Program-made: the position numbers and the translations under genes
In this document: in pieces, positions 1 to 64,000 of the stretch
Position numbering within the stretch: the stretch's first letter is position 1
Layout of the letters: the number at the start of each line of letters is the position of its first letter
Source: Eledone cirrhosa
Lineage: Eukaryota
Reading direction: 5' to 3'
Assembly (NCBI GenBank): GCA_964016885.1
Contig: OZ024742.1
Span: 118,234,001 to 118,298,000, forward strand
Length of the DNA: 64,000 bases
The notes under the pieces: generated by a model
Databases searched by the model: none
The model's input: the letters and a program-made list of their open reading frames with translations, nothing else
Told to the model about the DNA's origin: nothing

Positions 1-54
<54 letters not shown>

Positions 55-160
55 GTGCGTGCGTGTGCGTGTGCGTGTGTGTGCATATATATACATATAT
101 ATATATGGATATACATTGATATATATGTGTGTGTGTGTGCTGGCGTGTGTCTGTGTTTGT
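1..160. repeat. (GT)n / mixed TA-TG microsatellite
   Basis: Direct reading; ORF 1..330 is a translation artefact of it. Confidence 0.95.
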
Positions 161-1324
161 GTCTGTGGAGACAGCTGAAGTGTTTTGATGAATTTAAAAT
201 AGAAACAATGAAATTGAAACTGGTTGAATTAGGATTAGAGTTTAAGTTAATGGTTGATTTTTATCCTAATGTGATTTTTATCTATCTATCTATCTATCTA
301 CCTATATCTGTTCATTTGTCTATCAATTGATAATTCTTTATCCGCATAGTTTGGGCTTTTAATCATTTGAAATCATTACATTGCCGCAATGCTCTGGAAA
401 ATTGCCTTGAAATTACATTTCTATATATATGTATGTATACACAATTTAGTCTGTTTGGTAAACAAATATATTATCTATATACACATTCCCATGTACAAAT
501 ACACGCTCACACAGATGCACGTATATCTGTGTAAAGCATGTTGGACACTAGTGTAAACGTTTGTATATTCTTTTATATAAGTATAGCGAGTACATCCCCG
601 TACTGTGACAGGCAATAAAGTACTATTTTCTTAGTGGGTAAAGCTAATAATTGAATATTGAGAAAACAACAGGGGGATTTGACAGTAATATGTTCATTGT
701 CAGAGAGGAAATAATATTCTTATAATGTGTATAAAACTTTTCTAGGATAAGAGATATTTTCATATTAGAGGGTCCGATATTATGTGACGATAAGTTAATG
801 GAACAGACCATGAGGGAGAACGTTGTAAAATATTATAAGGTATGATAGACTACGATATTATTATATTATTGTTAAAGTTGGTTTTGTCCGTTCAACAGCG
901 CTGGCTATAATTAGTATTTCCAGGAAGAGAGATAATATTTCTTGAAATGTAAGCAGTTCCCGAAAATCTCACTTTGGGATTTGAGGTATTCTTCAGAAGA
1001 TTTTAAGCCCTCTTTCTATATATGTACTTATGTAACATTTAACTTCAATTAAGAAATAGGGCATGCCTTCAAAATTGGGTTTTTATAAAATATCATTGAT
1101 TTATAAAAATTATTTATTAAATATTGCTTTCTCAAGTTAGCAATACAGTAACTTATTAATCTGATAAACTTGTATAATAACCGAGTAATTTTCCTATATC
1201 TAAATTAGAACACCCATGTAAAACAGCTTTATTTATTATCAACAAATGCTTAACATCCCTCAATTAAGACATCTTTTCTCAGAAGATTTATTACCCCCTC
1301 TTTTACGATCTTCTTATCTCCCCT

Positions 1325-1530
1325 TTCTTCTTCTTCTTCTTCTTCTTCTTCTAATCCATGTTATTCTACCTCTTCTTCTCACTCTTCTTCCACTTCTTCT
1401 CTTCCCCTTCTTCTTCTACCTCTTCTTATCCCTCTTATTCCACCTCTTCTTCTCCCTCTTCTTCTCGCGTCCTTTTTCTTCTTCTTCTTCTTCTTCTTCT
1501 TCTTCTTCTTCTTCTTCTTCTTCTTCTGCT
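1325..1530. repeat. (CTT)n microsatellite, partly degenerate
   Basis: Pure (CTT)n at ~1478-1527 with degenerate flanks; explains the poly-L/poly-S ORFs. Confidence 0.9.
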
Positions 1531-1760
1531 ACGTCCACTTACTCCTCTAATGATAGTGGGGACAAGGTCCTGGAACACTCCTTCCACTATCTTTATCAAT
1601 CAAAGGAGGCAATCTGGAATACATATTCGTATGGTATACCTATTCTTATATCTACCCTGTTTATATACAACAAATAAAGATTCTAACTTCATTGTTTCCG
1701 AAGACGGTATGATCGAGCCTATATATTATGTCTGATAGTATACAGTTTTCTGTGTATATA

Positions 1761-1857
<97 letters not shown>

Positions 1858-2179
1858 ATGTGTGTGTGTTTCCATGTGTGTGCATGTGCTTATGTGCGCG
1901 AGTGTGTGTGTCTGAATTTACGTGACGATTTGACATAAACGTGTAAAAGAAAATATGTACCAGACTTGAAAAAGTAAGTTCTGAAATCAAAACAATCGAC
2001 TAAATCAATCATTAAGTTATTGATTTCTCATACGGCTTTATAAGCTTTCCCCTATATATTTCACGCTATTGTCTACCTCATGTATTTTATATTATCATGA
2101 ACCAATTTTCCCAACAAAGTTTAGTAACCATGCACAGTCTGATGTTTGTGTGAATGTATATATGTGTGAGGTTCATATA

Positions 2180-2304
<125 letters not shown>

Positions 2305-2444
2305 TATTAGAAAGTGAGGGTTTTTTTACAAAATGAAAAATAACCGAGGTGTCCTACACGAGTGAAAGTATAAAGAAAAAGAGATGAAATCGAAAATGCA
2401 ACTGGAGTCTTATTTTTTTTTTAAATATATATATTTATTTGGTT

Positions 2445-2482
2445 CCTTTACCGGTTTCGCAGTTCTTCTGCTTTTCAAAAGG
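2445..2482 (-). ncRNA. Type I hammerhead ribozyme, U3-A8 core variant (F1)
   Basis: Reverse complement of the motif at 3507-3544. Confidence 0.7.
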
Positions 2483-3506
2483 TGAGTTGAGATGGAGGGT
2501 CTGTGGTTTTTCTCACATCTGGTTGGTCTCTGAATGTTACTTGTTTTATATGGAAAAAGTGGCTCGAAATGCCAGGTTTTTCGAGAAGTAATTTGATTGG
2601 TTTGTCAATAATTATAATAAATTTCGCGCCAGTTCGCGTTACAATAGTTCTTCAAATAAGAGGGGGGTTGTCACAAGTTGTTTTTTCATATATGAATGTT
2701 TGAATTTCTTTTTACTTGAAAAAAGGGGCTCACGAAGGCTTTTTTTTTGGTTGGTTATAAATGAAATTATGGCTGTCACGTGAACAAGTTTTCATTAAAT
2801 TTTCGTGCCCTTATTTGGAAATCCATTCTGTAGCCTTTTTAGAGAATTTTATAAGGGAAAGATAATGGTCAAGAGAAAGATGGGAGAATTGTTCTGGTTC
2901 AGTGAATATGGTTAGTTCGCTGGGGTGTCAGATTTTCTATTGAATAAAGAAAGTAAAGATATGTATGTTTATTTGTGTGCTTGTGTGTGTGTGCGTGTGT
3001 GTGTGTTGTGTGTGTGTTTGAATTTCTTTACTTAAAAAAAAGGTGGCTCACGAAGGCTTTTTTTTAATAAACGTGATTTGATTGGTTATAAAGGAAATTT
3101 GGCTGTCACGTGAACAAGTTTTCATTACATTTTTGCGCCCTTATTTGGAAATCTATTCTGTAGCCTTTATAGAGAATGTTATGACAAGGGAAAGATAGTG
3201 GTCAAGAGAAATGGGATTGGGAGAATTGTTCTGGTTCAGTGAATATGGTTTGCCCCTTTTTTCAAGTAAAAAGAAATTCAAACACTCATATATGAAAAAA
3301 CAACCTGTGACAACCCCCCCCCCCCCCTCTTATTTGAAGAACTATTGTAACGCGAACTGGCGCGAAATTTATTATAATTATTGACAAACCAATCAAATTA
3401 CTTCTCGAAAAACCTGGCATTGCGAGCCACTTTTTCCATATAAAACAAGTAACATTCAGAGACCAACCAGATGTGAGAAAAACCACAGACCCTCCATCTC
3501 AACTCA

Positions 3507-3544
3507 CCTTTTGAAAAGCAGAAGAACTGCGAAACCGGTAAAGG
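3507..3544 (+). ncRNA. Type I hammerhead ribozyme, U3-A8 core variant (F1)
   Basis: cctt-UUGAAAA-gcag(aagaa)ctgc-GAAA-ccgg-UA-aagg: 4-bp stem I, 4-bp stem II, palindromic stem III (accggt), GUA site. Confidence 0.7.
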
Positions 3545-3613
3545 AACCAAATAAATATATATATATTTTTTAAAAATAAGACTCCAGTTGCATTTTCGAT
3601 TTCATCTCTTTTT

Positions 3614-3683
<70 letters not shown>

Positions 3684-3761
3684 GAAAAAGAGATGAAATC
3701 GAAAATGCAACTGGAGTCTTATTTTTTACCACACTTCCTTCGTTATATATATATATATATA

Positions 3762-3952
3762 TATAACGAAGGAAGTGTGGTAAGGAACCAGGTGGACCAT
3801 AACGCCCCAGAGTACTCGATACTTAGGGAAGTAGAGTGGATAATAGGAAAAGAGCCAGGACCCTGACGGCTGAGCTCCGACCGTTTCGACAGCTAGATCC
3901 GAACAACTGTCGAAACGGCCGGAGCTCAGCCGTCGGGGCTCTGACTCTTTTC

Positions 3953-3957
<5 letters not shown>
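3762..3957. mobile_element. Palindromic short element (family also at 39972-40165, 43858-43915, 46729-46770)
   Basis: Imperfect ~55-bp-arm hairpin at 3843-3955 plus a tail shared with the 40-kb copy; sits between (TA)n tracts. Confidence 0.75.
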
Positions 3958-3995
<38 letters not shown>

Positions 3996-4574
3996 GCGCG
4001 TGTGTTTGTATACAAATACACGTGTTAACAAGCGTGAAACTGTATATTTTAACAACAGCTTTCTTAGGCAAAATATCAAAATAATCTGGAACCATAACAT
4101 ACTAGCTCTCTTTCTTCCCACTTTCACGTGAAGACTACATTTTTCAAATTCGGTGAATCAACTGAAGAACTACATACTGAAAACTAATTGTTTATAATGA
4201 AAGAACTCTAGTGAATAAGCCGCTTTGTAGTACTTTAAGAAAATTCTGAAAGAACCACACAAACGCTCGCACACACACATGCACCCCCACCCCACCCCAC
4301 ACACACACACATACGCACATACACATAGACACGCGCGCGGGCATGTATGTCTCTGTATGTGAGTCTCTGTGTGTGTGTGTCCATTTCAGATTATGGTTTG
4401 TTGGCATCCCGGTGTAATATATAACATAAGCATATCTATGGAACCCAATGTTGTGTTTCAGTAAAGTATGACACCATATAAATTGGAACCCAAATCTAAC
4501 AAAAGAACTGCAAGCATCCTCCCTTATTCCATTCCCTCATTACCCGCCTTGTCATTGGATTGGCAAGGATGGTC

Positions 4575-4745
4575 GATTGGCAGAATCGGTAGAGGGTCTG
4601 ACGCCCTGCTTTGCAGCAAAGATTTACAGCCCTTTATGGTCTGAATTCAAATTCCGCCGACGTCAACTTTGCCTTTCATCCTTACGGGGTCGATAAAATA
4701 AAGTACCAGTAATGTACTGACCTTGTGCCAAAAGTAGAAAAAATT
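4575..4745 (+). mobile_element. tRNA-derived SINE (family S1)
   Basis: A-box-like tggcagaatcgg, B-box-like gaattcaaattcc, core aactttgcctttcatcc...ggggtcgataaaataaagtaccagt; about 10 copies in the window. Confidence 0.85.
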
Positions 4746-6679
4746 ATTTTTTTGTTTCTTTCCCCACTTTCTTTTTTTAATCCTCTCATTTGCACCCTGC
4801 TATGTTTAAACACAGGCGGCTGTTCCTGCTACTCATATTTCTCCTCATCTGGTCCACACATGCTTTGAAATGTGACTAACAAATACAGGCTAATTAATTG
4901 TGTGGGTATGATAATTAAATTATGACATGATTGGTGTATATAACAAGATGATTATATATAAGGAGCTTGTGTGTGTGTGTGTGCCCGCGCGTGCACGTGT
5001 GTGTGACATAATACATACACTCTCAATAATACATACCCTCTCAAAATAAAAGTTTAAGGGATTGCAATTGGTTACGTCGATGATATTTCAATTATAGTTA
5101 CAGTCCCTGCACTATAGTATCAACAAAGATGCTTGCTTTTAAATGACCACCATCATATAGATACACAGAGCAGTCAACGAAGAAAACTTTACGCAAGCTC
5201 TCGACCTGCAGAAACATACAGCTAAATCTTTAAATATTACACTGTTGTCTTTAAAATAAATGTCTCTCAACGTTCGGCCGACAACCATCGTGCCATTGGA
5301 CTGGTCGCCAGGACTGATCTGGGGCTACACAACAACACCCATGTGTCATAGATTACAGTTAACACAATAACAACCACGTTGCCTCTACCCTGTCATTCTA
5401 TCTGCCAGAAACCGTAGTTAAATCACCTTCAATATATGTCCTCCCAAAAAGAATGGGGTACTTTGGATAGCCTTAGTTAGTTACGCAATGCCCCCAAAAT
5501 TGACCAGATTGTCAGAACTGGAACGCTTTTCATCATAGAGTTTAAGCTGATGCCTACATAACAGTAACACCTGTAGTCATATAACTAATACTATTTACAC
5601 AGACAGCGGTATTTTCTAATACAGAAATGTTTGTGCCAGCCGTTGCTTATCACACAGTGTTAAGTGGATGAAAGATGTGTCTTGCTTGTATTGGACATTA
5701 GCTTATAATGAATAACATTTCCAGATAGGCAACTGAGAATCTGAAGCCGACATAATTAAGTGTACTTCTGAAATACAATGAAACGCTTCTTGTAAAATTC
5801 AGCTCTAGATCAATGCGCTAATAGTCTAATTCCTTATACATCGGCTATATTCCCTTGTACATAGACAGTCAGATTTTCAAATTATTAGGGTATACAATAT
5901 TAGCAATGTCAGTTATGTCAAACAGCTTCAATAAAAATTGCAGTATTATCAGTCATGCTTCGGCATCAGCTTCTTTCTCTTCGCAGATTCTACTGGGTCA
6001 TCGTATAATTAATACTTTAGTTTGTAGCAGGTTGTAGAGACATAGAGTTATAGAAGAGAGTCCTGTTTGTCGCGAAATACTAGATGAAGATAAATGTTTA
6101 GTGATGCAATGATTATGGGACATTAAATTATTTTAAACAGAATTTTTTGTATTTTACCCAAAAGTGAAATTCAAACTAAGAACTTATAAATATTCCTCAT
6201 AAAATTCTCAGTAAACTATTAGCCCTTCCTTGTATCTTGTCATACTGGAATATCGAAAAACACTTCAAAAACATTCGTCGTGATATAGTATACTTAGAAC
6301 AAGGCGGTGTGGTGGAGAAAGAATCCCTCTGTGGAGAAGTTAAATCGATTCCTGCTACCTAACGAAATATCTGTATATTTTATAGCGCTGTTGCTGTTAA
6401 TAACAGTGCGATATATTTAATTTGTTGACCTATTAGCAGCTAAGTAAATTGAGCTATTTGAAAGTTAAATATCCTAATCATAAACTCAGATACGAACCAC
6501 CAACTCTTCATCTGTTAGTCAAATAACTTATCACGTTAGTTATTATCGGAGTAGATAAGAGGCGCATGTTCATCATGTTCATAGTTGTTTATACAAATAT
6601 TCATATCACTTGAGTGAAACGGATACATAATCTCAACGGAACATTAATTCTTGTACAATAAACAAACCTTTTATTACTA

Positions 6680-6821
6680 CTACCACTACCACAACAGCAA
6701 CGGGAAAAGGTGTAACAGAAACAAGTAGGAAAAGCAGCAAAAGCGACGACAACATCAATGACAACCACAACATCAGTCACAACAATAGCACTAACAAAAA
6801 TAGCGGCAACAATGACAACCA

Positions 6822-6868
<47 letters not shown>

Positions 6869-7335
6869 GCAGCAGCAGCAGCAGCAGCAGGAGCAGCATC
6901 AACAACAACAACTACAACAGCAACGTGAACAACAACAACAAAACGAACAACGACACAACGAACAACGACACAACGAACACCAGCAACAGCGGCAACAACA
7001 ACAACAACAACAACGGCAACAACAACAACAACAACAACAAGAGCAACAGGAACAACAACAGCAACAACACCAGCAACAACAGCAACAATGTGAACTACAA
7101 CAAAACAAACAACGATACAACCAGCAGCAGCAACAGCAGCAACAACATCGAGAACAACAACAAAATAAACAACTACACAACCAGCAGCAACTACAACGTG
7201 AACAACAACAATATAAACAACAACAACATAAACAACGACACAACCAGCAACAATAGCAATAGCAACAACGTAAACAACAACAATGTGAACAACAACATAA
7301 CAACACAACCAGCAACAGCAACAACAACAATACAT
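6680..7335. repeat. Degenerate (CAA)n/(CAG)n trinucleotide repeat
   Basis: Direct reading; gives spurious poly-N/V/C ORFs. Confidence 0.9.
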
Positions 7336-8254
7336 TTGCTGCTGTAGCAGCTAAGAAAAGTCCATGCTTTGACATGGACCTAACAGATAAAGACCAACGT
7401 TTTACCCAGGCATGGAAGATAATCAAACGCGAAAAACCCTGGGCCAAACTAAACGTTCCGGCTGAGACAATGAAGCCGGTTGAGTGCAAAATAATTATAT
7501 ACAGATGCATTTCGGTGCAGACTCGCAAAGTGGAGGTGATTGCTCAAACTGAAGTGCATCCAAGATAACATTGAGTTCAAGACAAGGGGCAGGCATTTTG
7601 GCACCATTTCAGTGTTGTTTAAGTCTAAAGTCCTTGCTCTAAAACACTCAGTGGCCCCCTGTAGGACGGACCATGTATTAGTCCCACATGAGCAGAAGAA
7701 CAGTCTTGAAATGAGCAATTATAGCTAGCTCATCTTGATATGTGAAGCGATACGATTCCCCCTCAACCGGGACAGGAATATGGAAATGCGTGCGTGATCT
7801 TAGAGCTCAATTGCTTATGCTGCAATATATTTGTAGCGTAATACAAGTGTTACAGTCATGGGGATTGGTTTGGACGTTAACTATTGTATCGTCATAGCAT
7901 TTGTGGATAAGAATGAACTCGCTGTGGGAACCAATGTGAACAAAAACGGCATATGATTGGATGGGGTCTACATGGATATGTCGGACCAAAGACCTCTAAA
8001 AACAATAGAGCCATCGTAGAGATATACAGTCTCCGAGAATAACAGTGAGAGACTTACTTCGTTTCAGCAGCAGACGCCGTCAACCAAGATGTCAATCTTG
8101 AAGCCAACTATGAAGCAGCGGTAACTGGGAGAAAATGTTGAGGGTGGAAAGTGTGTGTGACAGCTCACACCTATGTAGGTTTAGCTGACCTCCTCCAAGG
8201 TATATGTCGTTGGAGGTGTCTAGGGTAATTTAATGATATGGACCCGTCCTATCT

Positions 8255-8385
8255 TCTCATTTCTACAGCTGAGTAAACTGGAGCAACGTGAAATAAAGTG
8301 TCTTCCTCACTCGGTCCGAGAATTGAACTCACAACCTTTCGATTGTAAGCCCAATGCTCTAACCACTGAGCCATGCGCCTTCAGT
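8255..8385 (-). mobile_element. tRNA-derived SINE (family S2)
   Basis: Reverse complement ggcgcatggctcagtggttagagc...gagttcaattctc (A/B boxes) then aagacactttatttcacg, as in the 34900 copy. Confidence 0.75.
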
Positions 8386-8624
8386 GTGAAAGGGGTGTTT
8401 AATTGTTAAGGACAGTTAAAAAATGGAGGAAGGCAACAAAAATAGAAAAAGAACCCAATAAACCCAAATAAAAGACCTGTAATACACATGCAGGTGATCC
8501 CCACTCTCCCCGGGGTGACATGTGGCTCACGGTCCTGCGTACAACGAAGAAAACCCTGAGAGAAAAGTTCGGAATTCTAAAGTATGATTATATATACATT
8601 TAATTGTTTTTTTTCAAGTGATTG

Positions 8625-8960
8625 TTAGAATCGTTATGGCATTGGACAAGAATGCGTTGCGGTATTTGTTCCGGGATTTGACGTTCTGAGTTCATTTCCA
8701 GTCGTGGTTAACTTTGCCCTTCATCCTTCCAAGGTCGAGAAAATAAGTACTAGTACTATACTGGGATTGATTTTATCAGCTTTGTCTTTCCTTGAAACGG
8801 TGGAATTTAGTTACAGCTCTTTATGTTCTGAATTCAAATCCCACCATGGTCACCTTTGCCATTCATCCTCCAGGAGTCAATAAAATAATGTGCCTGTCAT
8901 CTATTGGGTTCGATGTAATCGATATTTCCTCTCCTCACAAAGTGTTGGCCTTGTGCCATG
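8625..8960 (+). mobile_element. Two adjacent degenerate S1 SINE copies
   Basis: ttctgagttc/ttctgaattcaaatccc followed by ctttgcc..tcatcc..gtc.a.aaaataa, twice. Confidence 0.7.
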
Positions 8961-9544
8961 ATAGTGTAATAACTTGTTTCGTTTGAACTGCCAGAAATCT
9001 TTGTCCGCATCAATTTGCGGACAATATGGAGGAGATACCAAGCTGTTGAGATCGTTAAGAAAAAAGGAAAAGGCAACCAAGAAATAAAATTAACTCAGAT
9101 AATCAGAACGGACAAAGAGATGCGCATCATAGTATTTCGAATGGCAAATAAGTGTTTTACATAAGAATCGACGCTAGTACCAAGATAAAATACAAACATT
9201 ATTTTTATCTATTAGCAAAACGTTATCAATGTAAGGTGACTATTTGTGTTGAAAATTAAAATTTCGAAACAAAAGAGGCAATTATATTCAGTTTATAGCA
9301 AAACTGATCCGTTAACGCCAAAGATCATATCTCTTTAAGATATCACGAATATTATTTGATTTTCTTGTTGCTTCTCTAAACAAGCGTCTAGCATATTGAA
9401 TTCGTGTTTATGGACTGAAGACAAAGTTACGTAATTTGCTTCTGAATATAGTTGCTGCATTATGGTCATGAAAAACTTAGAAATGTAGACTGGTATATCT
9501 ATTACCTCAGATAATATTAATCAATAAATGTAATTTGTTCATAA

Positions 9545-9720
9545 ATAGTTGTTTCTACTTTTGGCACAAGGCCAGCAATTATCCCAGTGTATTACTTGTA
9601 CTTTATTTTATCTACCCCGTAAGAATTAAAGGCAAAGTTAACCTCGGCGGGATTTGAACTCAGTCCGTAAAGAGACTAACTGTGCTGCAAAGCAAGGTGT
9701 CCGACCCTCTACCGTTCATA
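9545..9720 (-). mobile_element. S1 SINE
   Basis: Reverse complement of the S1 core; aatgtaatttg(t/c)tcataaata repeated on both sides. Confidence 0.8.
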
Positions 9721-9994
9721 AATAATGTAATTTGCTCATAAATAAACTTACGTTACTGCCTGTTTATGTTAAACTTGACTTTGGTGGGTTAATTCTAATT
9801 AAAAAACATCATTAACATAATGATGTAATGAAATAGTATTGTAAGTGAAGGACTTTTAATGGATAGAGAGAAGCAAATTTAAAAGGATTTTTCTTTAGCA
9901 TAATTTCAAACTTATTTTAATGAGACGAAAAAGGTAGAAGAGCTGATTAACTTAGATTCATTATATATAATTATTCCACCAACAATGTATTATT

Positions 9995-10155
9995 TGTTCT
10001 GGCTGCTTACGTTCTGAGTTCAAATCCCACTGAGGTCAATTTTGGCTTTCATCCCTCTGAGATCAATAAAATGTACTATCAGTCAATTACTGGGAGTCGA
10101 TATAATCAACTTACCCCGTGCCCAAATTTATTTGTGCCTAAAATAGAAACCATTA
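9995..10155 (+). mobile_element. S1 SINE, degenerate
   Basis: ttctgagttcaaatcccactgaggtcaattttggctttcatcc core. Confidence 0.75.
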
Positions 10156-13100
10156 AATATACTTTTCCCATCAATCATTGGAAGATGAAATTAATTTTGT
10201 TTGGGCGGAATTTGAAAGAGGATTATTTATAGAATGGAGAAAATATTTATAAAAACATTCAGCTGACATGTCTTCACCACATCTCTGCATTAGATGTTAA
10301 TTGATATGTTACATTAATAAAATTCTAATTTCCTAAATGACATCAGTAACATGATAAAATGTCTAAAATAGGGAGTCAAAACTGCGAATGAAAACAGAAG
10401 AAATTGATTCAATTGAAACTCGACTAATTTTAAAATGGATTATTCAACCATGTTAGGAAGTAATGCAAAGATGTCCCAATTGGCGGTATTTAATTGCAGT
10501 CTTCGTTGCGTTAAAAGGATGATAGTAAAATTTCACGCCAAGGTTAATGGCTAGTCTTTGGCAAATAACTTTTCCAAAAGCTCTGGTGCCTACTCTAAAT
10601 TTTAAAATATGAATGGAACGCGAAGAAATAATTGTTCTGTAAAGAGAAGCAGTTAAACGCCTGTAGTGGATACAAACACAAAACCTACAAGCTAGTTATC
10701 CAATATTTTCAACATAGACATTTTGCTCAGCATAGCCTTGATGTTTTCATCAAAAACGTAGATGTTTCGGAATTCCTGGGAAGAATAATTGAGGGACGTA
10801 TTTCGTGCATGTATATATTTCAACACCGTAAGACTGGTGAAGAGAGGAAAGTCAGATGAAATGAGAGCATTGCACAGTGAGGGTGACGAAAGGATAAAAA
10901 GCGGGCGGTAGACAAGGTGATTTTGTTGTTGTTTCGGCTCACACCTTTTATATTTAACAGACCACTTATGATTTTGCATGTCATAGGAGGTATTTTCAGT
11001 GTTTTAATGATGGGGGGCATCAGTCCTACCATATCAACATTTCTCCGGTGACGGGAGGTGAGGCTAGAACTCAAAGGCCAGAAGAGATAACACATTTCTA
11101 CCAATCCACTGCCCTGAACTACCGAATCCACTGCCCTGAACTACCGAAAGAATGAAAGGCAAAGTTGTTTTGGGCCGGATTTGAAGAAAAGAAACGGTGG
11201 AGAATAGAAAGAGCGCCTCTAAGAGCCTATGGTTGAAACTTTTTAATCGAATATTTTGTTTAGGTTGTCAGTGTGTTTAACAGTGTGTTTAACAGTAAGG
11301 AGTAGTAAAGCGTTCTATTTTCACCACGCCCATCATCCCCACCAGCATCCCCACAATTATCTCATCTACAACCACCACACCTCCAATCAACACAACGAAT
11401 CTCACTGCTACTGACAATGAGTTCCACATAGACGAGACTAGCAACAATATTAATAATAATGCTGATGATGGCGACGACGACGACGATTATGAAGATGATG
11501 ATAACGTTGAGAAGAAGAAATATGAGATGCTATTTCCCTGCATGTGAATACGTACAAATACTCTATCCTGTTAGTTGTGTAACAGTGTTCTGCTATGTAT
11601 TACATGTAAGCTAGAGCGGATCAGATTTTTGTATACTTTGGAGGAGTAATCACTTTTCGCTTCGAAATATGCTGCCTCACAGTAAGCAGGGCAGCTGCAT
11701 CTCACACACCTTTTTTTACTAGGTGTATTGACTAATGTTTTTGTACTTTAGGTGGGGACGGTTTTTAAACGGAATGTTTTTATTGTTCATCGTTCCAGTT
11801 GAGAATACTTCCCCGCCTACGCCAAATGACCTTCTAATAGCAATCGATTGGATGTTACACCAACCAATCATTTGCATTTTTCTACAACTATCCGGAAAAA
11901 TACTAAAAAAAATTAAAAAATAAACAATTGTTAAACATTTAATAAAGTTGTATGATCTTTATTATATACAGGTTACCCTGAGCCAAGGCTATATATTCTG
12001 ATTATTCTTGTAATCTCAGGTGAGATGGCTTTGTGTCAATAATTTCGCATACCTACTCCTACATCTTATTGCTGTTTGGATAAGAACGTTTAAATACATG
12101 CCGCAAGCATATTTTCTCGTTCTAGTATTTAGCCTTAACCAGAGCAATGATATTAGCTCAAGCGGAGTTCGAACACAGCCAACTTCAACTATCATTTTTA
12201 TGATGGCTTGGGGGAATGAAGAGACTTTATACGGTCGTTATATATGCTAGAAATAGTAAACAAATCTCTCTCAAAACACCCACTCTTTTAAAATAACGAT
12301 GAATGCATTATATACCAAGCGTTTGGAACAGAAAGACAGATGATCATCACTAGAACGCATTTGATCATGATGCTACTCAATGGGAGTTGACTCTGGAAGA
12401 TCTATTATATCTTGTATAGCTTCGAGTTATTCATTGAAATAACTATTTGTTATTTACTTTGAACAAATCATTTGACTATATATACCCGTCGCTAGGCTTT
12501 GTTGCTCTGGAGAGGAGAGTGGTTAAAATATTCTGTGTGGGCACTTTAATTTGGATATAATTCCAAGGCGTTAAAATCTCCTAATTAGTATAACTCGAAA
12601 ACAGATGAGTTCCGTACTCAAATACACTTCTACTGAAGTTATTTTCTTACATGTAGTTTATTTGATCTCATCTTTCATAATAAGTTGTTTAAAGGAAACG
12701 GAAATTGTAACATTCTAATATTTATTAGTAATGCATTATTAACAGGTACTGACGACAACAAACATTTAATAGAGATGACGTCGAAATATGTTTACTAGTA
12801 ATATTTTTTGTTGTACAGTAGGGGGCAATGATTGATTGTTTAACCACAGACCTTTTGTTGTTGTTTATTTCTAGGTTGACTCTGATTGAGCAGATCTATG
12901 ATTAAAGACATTTAGGTCATGATTATTTTCTCTCTTTTTATTTTCCAGACATATTCTAGCTATGGAGCTAGATTATCTAATGCGCCATTTCCATTCCTTT
13001 TCTTAGAATATAGTATGTAAGTGGGGGTTTAGAATCTCCCGTTGGCTCATATAAGACGTCAGATTTATAGGGAAGTGAAGTAAAACTAAGTTTGCTGATG

Positions 13101-13984
13101 TCTTAAACTACATTTTACACATGGACCTTTGCTTACATAATATATAAATAATATATAAATAATAAAGTTTATATGATCTAATTAATTCTGACTGATACAA
13201 GATTTAAAAAATATTTTTAATGAAACACTTCTAAAAGGGAACTCTTTGAAATCTCTAAGAGGAAGTACTTTCCCACTGAAGCAACCAGTTCAGTAGTAAG
13301 TACATCAAGTGTTGCTGTCAATTATGACGCAAGGAAAAGGTATGGTATTAAGGGCAAGCTGCTTGTGAAATGTGTTGCGATATAAGATATACGATGATAG
13401 TTATGCATGTATTTTACAAAAATTGATGGCTTATCTAATGTAGATGCAAGTAAAGCAATACTAATGATCCCTAATTACAACTATATATATGCTGGTGTGT
13501 ATGTGTATGTGTACGCATACACACACACACATATATATATACACATTTATATATAAGTATGCATGTGTCAGTGTTGAACAAAAAGGTGACGTGGTTGCCT
13601 TAACACCGTATGGCATAAATTCAGGCTGTTCAGTTTGTTTACAAACGAACAAAGCGACGTTAGCGCCGCTAAACTGATACGTGCATATATGTATGTGTAC
13701 CTGTATGCATATGTATGTATATATGTATATATATATATATATATGTGCATGCTACTGTACGTCTGTATACATATATGTATGTACGTATACATGCATACTT
13801 ACATTTAAGTAAGTGCCATACTAAGAGTGAGAAATGAAATTTCGTTTTCATTTTGTTTCAATTTATCGTTTTCGGTATGCCTGACCGATTTAACTCACTC
13901 AATATGCAAATTAGGCTGCTCAGCCGTTAATTTTCATAAGGAAAGTATATACTTTCGAACGTTCAACTATCTGGCAGATGGGTA

Positions 13985-14029
13985 AACGGTGCTGATGATA
14001 GCTAACAAGCTTGAAACTAGTACATCGTT
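13985..14029 (+). ncRNA. Type I hammerhead ribozyme (F2, copy 1)
   Basis: aacggtg-CUGAUGA-t agct(aaca)agct t-GAAA-ctag-UA-catcgtt: 7-bp stem I with one G.U, palindromic stem III, GUA site after 14022. Confidence 0.88.
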
Positions 14030-14452
14030 CCTGTGTCAGTGTTGAACAAAAAGGTGACGTGGTTGCCTTAACACCGTATGGCATAAATTCAGGCTGTTCA
14101 GTTTGTTTACAAACGAACAAAGCGACGTTAGCGCCGCTAAACTGATACGTGCATATATGTATGTGTACCTGTATGCATATGTATGTATATATGTATATAT
14201 ATATATATATATGTGCATGCTACTGTACGTCTGTATACATATATGTATGTACGTATACATGCATACTTACATTTAAGTAAGTGCCATACTAAGAGTGAGA
14301 AATGAAATTTCGTTTTCATTTTGTTTCAATTTATCGTTTTCGGTATGCCTGACCGATTTAACTCACTCAATATGCAAATTAGGCTGCTCAGCCGTTAATT
14401 TTCATAAGGAAAGTATATACTTTCGAACGTTCAACTATCTGGCAGATGGGTA

Positions 14453-14497
14453 AACGGTGCTGATGATAGCTAACAAGCTTGAAACTAGTACATCGTT
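14453..14497 (+). ncRNA. Type I hammerhead ribozyme (F2, copy 2)
   Basis: Identical to 13985-14029. Confidence 0.88.
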
Positions 14498-14937
14498 CCT
14501 GTGTCAGTGTTGAACAAAAAAAAAAAAAAAAAAAAAAGGTGACGTGGTTGCCTTAACACCGTATGGCATAAATTCAGGCTGTTCAGTTTGTTTACAAACG
14601 AACAAAGCGACGTTAGCGCCGCTAAACTGATACGTGCATATATGTATGTGTACCTGTATGCATATGTATGTATATATGTATATATATATATATATATGTG
14701 CATGCTACTGTACGTCTGTATACATATATGTATGTACGTATACATGCATACTTACATTTAAGTAAGTGCCATACTAAGAGTGAGAAATGAAATTTCGTTT
14801 TCATTTTGTTTCAATTTATCGTTTTCGGTATGCCTGACCGATTTAACTCACTCAATATGCAAATTAGGCTGCTCAGCCGTTAATTTTCATAAGGAAAGTA
14901 TATACTTTCGAACGTTCAACTATCTGGCAGATGGGTA

Positions 14938-14982
14938 AACGGTGCTGATGATAGCTAACAAGCTTGAAACTAGTACATCGTT
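14938..14982 (+). ncRNA. Type I hammerhead ribozyme (F2, copy 3)
   Basis: Identical to 13985-14029. Confidence 0.88.
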
Positions 14983-15405
14983 CCTGTGTCAGTGTTGAAC
15001 AAAAAGGTGACGTGGTTGCCTTAACACCGTATGGCATAAATTCAGGCTGTTCAGTTTGTTTACAAACGAACAAAGCGACGTTAGCGCCGCTAAACTGATA
15101 CGTGCATATATGTATGTGTACCTGTATGCATATGTATGTATATATGTATATATATATATATATATGTGCATGCTACTGTACGTCTGTATACATATATGTA
15201 TGTACGTATACATGCATACTTACATTTAAGTAAGTGCCATACTAAGAGTGAGAAATGAAATTTCGTTTTCATTTTGTTTCAATTTATCGTTTTCGGTATG
15301 CCTGACCGATTTAACTCACTCAATATGCAAATTAGGCTGCTCAGCCGTTAATTTTCATAAGGAAAGTATATACTTTCGAACGTTCAACTATCTGGCAGAT
15401 GGGTA

Positions 15406-15450
15406 AACGGTGCTGATGATAGCTAACAAGCTTGAAACTAGTACATCGTT
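15406..15450 (+). ncRNA. Type I hammerhead ribozyme (F2, copy 4)
   Basis: Identical to 13985-14029. Confidence 0.88.
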
Positions 15451-15756
15451 CCTGTGTCAGTGTTGAACAAAAAGGTGACGTGGTTGCCTTAACACCGTAT
15501 GGCATAAATTCAGGCTGTTCAGTTTGTTTACAAACGAACAAAGCGACGTTAGCGCCGCTAAACTGATACGTGCATATATGTATGTGTACCTGTATGCATA
15601 TGTATGTATATATGTATATATATATATATATATGTGCATGCTACTGTACGTCTGTATACATATATGTATGTACGTATACATGCATACTTACATTTAAGTA
15701 AGTGCCATACTAAGAGTGAGAAATGAAATTTCGTTTTCATTTTGTTTCAATTTATC

Positions 15757-16350
<594 letters not shown>

Positions 16351-16679
16351 TAAACTTCTTTCTCTCATCAATCAGCACCTATTTACTTGCTTCTATTCAG
16401 CCTTCCTTACTCGTGACTTTCTTCTGATCTTTACTTCATTAATCATCATTAACATCATTAATTTGAATAAATAAAGCTATTTCAATTCAGCTAATCACTC
16501 TTCAGTTTCAGTGTTATTACTACTTGTTGCAGTGAACTAAATCGTGTTGTTGTAATTACGAATGGTTCAAATAAACTATTGTGATATAAGTGCCTTCACC
16601 ATAGACATAACACAGAAGTGATAAAAAGATACAATTTATCACTATCTATAAATATGTTGATATAAATATATTTTTTAAA

Positions 16680-16820
16680 GATGGCGAATTAGCAGAGGCA
16701 CTATAGCATCAGACCTAATAACTTACGATATATATATACTCCGAATCTTTATTATCTGAATTCAAATCCCACTGAGATCAACATTGTCTTTCGGGGTCAA
16801 TATATTAAGTACCAGTCAGG
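16680..16820 (+). mobile_element. S1 SINE, degenerate
   Basis: ctgaattcaaatcccactgagatcaac...ggggtcaatatattaagtaccagt. Confidence 0.6.
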
Positions 16821-17540
16821 TCAGTGAATTGGCGGAAATGTTAGAAAGTCAAACGAAAGGCTGTGTTGGTCTGACTTCAAATTAAGTTCATATAGTGTTG
16901 TTTGTTTTGATGGGGGCTGTATACAAAATGTTATATTTTAGAGTGCATTAATGATATGATGGAGAGGAGTGTTCATGCTTTTACAAGTGGCATTAGACAA
17001 GTAAGTAAAGTATCGTCACCAGAAAAACTGAAAGTGTGTCGCCGTTGAGGTTTGCTACGCCCACGTCATATAAACAGCTATTACACGTTATACAACTGAT
17101 AGATAAGTGTGTATGATACAGAGAGAAAAGAAAAGGGAAGCTATCATAAGACATACTGGAATAACAGGCAGCTTTCAGAAGATAGAGGATTAGGACAAGT
17201 AGCTATCAAAAACAGAAGAGGAAAATCGAGTGGTTGCTAATCAAAGAAAGATACCATAGCTACGAGTGTGGGCGAATTAATGTAAAAACGACAGGTAGCA
17301 TAAAGAAACGAAATTTACTAAAGAAAGAAATAGAAAGTATTTGCAATGGAATGGGAAAGAAAAATATTTTATAATAGCTCCATTAAATTATTCTATCAAT
17401 TCCTAAGACCTGAAAAAGTTATATATATATGTGAGGGGGGGGGTGCAAAGAGTAAACAGAAATAATAAAAATAAAAGAAACAAACAGCACAGTACATGAA
17501 AGAAATATATTAGTTTAATGCTTGAAATAGCAAGAAGAGA

Positions 17541-17576
17541 GTTTGACGTTTCGGTCACTAGTCCTTCATCAGAATA
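17541..17576 (-). ncRNA. Degenerate minimal hammerhead motif
   Basis: Reverse complement att-CUGAUGA-aggactagtgacc-GAAA-cg-UC-aaac: core and GUC site intact, stems I and II weak. Confidence 0.45.
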
Positions 17577-17769
17577 TAGGTTTAGAAGTAGAAGATAAAC
17601 AGAAATTAAAGAGTAATGTGAGGAAAGAATGGGGAAAATGAGAAAAGAAATTGGGGAGAAAAAAAACACTCGTACGTATTCAGTTGGCCATATGTATGTA
17701 TGCATGTATGTATGGATGTATGGATGTATGTATATATGTATGTATGTACGTATGTATGGTCGTTCTCAA

Positions 17770-18296
17770 GTGATGTATGTATGGTCGCTCTCAAGGTTGT
17801 ACTGGTAACATGTGACCCAGTACAACCTGTTTCATGGTTGGGTCGTCGGCGACTAAACCGGCAACCCCACCAAGCTTGCTTGGTGAGGAGGGTGATATTT
17901 GGACACCCTGCGGGTTGAAATACAAGACCCGGCAAAGGGCCGAGGAACTCAGCAGAGTCAACGGCCATGCAAATTGCACTTTTTTTTTCACATGGGAATG
18001 AAAGGTCCCCAGTTGTTGTCACAAAAACCTTTCTAGGAGATGGAAACTCTGAAAAACAACCTGCGGCGTCGGAAGCATCCGATGATGTTGACCAGTTCTC
18101 CTTATTGTGTAGTGTTTTCGATGCTCAGAGAGTGGGATTGGTCAAGTGCAAGGTCTTTTCCCACTTAAAAAACCTTCAAAGCACAGGCATTGCTTGTTCA
18201 AGATCTGTTACAGGTTCGTGTGGCTGGCCGTAGCCTGAAGCTACACCATTTTCTGTAATCGGACAAGCGATTCCAATAGCAGAGTTTGCAGCCATT
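17770..18296 (+). mobile_element. RTE-related non-autonomous element, diverged subfamily
   Basis: 5' ~180 bp closely similar to 18350-18530; flanked by (ATGT)n. Confidence 0.6.
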
Positions 18297-18342
18297 ATGT
18301 ATGTATGCATGTATGTATGTGTGTATATGTGTATGTCAGCTC

Positions 18343-18932
18343 ACTAGTTGGTGCTACTGGTAACATGTATCCCAGTACAACCTGTTTCATGGTCGGGTCG
18401 TTGGCGACTAAACTGGCAACCCCACCAAGGTTTCTTGGTGAGGAGGGTGACTTTGGACATCCTGCAGGACTAAAAACAAAACCTGTCTAAGGGCAAAGGA
18501 GCTCTTAAGAGTCAATGGCCATCCAAAATCAACGGCAGAGATGACCCCTTAGCCTTTGTCAAGGCAGAATTCTAGAAGGAAAACTCTGATATAACACCTG
18601 CAACTCTGATGGTATCCAATGATGTTGACTTGTTCTTATTTTTGGTAAATATCATCTTGGTTAAGAGAGTGGGACTGGCTTTGTGCAGTGCTTTGCTCAC
18701 TAAAAAAGCTTCACGGCACAGGCATAGCTTTATATCTGGAGATCTCCTTGCACTTGTCGTCATATGGTACCATGGGCCCAGCACTATGTGTCAATAATTG
18801 TCACAAGTGTAGTGTTTGTACCAGAGTTTTCAAGTCTCTGGCTGGACTAAAAAGTCACACTCGCATCGGTAGGGGTTCTCCTACATGGATATAAAGTAGT
18901 GGCCGTACTCGAAAACGAGTTGGCAGCCACCA
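18343..18932 (+). mobile_element. Internally deleted RTE-clade LINE derivative (~590 bp)
   Basis: 3' part encodes CSVCTRVFKSLAGLKSHTR, like the C-terminal C2H2 finger of RTE ORFs; near-identical inverted copy at 38731-39328. Confidence 0.7.
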
Positions 18933-19206
18933 TATGTGTATGTATATTTCATATAGAACTTGCTACTCGTAAAAAAACAAAAAAACGTTTTAGTCCTGTA
19001 ACCCTCAATTCCATTAATGTATTGAATACCGTATTTAACTGTGGTTCCTCTTCGTTCCCCTTCAGAAAACCATTCTTAATTTTCTATACATATATATGTG
19101 TGTGTGTGTGCGTGTGTGCATGGATATGTGTGTGTGTGCATGAGTGTGTGTGTGTGTGTTTCTGTGTGTGTTTCTGTGTATGTGTGTGTGTGGCAAATGA
19201 GGAAGC

Positions 19207-20479
19207 TACCAGAGTCGGGAAAAGTTCATAGGCTGACCAAGATACTCTCATGTATTATGACCGAATGAGGTTTATTTGGCCCACACACTTCGTCCATCGG
19301 TGCTATAGTGTTTGGATCTGATTGGTGAAGAAACTTTCACTCTGTTGGTCAACATATCATCAACACCAGATATGACGTCATCATCACTACAATACTGGTT
19401 CCCAGCCAAGTATTTTTATGCTGGGGAATAGATGATAGTCAGATGGGGCGAAATCAGGAGAATAGGAAAGGTTGATGAATCAGTTCAAAGCCACAGTAAC
19501 GCACAGCAGCCATTGTAACCAAGGAATTGTGTGCTATACCACTGTCCTTATGAAACAAGACCCCTTTTGTCTGTTTTTCTGGGCGTTTTGTAACTGCCTC
19601 AGCAAGTTGGCATAATACTCTCCATTGATGGTGTGGCTCTCTTTTGAAGATAGTTAATAAACACAATACCTTTTTCATCCCTCAAACATGAGGCCATTAC
19701 ATCCTATGCAACTGAAACGACCTTGGCCTTCTTTGGAGCAGGTGAGGACGGGTGTTTCCACTGCATCGATTGTCTCTTTGTCTTTGGCTCAAAAGTAATG
19801 AGCCCAACACTCATCCTGGGTTAGAAAACATTCAAGGAAATCAGCTGGATCTGCCTCAAACAAGGTCAGATTTTGCCGAGATGTGATCAGCCTGGAATGC
19901 TTTTGATCAGGTGTCAGAAGACATGTCACCCACCAAACAAAAACCTTTGCCATGCTAAAGTTCATTGTGCAGAATATGTATTCTTAATTGTCTCATGGGA
20001 TGTGCTAATAACATTGACTATTTGATTTATAGTCAATTGCCTGTCTTCCATCACCATGTGGTGAAGACGATCAGTGTTTTCCTCGGTGGTGGCAGTTGCA
20101 GGACGTCCAGACCTTGGGTCATTTTCAAAACTCTCCCTTCCTCTCATACATTCAACTGCCTACTTTTACATTGTTGATAAAGCTGGAGCGTCATCCCCTA
20201 ATGAAACAACCCTGTCAGCATGAATGTCCTAAACCTTTAGGGGACTAAACCTTTTTTCTTCAGGTACTTGATAACATCACGATGCCAAATTTTGTCCATT
20301 ATCAAGAGAGGTTGCTACCAGTTACATTTGATTTTCATTGAACATCCAGATGTCAGTTTACCAGGAACAAAACAATGCAGTTATTAACAAAAATAGTTGA
20401 AATTAATGCACGCAAGATTTCACAGCCCTAGCATCACTCCTTCATAGTCAGCCTATGAACTTTTCAGCCCATCTTCGTA
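19207..20479 (-). mobile_element. Mariner (Tc1/mariner) DNA transposon, full-length but inactivated
   Basis: TIR core gaaaagttcataggctgac (19219-19237) and its reverse complement (20447-20465), terminal TA, ~1.27 kb; fragments RGRESFENDPRSGRPATA, GVLFHKDS..AH and FSPDFAPSDYHLF (YSPDLAP-like), with stops and frameshifts. Confidence 0.92.
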
Positions 20480-21742
20480 GATGGTTTTTTTTTTTAATAT
20501 TGAAAACACTTTAGTCTTGTAATTTTATCATCGTTGTCAGCATTTTTTCATACTTTCGTATGAGTTTCATGCAGAGCAGTAACATTCTTTAAACCATCAT
20601 CATCATTTCTAGGCGCACATGCGCACTTCAAGAATAGATCGTGAATGTGTAGAAATGTTAATGATGGATTCCGTATTTTTAAGGCTCCAAAACAAACTGC
20701 AAGGAACTTCCATAACAAAAACAAAATAGAAAATACATGTCGTGTTTTAATACAGCTTGTTTAAAGAGAAAGTTTTAAATAAAAATATATCTGCACCATC
20801 CTCAGGTCTTAACGTTCACAAATGGCTGATTGAATGTGTTATATCGTTATTGTGTAACTATATAGTCCTCCAACTGATATAGAACTCTCTCGACACTTGT
20901 TGGTTATTACTCTGCACACATTCACTCACAGACAGACACACACACACATACACATACACATACACACATACATATACATATTATTTTTCTCGCATAGATG
21001 TATTTATTTATTGCAGAATTCCGGAAGAAATTGATCGAACGCCAAATACACACATCAATTCGGGTTATACAAAAGGTACAACCGAACATTCTGCTGTTCA
21101 GAAGAAACACGATAAATTATATAACATATCCTTACCGCTTCATAATATATAGGCATATCTTTCACGATGAATTAGACACAGTTATGTAAATAAACTAAAC
21201 AAAATATACAAAGGGAAAATTGTTGTAGGCATACAAGAAGACAAATTATTGTATATCACCTTTCCCAAAATACCCTCGGCCTGGATCAAATTTTTCTCCC
21301 AAACTCTGTTCTAACTTACACATACAACTAAAATATGACCAAAACCGAAAATATGTCAAACCCAGAATATTATACCACACCCGAAAATATAAACAAAGCC
21401 GGAAGAATGTCGAACTAAAACTATTCTAACAATCCCTGGAAGAACTCAGAAATAAATACATTCTGATTATGATATTAAACGACAAACATAAATACCTACT
21501 CCAGGATGAATTTGCGCGTGTCTGTGTCTGTGTAAATACCGCCTAGGTTAACTTTGCCTTTGATACTTTCGAGGTCGAAATATTAAGAACCAAATATCAG
21601 TACGGGAGTCGATGTTTCCTTTAATTCACTTTCTCACTTTCTCTAGGTAAACATTGATGTGTTCATGCTCCACCAGGCTTGAATGCCCAAGTGTTACAAC
21701 GGCGCCCATAATTCCATGCGCCTATATGTGTGCGCGTGTGTA

Positions 21743-21968
<226 letters not shown>

Positions 21969-21998
21969 AGATCAAAAGATGGTTAAAGGAGTTCCATG

Positions 21999-22069
21999 TA
22001 TTTTATTATGCGCATTTCAAATACAAACATCATCATGCAATAATATTTGTGTTTTCATCAGATAAAATA
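21999..22069 (-). ncRNA. Type I hammerhead ribozyme (F3) in inverted pLTR
   Basis: Reverse complement tattttat-CUGAUGA-aaacacaaata...tgtttgtattt-GAAA-tgcgca-UA-ataaaata; 8-bp stem I. Confidence 0.85.
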
Positions 22070-22840
22070 GGAGGACATGATATGAAGGCTAAAAAACACT
22101 TGTGGATAGTGCAGTTTTAAATCAACATATGAAAAGTAATTTTAGATTGATGTGTGATATTGGGAAAACAAATTTTTTTTATTTAGAGAGGGGGGTGGAA
22201 AGGATGAAAAAAGGGGAGGAGATGAGAGTGAAGGTGGAGAGGGAGAGATGGGTGATAGAGAGAAAGGGATAGTTTTTATAACTGAGAAAAGATATATTGT
22301 TTTACATAGAGAGGTTGAAAACCGTTGGAAGATAATGTATAAATTAAAAGAATTTGAAAATTAACGAAGGGAAAAATATGTACGAGGAAGGAGAGGGAGT
22401 TAATATGTATTGAGATTAAAAAGTTTGATGATAGAGAGAAAAAAATAGTAATTGCGGATGAATATTCTAACGTCAAAAAAATGTGTGTGTGTTTACAAGT
22501 ATTATGGCAATTTCAAAATTAACGAAGAGAAAAAATTATTAAGGTTTGTGTATTGAAGGATTTGAGAAAAATAATGTGAAGTTAAGGTTTGTATATTGAA
22601 AGAATTGATAATATGTGCGAAGAAAGAGTTAATATGTATTAAAAATTATTAAGGTTTGTGTATTGAAGGATTTGAGAAAAATAATGTGAAGTTAAGGTTT
22701 GTATATTGAAGGAATTGATAATATGTGCGAAGAAAGAGTTAATATGTATTAAGAATGAGTTAGATGATGGGGAGAAAAAAATAATAAATTAAGGATGAAT
22801 AATCTAGCGTCAAAAAAATGTGTACGAAGAAGGAGAGGGA

Positions 22841-23213
22841 TGTAATTTATGAATGTAAAGTTATAACTAGCACCAATTCCTTCACCTATTTTGGCTCCAC
22901 TTCCACCTCTTTTAAAGCTCGTCTCTATAATCATCATTCATCTTTTAAATACAAACTTAAAAGAACCAACACGGCTCTCCCAGAACTCATATGGTCCTTG
23001 AAAGACAAAAATATTAAATATACCATCTTTTGGAAGAAGGTTTCTTCTGCGTCCTCATACTTGAACAGCTCTCTATCTAAAATCTGTAATCTCTGCCTAA
23101 ATGAAAAATTTACCATTATCTCTAATCTAGATTCTATAATAAATAGACGTACAGATTTGTTTTCTATCTGCTTGCATAAATTCCATAGGACTTTTCACAA
23201 AGTATACAGCTAA
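22841..23213 (+). pseudogene. C-terminal GIY-YIG endonuclease fragment of PLE element 1
   Basis: VIYECKV...YFGST...FKARLYNHHSSF...W...CNLCLNEK...INRR.DL...C.H; same motif order as the end of the 643-aa ORF but clearly diverged. Confidence 0.88.
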
Positions 23214-23389
23214 TATTTAATTCTTTATCAATTTAGAATCTTTTCTCAAAGGCACATATACATACACCTCTTTTAAAATATACCCATCTTCCTACCTTAC
23301 TTCAAAAGGTATTATACACTCTATAATACTTGTTTACTCATTACCCTCATTCTATTTTCACCTTGTAAAATCCTTCATAACATATACAT

Positions 23390-24500
23390 TTGTTTTTTTG
23401 ACGCTAGATTATTCATCCTTAATTTATTATTTTTTCTCCCCATCATCTAACTCATTCTTAATACATATTAACTCTTTCTTCGCACATATTATCAATTCCT
23501 TCAATATACAAACCTTAACTTCACATTATTTTTCTCAAATCCTTCAATACACAAACCTTAATAATTTTTTAATACATATTAACTCTTTCTTCGCACATAT
23601 TATCAATTCCTTCAATATACAAACCTTAACTTCACATTATTTTTCTCAAATCCTTCAATACACAAACCTTAATAATTTTTTCTCTTCGTTAATTTTCAAA
23701 TTGCCATAATACTTGTAAACACACACACATTTTTTTGACGTTAGAATATTCATCCGCAATTATTATTTTTTTCTCTCCATCATCAAACTTTTTAATCTCA
23801 ATACATATTAACTCCCTCTCCTTCTTCGTACACATTTTTTTGACGCTAGATTATTCATCCTTAATTTATTATTTTTTTTCTCCCCATCATCTAACTCATT
23901 CTTAATACATATTAATTCTTTCTTCGCACATATTATCAATTCCTTCAATATACAAACCTTAACTTCACATTATTTTTCTCAAATCCTTCAATACACAAAC
24001 CTTAATAATTTTTTCTCTTCGTTAATTTTGAAATTGCCATAATACTTGTAAACACACACACATTTTTTTGACGTTAGAATATTCATCCGCAATTATTATT
24101 TTTTTCTCTCCATCATCAAACTTTTTAATCTCAATACATATTAACTCCCTCTCCTTCTTCGTACACATTTTTTTGACGCTAGATTATTCATCCTTAATTT
24201 ATTATTTTTTTTCTCCCCATCATCTAACTCATTCTTAATACATATTAATTCTTTCTTCGCACATATTATCAATTCCTTCAATATACAAACCTTAACTTCA
24301 CATTATTTTTCTCAAATCCTTCAATACACAAACCTTAATAATTTTTTCTCTTCGTTAATTTTGAAATTGCCATAATACTTGTAAACACACACACATTTTT
24401 TTGACGTTAGAATATTCATCCGCAATTACTATTTTTTTCTCTCTATCATCAAACTTTTTAATCTCAATACATATTAACTCCCTCTCCTTCCTCGTACATA
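23390..24500 (+). repeat. ~333-bp tandem repeat (~3.3 units, one with a ~110-bp internal duplication) in PLE 3' UTR
   Basis: tgacgctagattattc at 23399, 23841, 24174. Confidence 0.9.
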
Positions 24501-24807
24501 TTTTTCCCTTCGTTAATTTTCAAATTCTTTTAATTTATACATTATCTTCCAACGGTTTTCAACCTCTCTATGTAAAACAATATATCTTTTCTCAGTTATA
24601 AAAACTATCCCTTTCTCTCTATCACCCATCTCTCCCTCTCCACCTTCACTCTCATCTCCTCCCCTTTTTTCATCCTTTCCACCCCCCTCTCTAAATAAAA
24701 AAAAATTTTTTTCCCAATATCACACATCAATCTAAAATTACTTTTCATATGTTGATTTAAAACTGCACTATCCACAAGTGTTTTTTAGCCTTCATAGCAT
24801 GTCCTCC

Positions 24808-24878
24808 TGTTTTATCTGATGAAAACACAAATATTATTGCATGATGATGTTTGTTTTTGAAATGCGCATAATAAAATA
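24808..24878 (+). ncRNA. Type I hammerhead ribozyme (F3) in PLE pLTR
   Basis: tgttttat-CUGAUGA (24816-24822)-long stem II-GAAA (24859-24862)-tgcgca-UA-ataaaata; palindromic stem III atgcgcat. Confidence 0.87.
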
Positions 24879-25017
24879 CATGGAACTCCTTTAACCATCT
24901 TTTGATCTTATATATTATGTATACTCCAGTCCTACAAACTGTAGAGTGCTTCTCATCCGATATCTGCATTGCTTTATTGTACTACAATAAAACTCACCTC
25001 CTACATTATATATATAT

Positions 25018-27060
25018 AAAGAACTCAGGAAAAATTATAAAAAATCTAATAATGCGTCACTCACCAACATCAACAACAAAACACACAACATAGTAAAAAA
25101 ACTAAACATTGAAGATAGAACTGAACCTTTGGCATTGAAAAGACCACACTTCAACCTGAAGGATCATAAATCAAACTTTATCTCAAATCCTTCTATAAGA
25201 CTTATATGTCCCTCCAAATCAGATATTGGAATAATTAGCAAAAAAATTTTGGATAGAGTCATCCCACAAATAAGAAAACACGTTATTTTACCACTCTGGG
25301 AAAACACTTCCCAGGTAATTAACTGGTTTAAAAATATTAGATGTAAATCTTCTGCTTCATTTCTACAATTTGATATAGATAATTACTATTCTTCTATATC
25401 ACCTATACTCCTGAACAAAGCATTGATATTTGCTAAAAATAGATCTAACTTAACTTTGGATGACATTAATATTATTACACATGCTAGACTAACACTTATT
25501 GAATTTCAGAATGAATACTGGACCAGAAACACATATAGTAATCTATTTGATATTACTATGGGTTCAAGCGATTCCGCCCAAATTACTGATCTTGTGGGCC
25601 TCTTTCTCCTTTTCAACATAAATGCCTCCTTTCCCCACCTTAAAGGTGGTTTATATCGTGATGACTGTCTTCTTCTTTCCAACAACCTTAGCCTTTCAGA
25701 AATAGAAAAAGACAAAAAGCATATTAGAACTTTCCTTAAAGACTATTATAGTCTTCATATTACTTTTGAAAAAACAAGTAAAGTAGTAAATTTCCTAGAT
25801 ATAACTTTAGACTTAGCTACGGGTATCTACCAACCTTACCATAAACCCAACCAAAACTTACATTACATACACTCACAATCTAATCACCCTAAATCTATCC
25901 TTAAAAACCTTGCATATAATATATCACTTAGAATTTCTAACCTTTCTTCTAACCAAGATGTATTTGATAAAAATGCGACCTTCTATAACGAAGCTCTAGA
26001 TAGAAGTGGCCACAAAAATAGATTAGAATATATACCTTCTACTAAAAATACTAAAAACATACAACCTAATATTACCAACAAACACCAAATGAAAAGTACA
26101 CACCTAAATGCCACCCACAATATACCCCAAAATACCAAATCTTCTAATATAAAATATAGTAACTCTCAAAAAACTACTCATCATACAACTCTAATAAATA
26201 TTAATAATAAAACTCCTAATAAAAAAGATAAAACACCTAAATCTACAAATATAACTAAAAATGGTTGTGGTGAGATCATTAACATTAATCCTCCTAGTAA
26301 ACATCACGATACAACCTATAAAAATAATAAAAATAATAAACAACATAGAAACCGTAATAGACGGGTTACTTGGTATAATGCTCCATTTAATTTACAAATT
26401 AAGGATAATATTGCTAAAAAATTTTTTTATATCCTAGAGAAAAACTTCCCGCCAAACCACAAATACCATCAAATCTTAAATAGGTCTACAGTTAAATTCT
26501 CATACTCAACAACAAATAACATAAAACAAAATATAAGTGCCTATAATGCATATAAATGTAAGAAAACCATAAGTATACCACCAATACATCAAACTAACCA
26601 TAATATCTCCTCAAATACAGAATTAACGAAAGGTTGTAACTGTAGAAACAAAGCAAACTGCCCATTAAAAGGAAATTGTCTTGTTAACAACATAGTTTAT
26701 AAATGTAATGTTAAAACTAAAGATTCTATTTGCTCATATATAGGAGCTACTTCTAACAATTTTAAGACAAGGTTTAATACCCACAAACATAGTTTTAAAA
26801 ATGCCGCACTGGCTAATACAACATCTCTAGCAGAAAAAATCAATAGTTATAAAAATAAGAATATAGAATATGATTTGACCTGGAGTGTGCTCAAAAGAGC
26901 CACCCCTTATCAAAATAATAGAAATGAATGTAGATTATGTTCCCAAGAACTATTTGAAATAATGAAATCTAAGGATATCCTATTAAATAAACGACAGGAA
27001 TTAATTATATCGTGTAATCATAAACTAAAAAAAACATTTAAATATTATAAACCCAATTAA
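25018..27060 (+). CDS. Penelope-like element RT + GIY-YIG endonuclease (Naiad-like, element 2), 5'-truncated, uninterrupted
   Basis: Frame open from 24991: KLNIEDRTEPLA..LKDHK.NF..NP..RLICPSKS, QFDI..YY.SI, ITMGSSDSA, GLYRDD, VNFLDITLDL, YIHSQSNHP, WYNAPF, CNCR.K..CPL.G.C, VY...YIG, CRLC..E, LNKR.EL...C.H. The ORF-track TTG start is not a real start. Confidence 0.93.
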   Translation, partial: KELRKNYKKSNNASLTNINNKTHNIVKKLNIEDRTEPLALKRPHFNLKDHKSNFISNPSIRLICPSKSDIGIISKKILDRVIPQIRKHVILPLWENTSQVINWFKNIRCKSSASFLQFDIDNYYSSISPILLNKALIFAKNRSNLTLDDINIITHARLTLIEFQNEYWTRNTYSNLFDITMGSSDSAQITDLVGLFLLFNINASFPHLKGGLYRDDCLLLSNNLSLSEIEKDKKHIRTFLKDYYSLHITFEKTSKVVNFLDITLDLATGIYQPYHKPNQNLHYIHSQSNHPKSILKNLAYNISLRISNLSSNQDVFDKNATFYNEALDRSGHKNRLEYIPSTKNTKNIQPNITNKHQMKSTHLNATHNIPQNTKSSNIKYSNSQKTTHHTTLININNKTPNKKDKTPKSTNITKNGCGEIININPPSKHHDTTYKNNKNNKQHRNRNRRVTWYNAPFNLQIKDNIAKKFFYILEKNFPPNHKYHQILNRSTVKFSYSTTNNIKQNISAYNAYKCKKTISIPPIHQTNHNISSNTELTKGCNCRNKANCPLKGNCLVNNIVYKCNVKTKDSICSYIGATSNNFKTRFNTHKHSFKNAALANTTSLAEKINSYKNKNIEYDLTWSVLKRATPYQNNRNECRLCSQELFEIMKSKDILLNKRQELIISCNHKLKKTFKYYKPN

Positions 27061-28139
27061 TAACATTATTTTAGAAATTAATATATAATTTAATTTAAAT
27101 GTTAGTTAACCTATAAATTTAATTTAATTAAAATTCTACTACAGATGAGAATATAAAATATTGTGTAATCATAAATTGTGAAAAACCTTTAAATATTACT
27201 AATATATACTTAGTAATTTAATTTATAGATTAATTTTAATTTATTTAACCCTTTATTAAAATTCCTTTACAGATAAAATATAACAAAATATCGTGTATTC
27301 AATGACAGAGAAATAATTTTTAGTATTATAGACCTAATTAATATACATTTTAGAAATATATTTATAATTTGGTTTTAAATTTGGTCAACCTAAAAATTTA
27401 ATTTAATTGGCTTAAAATTAGTATCCTAATACAGACGGATTGCAGAGTGTCATGTAATCATAGAATGGGATGGGTTTTGGATGTATACCTAGTTAATATA
27501 TTCTTTGCAATTTTTGAAAAAATATGTATATGTATGTATATATGTGTATGTGTATGTATGTATATATATGTGTATATATATATGTATGTATATGTATATG
27601 TGTATGTATTAATTTTGATTTCTGTTTACATATAATTATATTCTACTATTGATAAAATACAATATCTGTTTTATTTATTATATACCTAATTAACATATAC
27701 TATAGAAATTAATATATAATTTTTAATTTAGTTAACCCATAATTTATATTCTACTACCGATGTAATACTTTATTTATTTTTTCCCTATTACTAAATTCAT
27801 TTCCTAATATTGATACCATAACGTTAATAATTTTAATTTAGTTATACTATAATTAATACTCTACTACTATTTAACTTCAAAATTCTGCTTCAAATATTAT
27901 AAACCTAAGTAATTTACACCTTAGAAATCAATATATTAACTATCTTTAGTTTAGTTAACCTATAATTAATGGTATACTTATATTGAAATGCATAATTTTG
28001 CCTTCTTTCTTGTATTTCCTAATACTGAAACTTTGTAAATGCATATTGAGATCCAAATACAGATTAATATTCTATGTTTCTTGAAACATATATTTACTAT
28101 AATCCCCTTCTACCCCCCCCCCCCTACTATTATTATTTG

Positions 28140-28551
28140 TATTTGTAAGCGTGTATGTATGTATGTATATGTAGGTAGGTGTATATATGTTTGGGTGTTT
28201 ATTTGTAAGTATAAAAATACATATATGCGCATGCAAATAAGGGTGTATGATTGTGTGTATATATATATATATATATATGCACATATATATATATATATAT
28301 GTGTATATATATATGTATGTGTGTGTATACGTGTATGTATATATGTATATGTGTGTATGTGTGTGTGTGTATATGTGTGTATGTATATGTATGTCTCTCT
28401 ATATATATGTGTATCTTTATATCTATGTGCGTATATGTGTGTATGTACATGTATGCACATGTATATGTCTATATGTATATATGTGTATGTGTATATGTGT
28501 ACGTATGTGCGCATATAGATATGTGAGTGTGTGTGCGTGTATATATATGTA

Positions 28552-28596
<45 letters not shown>

Positions 28597-28652
28597 TATT
28601 TATTATTATAATATAATATATGTATATGTATGTATATGTGAAAATATGTATA

Positions 28653-28687
<35 letters not shown>

Positions 28688-28949
28688 TGTATATTTGTAG
28701 TTGATGTGTGTATATGTATGTATATATATGTGTGTGTGTATGTATGTGTGTATATATATGTATGTGTGTGTGTATGTGTGTGTGTGTATATATATATATA
28801 CATATATGTATATGTATGTGTGTGCATATTTGTCTGACTGTGTCTATAATTTTTTTTTTTTTTTTTTTTTTTTTTTATATACATGTATGTGTATGTATGT
28901 ATGTATGTATGTGTGTGCATGTCTATATATGTGTGTGTGTATGTGTATG

Positions 28950-28990
<41 letters not shown>
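28140..28990. repeat. Low-complexity TA/TG tract
   Basis: Direct reading. Confidence 0.9.
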
Positions 28991-28996
<6 letters not shown>

Positions 28997-29248
28997 GAGA
29001 CGTATAGAGATTGTTTTAGCAAGAAGCTAACGGCATTCTATAACATATATATGCGACTATAACGTCAAGATGGGAAAAGTAGTTAACGAAAGATTTAGGA
29101 AAAATAACTCAAACTCATCTCAAAAGAGAATCAGGATACAAATTCATCCACAGAATTTAGTAAAATCCATGGAAAAATCTATAGACCTTTAACTCATGAT
29201 AAAACAAAGTTTGAAACACTTATCCTTCAATTTGGAATAACATCAAAT

Positions 29249-29329
29249 GCTCTGTATAGTCTTAAAAGACTATTTCATGAAAACTTTCAGTGGAGATGGT
29301 CACGGTTGGATATCATTCATCAGCAGAGC
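29249..29329 (-). ncRNA. Type I hammerhead ribozyme (F4, copy 1)
   Basis: Reverse complement gctctg-CUGAUGA-atga(~33 nt)tcat-GAAA-tagtctt tt aagacta-UA-cagagc: 6-bp stem I, 4-bp stem II, long stem III. Confidence 0.9.
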
Positions 29330-29876
29330 TCAACAGAAAACCAGGGCTCTCACAGTAATATAGTCCGAAAAAGGGAATTCTAAAACTGGCTAGTTCGCCT
29401 TCATGTGTATTTATGAAAAATCACATGAGGAAAAAACGGGGCTAGTGATGTCAGGATGGAAGTGAATGTTTATTTACAAGAAATAGCAGTCAAATACATT
29501 CTGAAAAAAACTCTACAAGGAGTTCAGCAAAATAGCAATAATTATCACAGTTTTTATGAAAAAAACCGGGATTAGTCACAGATAGTTTAAGCACTCTAGG
29601 AAAAGAATCCGAGTATAAATATAAATGAGACGTATAGAGATTGTTTTAGCAAGAAGCTAACGGCATTCTATAACATATATGCGACTATAACGTCAAGATG
29701 GGAAAAGTAGTTAACGAAAGATTTAGGAAAAATAACTCAAACTCATCTCAAAAGAGAATCAGGATACAAATTCATCCACAGAATTTAGTAAAATCCATGG
29801 AAAAATCTATAGACCTTTAACTCATGATAAAACAAAGTTTGAAACACTTATCCTTCAATTTGGAATAACATCAAAT

Positions 29877-29958
29877 GCTCTGTATAGTCTTAAAAGACTA
29901 TTTCATGAAAACTTTCAGTGGAGATGGTCACGGTTGGAATATCATTCATCAGCAGAGC
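29877..29958 (-). ncRNA. Type I hammerhead ribozyme (F4, copy 2)
   Basis: As copy 1, with one extra nt in loop II. Confidence 0.9.
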
Positions 29959-30505
29959 TCAACAGAAAACCAGGGCTCTCACAGTAATATAGTCCGAAAA
30001 AGGGAATTCTAAAACTGGCTAGTTCGCCTTCATGTGTATTTATGAAAAATCACATGAGGAAAAAACGGGGCTAGTGACGTCAGGATGGAAGTGAATGTTT
30101 ATTTACAAGAAATAGCAGTCAAATACATTCTGAAAAAAACTCTACAAGGAGTTCAGCAAAATAGCAATAATTATCACAGTTTTTATGAAAAAAACCGGGA
30201 TTAGTCACAGATAGTTTAAGCACTCTAGGAAAAGAATCCGAGTATAAATATAAATGAGACGTATAGAGATTGTTTTAGCAAGAAGCTAACGGCATTCTAT
30301 AACATATATGCGACTATAACGTCAAGATGGGAAAAGTAGTTAACGAAAGATTTAGGAAAAATAACTCAAACTCATCTCAAAAGAGAATCAGGATACAAAT
30401 TCATCCACAGAATTTAGTAAAATCCATGGAAAAATCTATAGACCTTTAACTCATGATAAAACAAAGTTTGAAACACTTATCCTTCAATTTGGAATAACAT
30501 CAAAT

Positions 30506-30587
30506 GCTCTGTATAGTCTTAAAAGACTATTTCATGAAAACTTTCAGTGGAGATGGTCACGGTTGGAATATCATTCATCAGCAGAGC
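30506..30587 (-). ncRNA. Type I hammerhead ribozyme (F4, copy 3)
   Basis: As copy 2. Confidence 0.9.
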
Positions 30588-31220
30588 TCAACAGAAAACC
30601 AGGGCTCTCACAGTAATATAGTCCGAAAAAGGGAATTCTAAAACTGGCTAGTTCGCCTTCATGTGTATTTATGAAAAATCACATGAGGAAAAAACGGGGC
30701 TAGTGACGTCAGGATGGAAGTGAATGTTTATTTACAAGAAATAGCAGTCAAATACATTCTGAAAAAAACTCTACAAGGAGTTCAGCAAAATAGCAATAAT
30801 TATCACAGTTTTTATGAAAAAAACCGGGATTAGTCACAGATAGTTTAAGCACTCTAGGAAAAGAATCCGAGTATAAATATAAATGAGACGTATAGAGATT
30901 GTTTTAGCAAGAAGCTAACGGCATTCTATAACATATATGCGACTATAACGTCAAGATGGGAAAAGTAGTTAACGAAAGATTTAGGAAAAATAACTCAAAC
31001 TCATCTCAAAAGAGAATCAGGATACAAATTCATCCACAGAATTTAGTAAAATCCATGGAAAAATCTATAGACCTTTAACTCATGATAAAACAAAGTTTGA
31101 AACACTTATCCTTCAATTTGGAATACAAACACATACATACACACATACATACACACATACAATTTGAAATACAAATACATACATACACACATACATACAT
31201 ATATATACACACACACAAAG

Positions 31221-31284
<64 letters not shown>

Positions 31285-31365
31285 CTTTGTGTGTGTGTAT
31301 ATATATGTATGTATGTGTGTATGTATGTGTTTGTATGTGTGTTTATGGTTGTACGTGTGTGTGGG

Positions 31366-31400
<35 letters not shown>

Positions 31401-31708
31401 GTCTATATGTATCTCTATTTATATGTGTATATATGTATATGTATATACCTTTTTCTTTGTATGTCTGAGTTGTGTGAGCGTGTAGTGGTGTTTGTATGTA
31501 TATACGCATATATGGATGTGTATGTATTTGTATATATGCGTATATGTAAGTGCGTATGTGTGTGTGAGTATATATCTATGTCTATGTATGAGTATGTATG
31601 TGTGTGTATGTATGTGTGTGTGTATGTATGTATGTGTGTATGTATATGTGTGTATATATATGTATGTATATGTATGTATGTATGTATATATGTATGTATA
31701 TGTGTATA

Positions 31709-31741
<33 letters not shown>

Positions 31742-31868
31742 TTATTATATTATATATGTGTGTGTGTGTGTGTGTATATATATCTTTATATATGTGTATG
31801 TGTATGTATGTGTAGGTGTGTGTGTGTGAGTATATATGTATGTGTGTATATGTGTATGTATGTGTATG

Positions 31869-31946
<78 letters not shown>

Positions 31947-32144
31947 GATAAATCTACCAAGAGTTTACGGTAGTGTCCAATCCGTATGAAGAACTCAATG
32001 TAATCCGGATATCATGGAAAGAAGAGATGCAATGAAAAATCACTTTCGGTGAAAGATAAACGGAATACAGAGTCAAGATAAAATATTAAAAAAATATTAA
32101 AAAATTAAAAAAATAAAAAAAAATATTAAAAAAAATAAATATAT

Positions 32145-32299
32145 TTCATTATTTCTGAAGACGGCATATATGTGTGTTGGGTATGTATATTTAATTTTGA
32201 TAGTTTGTATAATTTTGTATAATTTTGTACATAGATCTGTTGAATATGCATGCCAATTCTAACACATATATATCCTAGAAACGATCGTTAAATAATGAA
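32145..32299 (+). ncRNA. Type I hammerhead with extended stem/loop II (F5, copy 1)
   Basis: ttcattattt-CUGAAGA-~116-nt domain II (ggcatatatgtgtgttgg pairs with ctaacacatatatatcc)-GAAA-cgatcg-UU-aaataatgaa; perfect 10-bp stem I. Confidence 0.8.
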
Positions 32300-32348
32300 C
32301 TTTTTTTGTTTAATATCAGGAACTGTTTCATTGTTTTATTCATTATTT

Positions 32349-32380
<32 letters not shown>

Positions 32381-32527
32381 GTGTGTATGTGTATGTGTGT
32401 ATGTGTGTATATATATATATATTTATGTATATATATATATTTATATGTGGGTATGTATGTGTATGTGTGTATATATATGAGTGTATTTATATATATATAT
32501 GTATGTAGGTGTGACTGTATATATATG

Positions 32528-32588
<61 letters not shown>

Positions 32589-32660
32589 ATGTATGTGTGG
32601 TTATATGTATGAGTGTGTATATATATACGAGTGTTGTGAGTGTATGTATATATATATATG

Positions 32661-32711
<51 letters not shown>

Positions 32712-32767
32712 GCATGTATGTGTATATATATATATATATGTATGCGTGTATGTGTATATGTGTGTAA

Positions 32768-32815
<48 letters not shown>

Positions 32816-33225
32816 TTATGTGTGTATGTGTCTATGTATTTATATGTGTATATGTATGTGTCTCTATATGTATGCGTCTATGTATGTGTATGTGTATTTA
32901 TATGGTATGTGTATGTATATGTATGTGTATGTATGTGTTTATATATATGTGTATGTATATGTATGTATATGTATGTGTGTGTATGCGTGTGCATTTATTT
33001 ATATGTCTATATGTATGTATATCGATGTATACTTTATATTTTACTTGTTTGTATATATATATATGTGTGTGTATGTATATGTGTATGTATATATATGTGT
33101 GTGTATATATATGTGTGTGTATATATGTGTATATGTATGTGTATATATATACGTATGTGTGTATATGTGTGTATATATATATGTATATGTATATATATGT
33201 GTGTGTGTGTGTGTGTGTATGTGTG

Positions 33226-33263
<38 letters not shown>

Positions 33264-33865
33264 CTTGATATATTTCTTTTTTCTTTTTTCTTTTTCTTTC
33301 CTTTTATTTCTAAGTTTATAGATACATCTATAAATAAGCAGTCTGCCGAAACCGTTGAATACTGACCTCTCCCCCCCTCCCACCTAATTTCTGTATCCTG
33401 ATCTAAATATGTGTGGCAGTGTTTATGTGCGTGCATTAATGTCCATATGCTTATGATAATACTATATGCACATATATATGTGTGTGGGGGTGTGTGTGTG
33501 TATGTATGTTCGTAGTTATGTGTATGTTTATGCATATACGCGCGTGTGTGTGTGAGTGTACGAATATGTGTGAGTATATGAATGTGTCTATACATTTATT
33601 TCATATTTATGTGTCTATACGCATTTTATCTGTGGATTATAGACTTACAGAGACATTAGCCTTGAATTTTTGTATTTGCATACATCTTTTTGGCATGCGT
33701 ATGCATGTGAACATATATCTTCATGTAAATATGTGTACGAAGTTAATTACATGTATATACACACACCAAACTGCATAAAATTTTTTGTATTTTCATTGGT
33801 CAATTTGAACTCTGTTCCCAAACGGACCTGAAATTTTGAATTGTTGTTATTATCAATAAATATAT

Positions 33866-34020
33866 TTCATTATTTCTGAAGACGGCATATAGATGTGTTT
33901 GGTATGTATATTTAATTTTGATAGTTTGTATAATTTTGTATAATTTTGTACATAGATCTGTTGAATATGCATGCCAATTCTAACACATATATATCCTAGA
34001 AACGATCGTTAAATAATGAA
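33866..34020 (+). ncRNA. Type I hammerhead with extended stem/loop II (F5, copy 2)
   Basis: Same as copy 1 with a few substitutions in stem II. Confidence 0.78.
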
Positions 34021-34214
34021 CTTTTTTTGTTTAATATAAGGAACTGTTTCATTGTTTTATTCATTATTTTTTTAATATTTTATCTTGACTCTGTATTCCG
34101 TTTATCTTTCACCGAAAGTGATTTTTCATTGCATCTCTTCTTTCCATGATATCCGGATTACATTGAGTTCTTCATACGGATTGGACACTACCGTAAACTC
34201 TTGGTAGATTTATC

Positions 34215-34293
<79 letters not shown>

Positions 34294-34294
34294 G

Positions 34295-34345
34295 AGCTTC
34301 TACAGGAATAGAACTGTTTCATTCGTGAGAAGTCATCAGGAAGCT
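34295..34345 (-). ncRNA. Type I hammerhead ribozyme (F6)
   Basis: Reverse complement agcttc-CUGAUGA-c ttc(tcac)gaa t-GAAA-cag(ttctattc)ctg-UA-gaagct; directly beside (TA)n. Confidence 0.82.
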
Positions 34346-34413
34346 GCCTGTCCAGGTAAGTGTGGTGGTATTTATATCTTTTTTTCTTTTCTGGTAGTAG
34401 GAGAGAGTGGGGG

Positions 34414-34451
<38 letters not shown>

Positions 34452-34703
34452 AATATTGAAATTAGAAATAGAAGCTTTCGCCCTGTTTTTGACTAAAAAG
34501 ATTTAGCCTGATAGTGTGGGTCTAGAACCCTCCAAGAAATGGACAAAGATGAGTAATGACCTACATGTCAATAACTCGTCCCTACGGCTCAACAGGAGTT
34601 ACGGGGCCATACATACATAGATATACCTACAATTCTAAATTTATATTACATTTCTGTCTCTATAGACAGATATGATGGTTTTCTACACAGTATACGTATT
34701 CCA

Positions 34704-34783
<80 letters not shown>

Positions 34784-34899
34784 TTATATATAACGCACCA
34801 AAGTATATATATATATATATATACTTTGGTGCGTTATTTATGGCTCAGTCTGTATATCACACCTTATTTGCATTCTCCTTCTCTTCCTGTATATGTATA

Positions 34900-35218
34900 T
34901 GCGGCACGTTGCCGAGTGTTTAGAGAATTGGATTTGCAATCGTGAGGTTGTGAGTTCGATTCCTGGACCGGGTGATGTGTTATGTCCTTGAGCAAGACAC
35001 TTTATTTCACGCTGCTCCTTCTACCTGGAGTTGCAACCGATAGATAGTATTACCAACGGAAACATTGTTTCCGCGGTCCGATTTAACGAAAGTCGATCGA
35101 CTGTCGATATATATATATAAGACATGGTCACGCGACCTGGCATTGCCCATAACAGGACAACCCGTCTAACCCATGCTAGCGTGGAAGAATGGACGTAAAA
35201 CGGTGATGATGATGATGA

Positions 35219-35220
<2 letters not shown>
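34900..35220 (+). mobile_element. S2 SINE with RTE-like tail and (GAT)n end
   Basis: B box gagttcgattcc, gtccttgagcaagacacttt core, tail cccgtctaacccatgctagc...gatgatgatg. Confidence 0.8.
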
Positions 35221-35298
<78 letters not shown>

Positions 35299-35321
35299 AT
35301 ACTTTGGGAGGGTCATGTTGC

Positions 35322-35354
<33 letters not shown>

Positions 35355-35479
35355 TATTTATATATATATATATAAACGAGGCACTTTATGGATGGGTTTT
35401 TCTTATCCCAACTTGTCCTTGCACCAACAAGATATCAGGAAAACATTTTGGACCTAGCGTTTAGTAACCACACTCATAC

Positions 35480-37170
35480 TATATATATTACAATGGAAAA
35501 GATCATTCTATCAGACCATCACATAATTCTCTGTAACATGAGATTCTAACAGCCGAAAGCTAAACCCATTTACCTCTTTCCAGCTCATTCATTTGATAAC
35601 ATGGATATTTATAATGCCAACTGGGATGCACTCACTAACGAGCTATCATATGTTGATTGGTCTTTCACAAACGCACATATCTCCACCAACATCAAAATAT
35701 CTTGGCAGATATTTGTAGATACTGTCACAAACATATGTGCAAAACACACCCACTAAGATCTGTGAAACAAAACTAAGTGCAGAATCACCCAAAACAGAAA
35801 AAAACTTTTATCAGAATAATAAAAAGAACAAACAAAAATATCAACAACCTAAAATACTGCCAACAGCAACACACACTTCAGACTGCTATTGCATTGCTTG
35901 AATCAAAAAATATAATCTTCAACAATGCAGGAAGACCATCATCAATAACCAAAGAAATGGCCATTGAGAAAATCAAACTCAACCTCAAAGTGTCTTTTCG
36001 TTTACAAAATAACACAAGGTTACTGTCGCCACTGTTGGCCGTATGATGGATGGAAATGGCACTCTCTAATAAAATGCTAAATCATGGGTGAGATACTGCA
36101 GACACAATACTGCTGTTTTCAGCAATCCTGATATGGCTGACCTGGTCTGTATCAGTGATATTAATCCCCAACACGCTATATTGGACATAACGTTTGGCGC
36201 CCGTAATGTCGTAGCGGCAATAAAAGAAACTAAACACAACTCAGCTGAAGGCCCCGATAGGTTACCTGCTAGTGTCCTGAAAGTGTGTCGCCACCAACTT
36301 GCATCTCCTCTAGCTAATCTGTGGAGGAACTCACTGGACGCTGGCTATGTACCTGAAAACTTTCCGTCCCAGTCGGTTGTCCAGTTTTCAAAAGGAGAAA
36401 CAAGTCTCTTGCAGTAAATTACCGTCCGTTCTCACTCACCACTCTTATCATTCTGCTGAATTCCAAGCAACATGGGTTCCATAATGGAAGGGATTGCCTA
36501 ACGCAGCTCATGCATCACTTTGATAACATTTTAAGCGCTTTAAGAGAGGACTCCAACACTGATGCAATCTACCTTGATTTCAGCAAGGCCTTTGACAGTA
36601 TTCTACTGAAAAAAACTATCCAGCATTGGTGTCTCTGGAAAGTTACTGCAATGGATCAAGTATTTCCTGACAGACCAACATGTAGTTGAAAGAGTAAAAT
36701 CGAGCCCAGCCAAAGTCAGTAGTGGTGTTCCGCAAGGCACTCTGTTGGGCCCACTACTTTTCATTATCTATATCAATGACATTACTGACGTTATCAAGCA
36801 CAGCAACATAAGAATCTTTGCAGATGATTCCAAGCTCCAGAAGGTCATCAATGGAGTGGGTGACCGGACATGCCTTCAATCAGATCTACTTGCTGTTATC
36901 CAATGGGTGGGAAAAAAACTATATGCTGCCAAACGAGGATAAATTCGAATTTGTTCACTTTGGAAAAGAGGAAATAGTGAAACTTTCATATTCCTTTCCC
37001 TCGGGTAAAACGCTCATGGCATCCAACAACATCAGTGACGTGGGAATAATTGTTGAAAATTTTAAAACGGAAACAGGGCCCATAAAATTAAAAAGGTCTT
37101 TTGGACAAATTCCTCCAAGAATTCACGGAAATGCCTCATTCACTTGTATATGTCTCCGTAAACAATAACT
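35480..37170 (+). pseudogene. Degenerate CR1/Jockey-group LINE reverse transcriptase
   Basis: SAEGPD.LP..VLK, NYRPFSLT, QHGF, DAIYLDFSKAFD, SGVPQGTLLGPLLFIIYINDI, FADDSKL spread across frames with stops. Confidence 0.88.
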
Positions 37171-37210
37171 CTCCACTTGAGTCGGCCTTGTTGTATATAC
37201 ATATATATAT

Positions 37211-37328
<118 letters not shown>

Positions 37329-38130
37329 GCCATTTTTCATTCACATATATTTTCCCTTCGCTGTGGTTCGTATTTTTTCTGTTACCTTACTGCTTTCCTC
37401 TTTCTCTCCCTCCACCTTACCTCTTACTTTCCTCCATCCCCGCTGCTGTTCACACACCACTCTCAGCTGGCCCTTTCCTCACACTTTTACTCACTCACTC
37501 TCTGATACCCCTCCTCTCTCACTTCCTCCCGTCTGACCTGCGTTAATTATTTCCTCTCTCAATTTTTTCGTGGCTCGGACGTGACTATTTTATTTTCGTC
37601 ATTTGATTTGTCGGACTGAAGCCCTCAAGATTCATTGACTTGTCTCTCTTTTCCTCTCATTACGTTGCATTACTACCATGTTGTTTGTTTACTTTCCTCT
37701 GTCCCGATAACTTAATTTAGTTATCGCTCGCACTGATTTTAGGTATCTAGTCTTTAATGCGAAGAAATACCAATGAGAATCAACAGACTACTGATTACGG
37801 ACTTTTCTCGGTCTATTTATATTCATATGTTCATATTCGCAACAACGGAGCACCCCATTTTTCATTCACATATATATATATACAAATGGAAGTATAGCAT
37901 ATTCGAAGCCAGAGCCTCAGCTAAGCCGACGAATGCTTTCAGCAGTGCAGCCAAGCACTCGACAAGGTTTAGGACCTCAGAGTAATAATATACAGTTTAA
38001 AGGGCTTTGCAAAATAAAGACACCGACCGGTAATTCAGCTGGAGTCCGTAGCAACGAAAGAACTGAACAGAAGTGAACCTAAACATCGAGTGCTCACCCG
38101 GGTGAACCTACAGTAACTCCAAGTTACACT

Positions 38131-38201
<71 letters not shown>

Positions 38202-38204
<3 letters not shown>

Positions 38205-38362
38205 TGGCTGCCAACTCGTTTTCGAGTACGGCCACTACTCTATATCCACGTAGGAGAACCCCTACCGATGCGCTGAACGAGTGTGACTTTTTAGTCCAGC
38301 CAGTGACTTGAAAACTCTGGTACAAACACTACACTTGTGACAATTATTGACACATAGTGCTG
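38202..38362 (-). mobile_element. 3' fragment of the RTE-derived element
   Basis: Matches the reverse complement of 18780-18932. Confidence 0.8.
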
Positions 38363-38446
38363 TATTAAATATAGTTCTATATATAGTTCTATATTAAATA
38401 TATATATATATACATACATACATACATACATACATACATACATACA

Positions 38447-38479
<33 letters not shown>

Positions 38480-38730
38480 TAAATATATGTACATACATGC
38501 ATACATACATACATATATTAAATATATGTACATACATAGATACATACATATATTAAATATATTAAATATAGTTCTATATTAAATATATATATATACATAC
38601 ATACATACATGCATACATACACACATACATATATTAAATATATGTACATACATACATATATTAAATATATTAAATATAGTTCTATATTAAATACATACAT
38701 ACATACATACACACATACATACATACATAC

Positions 38731-39328
38731 ATGGTGGCTGCCAACTCGTTTTCGAGTACGGCCACTACTTTATATCCATGTAGGAGAACCCCTACCGATG
38801 CGCTAAACAAGTGTGACTTTTTAGTCCAGCCAGCGACTTGAAAACTCTGGTACAAACACTACACTTGTGACAATTATTGACACACAGTGCTGGGCCCATG
38901 GTACCATGTGACGACAAGTGCAGAGAGATCTCCAGATATAAAGCAATGCCTGTACCGTGAAGCTTTTATAGTGAGTAAAGGCACTGCACAAAGCCAGTCC
39001 CACTCTCTTAACCAAGATTATATTTACCAAAAAGAAAAACAAGTCAACATCATTGGATACCATCAGAGCTGCAGGTGTTATATCAGAGTTTTCCTTCTCC
39101 TAGAATTCTGCCTTGACAAAGGCTAAGGGGTCATCTCTCCCGGTGATTTTGGATGGCCATTGACTCTTAAGAGCTCCTTTACCCTTTGACAGGTTTTGTT
39201 TTTAGTCCCGCAGGATGTCCAAAGTCACCCTCCTCACCAAGAAACCTTGGTGGGGTTGCCAGTTTAGTCGCCAACGACCCGACCATGAGACAGGTTGTAT
39301 TGGGATACATGTTACCAGTAGCACCAAC
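38731..39328 (-). mobile_element. RTE-derived non-autonomous element, second full copy
   Basis: Reverse complement of 18345-18932; embedded in (TACA)n. Confidence 0.8.
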
Positions 39329-39543
39329 ATACATACATACATACATACATACATACATACATACATACATACATACATACATGCATACATACATACACAC
39401 ATACATATATTAAATATATGTACATACATACATACATACATACATATATTAAATATATTAAATATAGTTCTATATTAAATACATACATACATACATACAT
39501 ACATACATACATACATACATACATACATACATACATACATACA

Positions 39544-39576
<33 letters not shown>

Positions 39577-39862
39577 CATAGTGAATCGGATAGAATGTTT
39601 GTTGTGTTGGTTTCGACTCTCTGCTCTCTGAGTTCAAATCCCGCCGAGGTCAATTTTGCCTTCATAACAATGTACCAGTCCAGTACTGTGGTCGATTCTC
39701 CCTCTGTATCTCTTCTCACTTTCTATCCTTCTCTGGAAGAAATCTGCTTTATTCAGACTTGGAGAGGAGTTGGGCTCCACCAGGTTTTAAAACTGCCTAA
39801 GAAAAACGCCATATGTAAATATGTTGCCCCTACGACTTCTTCGGGAGTTACGGTTCTATGCA

Positions 39863-40084
<222 letters not shown>

Positions 40085-40175
40085 TACCCACTCTACTACC
40101 CTAAGTATTGAGTACTTTGGTGCGTTATGGTCCACCTGGTTCCTTACCACATTTCCTTCGTTATATATATATGTA

Positions 40176-40258
<83 letters not shown>

Positions 40259-40477
40259 ATGAAAATCGAACGCCAATAAATACACCAGGATTTTTTCATG
40301 CTGATGATTGAAAGCAAATTTTTTTTTTTTTTTGCTTTTAAGAAACCACTGGTAAATGAAATAATCGCCTTATGTTGTTTATTACATAACTATATATATA
40401 TATATATGTTAATCCCAGGTTCAATCGGGTTAACAACAGTAAGTAGGGTACTCAATACAAAGCAGAATATAAATATT

Positions 40478-40790
<313 letters not shown>

Positions 40791-40797
40791 ATATATA

Positions 40798-40897
<100 letters not shown>

Positions 40898-42976
40898 GAG
40901 GGGGGAGAGGACTTAGACACACTTACGTAACATTTAATTCGATTAAATTAGATATATTTCGGGGAAAGTTATATCAGTTTTTAATATAAAATTCTAATAT
41001 GGTCATATTCACAGATTTTGGAAAAGATAGAGTGTATTTGGCAAATAATCTCGATGATCTTTCGTTCTTCCTACCTACTCCTCTTCTTTTCTTTATTTGC
41101 ATTTCCCTTCAATCGCTCACAGACACTTTCCTCACTTTCCTTTCCCCCTCTTTCCATCGTCTACAGTAGATGTGTGTGTGACTTTATATCGAATTTTATA
41201 AGTGTATGTGTGTGTATGTGTTAGTATGTTTGTGTGTTTCACCAAATTCAATATCAAGTTTAAAAATAAATATTGAATTTTTCTTTTAAATAAAGGAACA
41301 GCCGAGAAAATATAATCCAATAATGCAACATCTGTTCGATTATCTTAATTTCCAATGAACCAAATACAGATAAAACTTGACTCGTTTCATATATTGATAA
41401 GTTATTAATGAGTTCTTAACAACAAGCCATGTTTTATTCTGACATGTGTCTCATATTCTGTTAATTTTAGGTCATCTTGATTTTGAATTCGTATATTTCC
41501 AACTGTCCTAATTCAAATTCAGTCTTAGGACAGAAGAAGCATTTTCCGCTCAACTTTGCAAGGAGTTCAGTACCTATCTTAACAACCGCCAGATATCTGT
41601 CTTTTACTCGTGGTAGATGTCGTGTGTTTGTCAGTAGATGAGGTCCAATTATGTCACCTCATGATCAAGTCTATGTAAACAGAGGAATGGTGAGAAAATG
41701 ACGCGCTTTTAAACGTTGTTAAAATAAAGTAGAAAACGTAAATTCATATAGTAATTGGAAGAACTCGGCGTAAGGAAGCTGTTAAAACAACAAAATGCCG
41801 TCAATGGCGGCGCCGTGTAAAATTTACCTCAAAGAATAGAAATCAGCGGCTAGAAGTGTGTTGGCCCGCAGAATGATAGGAAAAAATGAGAAAGGGGTGA
41901 ATTCTAATACACCCTCGTTTCAAACTCGATATTCGAGATACATTTGTTTAGAACGTGAATATTTAGGAAACTATGGCATTAAACAACCAGTCAAGTGTTC
42001 AGAGGCATTTAATGTATCACTTACTTTGCGTTGTGTTCATGGCCAAGATACATAACAATCAAGTGACCTAGTCTATTTAGCCGCAGAGCGTAAAATGAAC
42101 TCACAGTTATAGGTAGCAGCGCTGTATTCTAAATTCAAAATTCCTCGTGGCTACATTTTGGTGAAGGAACATATCCATTGATCAGGTTTAAAACGACAAC
42201 CACTCTCCATGCGCGGTATAAAGTGTATATCTCTAGTGATGATTGTATCACCCAATAGGTTGAGTGGTTCACCGCGGCACAAATGTGCTGTTTTATGTTG
42301 TTTTTAGTTTATTGTGGTTTGTTAAGGAGCGACTAGGGGTTATTTGGGACTAGAATAATCCAAGATAGATAATTATTGATTCGCTATAGTTGTTTCTTTC
42401 TTTTAACCGAATTTGACACCTGTGAGGGCTCTTCTATGTGTAGTGTAAATAATGTGAGGAACTAGTATGTTCACCTTCTTTCTGTATGGTATGTGTAAGT
42501 TCATTGTGTTGTCAGTCGATACACATATCAGTTCGCAATATTTCGAATGAGCTGTATAAAAACCAAGTAAATGGAAAGAAAATATGATTACAAAATAGTA
42601 CACGACAGAATAAGACTATTGAAAAAAAACAAAAAGAAGAATGATCTGGAATATTACAGCTCTCAATTAGATTTATAAAAACATTCGAGAATTTCACAGA
42701 ATTCTCATTCATCGAAAACATATGTAAACAATAGATGTTTGATTAATATAAACAAAATAACGGGTGGTATCATCGACATTGAAATATGTGACTAGATGAG
42801 GAGAGTAGGCTGTTAATCTAGGCTAAAAGAGAACTGAAAAATGACTCTCTTCTCAGATACTACGCTATTTATATAACCTGATACTACAACCGTATTACAT
42901 TCAAAATAAATATTGTTCACTCCTTACAATACCCGCCGGTGAGAAAGTTATGCACACGTCTATCTAATTACTACAC

Positions 42977-43191
42977 ATTATTATCTGTATCGCGGTGGAT
43001 TGGCAGTATCGGTAGAGGGTCGGACGCCATGCTTTCCAGCAGAGTTACGTCCCTTTACGATCTGAGTTCAAATCCCGCCGAGGTTGACTTTGCCTTTCAT
43101 CCTTACGGGGTCGATAAAATAAAGTACCAGTAATGCACTGGGTAATTGCTGGCCTTGTGCCTAAAGTAGAAACAATTATTATCTGTATCGC
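42977..43191 (+). mobile_element. S1 SINE, full-length with 17-bp target-site duplication
   Basis: attattatctgtatcgc at 42977-42993 and 43175-43191 flank the A box/B box/core. Confidence 0.92.
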
Positions 43192-43785
43192 AATTAGAAG
43201 GAAAAAGTTCATAACAGAATCTCGAATATCTATCAAACTTCAATACTAAACCATTAACTTTTCATTACCTCCTCTGATAACTCACTTCCTTTTACCAAAT
43301 CTAGAATCTTTAATTCAGAAAAAGTTCAAAAGGTAATTGTAAGCTAGAGGTAAATTCTATGGCAGCAGTTTCTGTGAAGAAACAGCTGCTGCTTTCTTCA
43401 CTACCACCTCTCTATTAACTATTAACAAGAACCCATTCTCCAACCAAATTTTGAGCAAGAAAGATGGGAAAAAAATTACTCCAACATTTGATTTTAATTT
43501 TAAATCTTTAATTTTTAGTTTTTAATTCCTATTAATTCTTTTTAATTTTTTATTTCAATACTCAACATTTGATAAGAAGAATGTTTATAATACATCGAAA
43601 CCGGTAATACTTTATATACTTTATATACTTTATATAAAACTTTTTTTTTTAAATTGTCCCTCTCATTTTTTCAATAATGTCACTTTGACGAATCAAAGAA
43701 AGGATAAAAGCAGAAAAGCAGACCCTTAAATACATATTCTGTGCTATTTCCAACTTCACCTTCTCTCTCTCTCTATATATATATA

Positions 43786-43861
<76 letters not shown>

Positions 43862-43939
43862 TATGACCCCGACGACAGAGCTCAAGCCGTTTCGACGGCT
43901 ATTTCCTTCGTTATATATTATATATATAATGATAATAAT

Positions 43940-44270
43940 TAGAACACAATAGGCATGACCTGGGGTTTTGGACAAGAAAAAAGATCGTGCCTGATTGTAG
44001 ATGTAGCCTGCCCATTTGACACGAGAGTGCAAGAAAAGAAGAGGGAGAAAATTAACCGATACCAGGATTTAAAGTGGGAGTTAAAAAGGATTTGGAACTG
44101 CCATGAAGTCAGAGTCGTCCCGATTGTCATAGGCGCACTAGGTACTATCTCAAAGAGTTTCCAAGGATGGTTAATGAAGATTAGTCTAGCCCCGCTTTTG
44201 GAACACTTCAAAAGGCATGCTTACTGGGAACAACAAGAACCCTCCGATACGTCCTGAATATCTGAGGCTG
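43940..44270 (+). pseudogene. 3' fragment of an R4/Dong-like non-LTR element (restriction-like endonuclease)
   Basis: HNR(P)D-like start, CLIVDVACPFD....K..EKI.RYQDL..EL.RIW....V.VVPIVIGALG; follows a (TAA)-rich tract. Confidence 0.85.
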
Positions 44271-44339
44271 CAGGTAGATTTCGGCTGATCTAAATTGATC
44301 AAGGACCCAACCATTGACATTATATAAAAAATATTGATC

Positions 44340-44845
44340 AGTATCTAATAAAAATTTAAAAAAAACCGTGTTAAAGGGAACAAAAAAAAGGAAGAAAAAA
44401 GATCAAACAAAAAATGATCAAGCAACAAGAGAGGAGGGGATAGACAAATCACTCTAGTCTGAGCAGTGCCTCAGTCACGCCCCACGAACAAAATGTCAAA
44501 GGTGTTACCGGGGAGAACTGCCAGAGACAGTCGCTACAACAGCCACCCCACCTCACGGGGCTGCCTCCTTCAAGCGGGTCTTCTTCTTTCTGACTTTACG
44601 GACGAAATGAACATTGCGGACACAAAAAACGCCAGAGATGTTGACGGAGACCGGTGCAAAGAGGAAGTTGTCTGTTAGGCCCCCGTTAGGCCCCCGTATT
44701 TGACTATCTTCCTCTCCTTCGCATTGCGGACAACGGAGTCCGAGATTGTGGCCGAAGCGACAAGGATAGAGGCAGAGAACGCGTCCCAAATTAGGGATTT
44801 GCGTCCCCTGAAAGGGACGAAGTTGTGAATTGATATAACTCACTT
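44340..44845 (-). pseudogene. Old Tx1/L1-like 3' remnant
   Basis: RCPQCEGEED zinc-knuckle-like motif and basic C-terminus (FVRKVRKKKTRLKE) resembling ORF2 ends; T-rich 3' UTR. Confidence 0.45.
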
Positions 44846-47004
44846 ATCCACGAGAGTTACACTTTATGCTCATATTAGTATCAGGCATACCCTTAATTAT
44901 TTTTTCTTCGAAGTTAATCTACGTTAGTTTATGTAGATTTCAACCCAGTTACTAAGTGATAAGACATTCTTTTTTTAGTAAATACAGATCCGATGATTTG
45001 TAAATAAGTGAATGAGTCAGCGCGTGCATGTAGATATATATACTTGCACACATGGTATGTGTGAACATATCTCTTTAGTATACAGCTGATAATTCCATAT
45101 GTATGTGTATGTCATATGTACGCATGTAGTTGTGTGCATACAGTCATTCCATGAAATTCAGATGGATAATCGCAGGGTGTCTTACAAATTTTCAGTGTAC
45201 CGTTAATCGATAGAATTTGGAGGGTTCCGTTTAATTTTATTTCTTCTGTCTTGGAAAATCCCAATATTTCCGAGGTTTTATTCAACTATATCTATCCTGC
45301 TGTGTTTTCACTGAATTGCTGCTGTTTTGAGAGACGTTCCACAAGTATTCCTCTTTTTTTTTTAAGTATGGTTACATTTTGGTTTTGGTGCTCCTTTCCT
45401 GTGATCGTTAGGGTATTTATTCCCGCGAATAACTTTATAAGTAGTTTTCACAACTATGCGGTGCGTTGTGGGGACTTAATTCCTCGCTGACAGCCAATAA
45501 TGATGTGAATAACACATTCCTCAGAGATATCAAAATCGAAATTTTATATCACAACGCCGCGTCTTGACCTTTCTTATTGATCAGGTATTTAGCAATTAGC
45601 TCTGCCCTGAATAGCGAATGTGTATCCCTTCCACTGGGTTGTGATATAAGTATCACATATACAAGAGAGACAACTAGTTTGCAGTATATATACCTATGAA
45701 TTACTTCTATTGGTATGACGAGTGTATGATAAATGCTTCTCCTCAATCTTTAAGTAGGTTACTCTAGATATCTTTGGGTCACATTGAACATTTCTACATT
45801 CAGATTATTTGTTCAAGAGTTCTTCACCTACTCCCAAGGTGTTGTTGTTTTCACTGCTAAGTAGGCTTGTGGTGTATTTGTACTTCTCATTAGTATTCAA
45901 GTGTTGTCTAAGTAATAAAATGTGACACTCAAAGGCCGCTTGAACTTGCCTTATGCATCAGCCTCGATCCCTCCATTTAACATAAATCTTGTCTATGTCA
46001 GTCACTGTAAATATGAAAACTGCCAATGGTGGGTAGTATCTTCCACGTTGATATCCAGATAGAGGATCTCATCAAGTGTGCAGTTTAAAGCATTGTGGTT
46101 TGTGGTTTTATTAACGGGAGACAACTCTTCTATATTTGTCTAAGTCTGATGAGTTATTACTTGGTCATTCTGGCTTTACACGCAGCAGCAACGTATGAAA
46201 CATTCGAAACAATTCCAATATATTTGAAGTATTTGCTACTTGAGATGAAACAGATGAAATATTTTCACCCGGTTGGCTACCAAATATAACCAAACACGCT
46301 GTGTATGTCCTGTGAAAATGTTAAGACCAGTTCTAAATGTCTCTTGCTATGAATATTACCTTAATACAGCTTAATGTCATCCATGAAAAAAGTGTGAGTG
46401 ACATTAACATTCCTTTCTTCTTCAAATTATTAACCTTACTGATACATGTTCATATGTGTGTGTGTACGTGTATGTTTGTGCGTGCGTGTGCGGGCATTAC
46501 ATATATGCTTATATATAACGTATAATTTATATTAGAATATAACATAAGATACTATAGATTATCAAACTCAGGTTTAATGACCTTAACTATTCTTTAATCC
46601 ACATTTATCTATGTCTACGTCACAAACTGTATACAGACATAAATATAGAGACCACACACAGACAAATGTTCACAAACACACATATACAATCCCACACCTA
46701 CATATACCTCCCCCCTATGTATATATATATAGGAAAATGTTTGACCCCGACGGCAGAGCTCAAGCCGTTTATATATATATATACACATATATATATAAAT
46801 GTAAGTATGTATACGTACATACATATATGTATACAGACGTACAGTAGTATGTATATATATACATACATGCACACATATATATGTACGTATGGGTTTACCG
46901 AACATTTATTATAATGTTCGGTTTGTTTGTAAACAAACAGCCCAAATTAAGCCATACAGTGTTCGGCAACCATCGTCGCCCTTTTGTTCAACACTGACAA
47001 AGGA

Positions 47005-47047
47005 ACGATGAACTAGTTTCAAGCTTATTAGCTATCGTCAGCATCGT
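47005..47047 (-). ncRNA. Type I hammerhead ribozyme (F2b)
   Basis: Reverse complement of 47319-47361. Confidence 0.87.
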
Positions 47048-47318
47048 ATACCTTCCTCTCAGAGGATTGAACGTTTGAATGTATGTATATATATACATAC
47101 TACTGTACGTCTGTATACATATATGTATGCACGTATGCATACTTATATTTAAGTATCAGCCGTACTAAGAGTGAGAAATGAAATTTTATTTAATCCTTTT
47201 CCATTTATCGTTTTCGGTACGCCCGGCCGACTCGATATGCAAATTAGGCTGCTCAGCTGTTAATGTACTTAAGGAGAGTATATACTTGCAAACGTTCAAT
47301 CATCTGACAGGAAGGTAT

Positions 47319-47361
47319 ACGATGCTGACGATAGCTAATAAGCTTGAAACTAGTTCATCGT
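47319..47361 (+). ncRNA. Type I hammerhead ribozyme (F2b)
   Basis: acgatg-CUGACGA-t agct(aata)agct t-GAAA-ctag-UU-catcgt. Confidence 0.87.
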
Positions 47362-47625
47362 TCCTTTGTCAGTGTTGAACAAAAGGGCGACGATGGTTGC
47401 CGAACACTGTACGGCTTAATTCGGGCTGTTTGTTTACAAACAAACCGAACATTGTAATAAATGTTCGGTAAAACCATACGTACATGTATATATATGTGCG
47501 CATGTATGTATATATATACATACTACTGTACGTCTGTATACATATATGTATGTACGTATACATAATAACATTTAAGTATCAGCCGTACTAAGAGTGAGAA
47601 ATGAAATTTCATTTCATTCTTTTCC

Positions 47626-47690
<65 letters not shown>

Positions 47691-47975
47691 AATAAAATAC
47701 AGTGTTATTAACTGATATTGATACCCTGCAATTAAACAAGCTCAAAGTATGAATACTGACCATTATATAGCAATATATGTATAAATAAACACACTAAATT
47801 TCGTTTCTAAAATTACGAGGGTAGAGAATGCCACAAATGTTTTAAATATTTAATCTTAAACATACAGTAGGATAGTATTTTATACTGTAAAATATGCACC
47901 TCGTGGGCTGCACGCCATACGTGGTATTTTTACTCCTCCGGTTGCTGTTAGATGTGTTTTGTTTCATTTGATCTA

Positions 47976-48064
47976 ATCTCTCGCTGATGATAGCCTACAG
48001 ATTATCTGTTACAAACACAATTTTCAGGGCGAAACAGATTAAATCTATAATCTGTCCGAGAGAT
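47976..48064 (+). ncRNA. Type I hammerhead ribozyme (F7, copy 1)
   Basis: atctctcg-CUGAUGA-ta gcct...gggc-GAAA-cagatta(aatcta)taatctg-UC-cgagagat: 8-bp stem I, 7-bp stem III, GUC site. Confidence 0.88.
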
Positions 48065-48207
48065 AAAATGTTTTTGATACGGTCAGTATAAAATTATATC
48101 CTACTGTAGGCTTAAGATTAAATATTTAAAACATTTGTGGCATTCTCTACCCTCGTAATTTTAGACACGAAATTTACTGTGTTTATTTATACATATATTA
48201 CTATATA

Positions 48208-48395
48208 ATTGTTTCTACTTTTGGCACAAGGCCAGCAATTACCCAGTGCATTACTGGTACTTTATTTCATCGACCTCGTAAGAATGAAAGGCAAAGTTAA
48301 CCTCGGCGGCATTTGAACTCAGAATGGCAAGTGCCGTAACTATGCGTCAAAGCATGGCGTCCGACTCTCTACCGATACTGCCAATCCCACCTTTT
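48208..48395 (-). mobile_element. S1 SINE nested in the F7 element
   Basis: Reverse complement of S1; tattactatataat duplicated on both sides. Confidence 0.85.
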
Positions 48396-48647
48396 TTACT
48401 ATATTATTACTATATAATGCTCAGTATTTATACTTTGAGCTTGTTTAATTGCAGGGTATCAATATGAGTTAATAACTCTGTATTTTATTAGTATTCCGGC
48501 TCCCTATCTAGGTGAGCTTATAAATTGAGTGTAATAAGGCTAATATTTCTAGCATAACCACTCATACCACGTATGGCGTGCAGCCCACGAGGTTCATATT
48601 TTTACTCCTCCGGTTAGTGTTAGATGTGTTTTGTTTCATTTGATCTA

Positions 48648-48736
48648 ATCTTTCGCTGATGATAGCCTACAGATTACCTGTTACAAACACAATTTTCAGG
48701 GCGAAACAGATTAAATCTCTAATCTGTCCGAGAGAT
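48648..48736 (+). ncRNA. Type I hammerhead ribozyme (F7, copy 2)
   Basis: As copy 1; a stem I C-to-U change leaves a U.G wobble. Confidence 0.87.
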
Positions 48737-48882
48737 AAAATGTTTTTGATACGGTCAGTATAAAATTATATCCTTCTGAATGTTTAAGATTAAATATTTA
48801 AAACAGTTGTAGCATTCTCTACCCTCGTAATTTTAGACACGAAATTTACTGTGTTTATTTATACATATATTACTATATATAA

Positions 48883-48995
<113 letters not shown>

Positions 48996-49545
48996 TACAC
49001 ACATAAGTGTGCACTTGATCGTTATCAAGTATTTTGTTTTAAATTTGTTATTAAATTTAATAAGATACTCAACGAGTTATGTAGTCTTACTTTCAGTGTA
49101 GATTGTCTCTAGTTCTGTGTTTTGGTGTGTCTTTGTGCACACTTATGTGTCTATGAATATATTCCAATCACTTTCTTATAATGATTAAGGCTCGATTTTA
49201 TTCTCTGAATTCTATCTTGAGCTGTTTTTAGAGACAAGACATATGTTTGATTTTGTATCATTCGTGACCCCTTTACTTTGAAAGTAATAATAATACTTTC
49301 TTTATTAACCACAAGGGTTTACATAAAATAGACATTAAGGACAGTACAGGACAATACAGGACGATACAAATGGGCATTTCTGCGTGTAAAAAACAAAAAC
49401 AGAGGATGTAACAAAAAAATAACAATGAAAAATTCCTCAGTAGGGGGGAGACTTCCGAGGGACATTTGTGGAGAAAACCCATTAAAAGGCCACAGTGACC
49501 CTGACCACCAGGGCAAGTGCCCTCTCCCAGTTTTCCACCTTTAAT

Positions 49546-52500
49546 TTACAGACCCATACTCAGAGTAGTCCCATTCACTCGGGCCATTCTTGCTTCTCTC
49601 ACCCATCTTTCAACAAAATGCTGGGAAGAGAGCACTTCCCTCTCTACCCTGATTTTCCTTTTCAGATGAAATTTGAAAAAGTTAATCAGGGCATCACCGA
49701 AGAGGTAAGTGCTCGTCTTCAGCCCTTTCAACGTGTCCACCATACTATCTCTTTCACCATGGCCACGAGGCAGATAAAAACTGCCTGCCCTTCCCGGCTA
49801 AAGAAAGAGGGCGGGGCAATCCTCACGATGGACTCAGCTGATAGCCGGATCCGTCCTACACGCGACAGCAGGTGTTCGACATAAACCCACAAGTCAGCAA
49901 TGCTCGGACACTGGATGAGTGCGTGCAGGACGGTTTCGTCGCCCTGCGCGCATCTCGGACATGCCCAGCTGACGGCACCTCCATGCCTGTAGAGTTTATC
50001 CCGAAGTGGCAAGGCTCCTCGATAACACTGCCAGGTCAGGGATTTATGGAAGTTGTCCAAAGGCCCCGGCCCGAAAGTCCTTCCGAAGAGATTGGCTAGT
50101 TGATTTCGTCGACGCCTAGAGTTTCTCCAAGTACGTCGTCGCTCTTCCCCTCCACAAATCCCCTATAGAACACAAAGGTGGAGTTTCCACCGATCACATT
50201 GCCCGATTGGTCGAGGGCTGGGAGCACCTGAAGACATTCTGATCTCCAAGCGCTCCCTCTCGGTCTTCTCTTGACCCAGGACTGCAGCTCCGTCAAGGAG
50301 ACAAGCTGCGGAAAGACGTGTCTAGCAAACGGCGACCACACCTGATCACCGTTGAGGAAGAGGTGGAGATGTCGTAGCCTGAGCGCGTGTTTGCGCATCA
50401 TCAGCCACGGCATGCCCAGCCCTCCACGTAGCGGGTGTTGACAGCAGTTGGACCGCCTGACCATCGGAGCGCGTCCCTTCCACAAAAATAGAAAGAGCAA
50501 ACGCTCCAGCGCAGTCAGGCGGGGCTTAGGACAAGGTACGACGGTCAGGCGGTAGTAGATGACGGACGCGATGTAGGCGTTAGCTACTTCCGCTCGACCT
50601 TTCAGGGATAACTTCCTCTCCGCCCATTTCTGGCTGAGAGAAGCCACCCTGCTCGTCACCTCGTCCCAGTTTTTGTCAGTCTGGAGGTCCGGACCGAACC
50701 AGACCCTAGCAATTTAAGCGGTCCGTCGCTCCAGCGCCCGACGACGTTGTTGGACGGCATGGAGCTGCCTCTCCAGGTGCCGAGCTGCAGGCCCACTGAC
50801 TTTTCCTGGTGGATCATTGCTCCTGTCACCGCTTCGTATTCTCTTAGTGTAGTGCCGATCGCCTCGATGTGTTTGGCGTTCGACACCACTACGGTAACAT
50901 CGTCCGCATATGCTGACACGGATCTTCCACATCCTAGTTCGCGCGGGACCCCCTCAACGTCTCCGGTGTATGCAGTAATGGCTCCAGAGTCAATACGTAC
51001 AAGAGGGACGAGAGAGGACATCCTTGGCGGACCGAGCGCATGATGCTGAACGGTTCCGAAAGGTGACCGTTCACTCTCACCACAGAGCAGATGTCACGGT
51101 GCATAGCAGCGACCCTATCGAAAGCTTTCGACTGATCTAAATTGATCAAGGACCCACCCGTGCCAGTTTCCCTAGCTACCCTCTCTACGATGTATCGCAT
51201 GGGGTGGAGGTTGTCGTGGATGGATCTGTCGGGTATGGCGCATGTCTGCGCCTCTCCCACCAGACCACCAACGACAAGCGCCAACCTCTTTGCTAGCACC
51301 TTGGCCAAAATCTTGAACTCTGTGTTTAGCAGAGTTATGGGCCTGAAATTATGTATGTTATCCTCCTTGTTCGGATCCTTTCTCAGCAGCGCCACCGCTC
51401 CTCGGCTCACAGAGCTGGGAAATTCTCCCGTTCTGTTGCCAGTTGCAGTAGATGTTTGCCAAGAGGCCTCCGAACAAGTCTGGCATCTGTACGTAAAGTT
51501 CATAGGGCAGACCATCCAAACCAGGCGATTTACCCCTTGTGCAGCCAGTCATTGCCTCCCGTACTTCAGCGGCTGTTATCGGCTTTTCGCAACACTCCGC
51601 CTCAGTAGCCGAGAGCCGTGGCAGTCCGTCGAGGTAAACACTAAAGTCCATCCCTCGATCCGGCCCGCCGCTGCCCCCGAACAGCTGAGCAAAGTGTCGC
51701 TGAAAAGCTTCACACATTTGCCTGGGATCGAGTAGCATGCGCCCGTCGTGGTCCACCAAAGACCAGATCGTGGCTTTGTTGCCACGACGCGCCTCCGCCA
51801 CTCGGGCCCATTGAACGGCTTTCGTCCCCTCGTGTCTGAGAGCACGCACCCTAACTCTGACAACGCAGCCTTCTTTCTTTGCATTGAAGAATTGGTCAAG
51901 GGCCAATTTCGCCGCAAGTACGTCGGTCGCGATGCCTTTGCTAAGCGCCTCGTCTAATTTTCTAACTAGTTCTCCCTCTGCTCTATTTTTCTCTATAGCT
52001 AAAGCCTTACTAAACCTAATGGACTCTATTCTAATCGCTCTTTTCAGAGCAAACCACCACTTATTGTTGACGATCGCCCCCGTCAAAGCTCGCTTAACTA
52101 GTTTGCTAATCCGGTCTCTGTAGGCCTTGTGCGCTGGTAATGACGCGTTTAGCGTCCAGTAGCCGGGTCCTTGTCTATGAAGCCTATCTAAGTCAAGCAC
52201 ACAGATCACGAATTTGTGGTCCGTGTAGCTGACTATCTTGAATTGTGGACAGCCTATGCTAGACCTATCTATTTCCTTACAAAATACTCTATCTAGATAT
52301 GATCTGGATGACCCGATACGGTTTGTCCAAGTCCACATTGGCACATTCAGGAAATCCAATCGGTACCTGTCATACAGTTCAAAACGCTTGAGCAGGTTGG
52401 TGAGGCTATTGCACCCTCCTCCCCTATCCGCTAATCCCACACAGTCCCAGCGTGCATCTAAGATCCCGTTCCAGTCGCCCACTAACACTAAACAGTCTGG

Positions 52501-52893
52501 AGACCTTTCCTAGAAAGGTCTCCAGACGCCGGAAGAAATCAGGCCGCCCTGCTCCTGTCGGGGCATAGACGGCCACTAACCTGAAAGCTTGGCCGTCTCC
52601 GCTGGTCACGTCCAGCACCACCAACTTACCTTCTGGGTCCAGGAAGATGGCCCGTATGGCAAGATCCAAACCTCTCCGAAAAAGCACAGCAACTCCTCCC
52701 CCCGATCCAGGACGGCTGTGAGATGCGTAAACATCGTAAACATCGGTGCGAAGGCCCGTGCTTCGGAGATTCTGGTCTCGCTGATGGCCACTACATCTAT
52801 GTTTAGTGACCTGAGGTCGTTGAGCAGGTGGCCCTGCTTCCATGACGACCCCAAGCCACGCGCATTTATGCTGCCTATTCTTAGTGAGGTCAT
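49546..52893 (-). pseudogene. Copy A ORF2: APE endonuclease + RT + C-terminal cysteine motif
   Basis: GSINARGL, LVGDWN, SYLDR, YTDH, GKSPGLDGLPYE, FRPITLLN, QGCPLS, AYADD, CPRC..GDET..H; several frameshifts and a ~22-codon RT deletion relative to copy B. Confidence 0.92.
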
Positions 52894-52927
52894 GTTGAAA
52901 TAGAGTGGAAAAGATGGGAAAGACCAC

Positions 52928-54900
52928 TTATCTTACTTCTCGTAGAGGAAGGATGGTTTCTCTATCCCTTTCCACTTGATCGTCTGGTGAAGGGACCGTT
53001 GAATCGTCCCTTCGGCTGGTCGTCGGCTCTTCTGTGAGTATATCCGAATATACTCTCCGGTTGAGTGTCCCTCCTAGGTCTTTGAAATCACCAACTGCGT
53101 TGGGGAATTTTATTTTAATGTTTGTGTATTGTTTCTGTGCTATTCTTACCAGTCTTATGTTCGTTGGTGTTTTGATTGGTGCTGGTATTATGTAGTCGTG
53201 CTGTGAAATGTCTGTGTTTTCAATTATGTAAGTCATTAGTTTCTTGTTGTGTGTATTTATTGCTGTGCATTTGTTTTTCTGGGGGTGGGGTATGGTTCTG
53301 CGATTTTCTTGTCGTTGTTGCTGGGTGTGTGTGTTTTGTTGTTGTGTTTGCGATGTTGGTGCTTGTGGTGGTGGTGTTGAAGGTGTTGTTGTTGTTGGCG
53401 GTGGGGTTGCCGCCGGTGGTGATGGTGGTGCTAGTGTGGGTGGTGATGGTGTTGGTGGTGTTGCTGCTGTAAGTCTCTTTGCAGTAGCTTTAACCCTTTT
53501 TTCATTTCTTTCCTCCCTTTTCGAAGGCGACGATGCGCTTCTTCTGCGTTTGTGCCTTCTTACGACCTTTTGCCATCCCTCTCCCACCTCACACTCCATG
53601 TCCGATTCTGTGAGGTCGGGGAGGGGTACAGGCTCCTCTCTTTCACTTGTTCTTGTTGGTGATGGTTGCAGTGGAGTCTCTGTTGCAGCTGCAGTTGGTA
53701 TTACTGTTGTTGTTGTTAATACTTCCACTGCTGCTGCTGTTCTTGATTTCCGTGGCGTGGGTATGGGTGCCACGTACCTATCCTTCCTGCTTGTCGCCTG
53801 TCCTGTTGCTGGTAGCAGTGGAGCCAGTTTCGGAAGGAGGGGGTTTTCTCCTTTCTCAGGGTCTTCTCATTGCAGAAGGCCCTGAGGTGAGTCTTCGACC
53901 CACAGCGAAAGCATTTCGGGCGTTTGCCCTCAACACTTATGGGCAGTTGAGTGCCGTTATCGAAGTCTATCACATCCGGGATAGCTTCGATGCACTCCTG
54001 GTTGGTTTGAATTAACATCTCAATGGAGGTGCCGACCCAATCTTCTCGTACTTTTTGTTGTACTTGCAGTACAGTTGTTTTGTCCTCGATTCCGACGAGG
54101 ACAGACGCGGCCAGCCAAAAAGGGACCATCCCGGGGGGGACGTGGGTCTATTTGACCCTCACAATTTTTTGCCCGCAGTAGGAGGGCACCAACACCATTT
54201 CCTCGCTCCTTAGGGTCACTAAGGATTGAGCCTTTTCCTCCTGGGGTGTGGCAAAAAGCACGTCTACGGTGGCATATTTCTTGCCTCGGCTGATATGCGT
54301 TTTCCGCTGCCACACAGACCATAAGGCTTTTTGTATTTGAGCCTCTGTGGCTCTTTCAACCCTACGTGATTTTGTGCTTACTGTACGGTACGTGACCATA
54401 CAGTGCTGTTGGGTTTCGAAAAATGTTTCGGCTGCCTTGCAGATTGCTCGGTGTCCGGTTTTCGTCACCATCTTCTTTGTCCTGTAATTCCTCATTTGTT
54501 ATAAGGATGGTTTCCAGGTTCTTTGCGATATCTGCAAACGAGATTGGTTTTTCTTTCTTGTTCTTGTTGTTGTTGTCGTCAGAGGTTCTGTTACTTTTGT
54601 TGTTGCTGCTGGTACTACGACCGCCGCCGCCGCTGTTGCAGTGGTTGTTGTTGTTGTTGCTGCTGCTGCTGCTGCTGCTGTTGTTGTTACTGTTGCTGCT
54701 CTCTGCTGTTGTTGTTTATGCTGCTGCTGATGTTGTTGCGGCTGCTACTGTTGTTTTCCTTGTCACTGTTGCTACTGCTGCTGATATTACGGCTGCTGCT
54801 GCTATTCTTCATGACGTCAGACGAATGAAATGGCTTTCCGTATTTACCGCACACATTTTTCGTCGTTATCGTCGTCGTGGAGAAATGTTCCACGGTATGC
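52928..54900 (-). pseudogene. Copy A ORF1 (gag-like, CCHC knuckle), frameshifted; start approximate
   Basis: Pieces 54148-54495, 53716-54129 (CFRCGSKTHLRAFC) and 52928-53773 (P/T-rich, ends LPLREVR). Confidence 0.82.
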
Positions 54901-55299
54901 ACGTTCTCTTGGTGAAAGCTACCAGAAACTATATTTTTCTTTTTCTTTAATGGTGTCGCTTGCGAAAGAGGCAACACCACATTTAGAGAAGAGAGAGAGA
55001 CAATCTTCTCTCTGATGTAATGACGATTGAGGAAGAAGACGGAAAGAGTGGGAGTGACTTGTGAAAATCCTTTTTTGTAGCCATGTTTTTTTTTACGGTT
55101 TAAAATGAATATTGGGCACAAAACTCCAATAAGCGGTTATTTAACCCCGAAGGGCAAATAACGAGCAGAAAGACCCCTCTCACGAGGAGGAGGGTGTTTT
55201 ATCTACAATTTGGTTCAAGTTTTAAACAATTTACAATTGTTATAGCGGTTAAAATTTACTATACCTTACAAAGCCGAACCTCCGTCAACCATGGCATTC

Positions 55300-55341
<42 letters not shown>
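55300..55341. repeat. (AAT)14 between Tx1 copies A and B
   Basis: Direct reading. Confidence 0.95.
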
Positions 55342-55342
<1 letters not shown>

Positions 55343-55587
55343 TTTTCTTTATTAATCACAAGGGTTTACATAAAGTAGACATTAAGGACAGTACAGGACA
55401 ATACAGGACGGTACAAATGGGCATTTCTGCGTGTAAAAAAAAAACAGAGGATGAAATAAAATAACAAAGAAAAATTCCCCAATAGGGGGGAGACTTCCGA
55501 GGGACATTTGTAGAGAAAGCCCATTAAAAGACCACAGTGGCCCTGACCACCAGGGCAAGTGCCCTCTCCCAGTTTTCCACCTTTAAT

Positions 55588-58500
55588 TTACAGACACATA
55601 CTCAGAGAAGGCCCATTCATTCGGACCATTCTTGCTTCTCTCACCCATCTTTCAACAAAATGCTGGGAAGGGAGCACTTCCCTCTCTACCCTGATTTTCC
55701 TTTTCAGATGAAATTTGAAAAAGTTAATCAGGGTATCACCGAAGAGGTCAATGCTCGTCTTCAGCCCTTTCAAACGTGTCCACCATACTATCTCTTTCGC
55801 CATGGCCACCAGACAGATAAAAACTGCCTGCCCTTCCCGGCTAAAGGAAGAGGGCGGGGCAATCCTCACAATGGACTCAGCTGATAGCTGGATCCGTCCT
55901 ACACGTGACAGAAGGTGTTCGACATAAACCCACAAGTCAGCAATGCTCGGACACTGGACGAGTGCGTGCAGGACGGTTTCGTCGCCCTGCGCGCATCTCG
56001 GACATGCCCAGCTGACGGCACCTCCATGCCTGTAGAGTTTATCCCGAACTGGCAAAGCTCCTCGGTAGCACTGCCAGGCCAGATATTTCTGGAAGTTGTC
56101 CATAGGCCCCGGCCCGAAAGTCTTCCGAAGAGATTGGCTAGTTGATTTTCGTCAACGCCTAGAGTTTCCCCAAGTACGTCGTCGCTCTTCCCCTCCACTA
56201 ATCCCCTATAGAACGCCAAGGTGGAGTTTCCACCGATCACATCGCCCGATTGGTCGAGGGCTGGGAGCACCTGAAGACATTCTGATCTCCAAGCGCTCCC
56301 TCTCGGTCTTCGCTTGACCCAGGACTGCAGCTCCGTCATGGAGACGAGCTGGGGAAAAACGCGTCTAGCAAACGGCGACCACACCTGATCACCGTCGAGG
56401 AAGAGGTGGAGATGTCGTATCCTGAGCGCGTGTCTGCGCATCATCAGCCACGGCATGCCCAGCCCTCCATGTAGCGGGTGTTGACAGCAGATGGACCACC
56501 TGACCATCGGAGCGCGTCCCTTCCACAAGAAGCGAAAGAGCAAACGCTCCAGCGCAGTCAGGCGGGGCTTAGGACAAGGTACGACGGTCAGGCGGTAGTA
56601 GATGACGGACGCGATGTACGCGTTAGCCACCTCCGCTCGACCTTTCAGGGATAGCTTCCTCTCGGCCCATTTCTGGGTAAGAGAAGCCACCCTGCTCGTC
56701 ACCTCGTCCCAGTTTTTGTCCGTCTGGAGGTCTGGACCGAACCAGACCCCTAGCAATTTAACCGGTCCGTCCGTCCAGCGCCCGACGACGCTGTTGGACG
56801 GCATGGACCTGCCTCTCCAGGTGCCGAGCTGCAGGCCCACTGACTTTTCCTGGTTGATCATTGCTCCTGTCACCGCTTCGTATTCTCTTAGTGTAGTGCC
56901 GATCAACTCAATGTGTTTGGCGTTCGACACCACTACGGTGACATCGTCGGCATATGCTGACACGGATCTTCCGCATCCTAGTTCCCGCGGGACCCCCCTC
57001 AACGTCTCCAGTTTGTGCAGTAATGGCTCGAGAGTCAATACGTACAATAGGGACGAGAGGGGACATCCTTGGCGGACCGAGCGCATGATGTTGAACGGTT
57101 CCGAAAGGTGACCGTTCACTCTCACTACAGAGCAGATGTCGCTGTGCATGGCAGCGATCCAGCCTCTGAAGACGGGCCCAAAGCCAGCCGCCCTCAGGAC
57201 TGCCGCTAGGTAACGATGGTCGACCCTATCGAAGGCTTTCGACTGATCTAAATTGATCAAAGACCCACCCGTGTTAGGTTCTCTAGCTACCCTCTCTACG
57301 ATGTATCGCATGAGGTGGAGGTTGTCGTGGATGGATCTGTCGGGAATGGCGCATGTCTGTGCCTCTCCCACCAGACCACCAACGACAAGCGCCAACCTCT
57401 TTGCTAGCACCTTGGCCAAAATCTTGAACTCTGTGTTTAGCAGAGTTATGGGCCTAAAATTATCTATGTTATCCCCCTTGTTCGGATCCTTTCTCAGCAG
57501 CGCCACCGCTCCTCGGCTCACAGAGCTGGGAATTCTCCCGTTCTGTTGCCAGTTGCAGTAGACGTCCGCCAAGAGGCCTCCGAACAAGTTTGGCATTTGT
57601 ACGTAAAGTTCATAGGGCAGACCATCCAAACCAGGCGATTTACCCCTTGTGCAACTAGTCATTGCATCCCGTACTTCAGCGGTTGTTATCGGCTTTTCGC
57701 AACACTCCGCCTCAGTGGCCGAAAGTCGCGGCAGTCCGTCGAGGTAGACACTAAAGTCCATCCCTCGATCCGGCCCGCCACTGCCCCCGAACAGTTGAGC
57801 GAAGTGTCGCTGAAAAGCTTCACACATTTGCCCGGGATCGAGTAGCATGCGCCCGTCGTGGTCCACCAAAGACCGGATCGTGGCTTTGTTGCCACGACGC
57901 GCCTCCGCCACTCGGGCCCATTGAACGGCTTTCGTCCCCTCGTGTCTGAGAGCACGCACCCTAACTCTGACAACGCAGCCTTCTTTCTTTGCATTGAAGA
58001 ATTGGTCAAGGGCCAATTTCGCCGCAAGTACGTCGGTCGCGATGCCTTTGCTAAGCGCCTCATCTAATTTTCTAACTAATGCTCCCTCTGCTCTATTTTT
58101 CTCTATTGCTAAAGTCTTACTAAACCTAATGGACTCTATTCTGATTGCTCTTTTCAGAGCAAACCACCACTTGTTGTTGACGATGGCCCCCGTCAACGCC
58201 CGCTTAACTAGTTCGCTAATCCGGTCTCTGTAGGCCTTGTGCGCTGGTAAGGACGCGTTTAGCTTCCAGTAGCCGGGTCCTCGTCTATGAAGCCTATCTA
58301 ACTCAAGCACACAGATCACGAATTTGTGGTCCGTGTAGCTGACTATCTTGAATTGTGGACAGCCTATGCTATACCTATCTATTTCCCTACAAAATACTCT
58401 ATCTAGATATGATCTGGATGACCCTATGCGATTTGTCCAAGTCCACATTGGTACATTCGGGAAATCCATTCGGTACCTGTCAGACAGTTCAAAACGTCTG

Positions 58501-59007
58501 AGCAGGTTGGTGAGACTCTTGCACCCTCCTTCCCTATCCACTAATCCCCCACAATCCCAGCGTGCATCTAAGATCCCGTTCCAGTCGCCCACTAACACTA
58601 AAGAGCGGGACGTTCCAAGAAAGGTCTCCAGACGCCGGAAGAAATCAGGCCGCCCTGCTCCTGTCGGGGCATAGACGGCCACTAACCTGAAAGCTTGGCC
58701 GTCTCCGCTGGTCACGTCCAGCACCACCAACTTACCTTCTGGGTCCAGGAAGATGGCCCGTATGGCAAGATCCAAACCTCTCCGAAAAAGCACAGCAACT
58801 CCTCCCCCCCGATCCCGGACGGCTGGGACATGCGTACACATCGTAGCCGCCGAAGATCGGTGCGAAAGCCTGTGCTTCGGAGATTCTGGTCTCGCTGCTG
58901 GCCACTACATCTATGTTTAGTGACCTGAGGTCGTTGAGCAGGTGGCCCTGCTTCCATGACGACCCCAAGCCACGCGCATTTATGCTGCCTATTCTGAGTG
59001 AGTTCAT
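55588..59007 (-). CDS. Copy B ORF2 (APE-RT), 980-aa open segment, frameshifts near both ends
   Basis: MNSLRIGSINARGL start (59007), APE and RT motifs in 55899-58841, C-terminus in 55588-56103. Confidence 0.92.
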
Positions 59008-59041
59008 GTTGAAAAGGAGTGGAAAAGATGGGAAAGACCAC

Positions 59042-61035
59042 TTACCTTACTTCTCGTAGGGGAAGGACGGTTTTTCCATCCTTTTCACTGCTTGTGGCCT
59101 CCTCAGGAAGGATGTCCTTATAAATCCTCCTGGAGAGTGCTTGTCGGAAGTCTCCGATGTCTTTGGGGAATTTTTGTTTTAGTGTCATGTACGTTTTCTG
59201 TGTGATGCGAGTGATTTGTATGTGTGGAGGTGGTGTGAATTTTGGGGTTGTTGTGTAGTCTTTTTCTGTGATGCTGGTGTTGTGTTGGATGTAGTGTAAT
59301 AATTGCTTGTTGTTCAAATTTAATGCTGTGTAGTGTGTATCGTTTTGGTTGTTTTGTTTTGTTTGCGTTTGTTGTGGGTTTGTTTCTGTTTCGCATTTTG
59401 GTGACTTTTGTGGTGTAGGTGATGGTGGTGTTGGGGTTAATGATGGTGATGGTGTTGGTGTTTGGGTTGATGGGGTTGGTGATGCTGGTGTGGATGGTGG
59501 CATATCTGTCCTTACTTTTTTGTTTCTTAATTTACTTGTTTCCCTCTGTATTTTGTTTTTGGAGGGGGAAGGAAGAGAATTTTTTCTTTTTTGGTTTCTT
59601 TTTTTTTCCCGGATATCGTTTCCCACTCCTCGTCGTCACAATCTCTCTCCAGTTGTGATAGGCCGGGGAGTGGAAAATCCTCCACAGCCGTTAGTTTTGG
59701 TTGTGGCGTGGTGGATGGTGTAGGCGCTGGTGCTAGTTCTGAAGCGTTGGGTGGTGGTGGTGTTGGTTTTGCTGGTGGTGGTGGTGGTGTTGGTTTTGCT
59801 ACTGTTGCTGGGGTTGTTGCTGTTATAGTTGCTTCTGTTGTTGCTGCTACAGTTGTTGCTGCCATCTCTGCTACTGGCGGTGTTGATGGTTGTGTCACTG
59901 GGGTGGGTAGGAGAGGTGGCCTCAACCTTTTAGCCTGAGGGCAGAAAGCCCTTAGGTGGGTTCCTTCACCACAAACGACACACCTAGGTCTTCTGCCCTC
60001 GACAATTACCGTGAGGTGGCTGCCGTCAGTGAGGTCTATTACCTCTGGGATCTCCTCAATGCTTTTTTGGTCCGCTTGGATCAGGAGCTCCATCCCAGAT
60101 CCGGACCAGTTCTCCTGCTTTTCTTTTGCTATTGCTATTATTTTCGTGTTGGCTTCGATGCCGGCGAGGACAGCCGCTATTAGCCAGGGAATTTCGATGG
60201 CCGGTGGAACGTGGGTCACCCTGATCTTTACGAGTCTCTGGCCACAATAGCTTGGGACGAGTGTGAAGTCGTCACTTCTTAATGGGGCCATGGAGTGTTC
60301 TCTAGCCTCCTCTGGTGTTTCAAAGAACACGTCCACGGTTCCATACTTTTGCCCACGTCTGATGTGGGTTTTTCTTGCCCACACATGTCCCAAAGCTTTT
60401 TGGATTTGGGACTCGGATGCCCGTTCCACTCGGCGCGATTTTACATTTATTGTTCTATACGACACGGTGCATAGGCGCCGATGCTCCATTTTATTAGGTG
60501 GGGGGGGTGAGGCTGACCCTGTACCCATCTTTCTTTACCATTTGTTTGGCATTTTCTAAATCCTCCTGAGTTACCGTAAATGCTTCGAACTGTTTTGCTA
60601 CTCTGGCGAAACTGAGGGGGGGTTTATAATGTCATTGTTGTTGTTGTTGCTATCGTTAATATTAATTTTAGTTTCAGTTGTGGTGGTGGTGACGTCAGTC
60701 GTCTTTGGTGGGGAAGAGTCCATTTTGCTTGATTTCATTTCGACATCACGAGTTAATTTATTTTTTTCTTCTTTTGTTTCTGTTGTCGCGGTGGTGGTGG
60801 TGGTGGTGGTGGTGGTGGTTGTCGCGGTGGTGGTGGTGGTGGAGGCTTTAACACCTGCAGTCATTGGTAATGGCGGGAAATGAATGTCTGCCTGAGACAA
60901 ATTTAAAATATTGCTAGTGCTTATATTTTTTTTTGTGTTGGCAAACGTAGTAACATTTACAATGGTGGTGTCGGTGTGAGGTGTTAATTTGTGAGGAAGG
61001 CTTTCAGCTGCTTCGTGCAGAGGTGAATTAGCCAT
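59042..61035 (-). pseudogene. Copy B ORF1 (gag-like, CCHC knuckle), frameshifts at homopolymers
   Basis: MANSPLHEAA..., SFARVAKQFE..., CVVCGEGTHLRAFC, P/T-rich tail, ends LPLREVR. Confidence 0.82.
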
Positions 61036-61241
61036 TTTTTTCAAAGAAATCTTTTGATAATAATAAAAGTTTAAATTTTGGGCACAAGGCCCCAATCTTT
61101 TTGGGTGTCCTTTTCGGAAAACAATGTATGTGCGCTTATAAACAGTTAACAATAAAATTTTCCATAAATGACAATTTTAACAAACGGAAATAACAAACCT
61201 TTGCGGAGCTCACGATGATACGATTTACTACGTAGGTCGCC

Positions 61242-61265
61242 AATAATAATAATAATAATAATAAT
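61242..61265. repeat. (AAT)8 between Tx1 copies B and C
   Basis: Direct reading. Confidence 0.95.
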
Positions 61266-64000
61266 GATTTCTTTATTGGCCACAAGGGCTGACATCAAGA
61301 AAAACATCACAGACGGAACAGGACGGTACGATGTGGGTTTTGTGCGTGTAAATATTTTTATTATTTATATAAGAAAAGAAAAAAGACATAAAACATATAT
61401 ATATATAAACAATAAAATGAAAATTGAAACAATGAAAAATTCCCCAATAGGGGGGAAACCTCCGAGAGTTACTCGTGGCGAAAACCACACAAAAGACCAC
61501 GGCCACCCTGACTACCAGGGCAAGCGCCCTCTCTCAATTTTTCCATCTCTCAAACTACAGACGTATATTCAGAGTGGTCCCGTTCACTCGGACCATTCTC
61601 GCTACATTCACCCACCTTTCAACAAACTTGCTAGAATGCAGCACTTGCCTCTCCACCCTGATTTTCCTCTTCAAGTGAAACTTGAAAAAGTTAAACAGGG
61701 ATTCGCCGAAGAGGAAAGTGTTTGTCTTTAATCCTTTTAACCTTGTCCACCACACAATCTCTTTCGCCATGGCCACCAGGCAGATGAAAACCGCCTGCCC
61801 TTCCTCCTCAAAGGAAGACGGCGAGACCATCTGCACAATGGACTCAGTCGACAACCGGATCAATCCCACACGTGACAGCAACTGTTCGACAGAGCTCCAC
61901 AAGTCAGCAATGCTCGGGCACTGAACGAGTGCGTGCACAACGGTTTCGTCGCTATGCGCGCATCTCGGACAGGCTCGGCTGACGGCACTTCCGTGCCTGT
62001 AGAGCTTATCTCGAACCGGCAGCGCTCCCGGTAGCACTGCCAGGCCAGAGATTTTTAGAAGTTATCCATAGGCCCCGGGCTGAAAATTCTCCGGAAGAGA
62101 GCAGCTGATCTTCTTCGAGGCCCAGGATCTCTCCGAGAACGTCGTCACTCTTCCCCTCCACTAGTCCTCTATAGAACGCCGAGGTGGATGTTCCACCGAT
62201 ACTGGTGCCCAACTGGGAGAGGGCAGTGAGCGCCTGGAGACATTCCAGTTTCCAAGCCCTATCCCTCGGTCTTTTTCTGACCCAGGACTGCAGCTCCGTC
62301 AAGGAGACGTGCTGTGGGAAAATGTGCCTGGCGAACGGCGACCACACCCGTTCACTATCAAGGAAGCACCAGAGATGTCGCAGCTTCAGTGCATGTTTGC
62401 GCATCATCAGCCATGGCATGCCCAGTCCTCCACGCAACGGGTGTTGACAGCAGATGGATCGTCTGACCATGGGAGCGCGTCCCATCCACAAAAAGCGGAA
62501 GAGGAGGCGCTCCATTTTGGTGAGAGTTGGGCTGGTGCAAGGGACGACGGTGAGGCGGTAGCAGATGACAGATGCGATGTACGCATTCGCCACTTCCGCC
62601 CGGCCTTTCAGGGACAGCTTCCTCTCAGCCCATTTCTGGGTGAGGGAAACCACCCTGCTCGTCACCTCGTTCCAGTTTTTCTCCATCTGGAGGTCCGGTC
62701 CGAACCAGACCCCGAGCAATTTAACCGGTCCGTCCGTCCAACGCCCCACGACGCTGTCGGACGGCATGGACTTGCCTCTCCAGGTGCCTAGCTGCAAGCC
62801 CACCGACTTTTCCTGGTTTATCTTTGCTCCTGTCACCGCTTCGTATTCCTTGAGAGCGGTGCCGAGCATCTGGGCGTGTATGGTGCTCGACACCACCACG
62901 GTGACGTCGTCAGCGTAAGCCGACTCGGATTTCCCGCATCCTAGTTCGCGTGGGATGCCCCTCATCGCCCCCAGTTTATGCAGTAACGGCTCGAGAGCCA
63001 ATACGTACAAGAGGGACGAGAGGAGACAACCCTGGCGGACTGAGCGCATGATGCTGAACGGCTGCGACAGGTGACCGTTCACCCTCACAACCGAGCAGAT
63101 GTCGCTGTACATTGCTGCGATCCAACGCCTGAAAACGAGCCCGAAACCGGCTGCCTCGAGGACCGCCGCCAGGTACCGATTGTCGACCCTATCGAATGCT
63201 TTGGATTGATCCAAGTTGATCAGGGCCCTACCCTTGCCAGGTTTCTTAACCACCCTCTCTATGATGTATCGCATGAGGTGGAGGTTGTCGTGTATAGATC
63301 TGTCCGGGATGGCACATGTCTGCGCCTCTCCCACCAGACCCTTGACGACAAGCGCCAACCTCGTTGCTAACACCTTGGCCAAAATCTTGAACTCTGCGTT
63401 TAGCAGAGTTATGGGCCTGAAATTATCAATAACATCCCCCTTGTTCGGGTCTTTTCTCAGCAGCGCCACTGCTCCCCGGCTCACAAAACTGGGAATGCTC
63501 CCGTTCTGCTGCCAGTTGCAGTAGACGTCTGCCAAGAGGTCACCGAACAAGTCTGGCATAAATGCATAAAGCTCGTAGGGCAGACCATCTAAACCTGGCG
63601 ATTTACCTCTTGTGCAGTTAGCCATCGCTTCCCGTATTTCACCGGCTGTTATTGGCTTTTCGCAATACTGTGCTGCGGTCGTCGAGAGCCGAGGCAGTCC
63701 GTCGAGGTATGCACTGAAGTCCATGTCCCGATCCGGGCCGCCGCCGCTCCCGAACAGTTCAGCAAAGTGCTGCTGAAAAGCTTCACACATCCGCTCGGGT
63801 TCGAGCATCACGCACCCGTTTTGGTCAGACAAAGACCGAATTGTGGCTTTATTGCCACGTCGCGCCTCTGCCACCCGGGCCCATTGGACGGCTTTTGTCC
63901 CCTCGTGTTTCAGAGCACGCGCTCTAGCTCTGACAATGCAGCCTTCGTGTTTTGCGTTGAAGAATTGGTCGAGTGGCAATCTCGCCGCAAGCACGTCGGT
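61266..64000 (-). mobile_element. Tx1/L1-clade retrotransposon, copy C (diverged subfamily, runs off the window)
   Basis: ORF2 RT at 62006-63994 (QGCLLS, AYADD), C-terminus at 61555-62037, 3' UTR with AATAAA then (TTA)n. Confidence 0.92.

Follow-up and report, generated by a model that had tools for sequence, protein, structure and literature searches.

The described systems closest to the element studied here are the EN+ Penelope-like retrotransposons (PLEs), and of these the Hydra clade is the most alike (PMC8557442; PMC4209133). According to PMC8557442, partial tandem copies of such elements form pseudo-LTRs, an inverted, truncated copy lies adjacent to them, a tail is often present at one end only and (TA)n is the target; the element at 31944-34217 of the 64-kb window (the whole stretch of DNA analysed, to which all coordinates refer) shares the inverted truncated copy, the two pseudo-LTRs, the one-ended tail and the (TA)n flanks. 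Held in common with Hydra-clade PLEs are also a type-I hammerhead near the 3' end, a palindromic stem III, U17 and an unpaired base after A9, whereas the studied element has no ORF, its domain II measures 116 nt compared with 12-26 nt in 26 Hydra rows and about 54 nt at most in the PMC8557442 table, and its tail is 134 nt long as against the 30-40 nt given in that paper. U17 occurs in 10 of those 26 Hydra rows, and 14 of the 26 have U opposite U at the G10.1-C11.1 position, as read by eye from the same table.

Poseidon of the green anole, as described in PMC11167929, likewise has two alternative 3' ends that define a tail, AT-rich targets and a hammerhead in the pseudo-LTR, but its ORF starts within the hammerhead and its tail is short, whereas no open frame starts in the studied element. 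Animal non-LTR retrozymes resemble the locus in being non-coding, in having two direct type-I hammerheads and in the possibility of a unit-length RNA (PMC7229834; bioRxiv 10.64898/2026.07.22.740005). In those sources they consist of head-to-tail repeats of 150-450 bp, whereas the repeated part of the 1721 nt here amounts to just 229 nt and the whole lies between inverted tails; the short head-to-tail units, each with its own hammerhead, that characterize this class are absent from the studied element. Plant LTR retrozymes also place two hammerhead-bearing direct repeats around a non-coding interior, and are described as having hammerheads of type III, a primer-binding site, a polypurine tract and target duplications of 4 bp (bioRxiv 10.64898/2026.07.22.740005), of which the first three are absent at the studied locus. 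Further background is provided by PMC13282606, PMC3138052, PMC6765202, PMC3124438 and PMC6155905.

The locus is most likely a truncated, partly inverted PLE insertion in a (TA)n-rich tract, which is a known arrangement. Every part of it could be accounted for by PLE processes described in PMC8557442 and PMC11167929, the steps at this particular locus being our reconstruction. The single unusual feature of the insertion is a hammerhead arm several times longer than those tabulated for comparable elements; the layout is ordinary for a PLE, and the modest value of the locus lies in this long-armed ribozyme.

Anatomy and assignment of the insertion

On the left, the element adjoins a (TA)n run (31875..31943) with 69 nt of AT symmetry outside the arms, the putative target. 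The left arm (31944..32096, minus strand) is an inverted, 5'-truncated copy of the element's own 3' end, made up of the tail and the last 19 nt of the repeat, and is followed by an A-rich inversion junction with an 11-nt period (32097..32133), which may have arisen by polymerase slippage on the U-rich end of the repeat. Pseudo-LTR 1 (32134..32362, plus strand) lacks the tail and stops at the family's short 3' end, running into (TA)n, and the same end is found in other copies. The interior comprises block M (32363..33260), a degenerate TA/TG tract that resembles the left flank in make-up and polarity, and block V (33261..33854, plus strand), a multi-copy family sequence upstream of the repeat that has no ORF match and may be a 3' UTR remnant; a TG-rich stretch (33461-33620) lies inside V between two multi-copy parts. 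Pseudo-LTR 2 (33855..34083, plus strand) is followed by the 134-nt tail (34084..34217, plus strand), which spans the interval between the family's two 3' ends, and by an (AT)n run (34218..34290), the putative target on the right. The tail segment follows the right repeat only, is not part of the 1721-nt unit and accounts for most of the left arm. A further hammerhead-like end (34291-34360, minus strand; 12-nt domain II), whose stem I is not predicted to form, adjoins the same (AT)n run as the studied tail.

Much of this geometry had been reported in the initial annotation. Its two hammerheads 1721 nt apart lie, as claimed, in direct repeats, of 229 nt each with 5 substitutions between them, and its inverted terminal arms of about 150 bp (31944-32096 and 34065-34217) proved to be perfect over 153 nt, both adjoining (TA)n. 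The description of the interior as mostly TA/TG holds for the whole, of which 69% of 1492 nt was masked as low complexity, but its two parts differ: 32363-33260 was masked fully and 33261-33854 only to 23%. The term 'LTR-like' had to be abandoned. TG..CA ends are a hallmark of LTRs, whereas the repeats here begin AATAAAT and end ATTTTAT, with an AT run after repeat 1 in place of a primer-binding site and a T-rich stretch before repeat 2 in place of a polypurine tract. The layout is instead the PLE arrangement drawn in Fig. 2 of PMC8557442.

Several findings argue for this assignment. The direct repeats are pseudo-LTRs with a type-I hammerhead, an inverted, 5'-truncated copy lies at the 5' end with breakpoints that vary among copies, and the optional tail corresponds to two alternative 3' ends (34083 and 34217), although it is longer than those published. 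Preference for (TA)n together with a hammerhead near the 3' end is also a Hydra-clade trait, but one common to other PLE clades and so not diagnostic. There is no ORF within the element, and 120 PLE-type proteins searched by tblastn gave no match on it better than E 0.025. An exact-motif search for the repeat among the consensus sequences in the PMC8557442 supplement found no match, although line breaks there could hide one, and visual comparison with Hydra-1_Obim and five cephalopod Naiad 3' ends gave none either. With no ORF linked to the family, we infer its PLE identity from these traits; the locus behaves like a PLE end, while its placement in the Hydra clade would require an ORF. A miniature DNA transposon with 153-nt terminal inverted repeats, a TA target and captured hammerhead repeats would also have perfect inverted ends flanked by TA. 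In other copies, however, the right arm is continuous with the repeat and the inversion breakpoints vary, and the left arm takes in the final 19 nt of the repeat and gives way gradually to slippage sequence, which makes such a transposon extremely improbable.

Copies of the family and the origin of the interior

Part of 33270-34217 was present in 19 of 23 sequence runs, and four runs were aligned to 33258-34222 at 85% likeness, namely three contig sets with three organism labels (X1, X4 and X6), X1 possibly being the origin of the window, and one set of raw reduced-representation reads (X21); the tables hold the best-supported 40 of 142 variant letters and 24 of 338 loose ends. Many variants are found in all four runs and the family is multi-copy, as is the 594-nt block V within it, judged by the reads and contigs aligned over this range. 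The family has two 3' ends, both running into (AT)n: 432 X21 raw reads and two X4 contigs pass from the repeat into (AT)n at 34083, exactly the point at which repeat 1 stops, and X4 record 16 and X6 record 24 continue through the tail to 34217 and then into AT. The inversion falls elsewhere in other copies, with a fold-back at 33869 in a single contig from X4 and another from X6, as judged by eye, and an opposite-strand joint at 33948/34085 in X21 (72 reads, with one start only). V and the repeat are joined in X1 record 3, which differs at 5 letters. X4 records 14 and 15 are identical to 33925-34083, which shows that U17 and the long arm are not peculiar to the studied locus.

These data also bear on whether the locus could be an assembly error, that is, a duplication or inversion built from a high-copy repeat between microsatellites. 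No contig in the aligned sets spans the whole stretch, some window letters (for example at 33892, 33398 and 33722) are unlike nearly all reads, and the left junction falls outside the aligned range of 33258-34222. Nevertheless, 5 substitutions separate the two repeats, independent reads and contigs show inversion joints as well as the tailed and the tail-less 3' end, and the same layout recurs in other families within the window, so that we regard an error of this kind as very improbable.

The family's two 3' ends match the two reverse transcription start sites described in PMC11167929, where the tail lies between two internal start sites and both strands are cut and extended. We propose that a PLE reverse transcriptase/GIY-YIG protein made elsewhere would nick (TA)n and that the element RNA would be copied from one of two internal start points, giving 3' ends equivalent to 34083 (no tail) or 34217 (134-nt tail). 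A first truncated cDNA would consist of V, repeat and tail (957 nt), a second of the repeat alone (229 nt) and a third, on the opposite strand and head to head with the second, of the tail only (153 nt). We infer that priming at the locus took place on the target, and the block between the repeats, most likely a TA/TG tract already present, would have supplied the (TA)n priming sites. Hammerhead cleavage is not required to explain the locus, and for the anole PLE it is reported to need protein and to be dispensable for insertion (PMC11167929). A compound insertion from a multi-copy PLE family that targets (TA)n, with block M as a pre-existing tract, is the explanation that we favour, with moderate rather than high confidence; weighing against it is that two insertions of one family only 900 nt apart require either a single coupled event or a coincidence.

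In its 4-mer make-up, M is nearest to the left flank just outside the element (divergence 0.054, compared with 0.081-0.31 for seven other tracts and 0.575 between M and its own reverse complement), and purine-pyrimidine alternation is 0.92 in M and 0.91 in that flank. Base make-up and strand polarity are common to the two, and the same excess of G over C runs through 28200-28800, 31200-31900 and 32400-33300, such that 28150-33260 reads as a single polarized TA/TG array interrupted by a 629-nt tandem repeat and then by the inverted arm and repeat 1; this compositional likeness does not prove that M and the flank were once one tract. From the sequence, the 898 nt of M probably pre-date the insertion, and the join of repeat 1 to the interior looks like a target junction, the left repeat stopping exactly at the family's shorter end. 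Because repeat 1 stops where copies of the family meet their target, separate priming events at (TA)n runs are the simplest explanation, in a tract that was already in place and that may be host DNA or a long 3' UTR of the parent. That M was not carried along in the studied insertion event seems to us reasonably, if not strongly, probable.

Another possibility is that M is native to a long 3' UTR of the parent PLE and that one reverse transcription ran through tail, repeat, V and M, after which re-priming at the short start point on the (AT)n of its own cDNA added repeat 1. Simple repeats would then travel as ordinary 3' UTR and double cleavage would be unneeded; the movement of simple repeats with Penelope copies has already been reported in shrimp (PMC7878876). 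The TG-rich stretch between the two multi-copy parts of V is in keeping with such a 3' UTR, as is the Hydra-type ORF at 24991-27060, which is followed by TA/TG tracts and after which no plus-strand hammerhead core occurs before that of the studied element at 32155. The ages of arm and repeat also fit one event (P=0.08 for all 5 differences falling within the repeats). Yet it is the flank outside the element that best matches M, V has no significant likeness to the 3' region of that ORF once microsatellite is set aside, and Hydra-clade elements are mostly shorter than 3 kb according to PMC8557442, and we consider a native 3' UTR rather unlikely. A PLE origin, which is common to this account and to the compound insertion, can for the two taken together be held with good confidence.

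Depth across the family is relevant to any model with a fixed unit. Two repeats per unit would be expected to give a repeat-to-V2 depth ratio of 2, compared with the 5-24 observed (means of 23.9 in X1, 5.4 in X4 and 6.4 in X6), although these values are rough and summed contig depth is not copy number. Exact X4 haplotype depths are 106-129 for the repeat, 43 for the tail and about 20-45 for V, not far from 2:1:1. In X1 the depth of V1 exceeds that of V2, so that a 5' gradient is seen in two of the three contig sets only.

Structure and predicted activity of the hammerheads

The hammerhead scan recovered in each repeat the perfect 10-bp stem I, 116-nt domain II and palindromic stem III AACGATCGTT that had first been annotated. 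In the first predicted motif (32145..32299, plus strand), stem I (32145-32154/32290-32299) encloses CUGAAGA (32155-32161), domain II (32162-32277), GAAA (32278), stem III (32281-32288) and a predicted cut after U17 (32289); in the second (33866..34020, plus strand) the corresponding positions are 33876-33882 for CUGAAGA, 33883-33998 for domain II, 33999 for GAAA and 34010 for the U17 after which cleavage is predicted. Both have the core CUGAnGA / GAAA / UH closed by stem I that defines a type-I hammerhead, and both carry the stem III palindrome AACGAUCGUU and the cleavage triplet GUU, which fits NUH. The G10.1-C11.1 pair directly on the core is absent, and in the predicted fold the C after A9 and the UA before G12 are unpaired. 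The scan gave 11 matches in the window and 2 in 30 block-shuffled windows, neither of the latter with a stem I of at least 7 bp, and the fold z-scores of the two motifs are -5.7 and -4.8, with 0 of 200 shuffles as stable for either. Rfam returned no hammerhead match at the gathering score or at E<=5, where its 54 sub-threshold matches were mostly to microRNA models on TA/TG repeats.

Folding predicts pairing between the two palindromes, with a dimer of the repeats more stable than two monomers by 14.8 kcal/mol when isolated and by 7.9 kcal/mol in context, as would be expected for PLE motifs from PMC4209133. In the full RNA, the active double fold is predicted to lie 11.7 kcal/mol above the minimum; A14 can form a pair with U17, and stem I faces competition from the U-rich 3' end. 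Near-copies of the 5' strand of stem I lie downstream of each hammerhead (32327-32348 and 34048-34069) and can capture its 3' strand, lowering stem I from P=0.98 to 0.003 by prediction, an effect not clearly above that in shuffled controls. An 'anti-ribozyme switch' was rejected on these grounds, as 18 of 200 shuffled 3' ends lowered stem I equally far and 71 of the 200 brought it below 0.1. Judged by these models, the hammerheads are intact PLE-type motifs that would work as a dimer, probably weakly or with the help of protein.

The proposal that double cleavage would excise an RNA of about 1.7 kb is geometrically sound, in that cuts at both U17 positions would free 1721 nt. One reading built upon it is that repeat-M-V-repeat replicates as a large non-autonomous retrozyme, whose 1721-nt RNA is cut out, circularized, inserted by PLE machinery and seeds (TA)n targets. 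Such a piece retains the short 3' end, tail-less ends are common in the family, the predicted preference for the dimer is in its favour, and retrozymes derive from PLE pseudo-LTRs (bioRxiv 10.64898/2026.07.22.740005). We nevertheless find it unlikely. The tail occurs twice at the locus and would be missing from the circle, and as both ends of the locus use the tail, the studied locus is not a copy of the excised RNA. The depth ratios of 5-24 depart from 2, and the energetic cost of the active double fold also speaks against it. Published work points the same way, insofar as animal retrozyme units are tandem repeats of 150-450 bp (PMC7229834), PLE hammerheads are weak in vitro (PMC4209133) and the anole PLE inserted without need of cleavage (PMC11167929). 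The circle would retain the short start point, so that the locus could in principle seed a retrozyme; that an active double hammerhead with a 116-nt domain II in fact yields a 1.7-kb circular RNA which keeps the short reverse transcription start point and is reinserted by a PLE as a giant retrozyme carrying (TA)n is improbable. Were the interior to move along, the element would generate (TA)n targets for itself, which would be relevant to microsatellite expansion, and a giant retrozyme would help to explain very microsatellite-rich genomes.

Domain II itself varies within the family. A second form of its 3' strand, found in 630 X21 reads, 17 X1 contigs and one X6 contig, is the exact complement of a 5' strand carrying a 1-nt loss at 33898; pieced together from separate fragments, the two would give a domain II of about 109 nt with a perfect 24-bp helix. 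A further 72 X21 reads skip 84-86 nt of domain II, the intervening letters being undefined, and shorter forms may therefore exist. An A-to-I editing footprint in domain II was considered and rejected, as A>G and T>C changes were not clearly above C>T and G>A (22, 25, 17 and 21 in X21). Domain II lengths in the window are 12, 14, 36, 40, 41 and 116 nt, and Rfam finds none of these motifs. The PLE hammerhead search in PMC8557442 used bounded spacers, of 7-17 nt in its core-only search; given such bounds and the wide range of lengths here, families reported to lack a hammerhead may carry long-armed ones. If the giant-retrozyme reading were true, long-armed hammerheads would constitute a hidden class missed by length-bounded PLE searches. 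We found no PLE hammerhead with a domain II of this length in the literature listings and papers surveyed, although the motif tables of the work on PLE dimer cleavage may include some, and retention of the 116-nt arm in a multi-copy family across three organism labels offers a simple test of how much PLE hammerheads tolerate.

Other repeats in the window

The window is animal DNA, probably of an octopus or a related animal to judge from the likeness of its SINEs, a point on which the argument does not depend. It is rich in (TA)n and contains at least six other hammerhead-bearing repeats as well as coding pieces of Hydra-type PLEs, the latter 5-9 kb from the studied element; Pfam did not recognize the two PLE coding pieces in the window. 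The longer is a 689-aa frame (24991-27060, plus strand) from a 5'-truncated Hydra-type PLE with reverse transcriptase and GIY-YIG-type regions. It contains CxCx5C, CxxC and CxH, which are motifs given for the Hydra clade in PMC8557442, and lacks CCHH, and 1185 relatives were found among 8000 candidates scored; the protein features that mark the clade are the CxCx5C linker, a DKT motif and no CCHH. The second piece, an endonuclease fragment (22803-23213) 37% identical to this frame, lies in a PLE copy at 21965-25008 with an inverted left end, tandem repeats of 110 and 333 nt, a 3' region and hammerheads at 22061 (minus strand) and 24816 (plus strand) with a 36-nt domain II. Its apparent 90-nt tail ends CTAC before AT, like the studied tail. 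The layout in question thus occurs nearby together with PLE coding sequence. The tail and V of the studied element have no significant likeness to the tail or 3' regions of the neighbouring PLE. Homology of the two tails was rejected because 113 of 500 shuffles scored equally well, and that of V to the 3' region of the Hydra-type ORF, which beat 100 of 100 shuffles, disappeared when microsatellite was left out (41-176 of 200 shuffles as good).

Another family has the same layout at 47686-48879, with inverted arms, direct repeats of 283 nt that are 672 nt apart, hammerheads with a 40-nt domain II and long stem III, and an interior with a SINE-like piece that recurs at several other sites in the window. 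The 629-nt tandem (28984-31125, minus strand) has about 3.4 copies of more than 99% likeness, every one of which contains a hammerhead with a 41-nt domain II and a stable stem III, and is a candidate retrozyme that might cut as a monomer. Also retrozyme-like are a 468-nt tandem of 4.7 copies with a small hammerhead (13564-15760) and, at 46800-47631, two inverted copies from a related family (81% alike) in which U17 replaces A17. Inverted arms of 369 nt between (TA)n runs, with an internal direct repeat and no hammerhead by scan, are present at 2369-3620. Beside the end of the 629-nt tandem, a TA/TG tract is duplicated in inverted orientation around a (TA)n run (31123-31380), and palindromes of the same sort at 39993-40063 and 3598-3700 point to fold-back repair at (TA)n. 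Two database signals were discarded, the metagenome match L016 being a single chance match of 25/26 nt within a bacterial-type open reading frame, and the 15 matches of a viral scan being confined to a 16-mer, with no resemblance to the window beyond it. Three related LINE copies that are 80-95% alike, with endonuclease and reverse transcriptase domains and a 1001-aa frame at 55899-58904, occupy 49435-64000 (minus strand). A weak tRNA match (8316-8373, minus strand; 30.6 bits) is probably the head of a tRNA-derived SINE, a related piece of which lies at 34915-35018.

Follow-up and report, generated by a model that had tools for sequence, protein, structure and literature searches.

We identified, at about 47 kb in a 64,000-nt stretch of DNA (the window, meaning the whole stretch analysed), what is most likely one insertion of a minor non-LTR retrozyme subfamily; a Penelope-like reverse transcriptase-endonuclease probably made this copy within a TA microsatellite. 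Retrozymes are an already known kind of element, in which it is ordinary to meet another subfamily that has kept its ribozyme. Insertions of the repeat stop at either of two fixed points in TA microsatellites, a footprint suggesting that Penelope-type enzymes copy it. How Penelope-like elements form their tail and inverted copy and whether they move retrozymes are treated as open questions in PMC8557442, PMC7229834 and PMC11167929, as far as their accessible text goes. Being non-coding, only 430 nt long, mapped at two start sites with a structure predicted around them, and represented by thousands of natural insertions, this template could go straight into the in vitro assay that already exists.

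Structure of the insertion

The 47-kb copy was arranged head-to-head, with one arm stopping at a first 3' end (site 1) and the other at a second (site 2) (Table 1). Each arm contained one type I hammerhead motif with a five-pair proximal stem I, CUGANGA, a four-pair stem II, GAAA and a two-pair palindromic stem III, and arrays elsewhere contained one such motif per unit. The arms were partial tandem units, as in non-LTR retrozymes: in the forward arm, 47079-47208 recurred at 47502-47631 (94%), and the consensus unit of its subfamily was 431 nt. The forward hammerhead showed U.U in place of G10.1-C11.1. No reading frame of at least 150 aa overlapped 46796-47631, and the RT plus GIY-YIG frame of an autonomous Penelope-like element was absent from the 47-kb element. 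The octamer of the internal tail copy lay about 90 nt upstream of the hammerhead core; it was invariant in subfamilies A, B and C and was not kept in one unit of the sister family E (described below).

Table 1. Positions in the window of the parts of the 47-kb copy and of the 14-kb array
Feature	Position	Strand	Basis or detail
Left TA-rich target run	46769..46797	.	sequence
Inverted tail-less arm, ~290 nt; 3' end is site 2 at 46796	46796..47087	-	94.6% identity to 47279-47574, end mapping
Hammerhead motif of inverted arm (U17)	47006..47046	-	
Forward tailed arm, 1.3 units of 423-nt repeat; 3' end is site 1 at 47631	47079..47631	+	
Internal copy of tail and predicted three-way junction, then octamer ATGCAAAT at 47237-47244	47152..47244	+	
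Type I hammerhead motif, extended stem I	47302..47374	+	core from 47325; predicted cleavage after 47355
35-nt block invariant across subfamilies A, B and C, just upstream of site 2	47523..47557	+	
Tail, ~57 nt, from site 2 (47574) to site 1 (47631)	47575..47631	+	
Right (TA)30 target run, sharing the element's last 3 nt	47629..47688	.	
13-nt inverted tail-less arm of 14-kb array, at its 5' end, stopping at site 2	13554..13566	-	
Comparison copy: subfamily A array, 4.7 units of 468 nt	13564..15760	+	

A sequence-only reading of the window had compared the 47-kb copy with those at 14 kb. The two elements were 78% identical over ~600 nt; the four units of the 14-kb array that were compared had 0 mismatches, one of them carrying a 17-nt A-run expansion. 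The hammerheads differed by exactly the four changes which that reading had claimed (4/41 sites): G.U to A-U in stem I, U to C at N7, AACA to AATA in loop II and A to U at H17. The many flanking differences it had described were also found, at 60/381 aligned sites plus 47 gap positions. The contrast between hammerhead and flank in this pair was not above chance (Fisher p=0.37), and the chance of zero change at the 11 core sites was 0.15. Both insertions ended, as had been stated, at a homologous site beside (TA)n, but the 14-kb end lay ~5 nt past the usual point, with a junction reading TTTAT-CATT-TATA. The 3' end proved to be fixed but not single, and a second fixed site ~57 nt upstream, also at (TA)n, was used by the inverted arm 46796-47087, which the sequence-only reading had overlooked.

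Several other features were observed in the window. Beside the insertion, at 47759-48879, lay a different element; it adjoined TA runs and carried inverted repeats as well as direct ones (283 nt, 96%). LINE-type frames were located at 55899-58904 (-), encoding endonuclease and RT in 1001 aa, and at 50934-51548 (-), an RT fragment. A 689-aa open frame at 24991-27060 (+) had no Pfam match and followed 110/333-nt tandem repeats at 22531-24505. The only Rfam match, just above cut-off, was tRNA-like (8316-8373, -) and is possibly a SINE head. Other hammerhead-like motifs were found at 40541 (+), 34339 (-) and 17572 (-); the first two were followed by TA runs and resembled motifs in three further loci (L176, L180 and L189).

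Two fixed 3' ends and head-to-head arms

Insertion ends were mapped in 145 loci, most of which had been picked for an intact core, and site 2 was partly defined by the absence of the tail. The results showed 108 ends at site 1 and 107 at site 2, the latter 56-59 nt upstream, and 97/108 and 102/107 of them, respectively, ran into (TA)3 or more. In this tabulation the 3' junctions were fixed rather than random, falling at one site or the other, which bears out the fixed 3' junction proposed earlier. Among the head-to-head pairs, 58/61 joined site 1 to site 2 (p=3e-14; 57/60 without one locally duplicated insertion), the exceptions being L197, L200 and L201. The last hammerhead of an arm led to one of the two sites in 162/188 scorable cases (78 site 1, 84 site 2); the 26 unclassified arms represent missed sites, continuing arms or other ends, and three more lay at a locus edge. 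Two homologous sites, 69 nt apart, were present in the 20 arm ends listed for family E, some of whose loci overlap.

We also considered a second arm in every insertion, and rejected it: 45/58 single-ended loci probed had none by the test used, and several of the 13 positives were internal units.

Family size and subfamilies

Counted as pattern matches in the 3.0-Gb genome, the repeat is dispersed and multi-copy, with 10,122 exact A cores, 25,186 relaxed cores and 465 U17 cores, and reversed-pattern controls gave 0. Clustering of 211 hammerhead copies from 125 loci separated three main groups: A (consensus unit 477 nt), B, to which the 47-kb copy belongs (431 nt), and C (420 nt). Because 465 of the 25,186 cores carried U17, subfamily B is real but minor (<2% of cores). 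These U17 cores and the B cluster ruled out that U17 is private to the 47-kb copy, a possibility raised by the listed relaxed cores, which were all A17.

A sister family, E, gave 5,335 matches to a pattern that excludes the first stem II pair of the present family. It had ~467-nt units, the canonical G10.1-C11.1, long two-armed arrays and a 69-nt tail; one E unit was colinear with B over the unit and 39% different outside the ribozyme (~61% identical). The E loci (L211-L240, e.g. at G000:C1:30.83 Mb) are young and well suited as material for assays. U17 was fixed in subfamily B and was also present in the one E unit compared. U17 loci averaged 1.35 hammerheads (20 loci); the mean was 2.0 for the 48 loci of A (p=0.009) and 1.78 for 45 loci of C and others (p=0.10). 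We rejected U17 as a cause of shorter arrays, because family E has long arrays and U17 (one unit).

Conservation of the hammerhead

The motif had the canonical type I core, with C3-A9, G12-A14, A15.1-U16.1 and an H17 other than G. U17 obeys the NUH cleavage-site rule given in PMC3884650. At 10.1-11.1, U.U was found in 183/184 copies of A, B and C in place of the G10.1-C11.1 pair that PMC4209133 describes as conserved in metazoan type I hammerheads, and Rfam at curated cut-offs called no hammerhead.

Across the A, B and C consensus units, the variable sites numbered 0/11 in the core, 5/41 in the motif and 84/379 elsewhere; within these subfamilies alone the conservation was non-significant (core p=0.06, motif p=0.16), and their longest invariant run (35 nt) lay outside the ribozyme. 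We analysed 70 of 136 available motif copies (48 distinct), in which 95.4% of cells were paired and the covariation score exceeded all 500 shuffles. Two-sided change occurred in just 3/21 pairs, not above shuffles (177/500), and the covariation was in substance one pair going G.U, A-U, U.G. With E added, 6/12 pairs changed on both sides yet stayed paired, in six haplotypes; 0/500 shuffles matched this, and slid controls were far lower. The 11/11 core agreement of E is circular because its search pattern demanded the core, whereas its stems are valid evidence because stem pairing was no part of that pattern.

Patterns freed of the core gave 25,713 and 26,439 matches. Among the matches listed (100 per pattern), 7 were changed at an invariant 5'-half site, three of them in one local cluster, and zero at G12-A15.1 or U16.1; since so few core changes appeared among them, this sample holds no large dead-core subfamily. 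Three nearby copies at G000:C1:19618884-19622222 shared an A6-to-G core change, likely through local duplication of a dead copy.

For 30 B copies selected on overall similarity, singletons amounted to 0.27 per core site and 0.34 per flank site, corresponding to 3/330 core and 123/6706 flank bases (p=0.33 without CpG), so that inserted copies showed no core protection. In contigs from two runs of one sample, common variants fell on H17 and on pair 3 of stem I and on none of the 11 core sites, a comparison of little power. The flanks are no neutral yardstick: they hold the longest invariant block, and a further helix with covariation surrounds the 3' site. Taken together, the comparisons support a ribozyme fold kept by selection only in lineages that keep copying. 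The selection claimed by the sequence-only reading is thus upheld in the wider comparison, through the E stems, and for lineages still copying, but not by the 14-kb and 47-kb pair alone or for inserted copies, in which the core decays about as the flanks do.

Predicted RNA structure around the tail

A consensus fold of 56 of 103 available copies placed site 1 inside a predicted three-way junction closed by a seven-pair helix. One pair of this helix was A-U in 41 copies and G-C in 13 (70 and 14, plus 2 G.U, of 86 scored), a switch that was probably a single event in subfamily C. Folds of single sequences (z=-2.7 and -3.1) set site 2 within the loop of a hairpin immediately upstream, a feature lost in the consensus fold. 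The 47-kb copy, in which about 9 nt of the 3' strand of the closing helix are missing from the internal tail copy (47152..47244), was without the three-way fold (z=0.0). A stem read by eye, pairing the 5' side of the tail with sequence after site 1, was not the consensus fold and was set aside.

Probable link to Penelope-like elements

Penelope-like insertions carry a tail at one end and an inverted copy (PMC8557442), and the tail has been traced to two internal RT start sites (PMC11167929), according to the parts of these papers that were accessible. The insertions described here have the same footprint, namely a tail at one end, an inverted truncated arm and an AT-rich target. Two protein-coding GIY-YIG elements (L176 and L186) were likewise head-to-head in (TA)n, with one arm longer by ~60 and ~50 nt, respectively; relatives in their clusters carried RT, and 2/3 also GIY-YIG. 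Among 50 GIY-YIG loci, taken from the 150 that were scored out of 10,596 candidates, neither bodies nor ends shared sequence with the retrozyme, and no autonomous partner was found.

Template of the arms

Arms longer than a cleaved monomer allows were found in 42/58 cases at site 1 and 43/58 at site 2, and both arms were that long in 29. Arms ran through intact cleavage sites; their lengths ranged from 13 nt to >2 kb, and the inner joints were scattered. Inner ends within 6 nt of the cleavage site were not enriched (1/116 vs 3.4 expected), with the ends imprecise where alignments run into palindromes.

With overlap zones removed, variants occurring in at most two insertions recurred in the partner arm in 52/303 cases and in other insertions in 25/6698. 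Those private to one insertion recurred in the partner arm in 32/241 cases (11/56 insertions); the 47-kb copy had no private variant common to its two arms. Because private variants recur in partner arms, both arms often come from one source. This source could be a circle or a long uncleaved transcript, and later conversion between arms could also have shared the variants.

Proposed mechanism and alternatives

We propose that the enzyme would bind a structured RNA element around the tail and cut both strands of the TA run. Each DNA end would then prime its own cDNA, using site 1 on one side and site 2 on the other, probably through 2-3 paired nt, and the two cDNAs would be joined where they stop. 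The template would be more than one unit long or circular, and a circle made through the predicted ribozyme cleavage would be the likelier source. As a tentative model, one Penelope-type dimer might dock on the conserved three-way junction in such a circle, so that two coupled cDNA starts flank the first helix of the junction, one per cut strand, and the tail reflects the spacing of the active sites on one RNA. It would be the covarying junction rather than the ribozyme that serves as recognition signal and lets retrozymes borrow the enzyme.

Penelope-type mobilisation may instead act on a transcript that reads through a tandem array and stays uncleaved; the ribozyme would then descend from a Penelope pseudo-LTR and persist for its fold or some other step rather than for circles. 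We hold this account to be possible but doubtful. The inner ends avoid the cleavage site and the arms cross it, which a multimer explains as well as a circle, and the U.U at 10.1-11.1 may weaken cleavage. With the anole enzyme in vitro, ribozyme mutants had no effect on insertion and unprocessed RNA was the main substrate, as described in the accessible part of PMC11167929. Against a read-through template, some arms reach 1,000-1,100 nt although U17 loci average 1.35 hammerheads, so that long source arrays would be rare. No mismatch separates the four units of the 14-kb array, the stems covary across families, and mollusc retrozymes have been shown as circles in what is accessible of PMC7229834.

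The sequence-only reading had proposed that a single fixed 3' site anneals to TA targets for priming. Such priming would resemble that of a LINE tail. Junction overlap was scored in 90/108 site-1 and 83/107 site-2 ends, of which 10 and 15, respectively, had a gap before the TA run. Among gap-free junctions, 71/80 at site 1 and 64/68 at site 2 overlapped the run by at least 2 nt, compared with 26% and 50% expected under uniform stops with random phase. This excess would suit annealing, and a LINE-type endonuclease-RT frame lies within the window. The overlap is just 2-3 nt (5 in one subfamily), which makes annealing possible only: primer pairing of 2-3 nt fits the junctions, and so equally would later slippage, or a start and a nick phase that are both fixed. 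The annealing part of the earlier claim is therefore compatible with the overlaps but is not singled out by them, and the sole Penelope-like enzyme tested in vitro started without homology, according to PMC11167929 in the part accessible. In addition, there are two sites, used about equally and paired across arms; both are internal to the repeating unit, and there is no poly(A) or repeat tail. We regard the LINE-tail reading as improbable.

A DNA-level element, either a MITE or a satellite that recombination spreads from one TA microsatellite to another, its hammerhead being fortuitous or a fossil, is a very unlikely source, for although MITEs also show inverted arms and TA targeting (in the literature as far as accessible) and inserted copies decay neutrally, the matching terminal inverted repeats and fixed length of MITEs were not found, the outer ends differing by the tail and the arms varying in length with scattered inner joints, while the RNA helices covary and protein-coding Penelope-like elements have the same geometry.

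Comparison with known systems

The repeat resembles the animal non-LTR retrozymes of PMC7229834 and 10.64898/2026.07.22.740005, as described in their accessible parts, in its low-GC tandem unit, which codes no protein and holds a single type I hammerhead, its monomers to multimers, its thousands of copies and the presence of Penelope-like elements in the same genome. Its unit of 420-477 nt reaches, at the long end, beyond their 150-450 range. Fixed ends, a tail and inverted arms are not described for retrozymes in the accessible parts of these two sources, and the words 'inverted' and 'microsatellite' occur 0 times in PMC7229834. Among titles and the starts of abstracts, in coverage outside subscription journals, we found no report of retrozyme insertion ends. 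Li, Clavereau and Pollet 2026 (10.64898/2026.07.22.740005) report, in its accessible part, a sequence link between retrozymes and the pseudo-LTR, unlike the 50 GIY-YIG loci here, and cleavage in vitro of 1/9 predicted frog retrozymes.

The hammerhead is like the metazoan type I hammerheads with short palindromic helix III described in the accessible part of PMC4209133, having the conserved core, a four-pair helix II and a 2-pair helix III with a palindromic loop. This two-pair palindromic helix III, common to both, suits dimer cleavage. It differs from them by U.U for G10.1-C11.1 in A, B and C, and sister family E has G-C.

The insertions share with endonuclease-bearing Penelope-like elements, as far as PMC8557442 and PMC11167929 are accessible, partial tandems, an inverted 5'-truncated copy and a tail at one end only, as well as (TA)n or AT-rich targets and two internal start sites downstream of the hammerhead. 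Unlike those elements, the retrozyme codes no protein, its tail is 56-69 nt rather than 30-40, and between its start sites and the target there is an overlap of 2-3 nt. In vitro, either strand could receive either site from the anole enzyme, whereas here the arms of one insertion differ in site in 58/61 cases.
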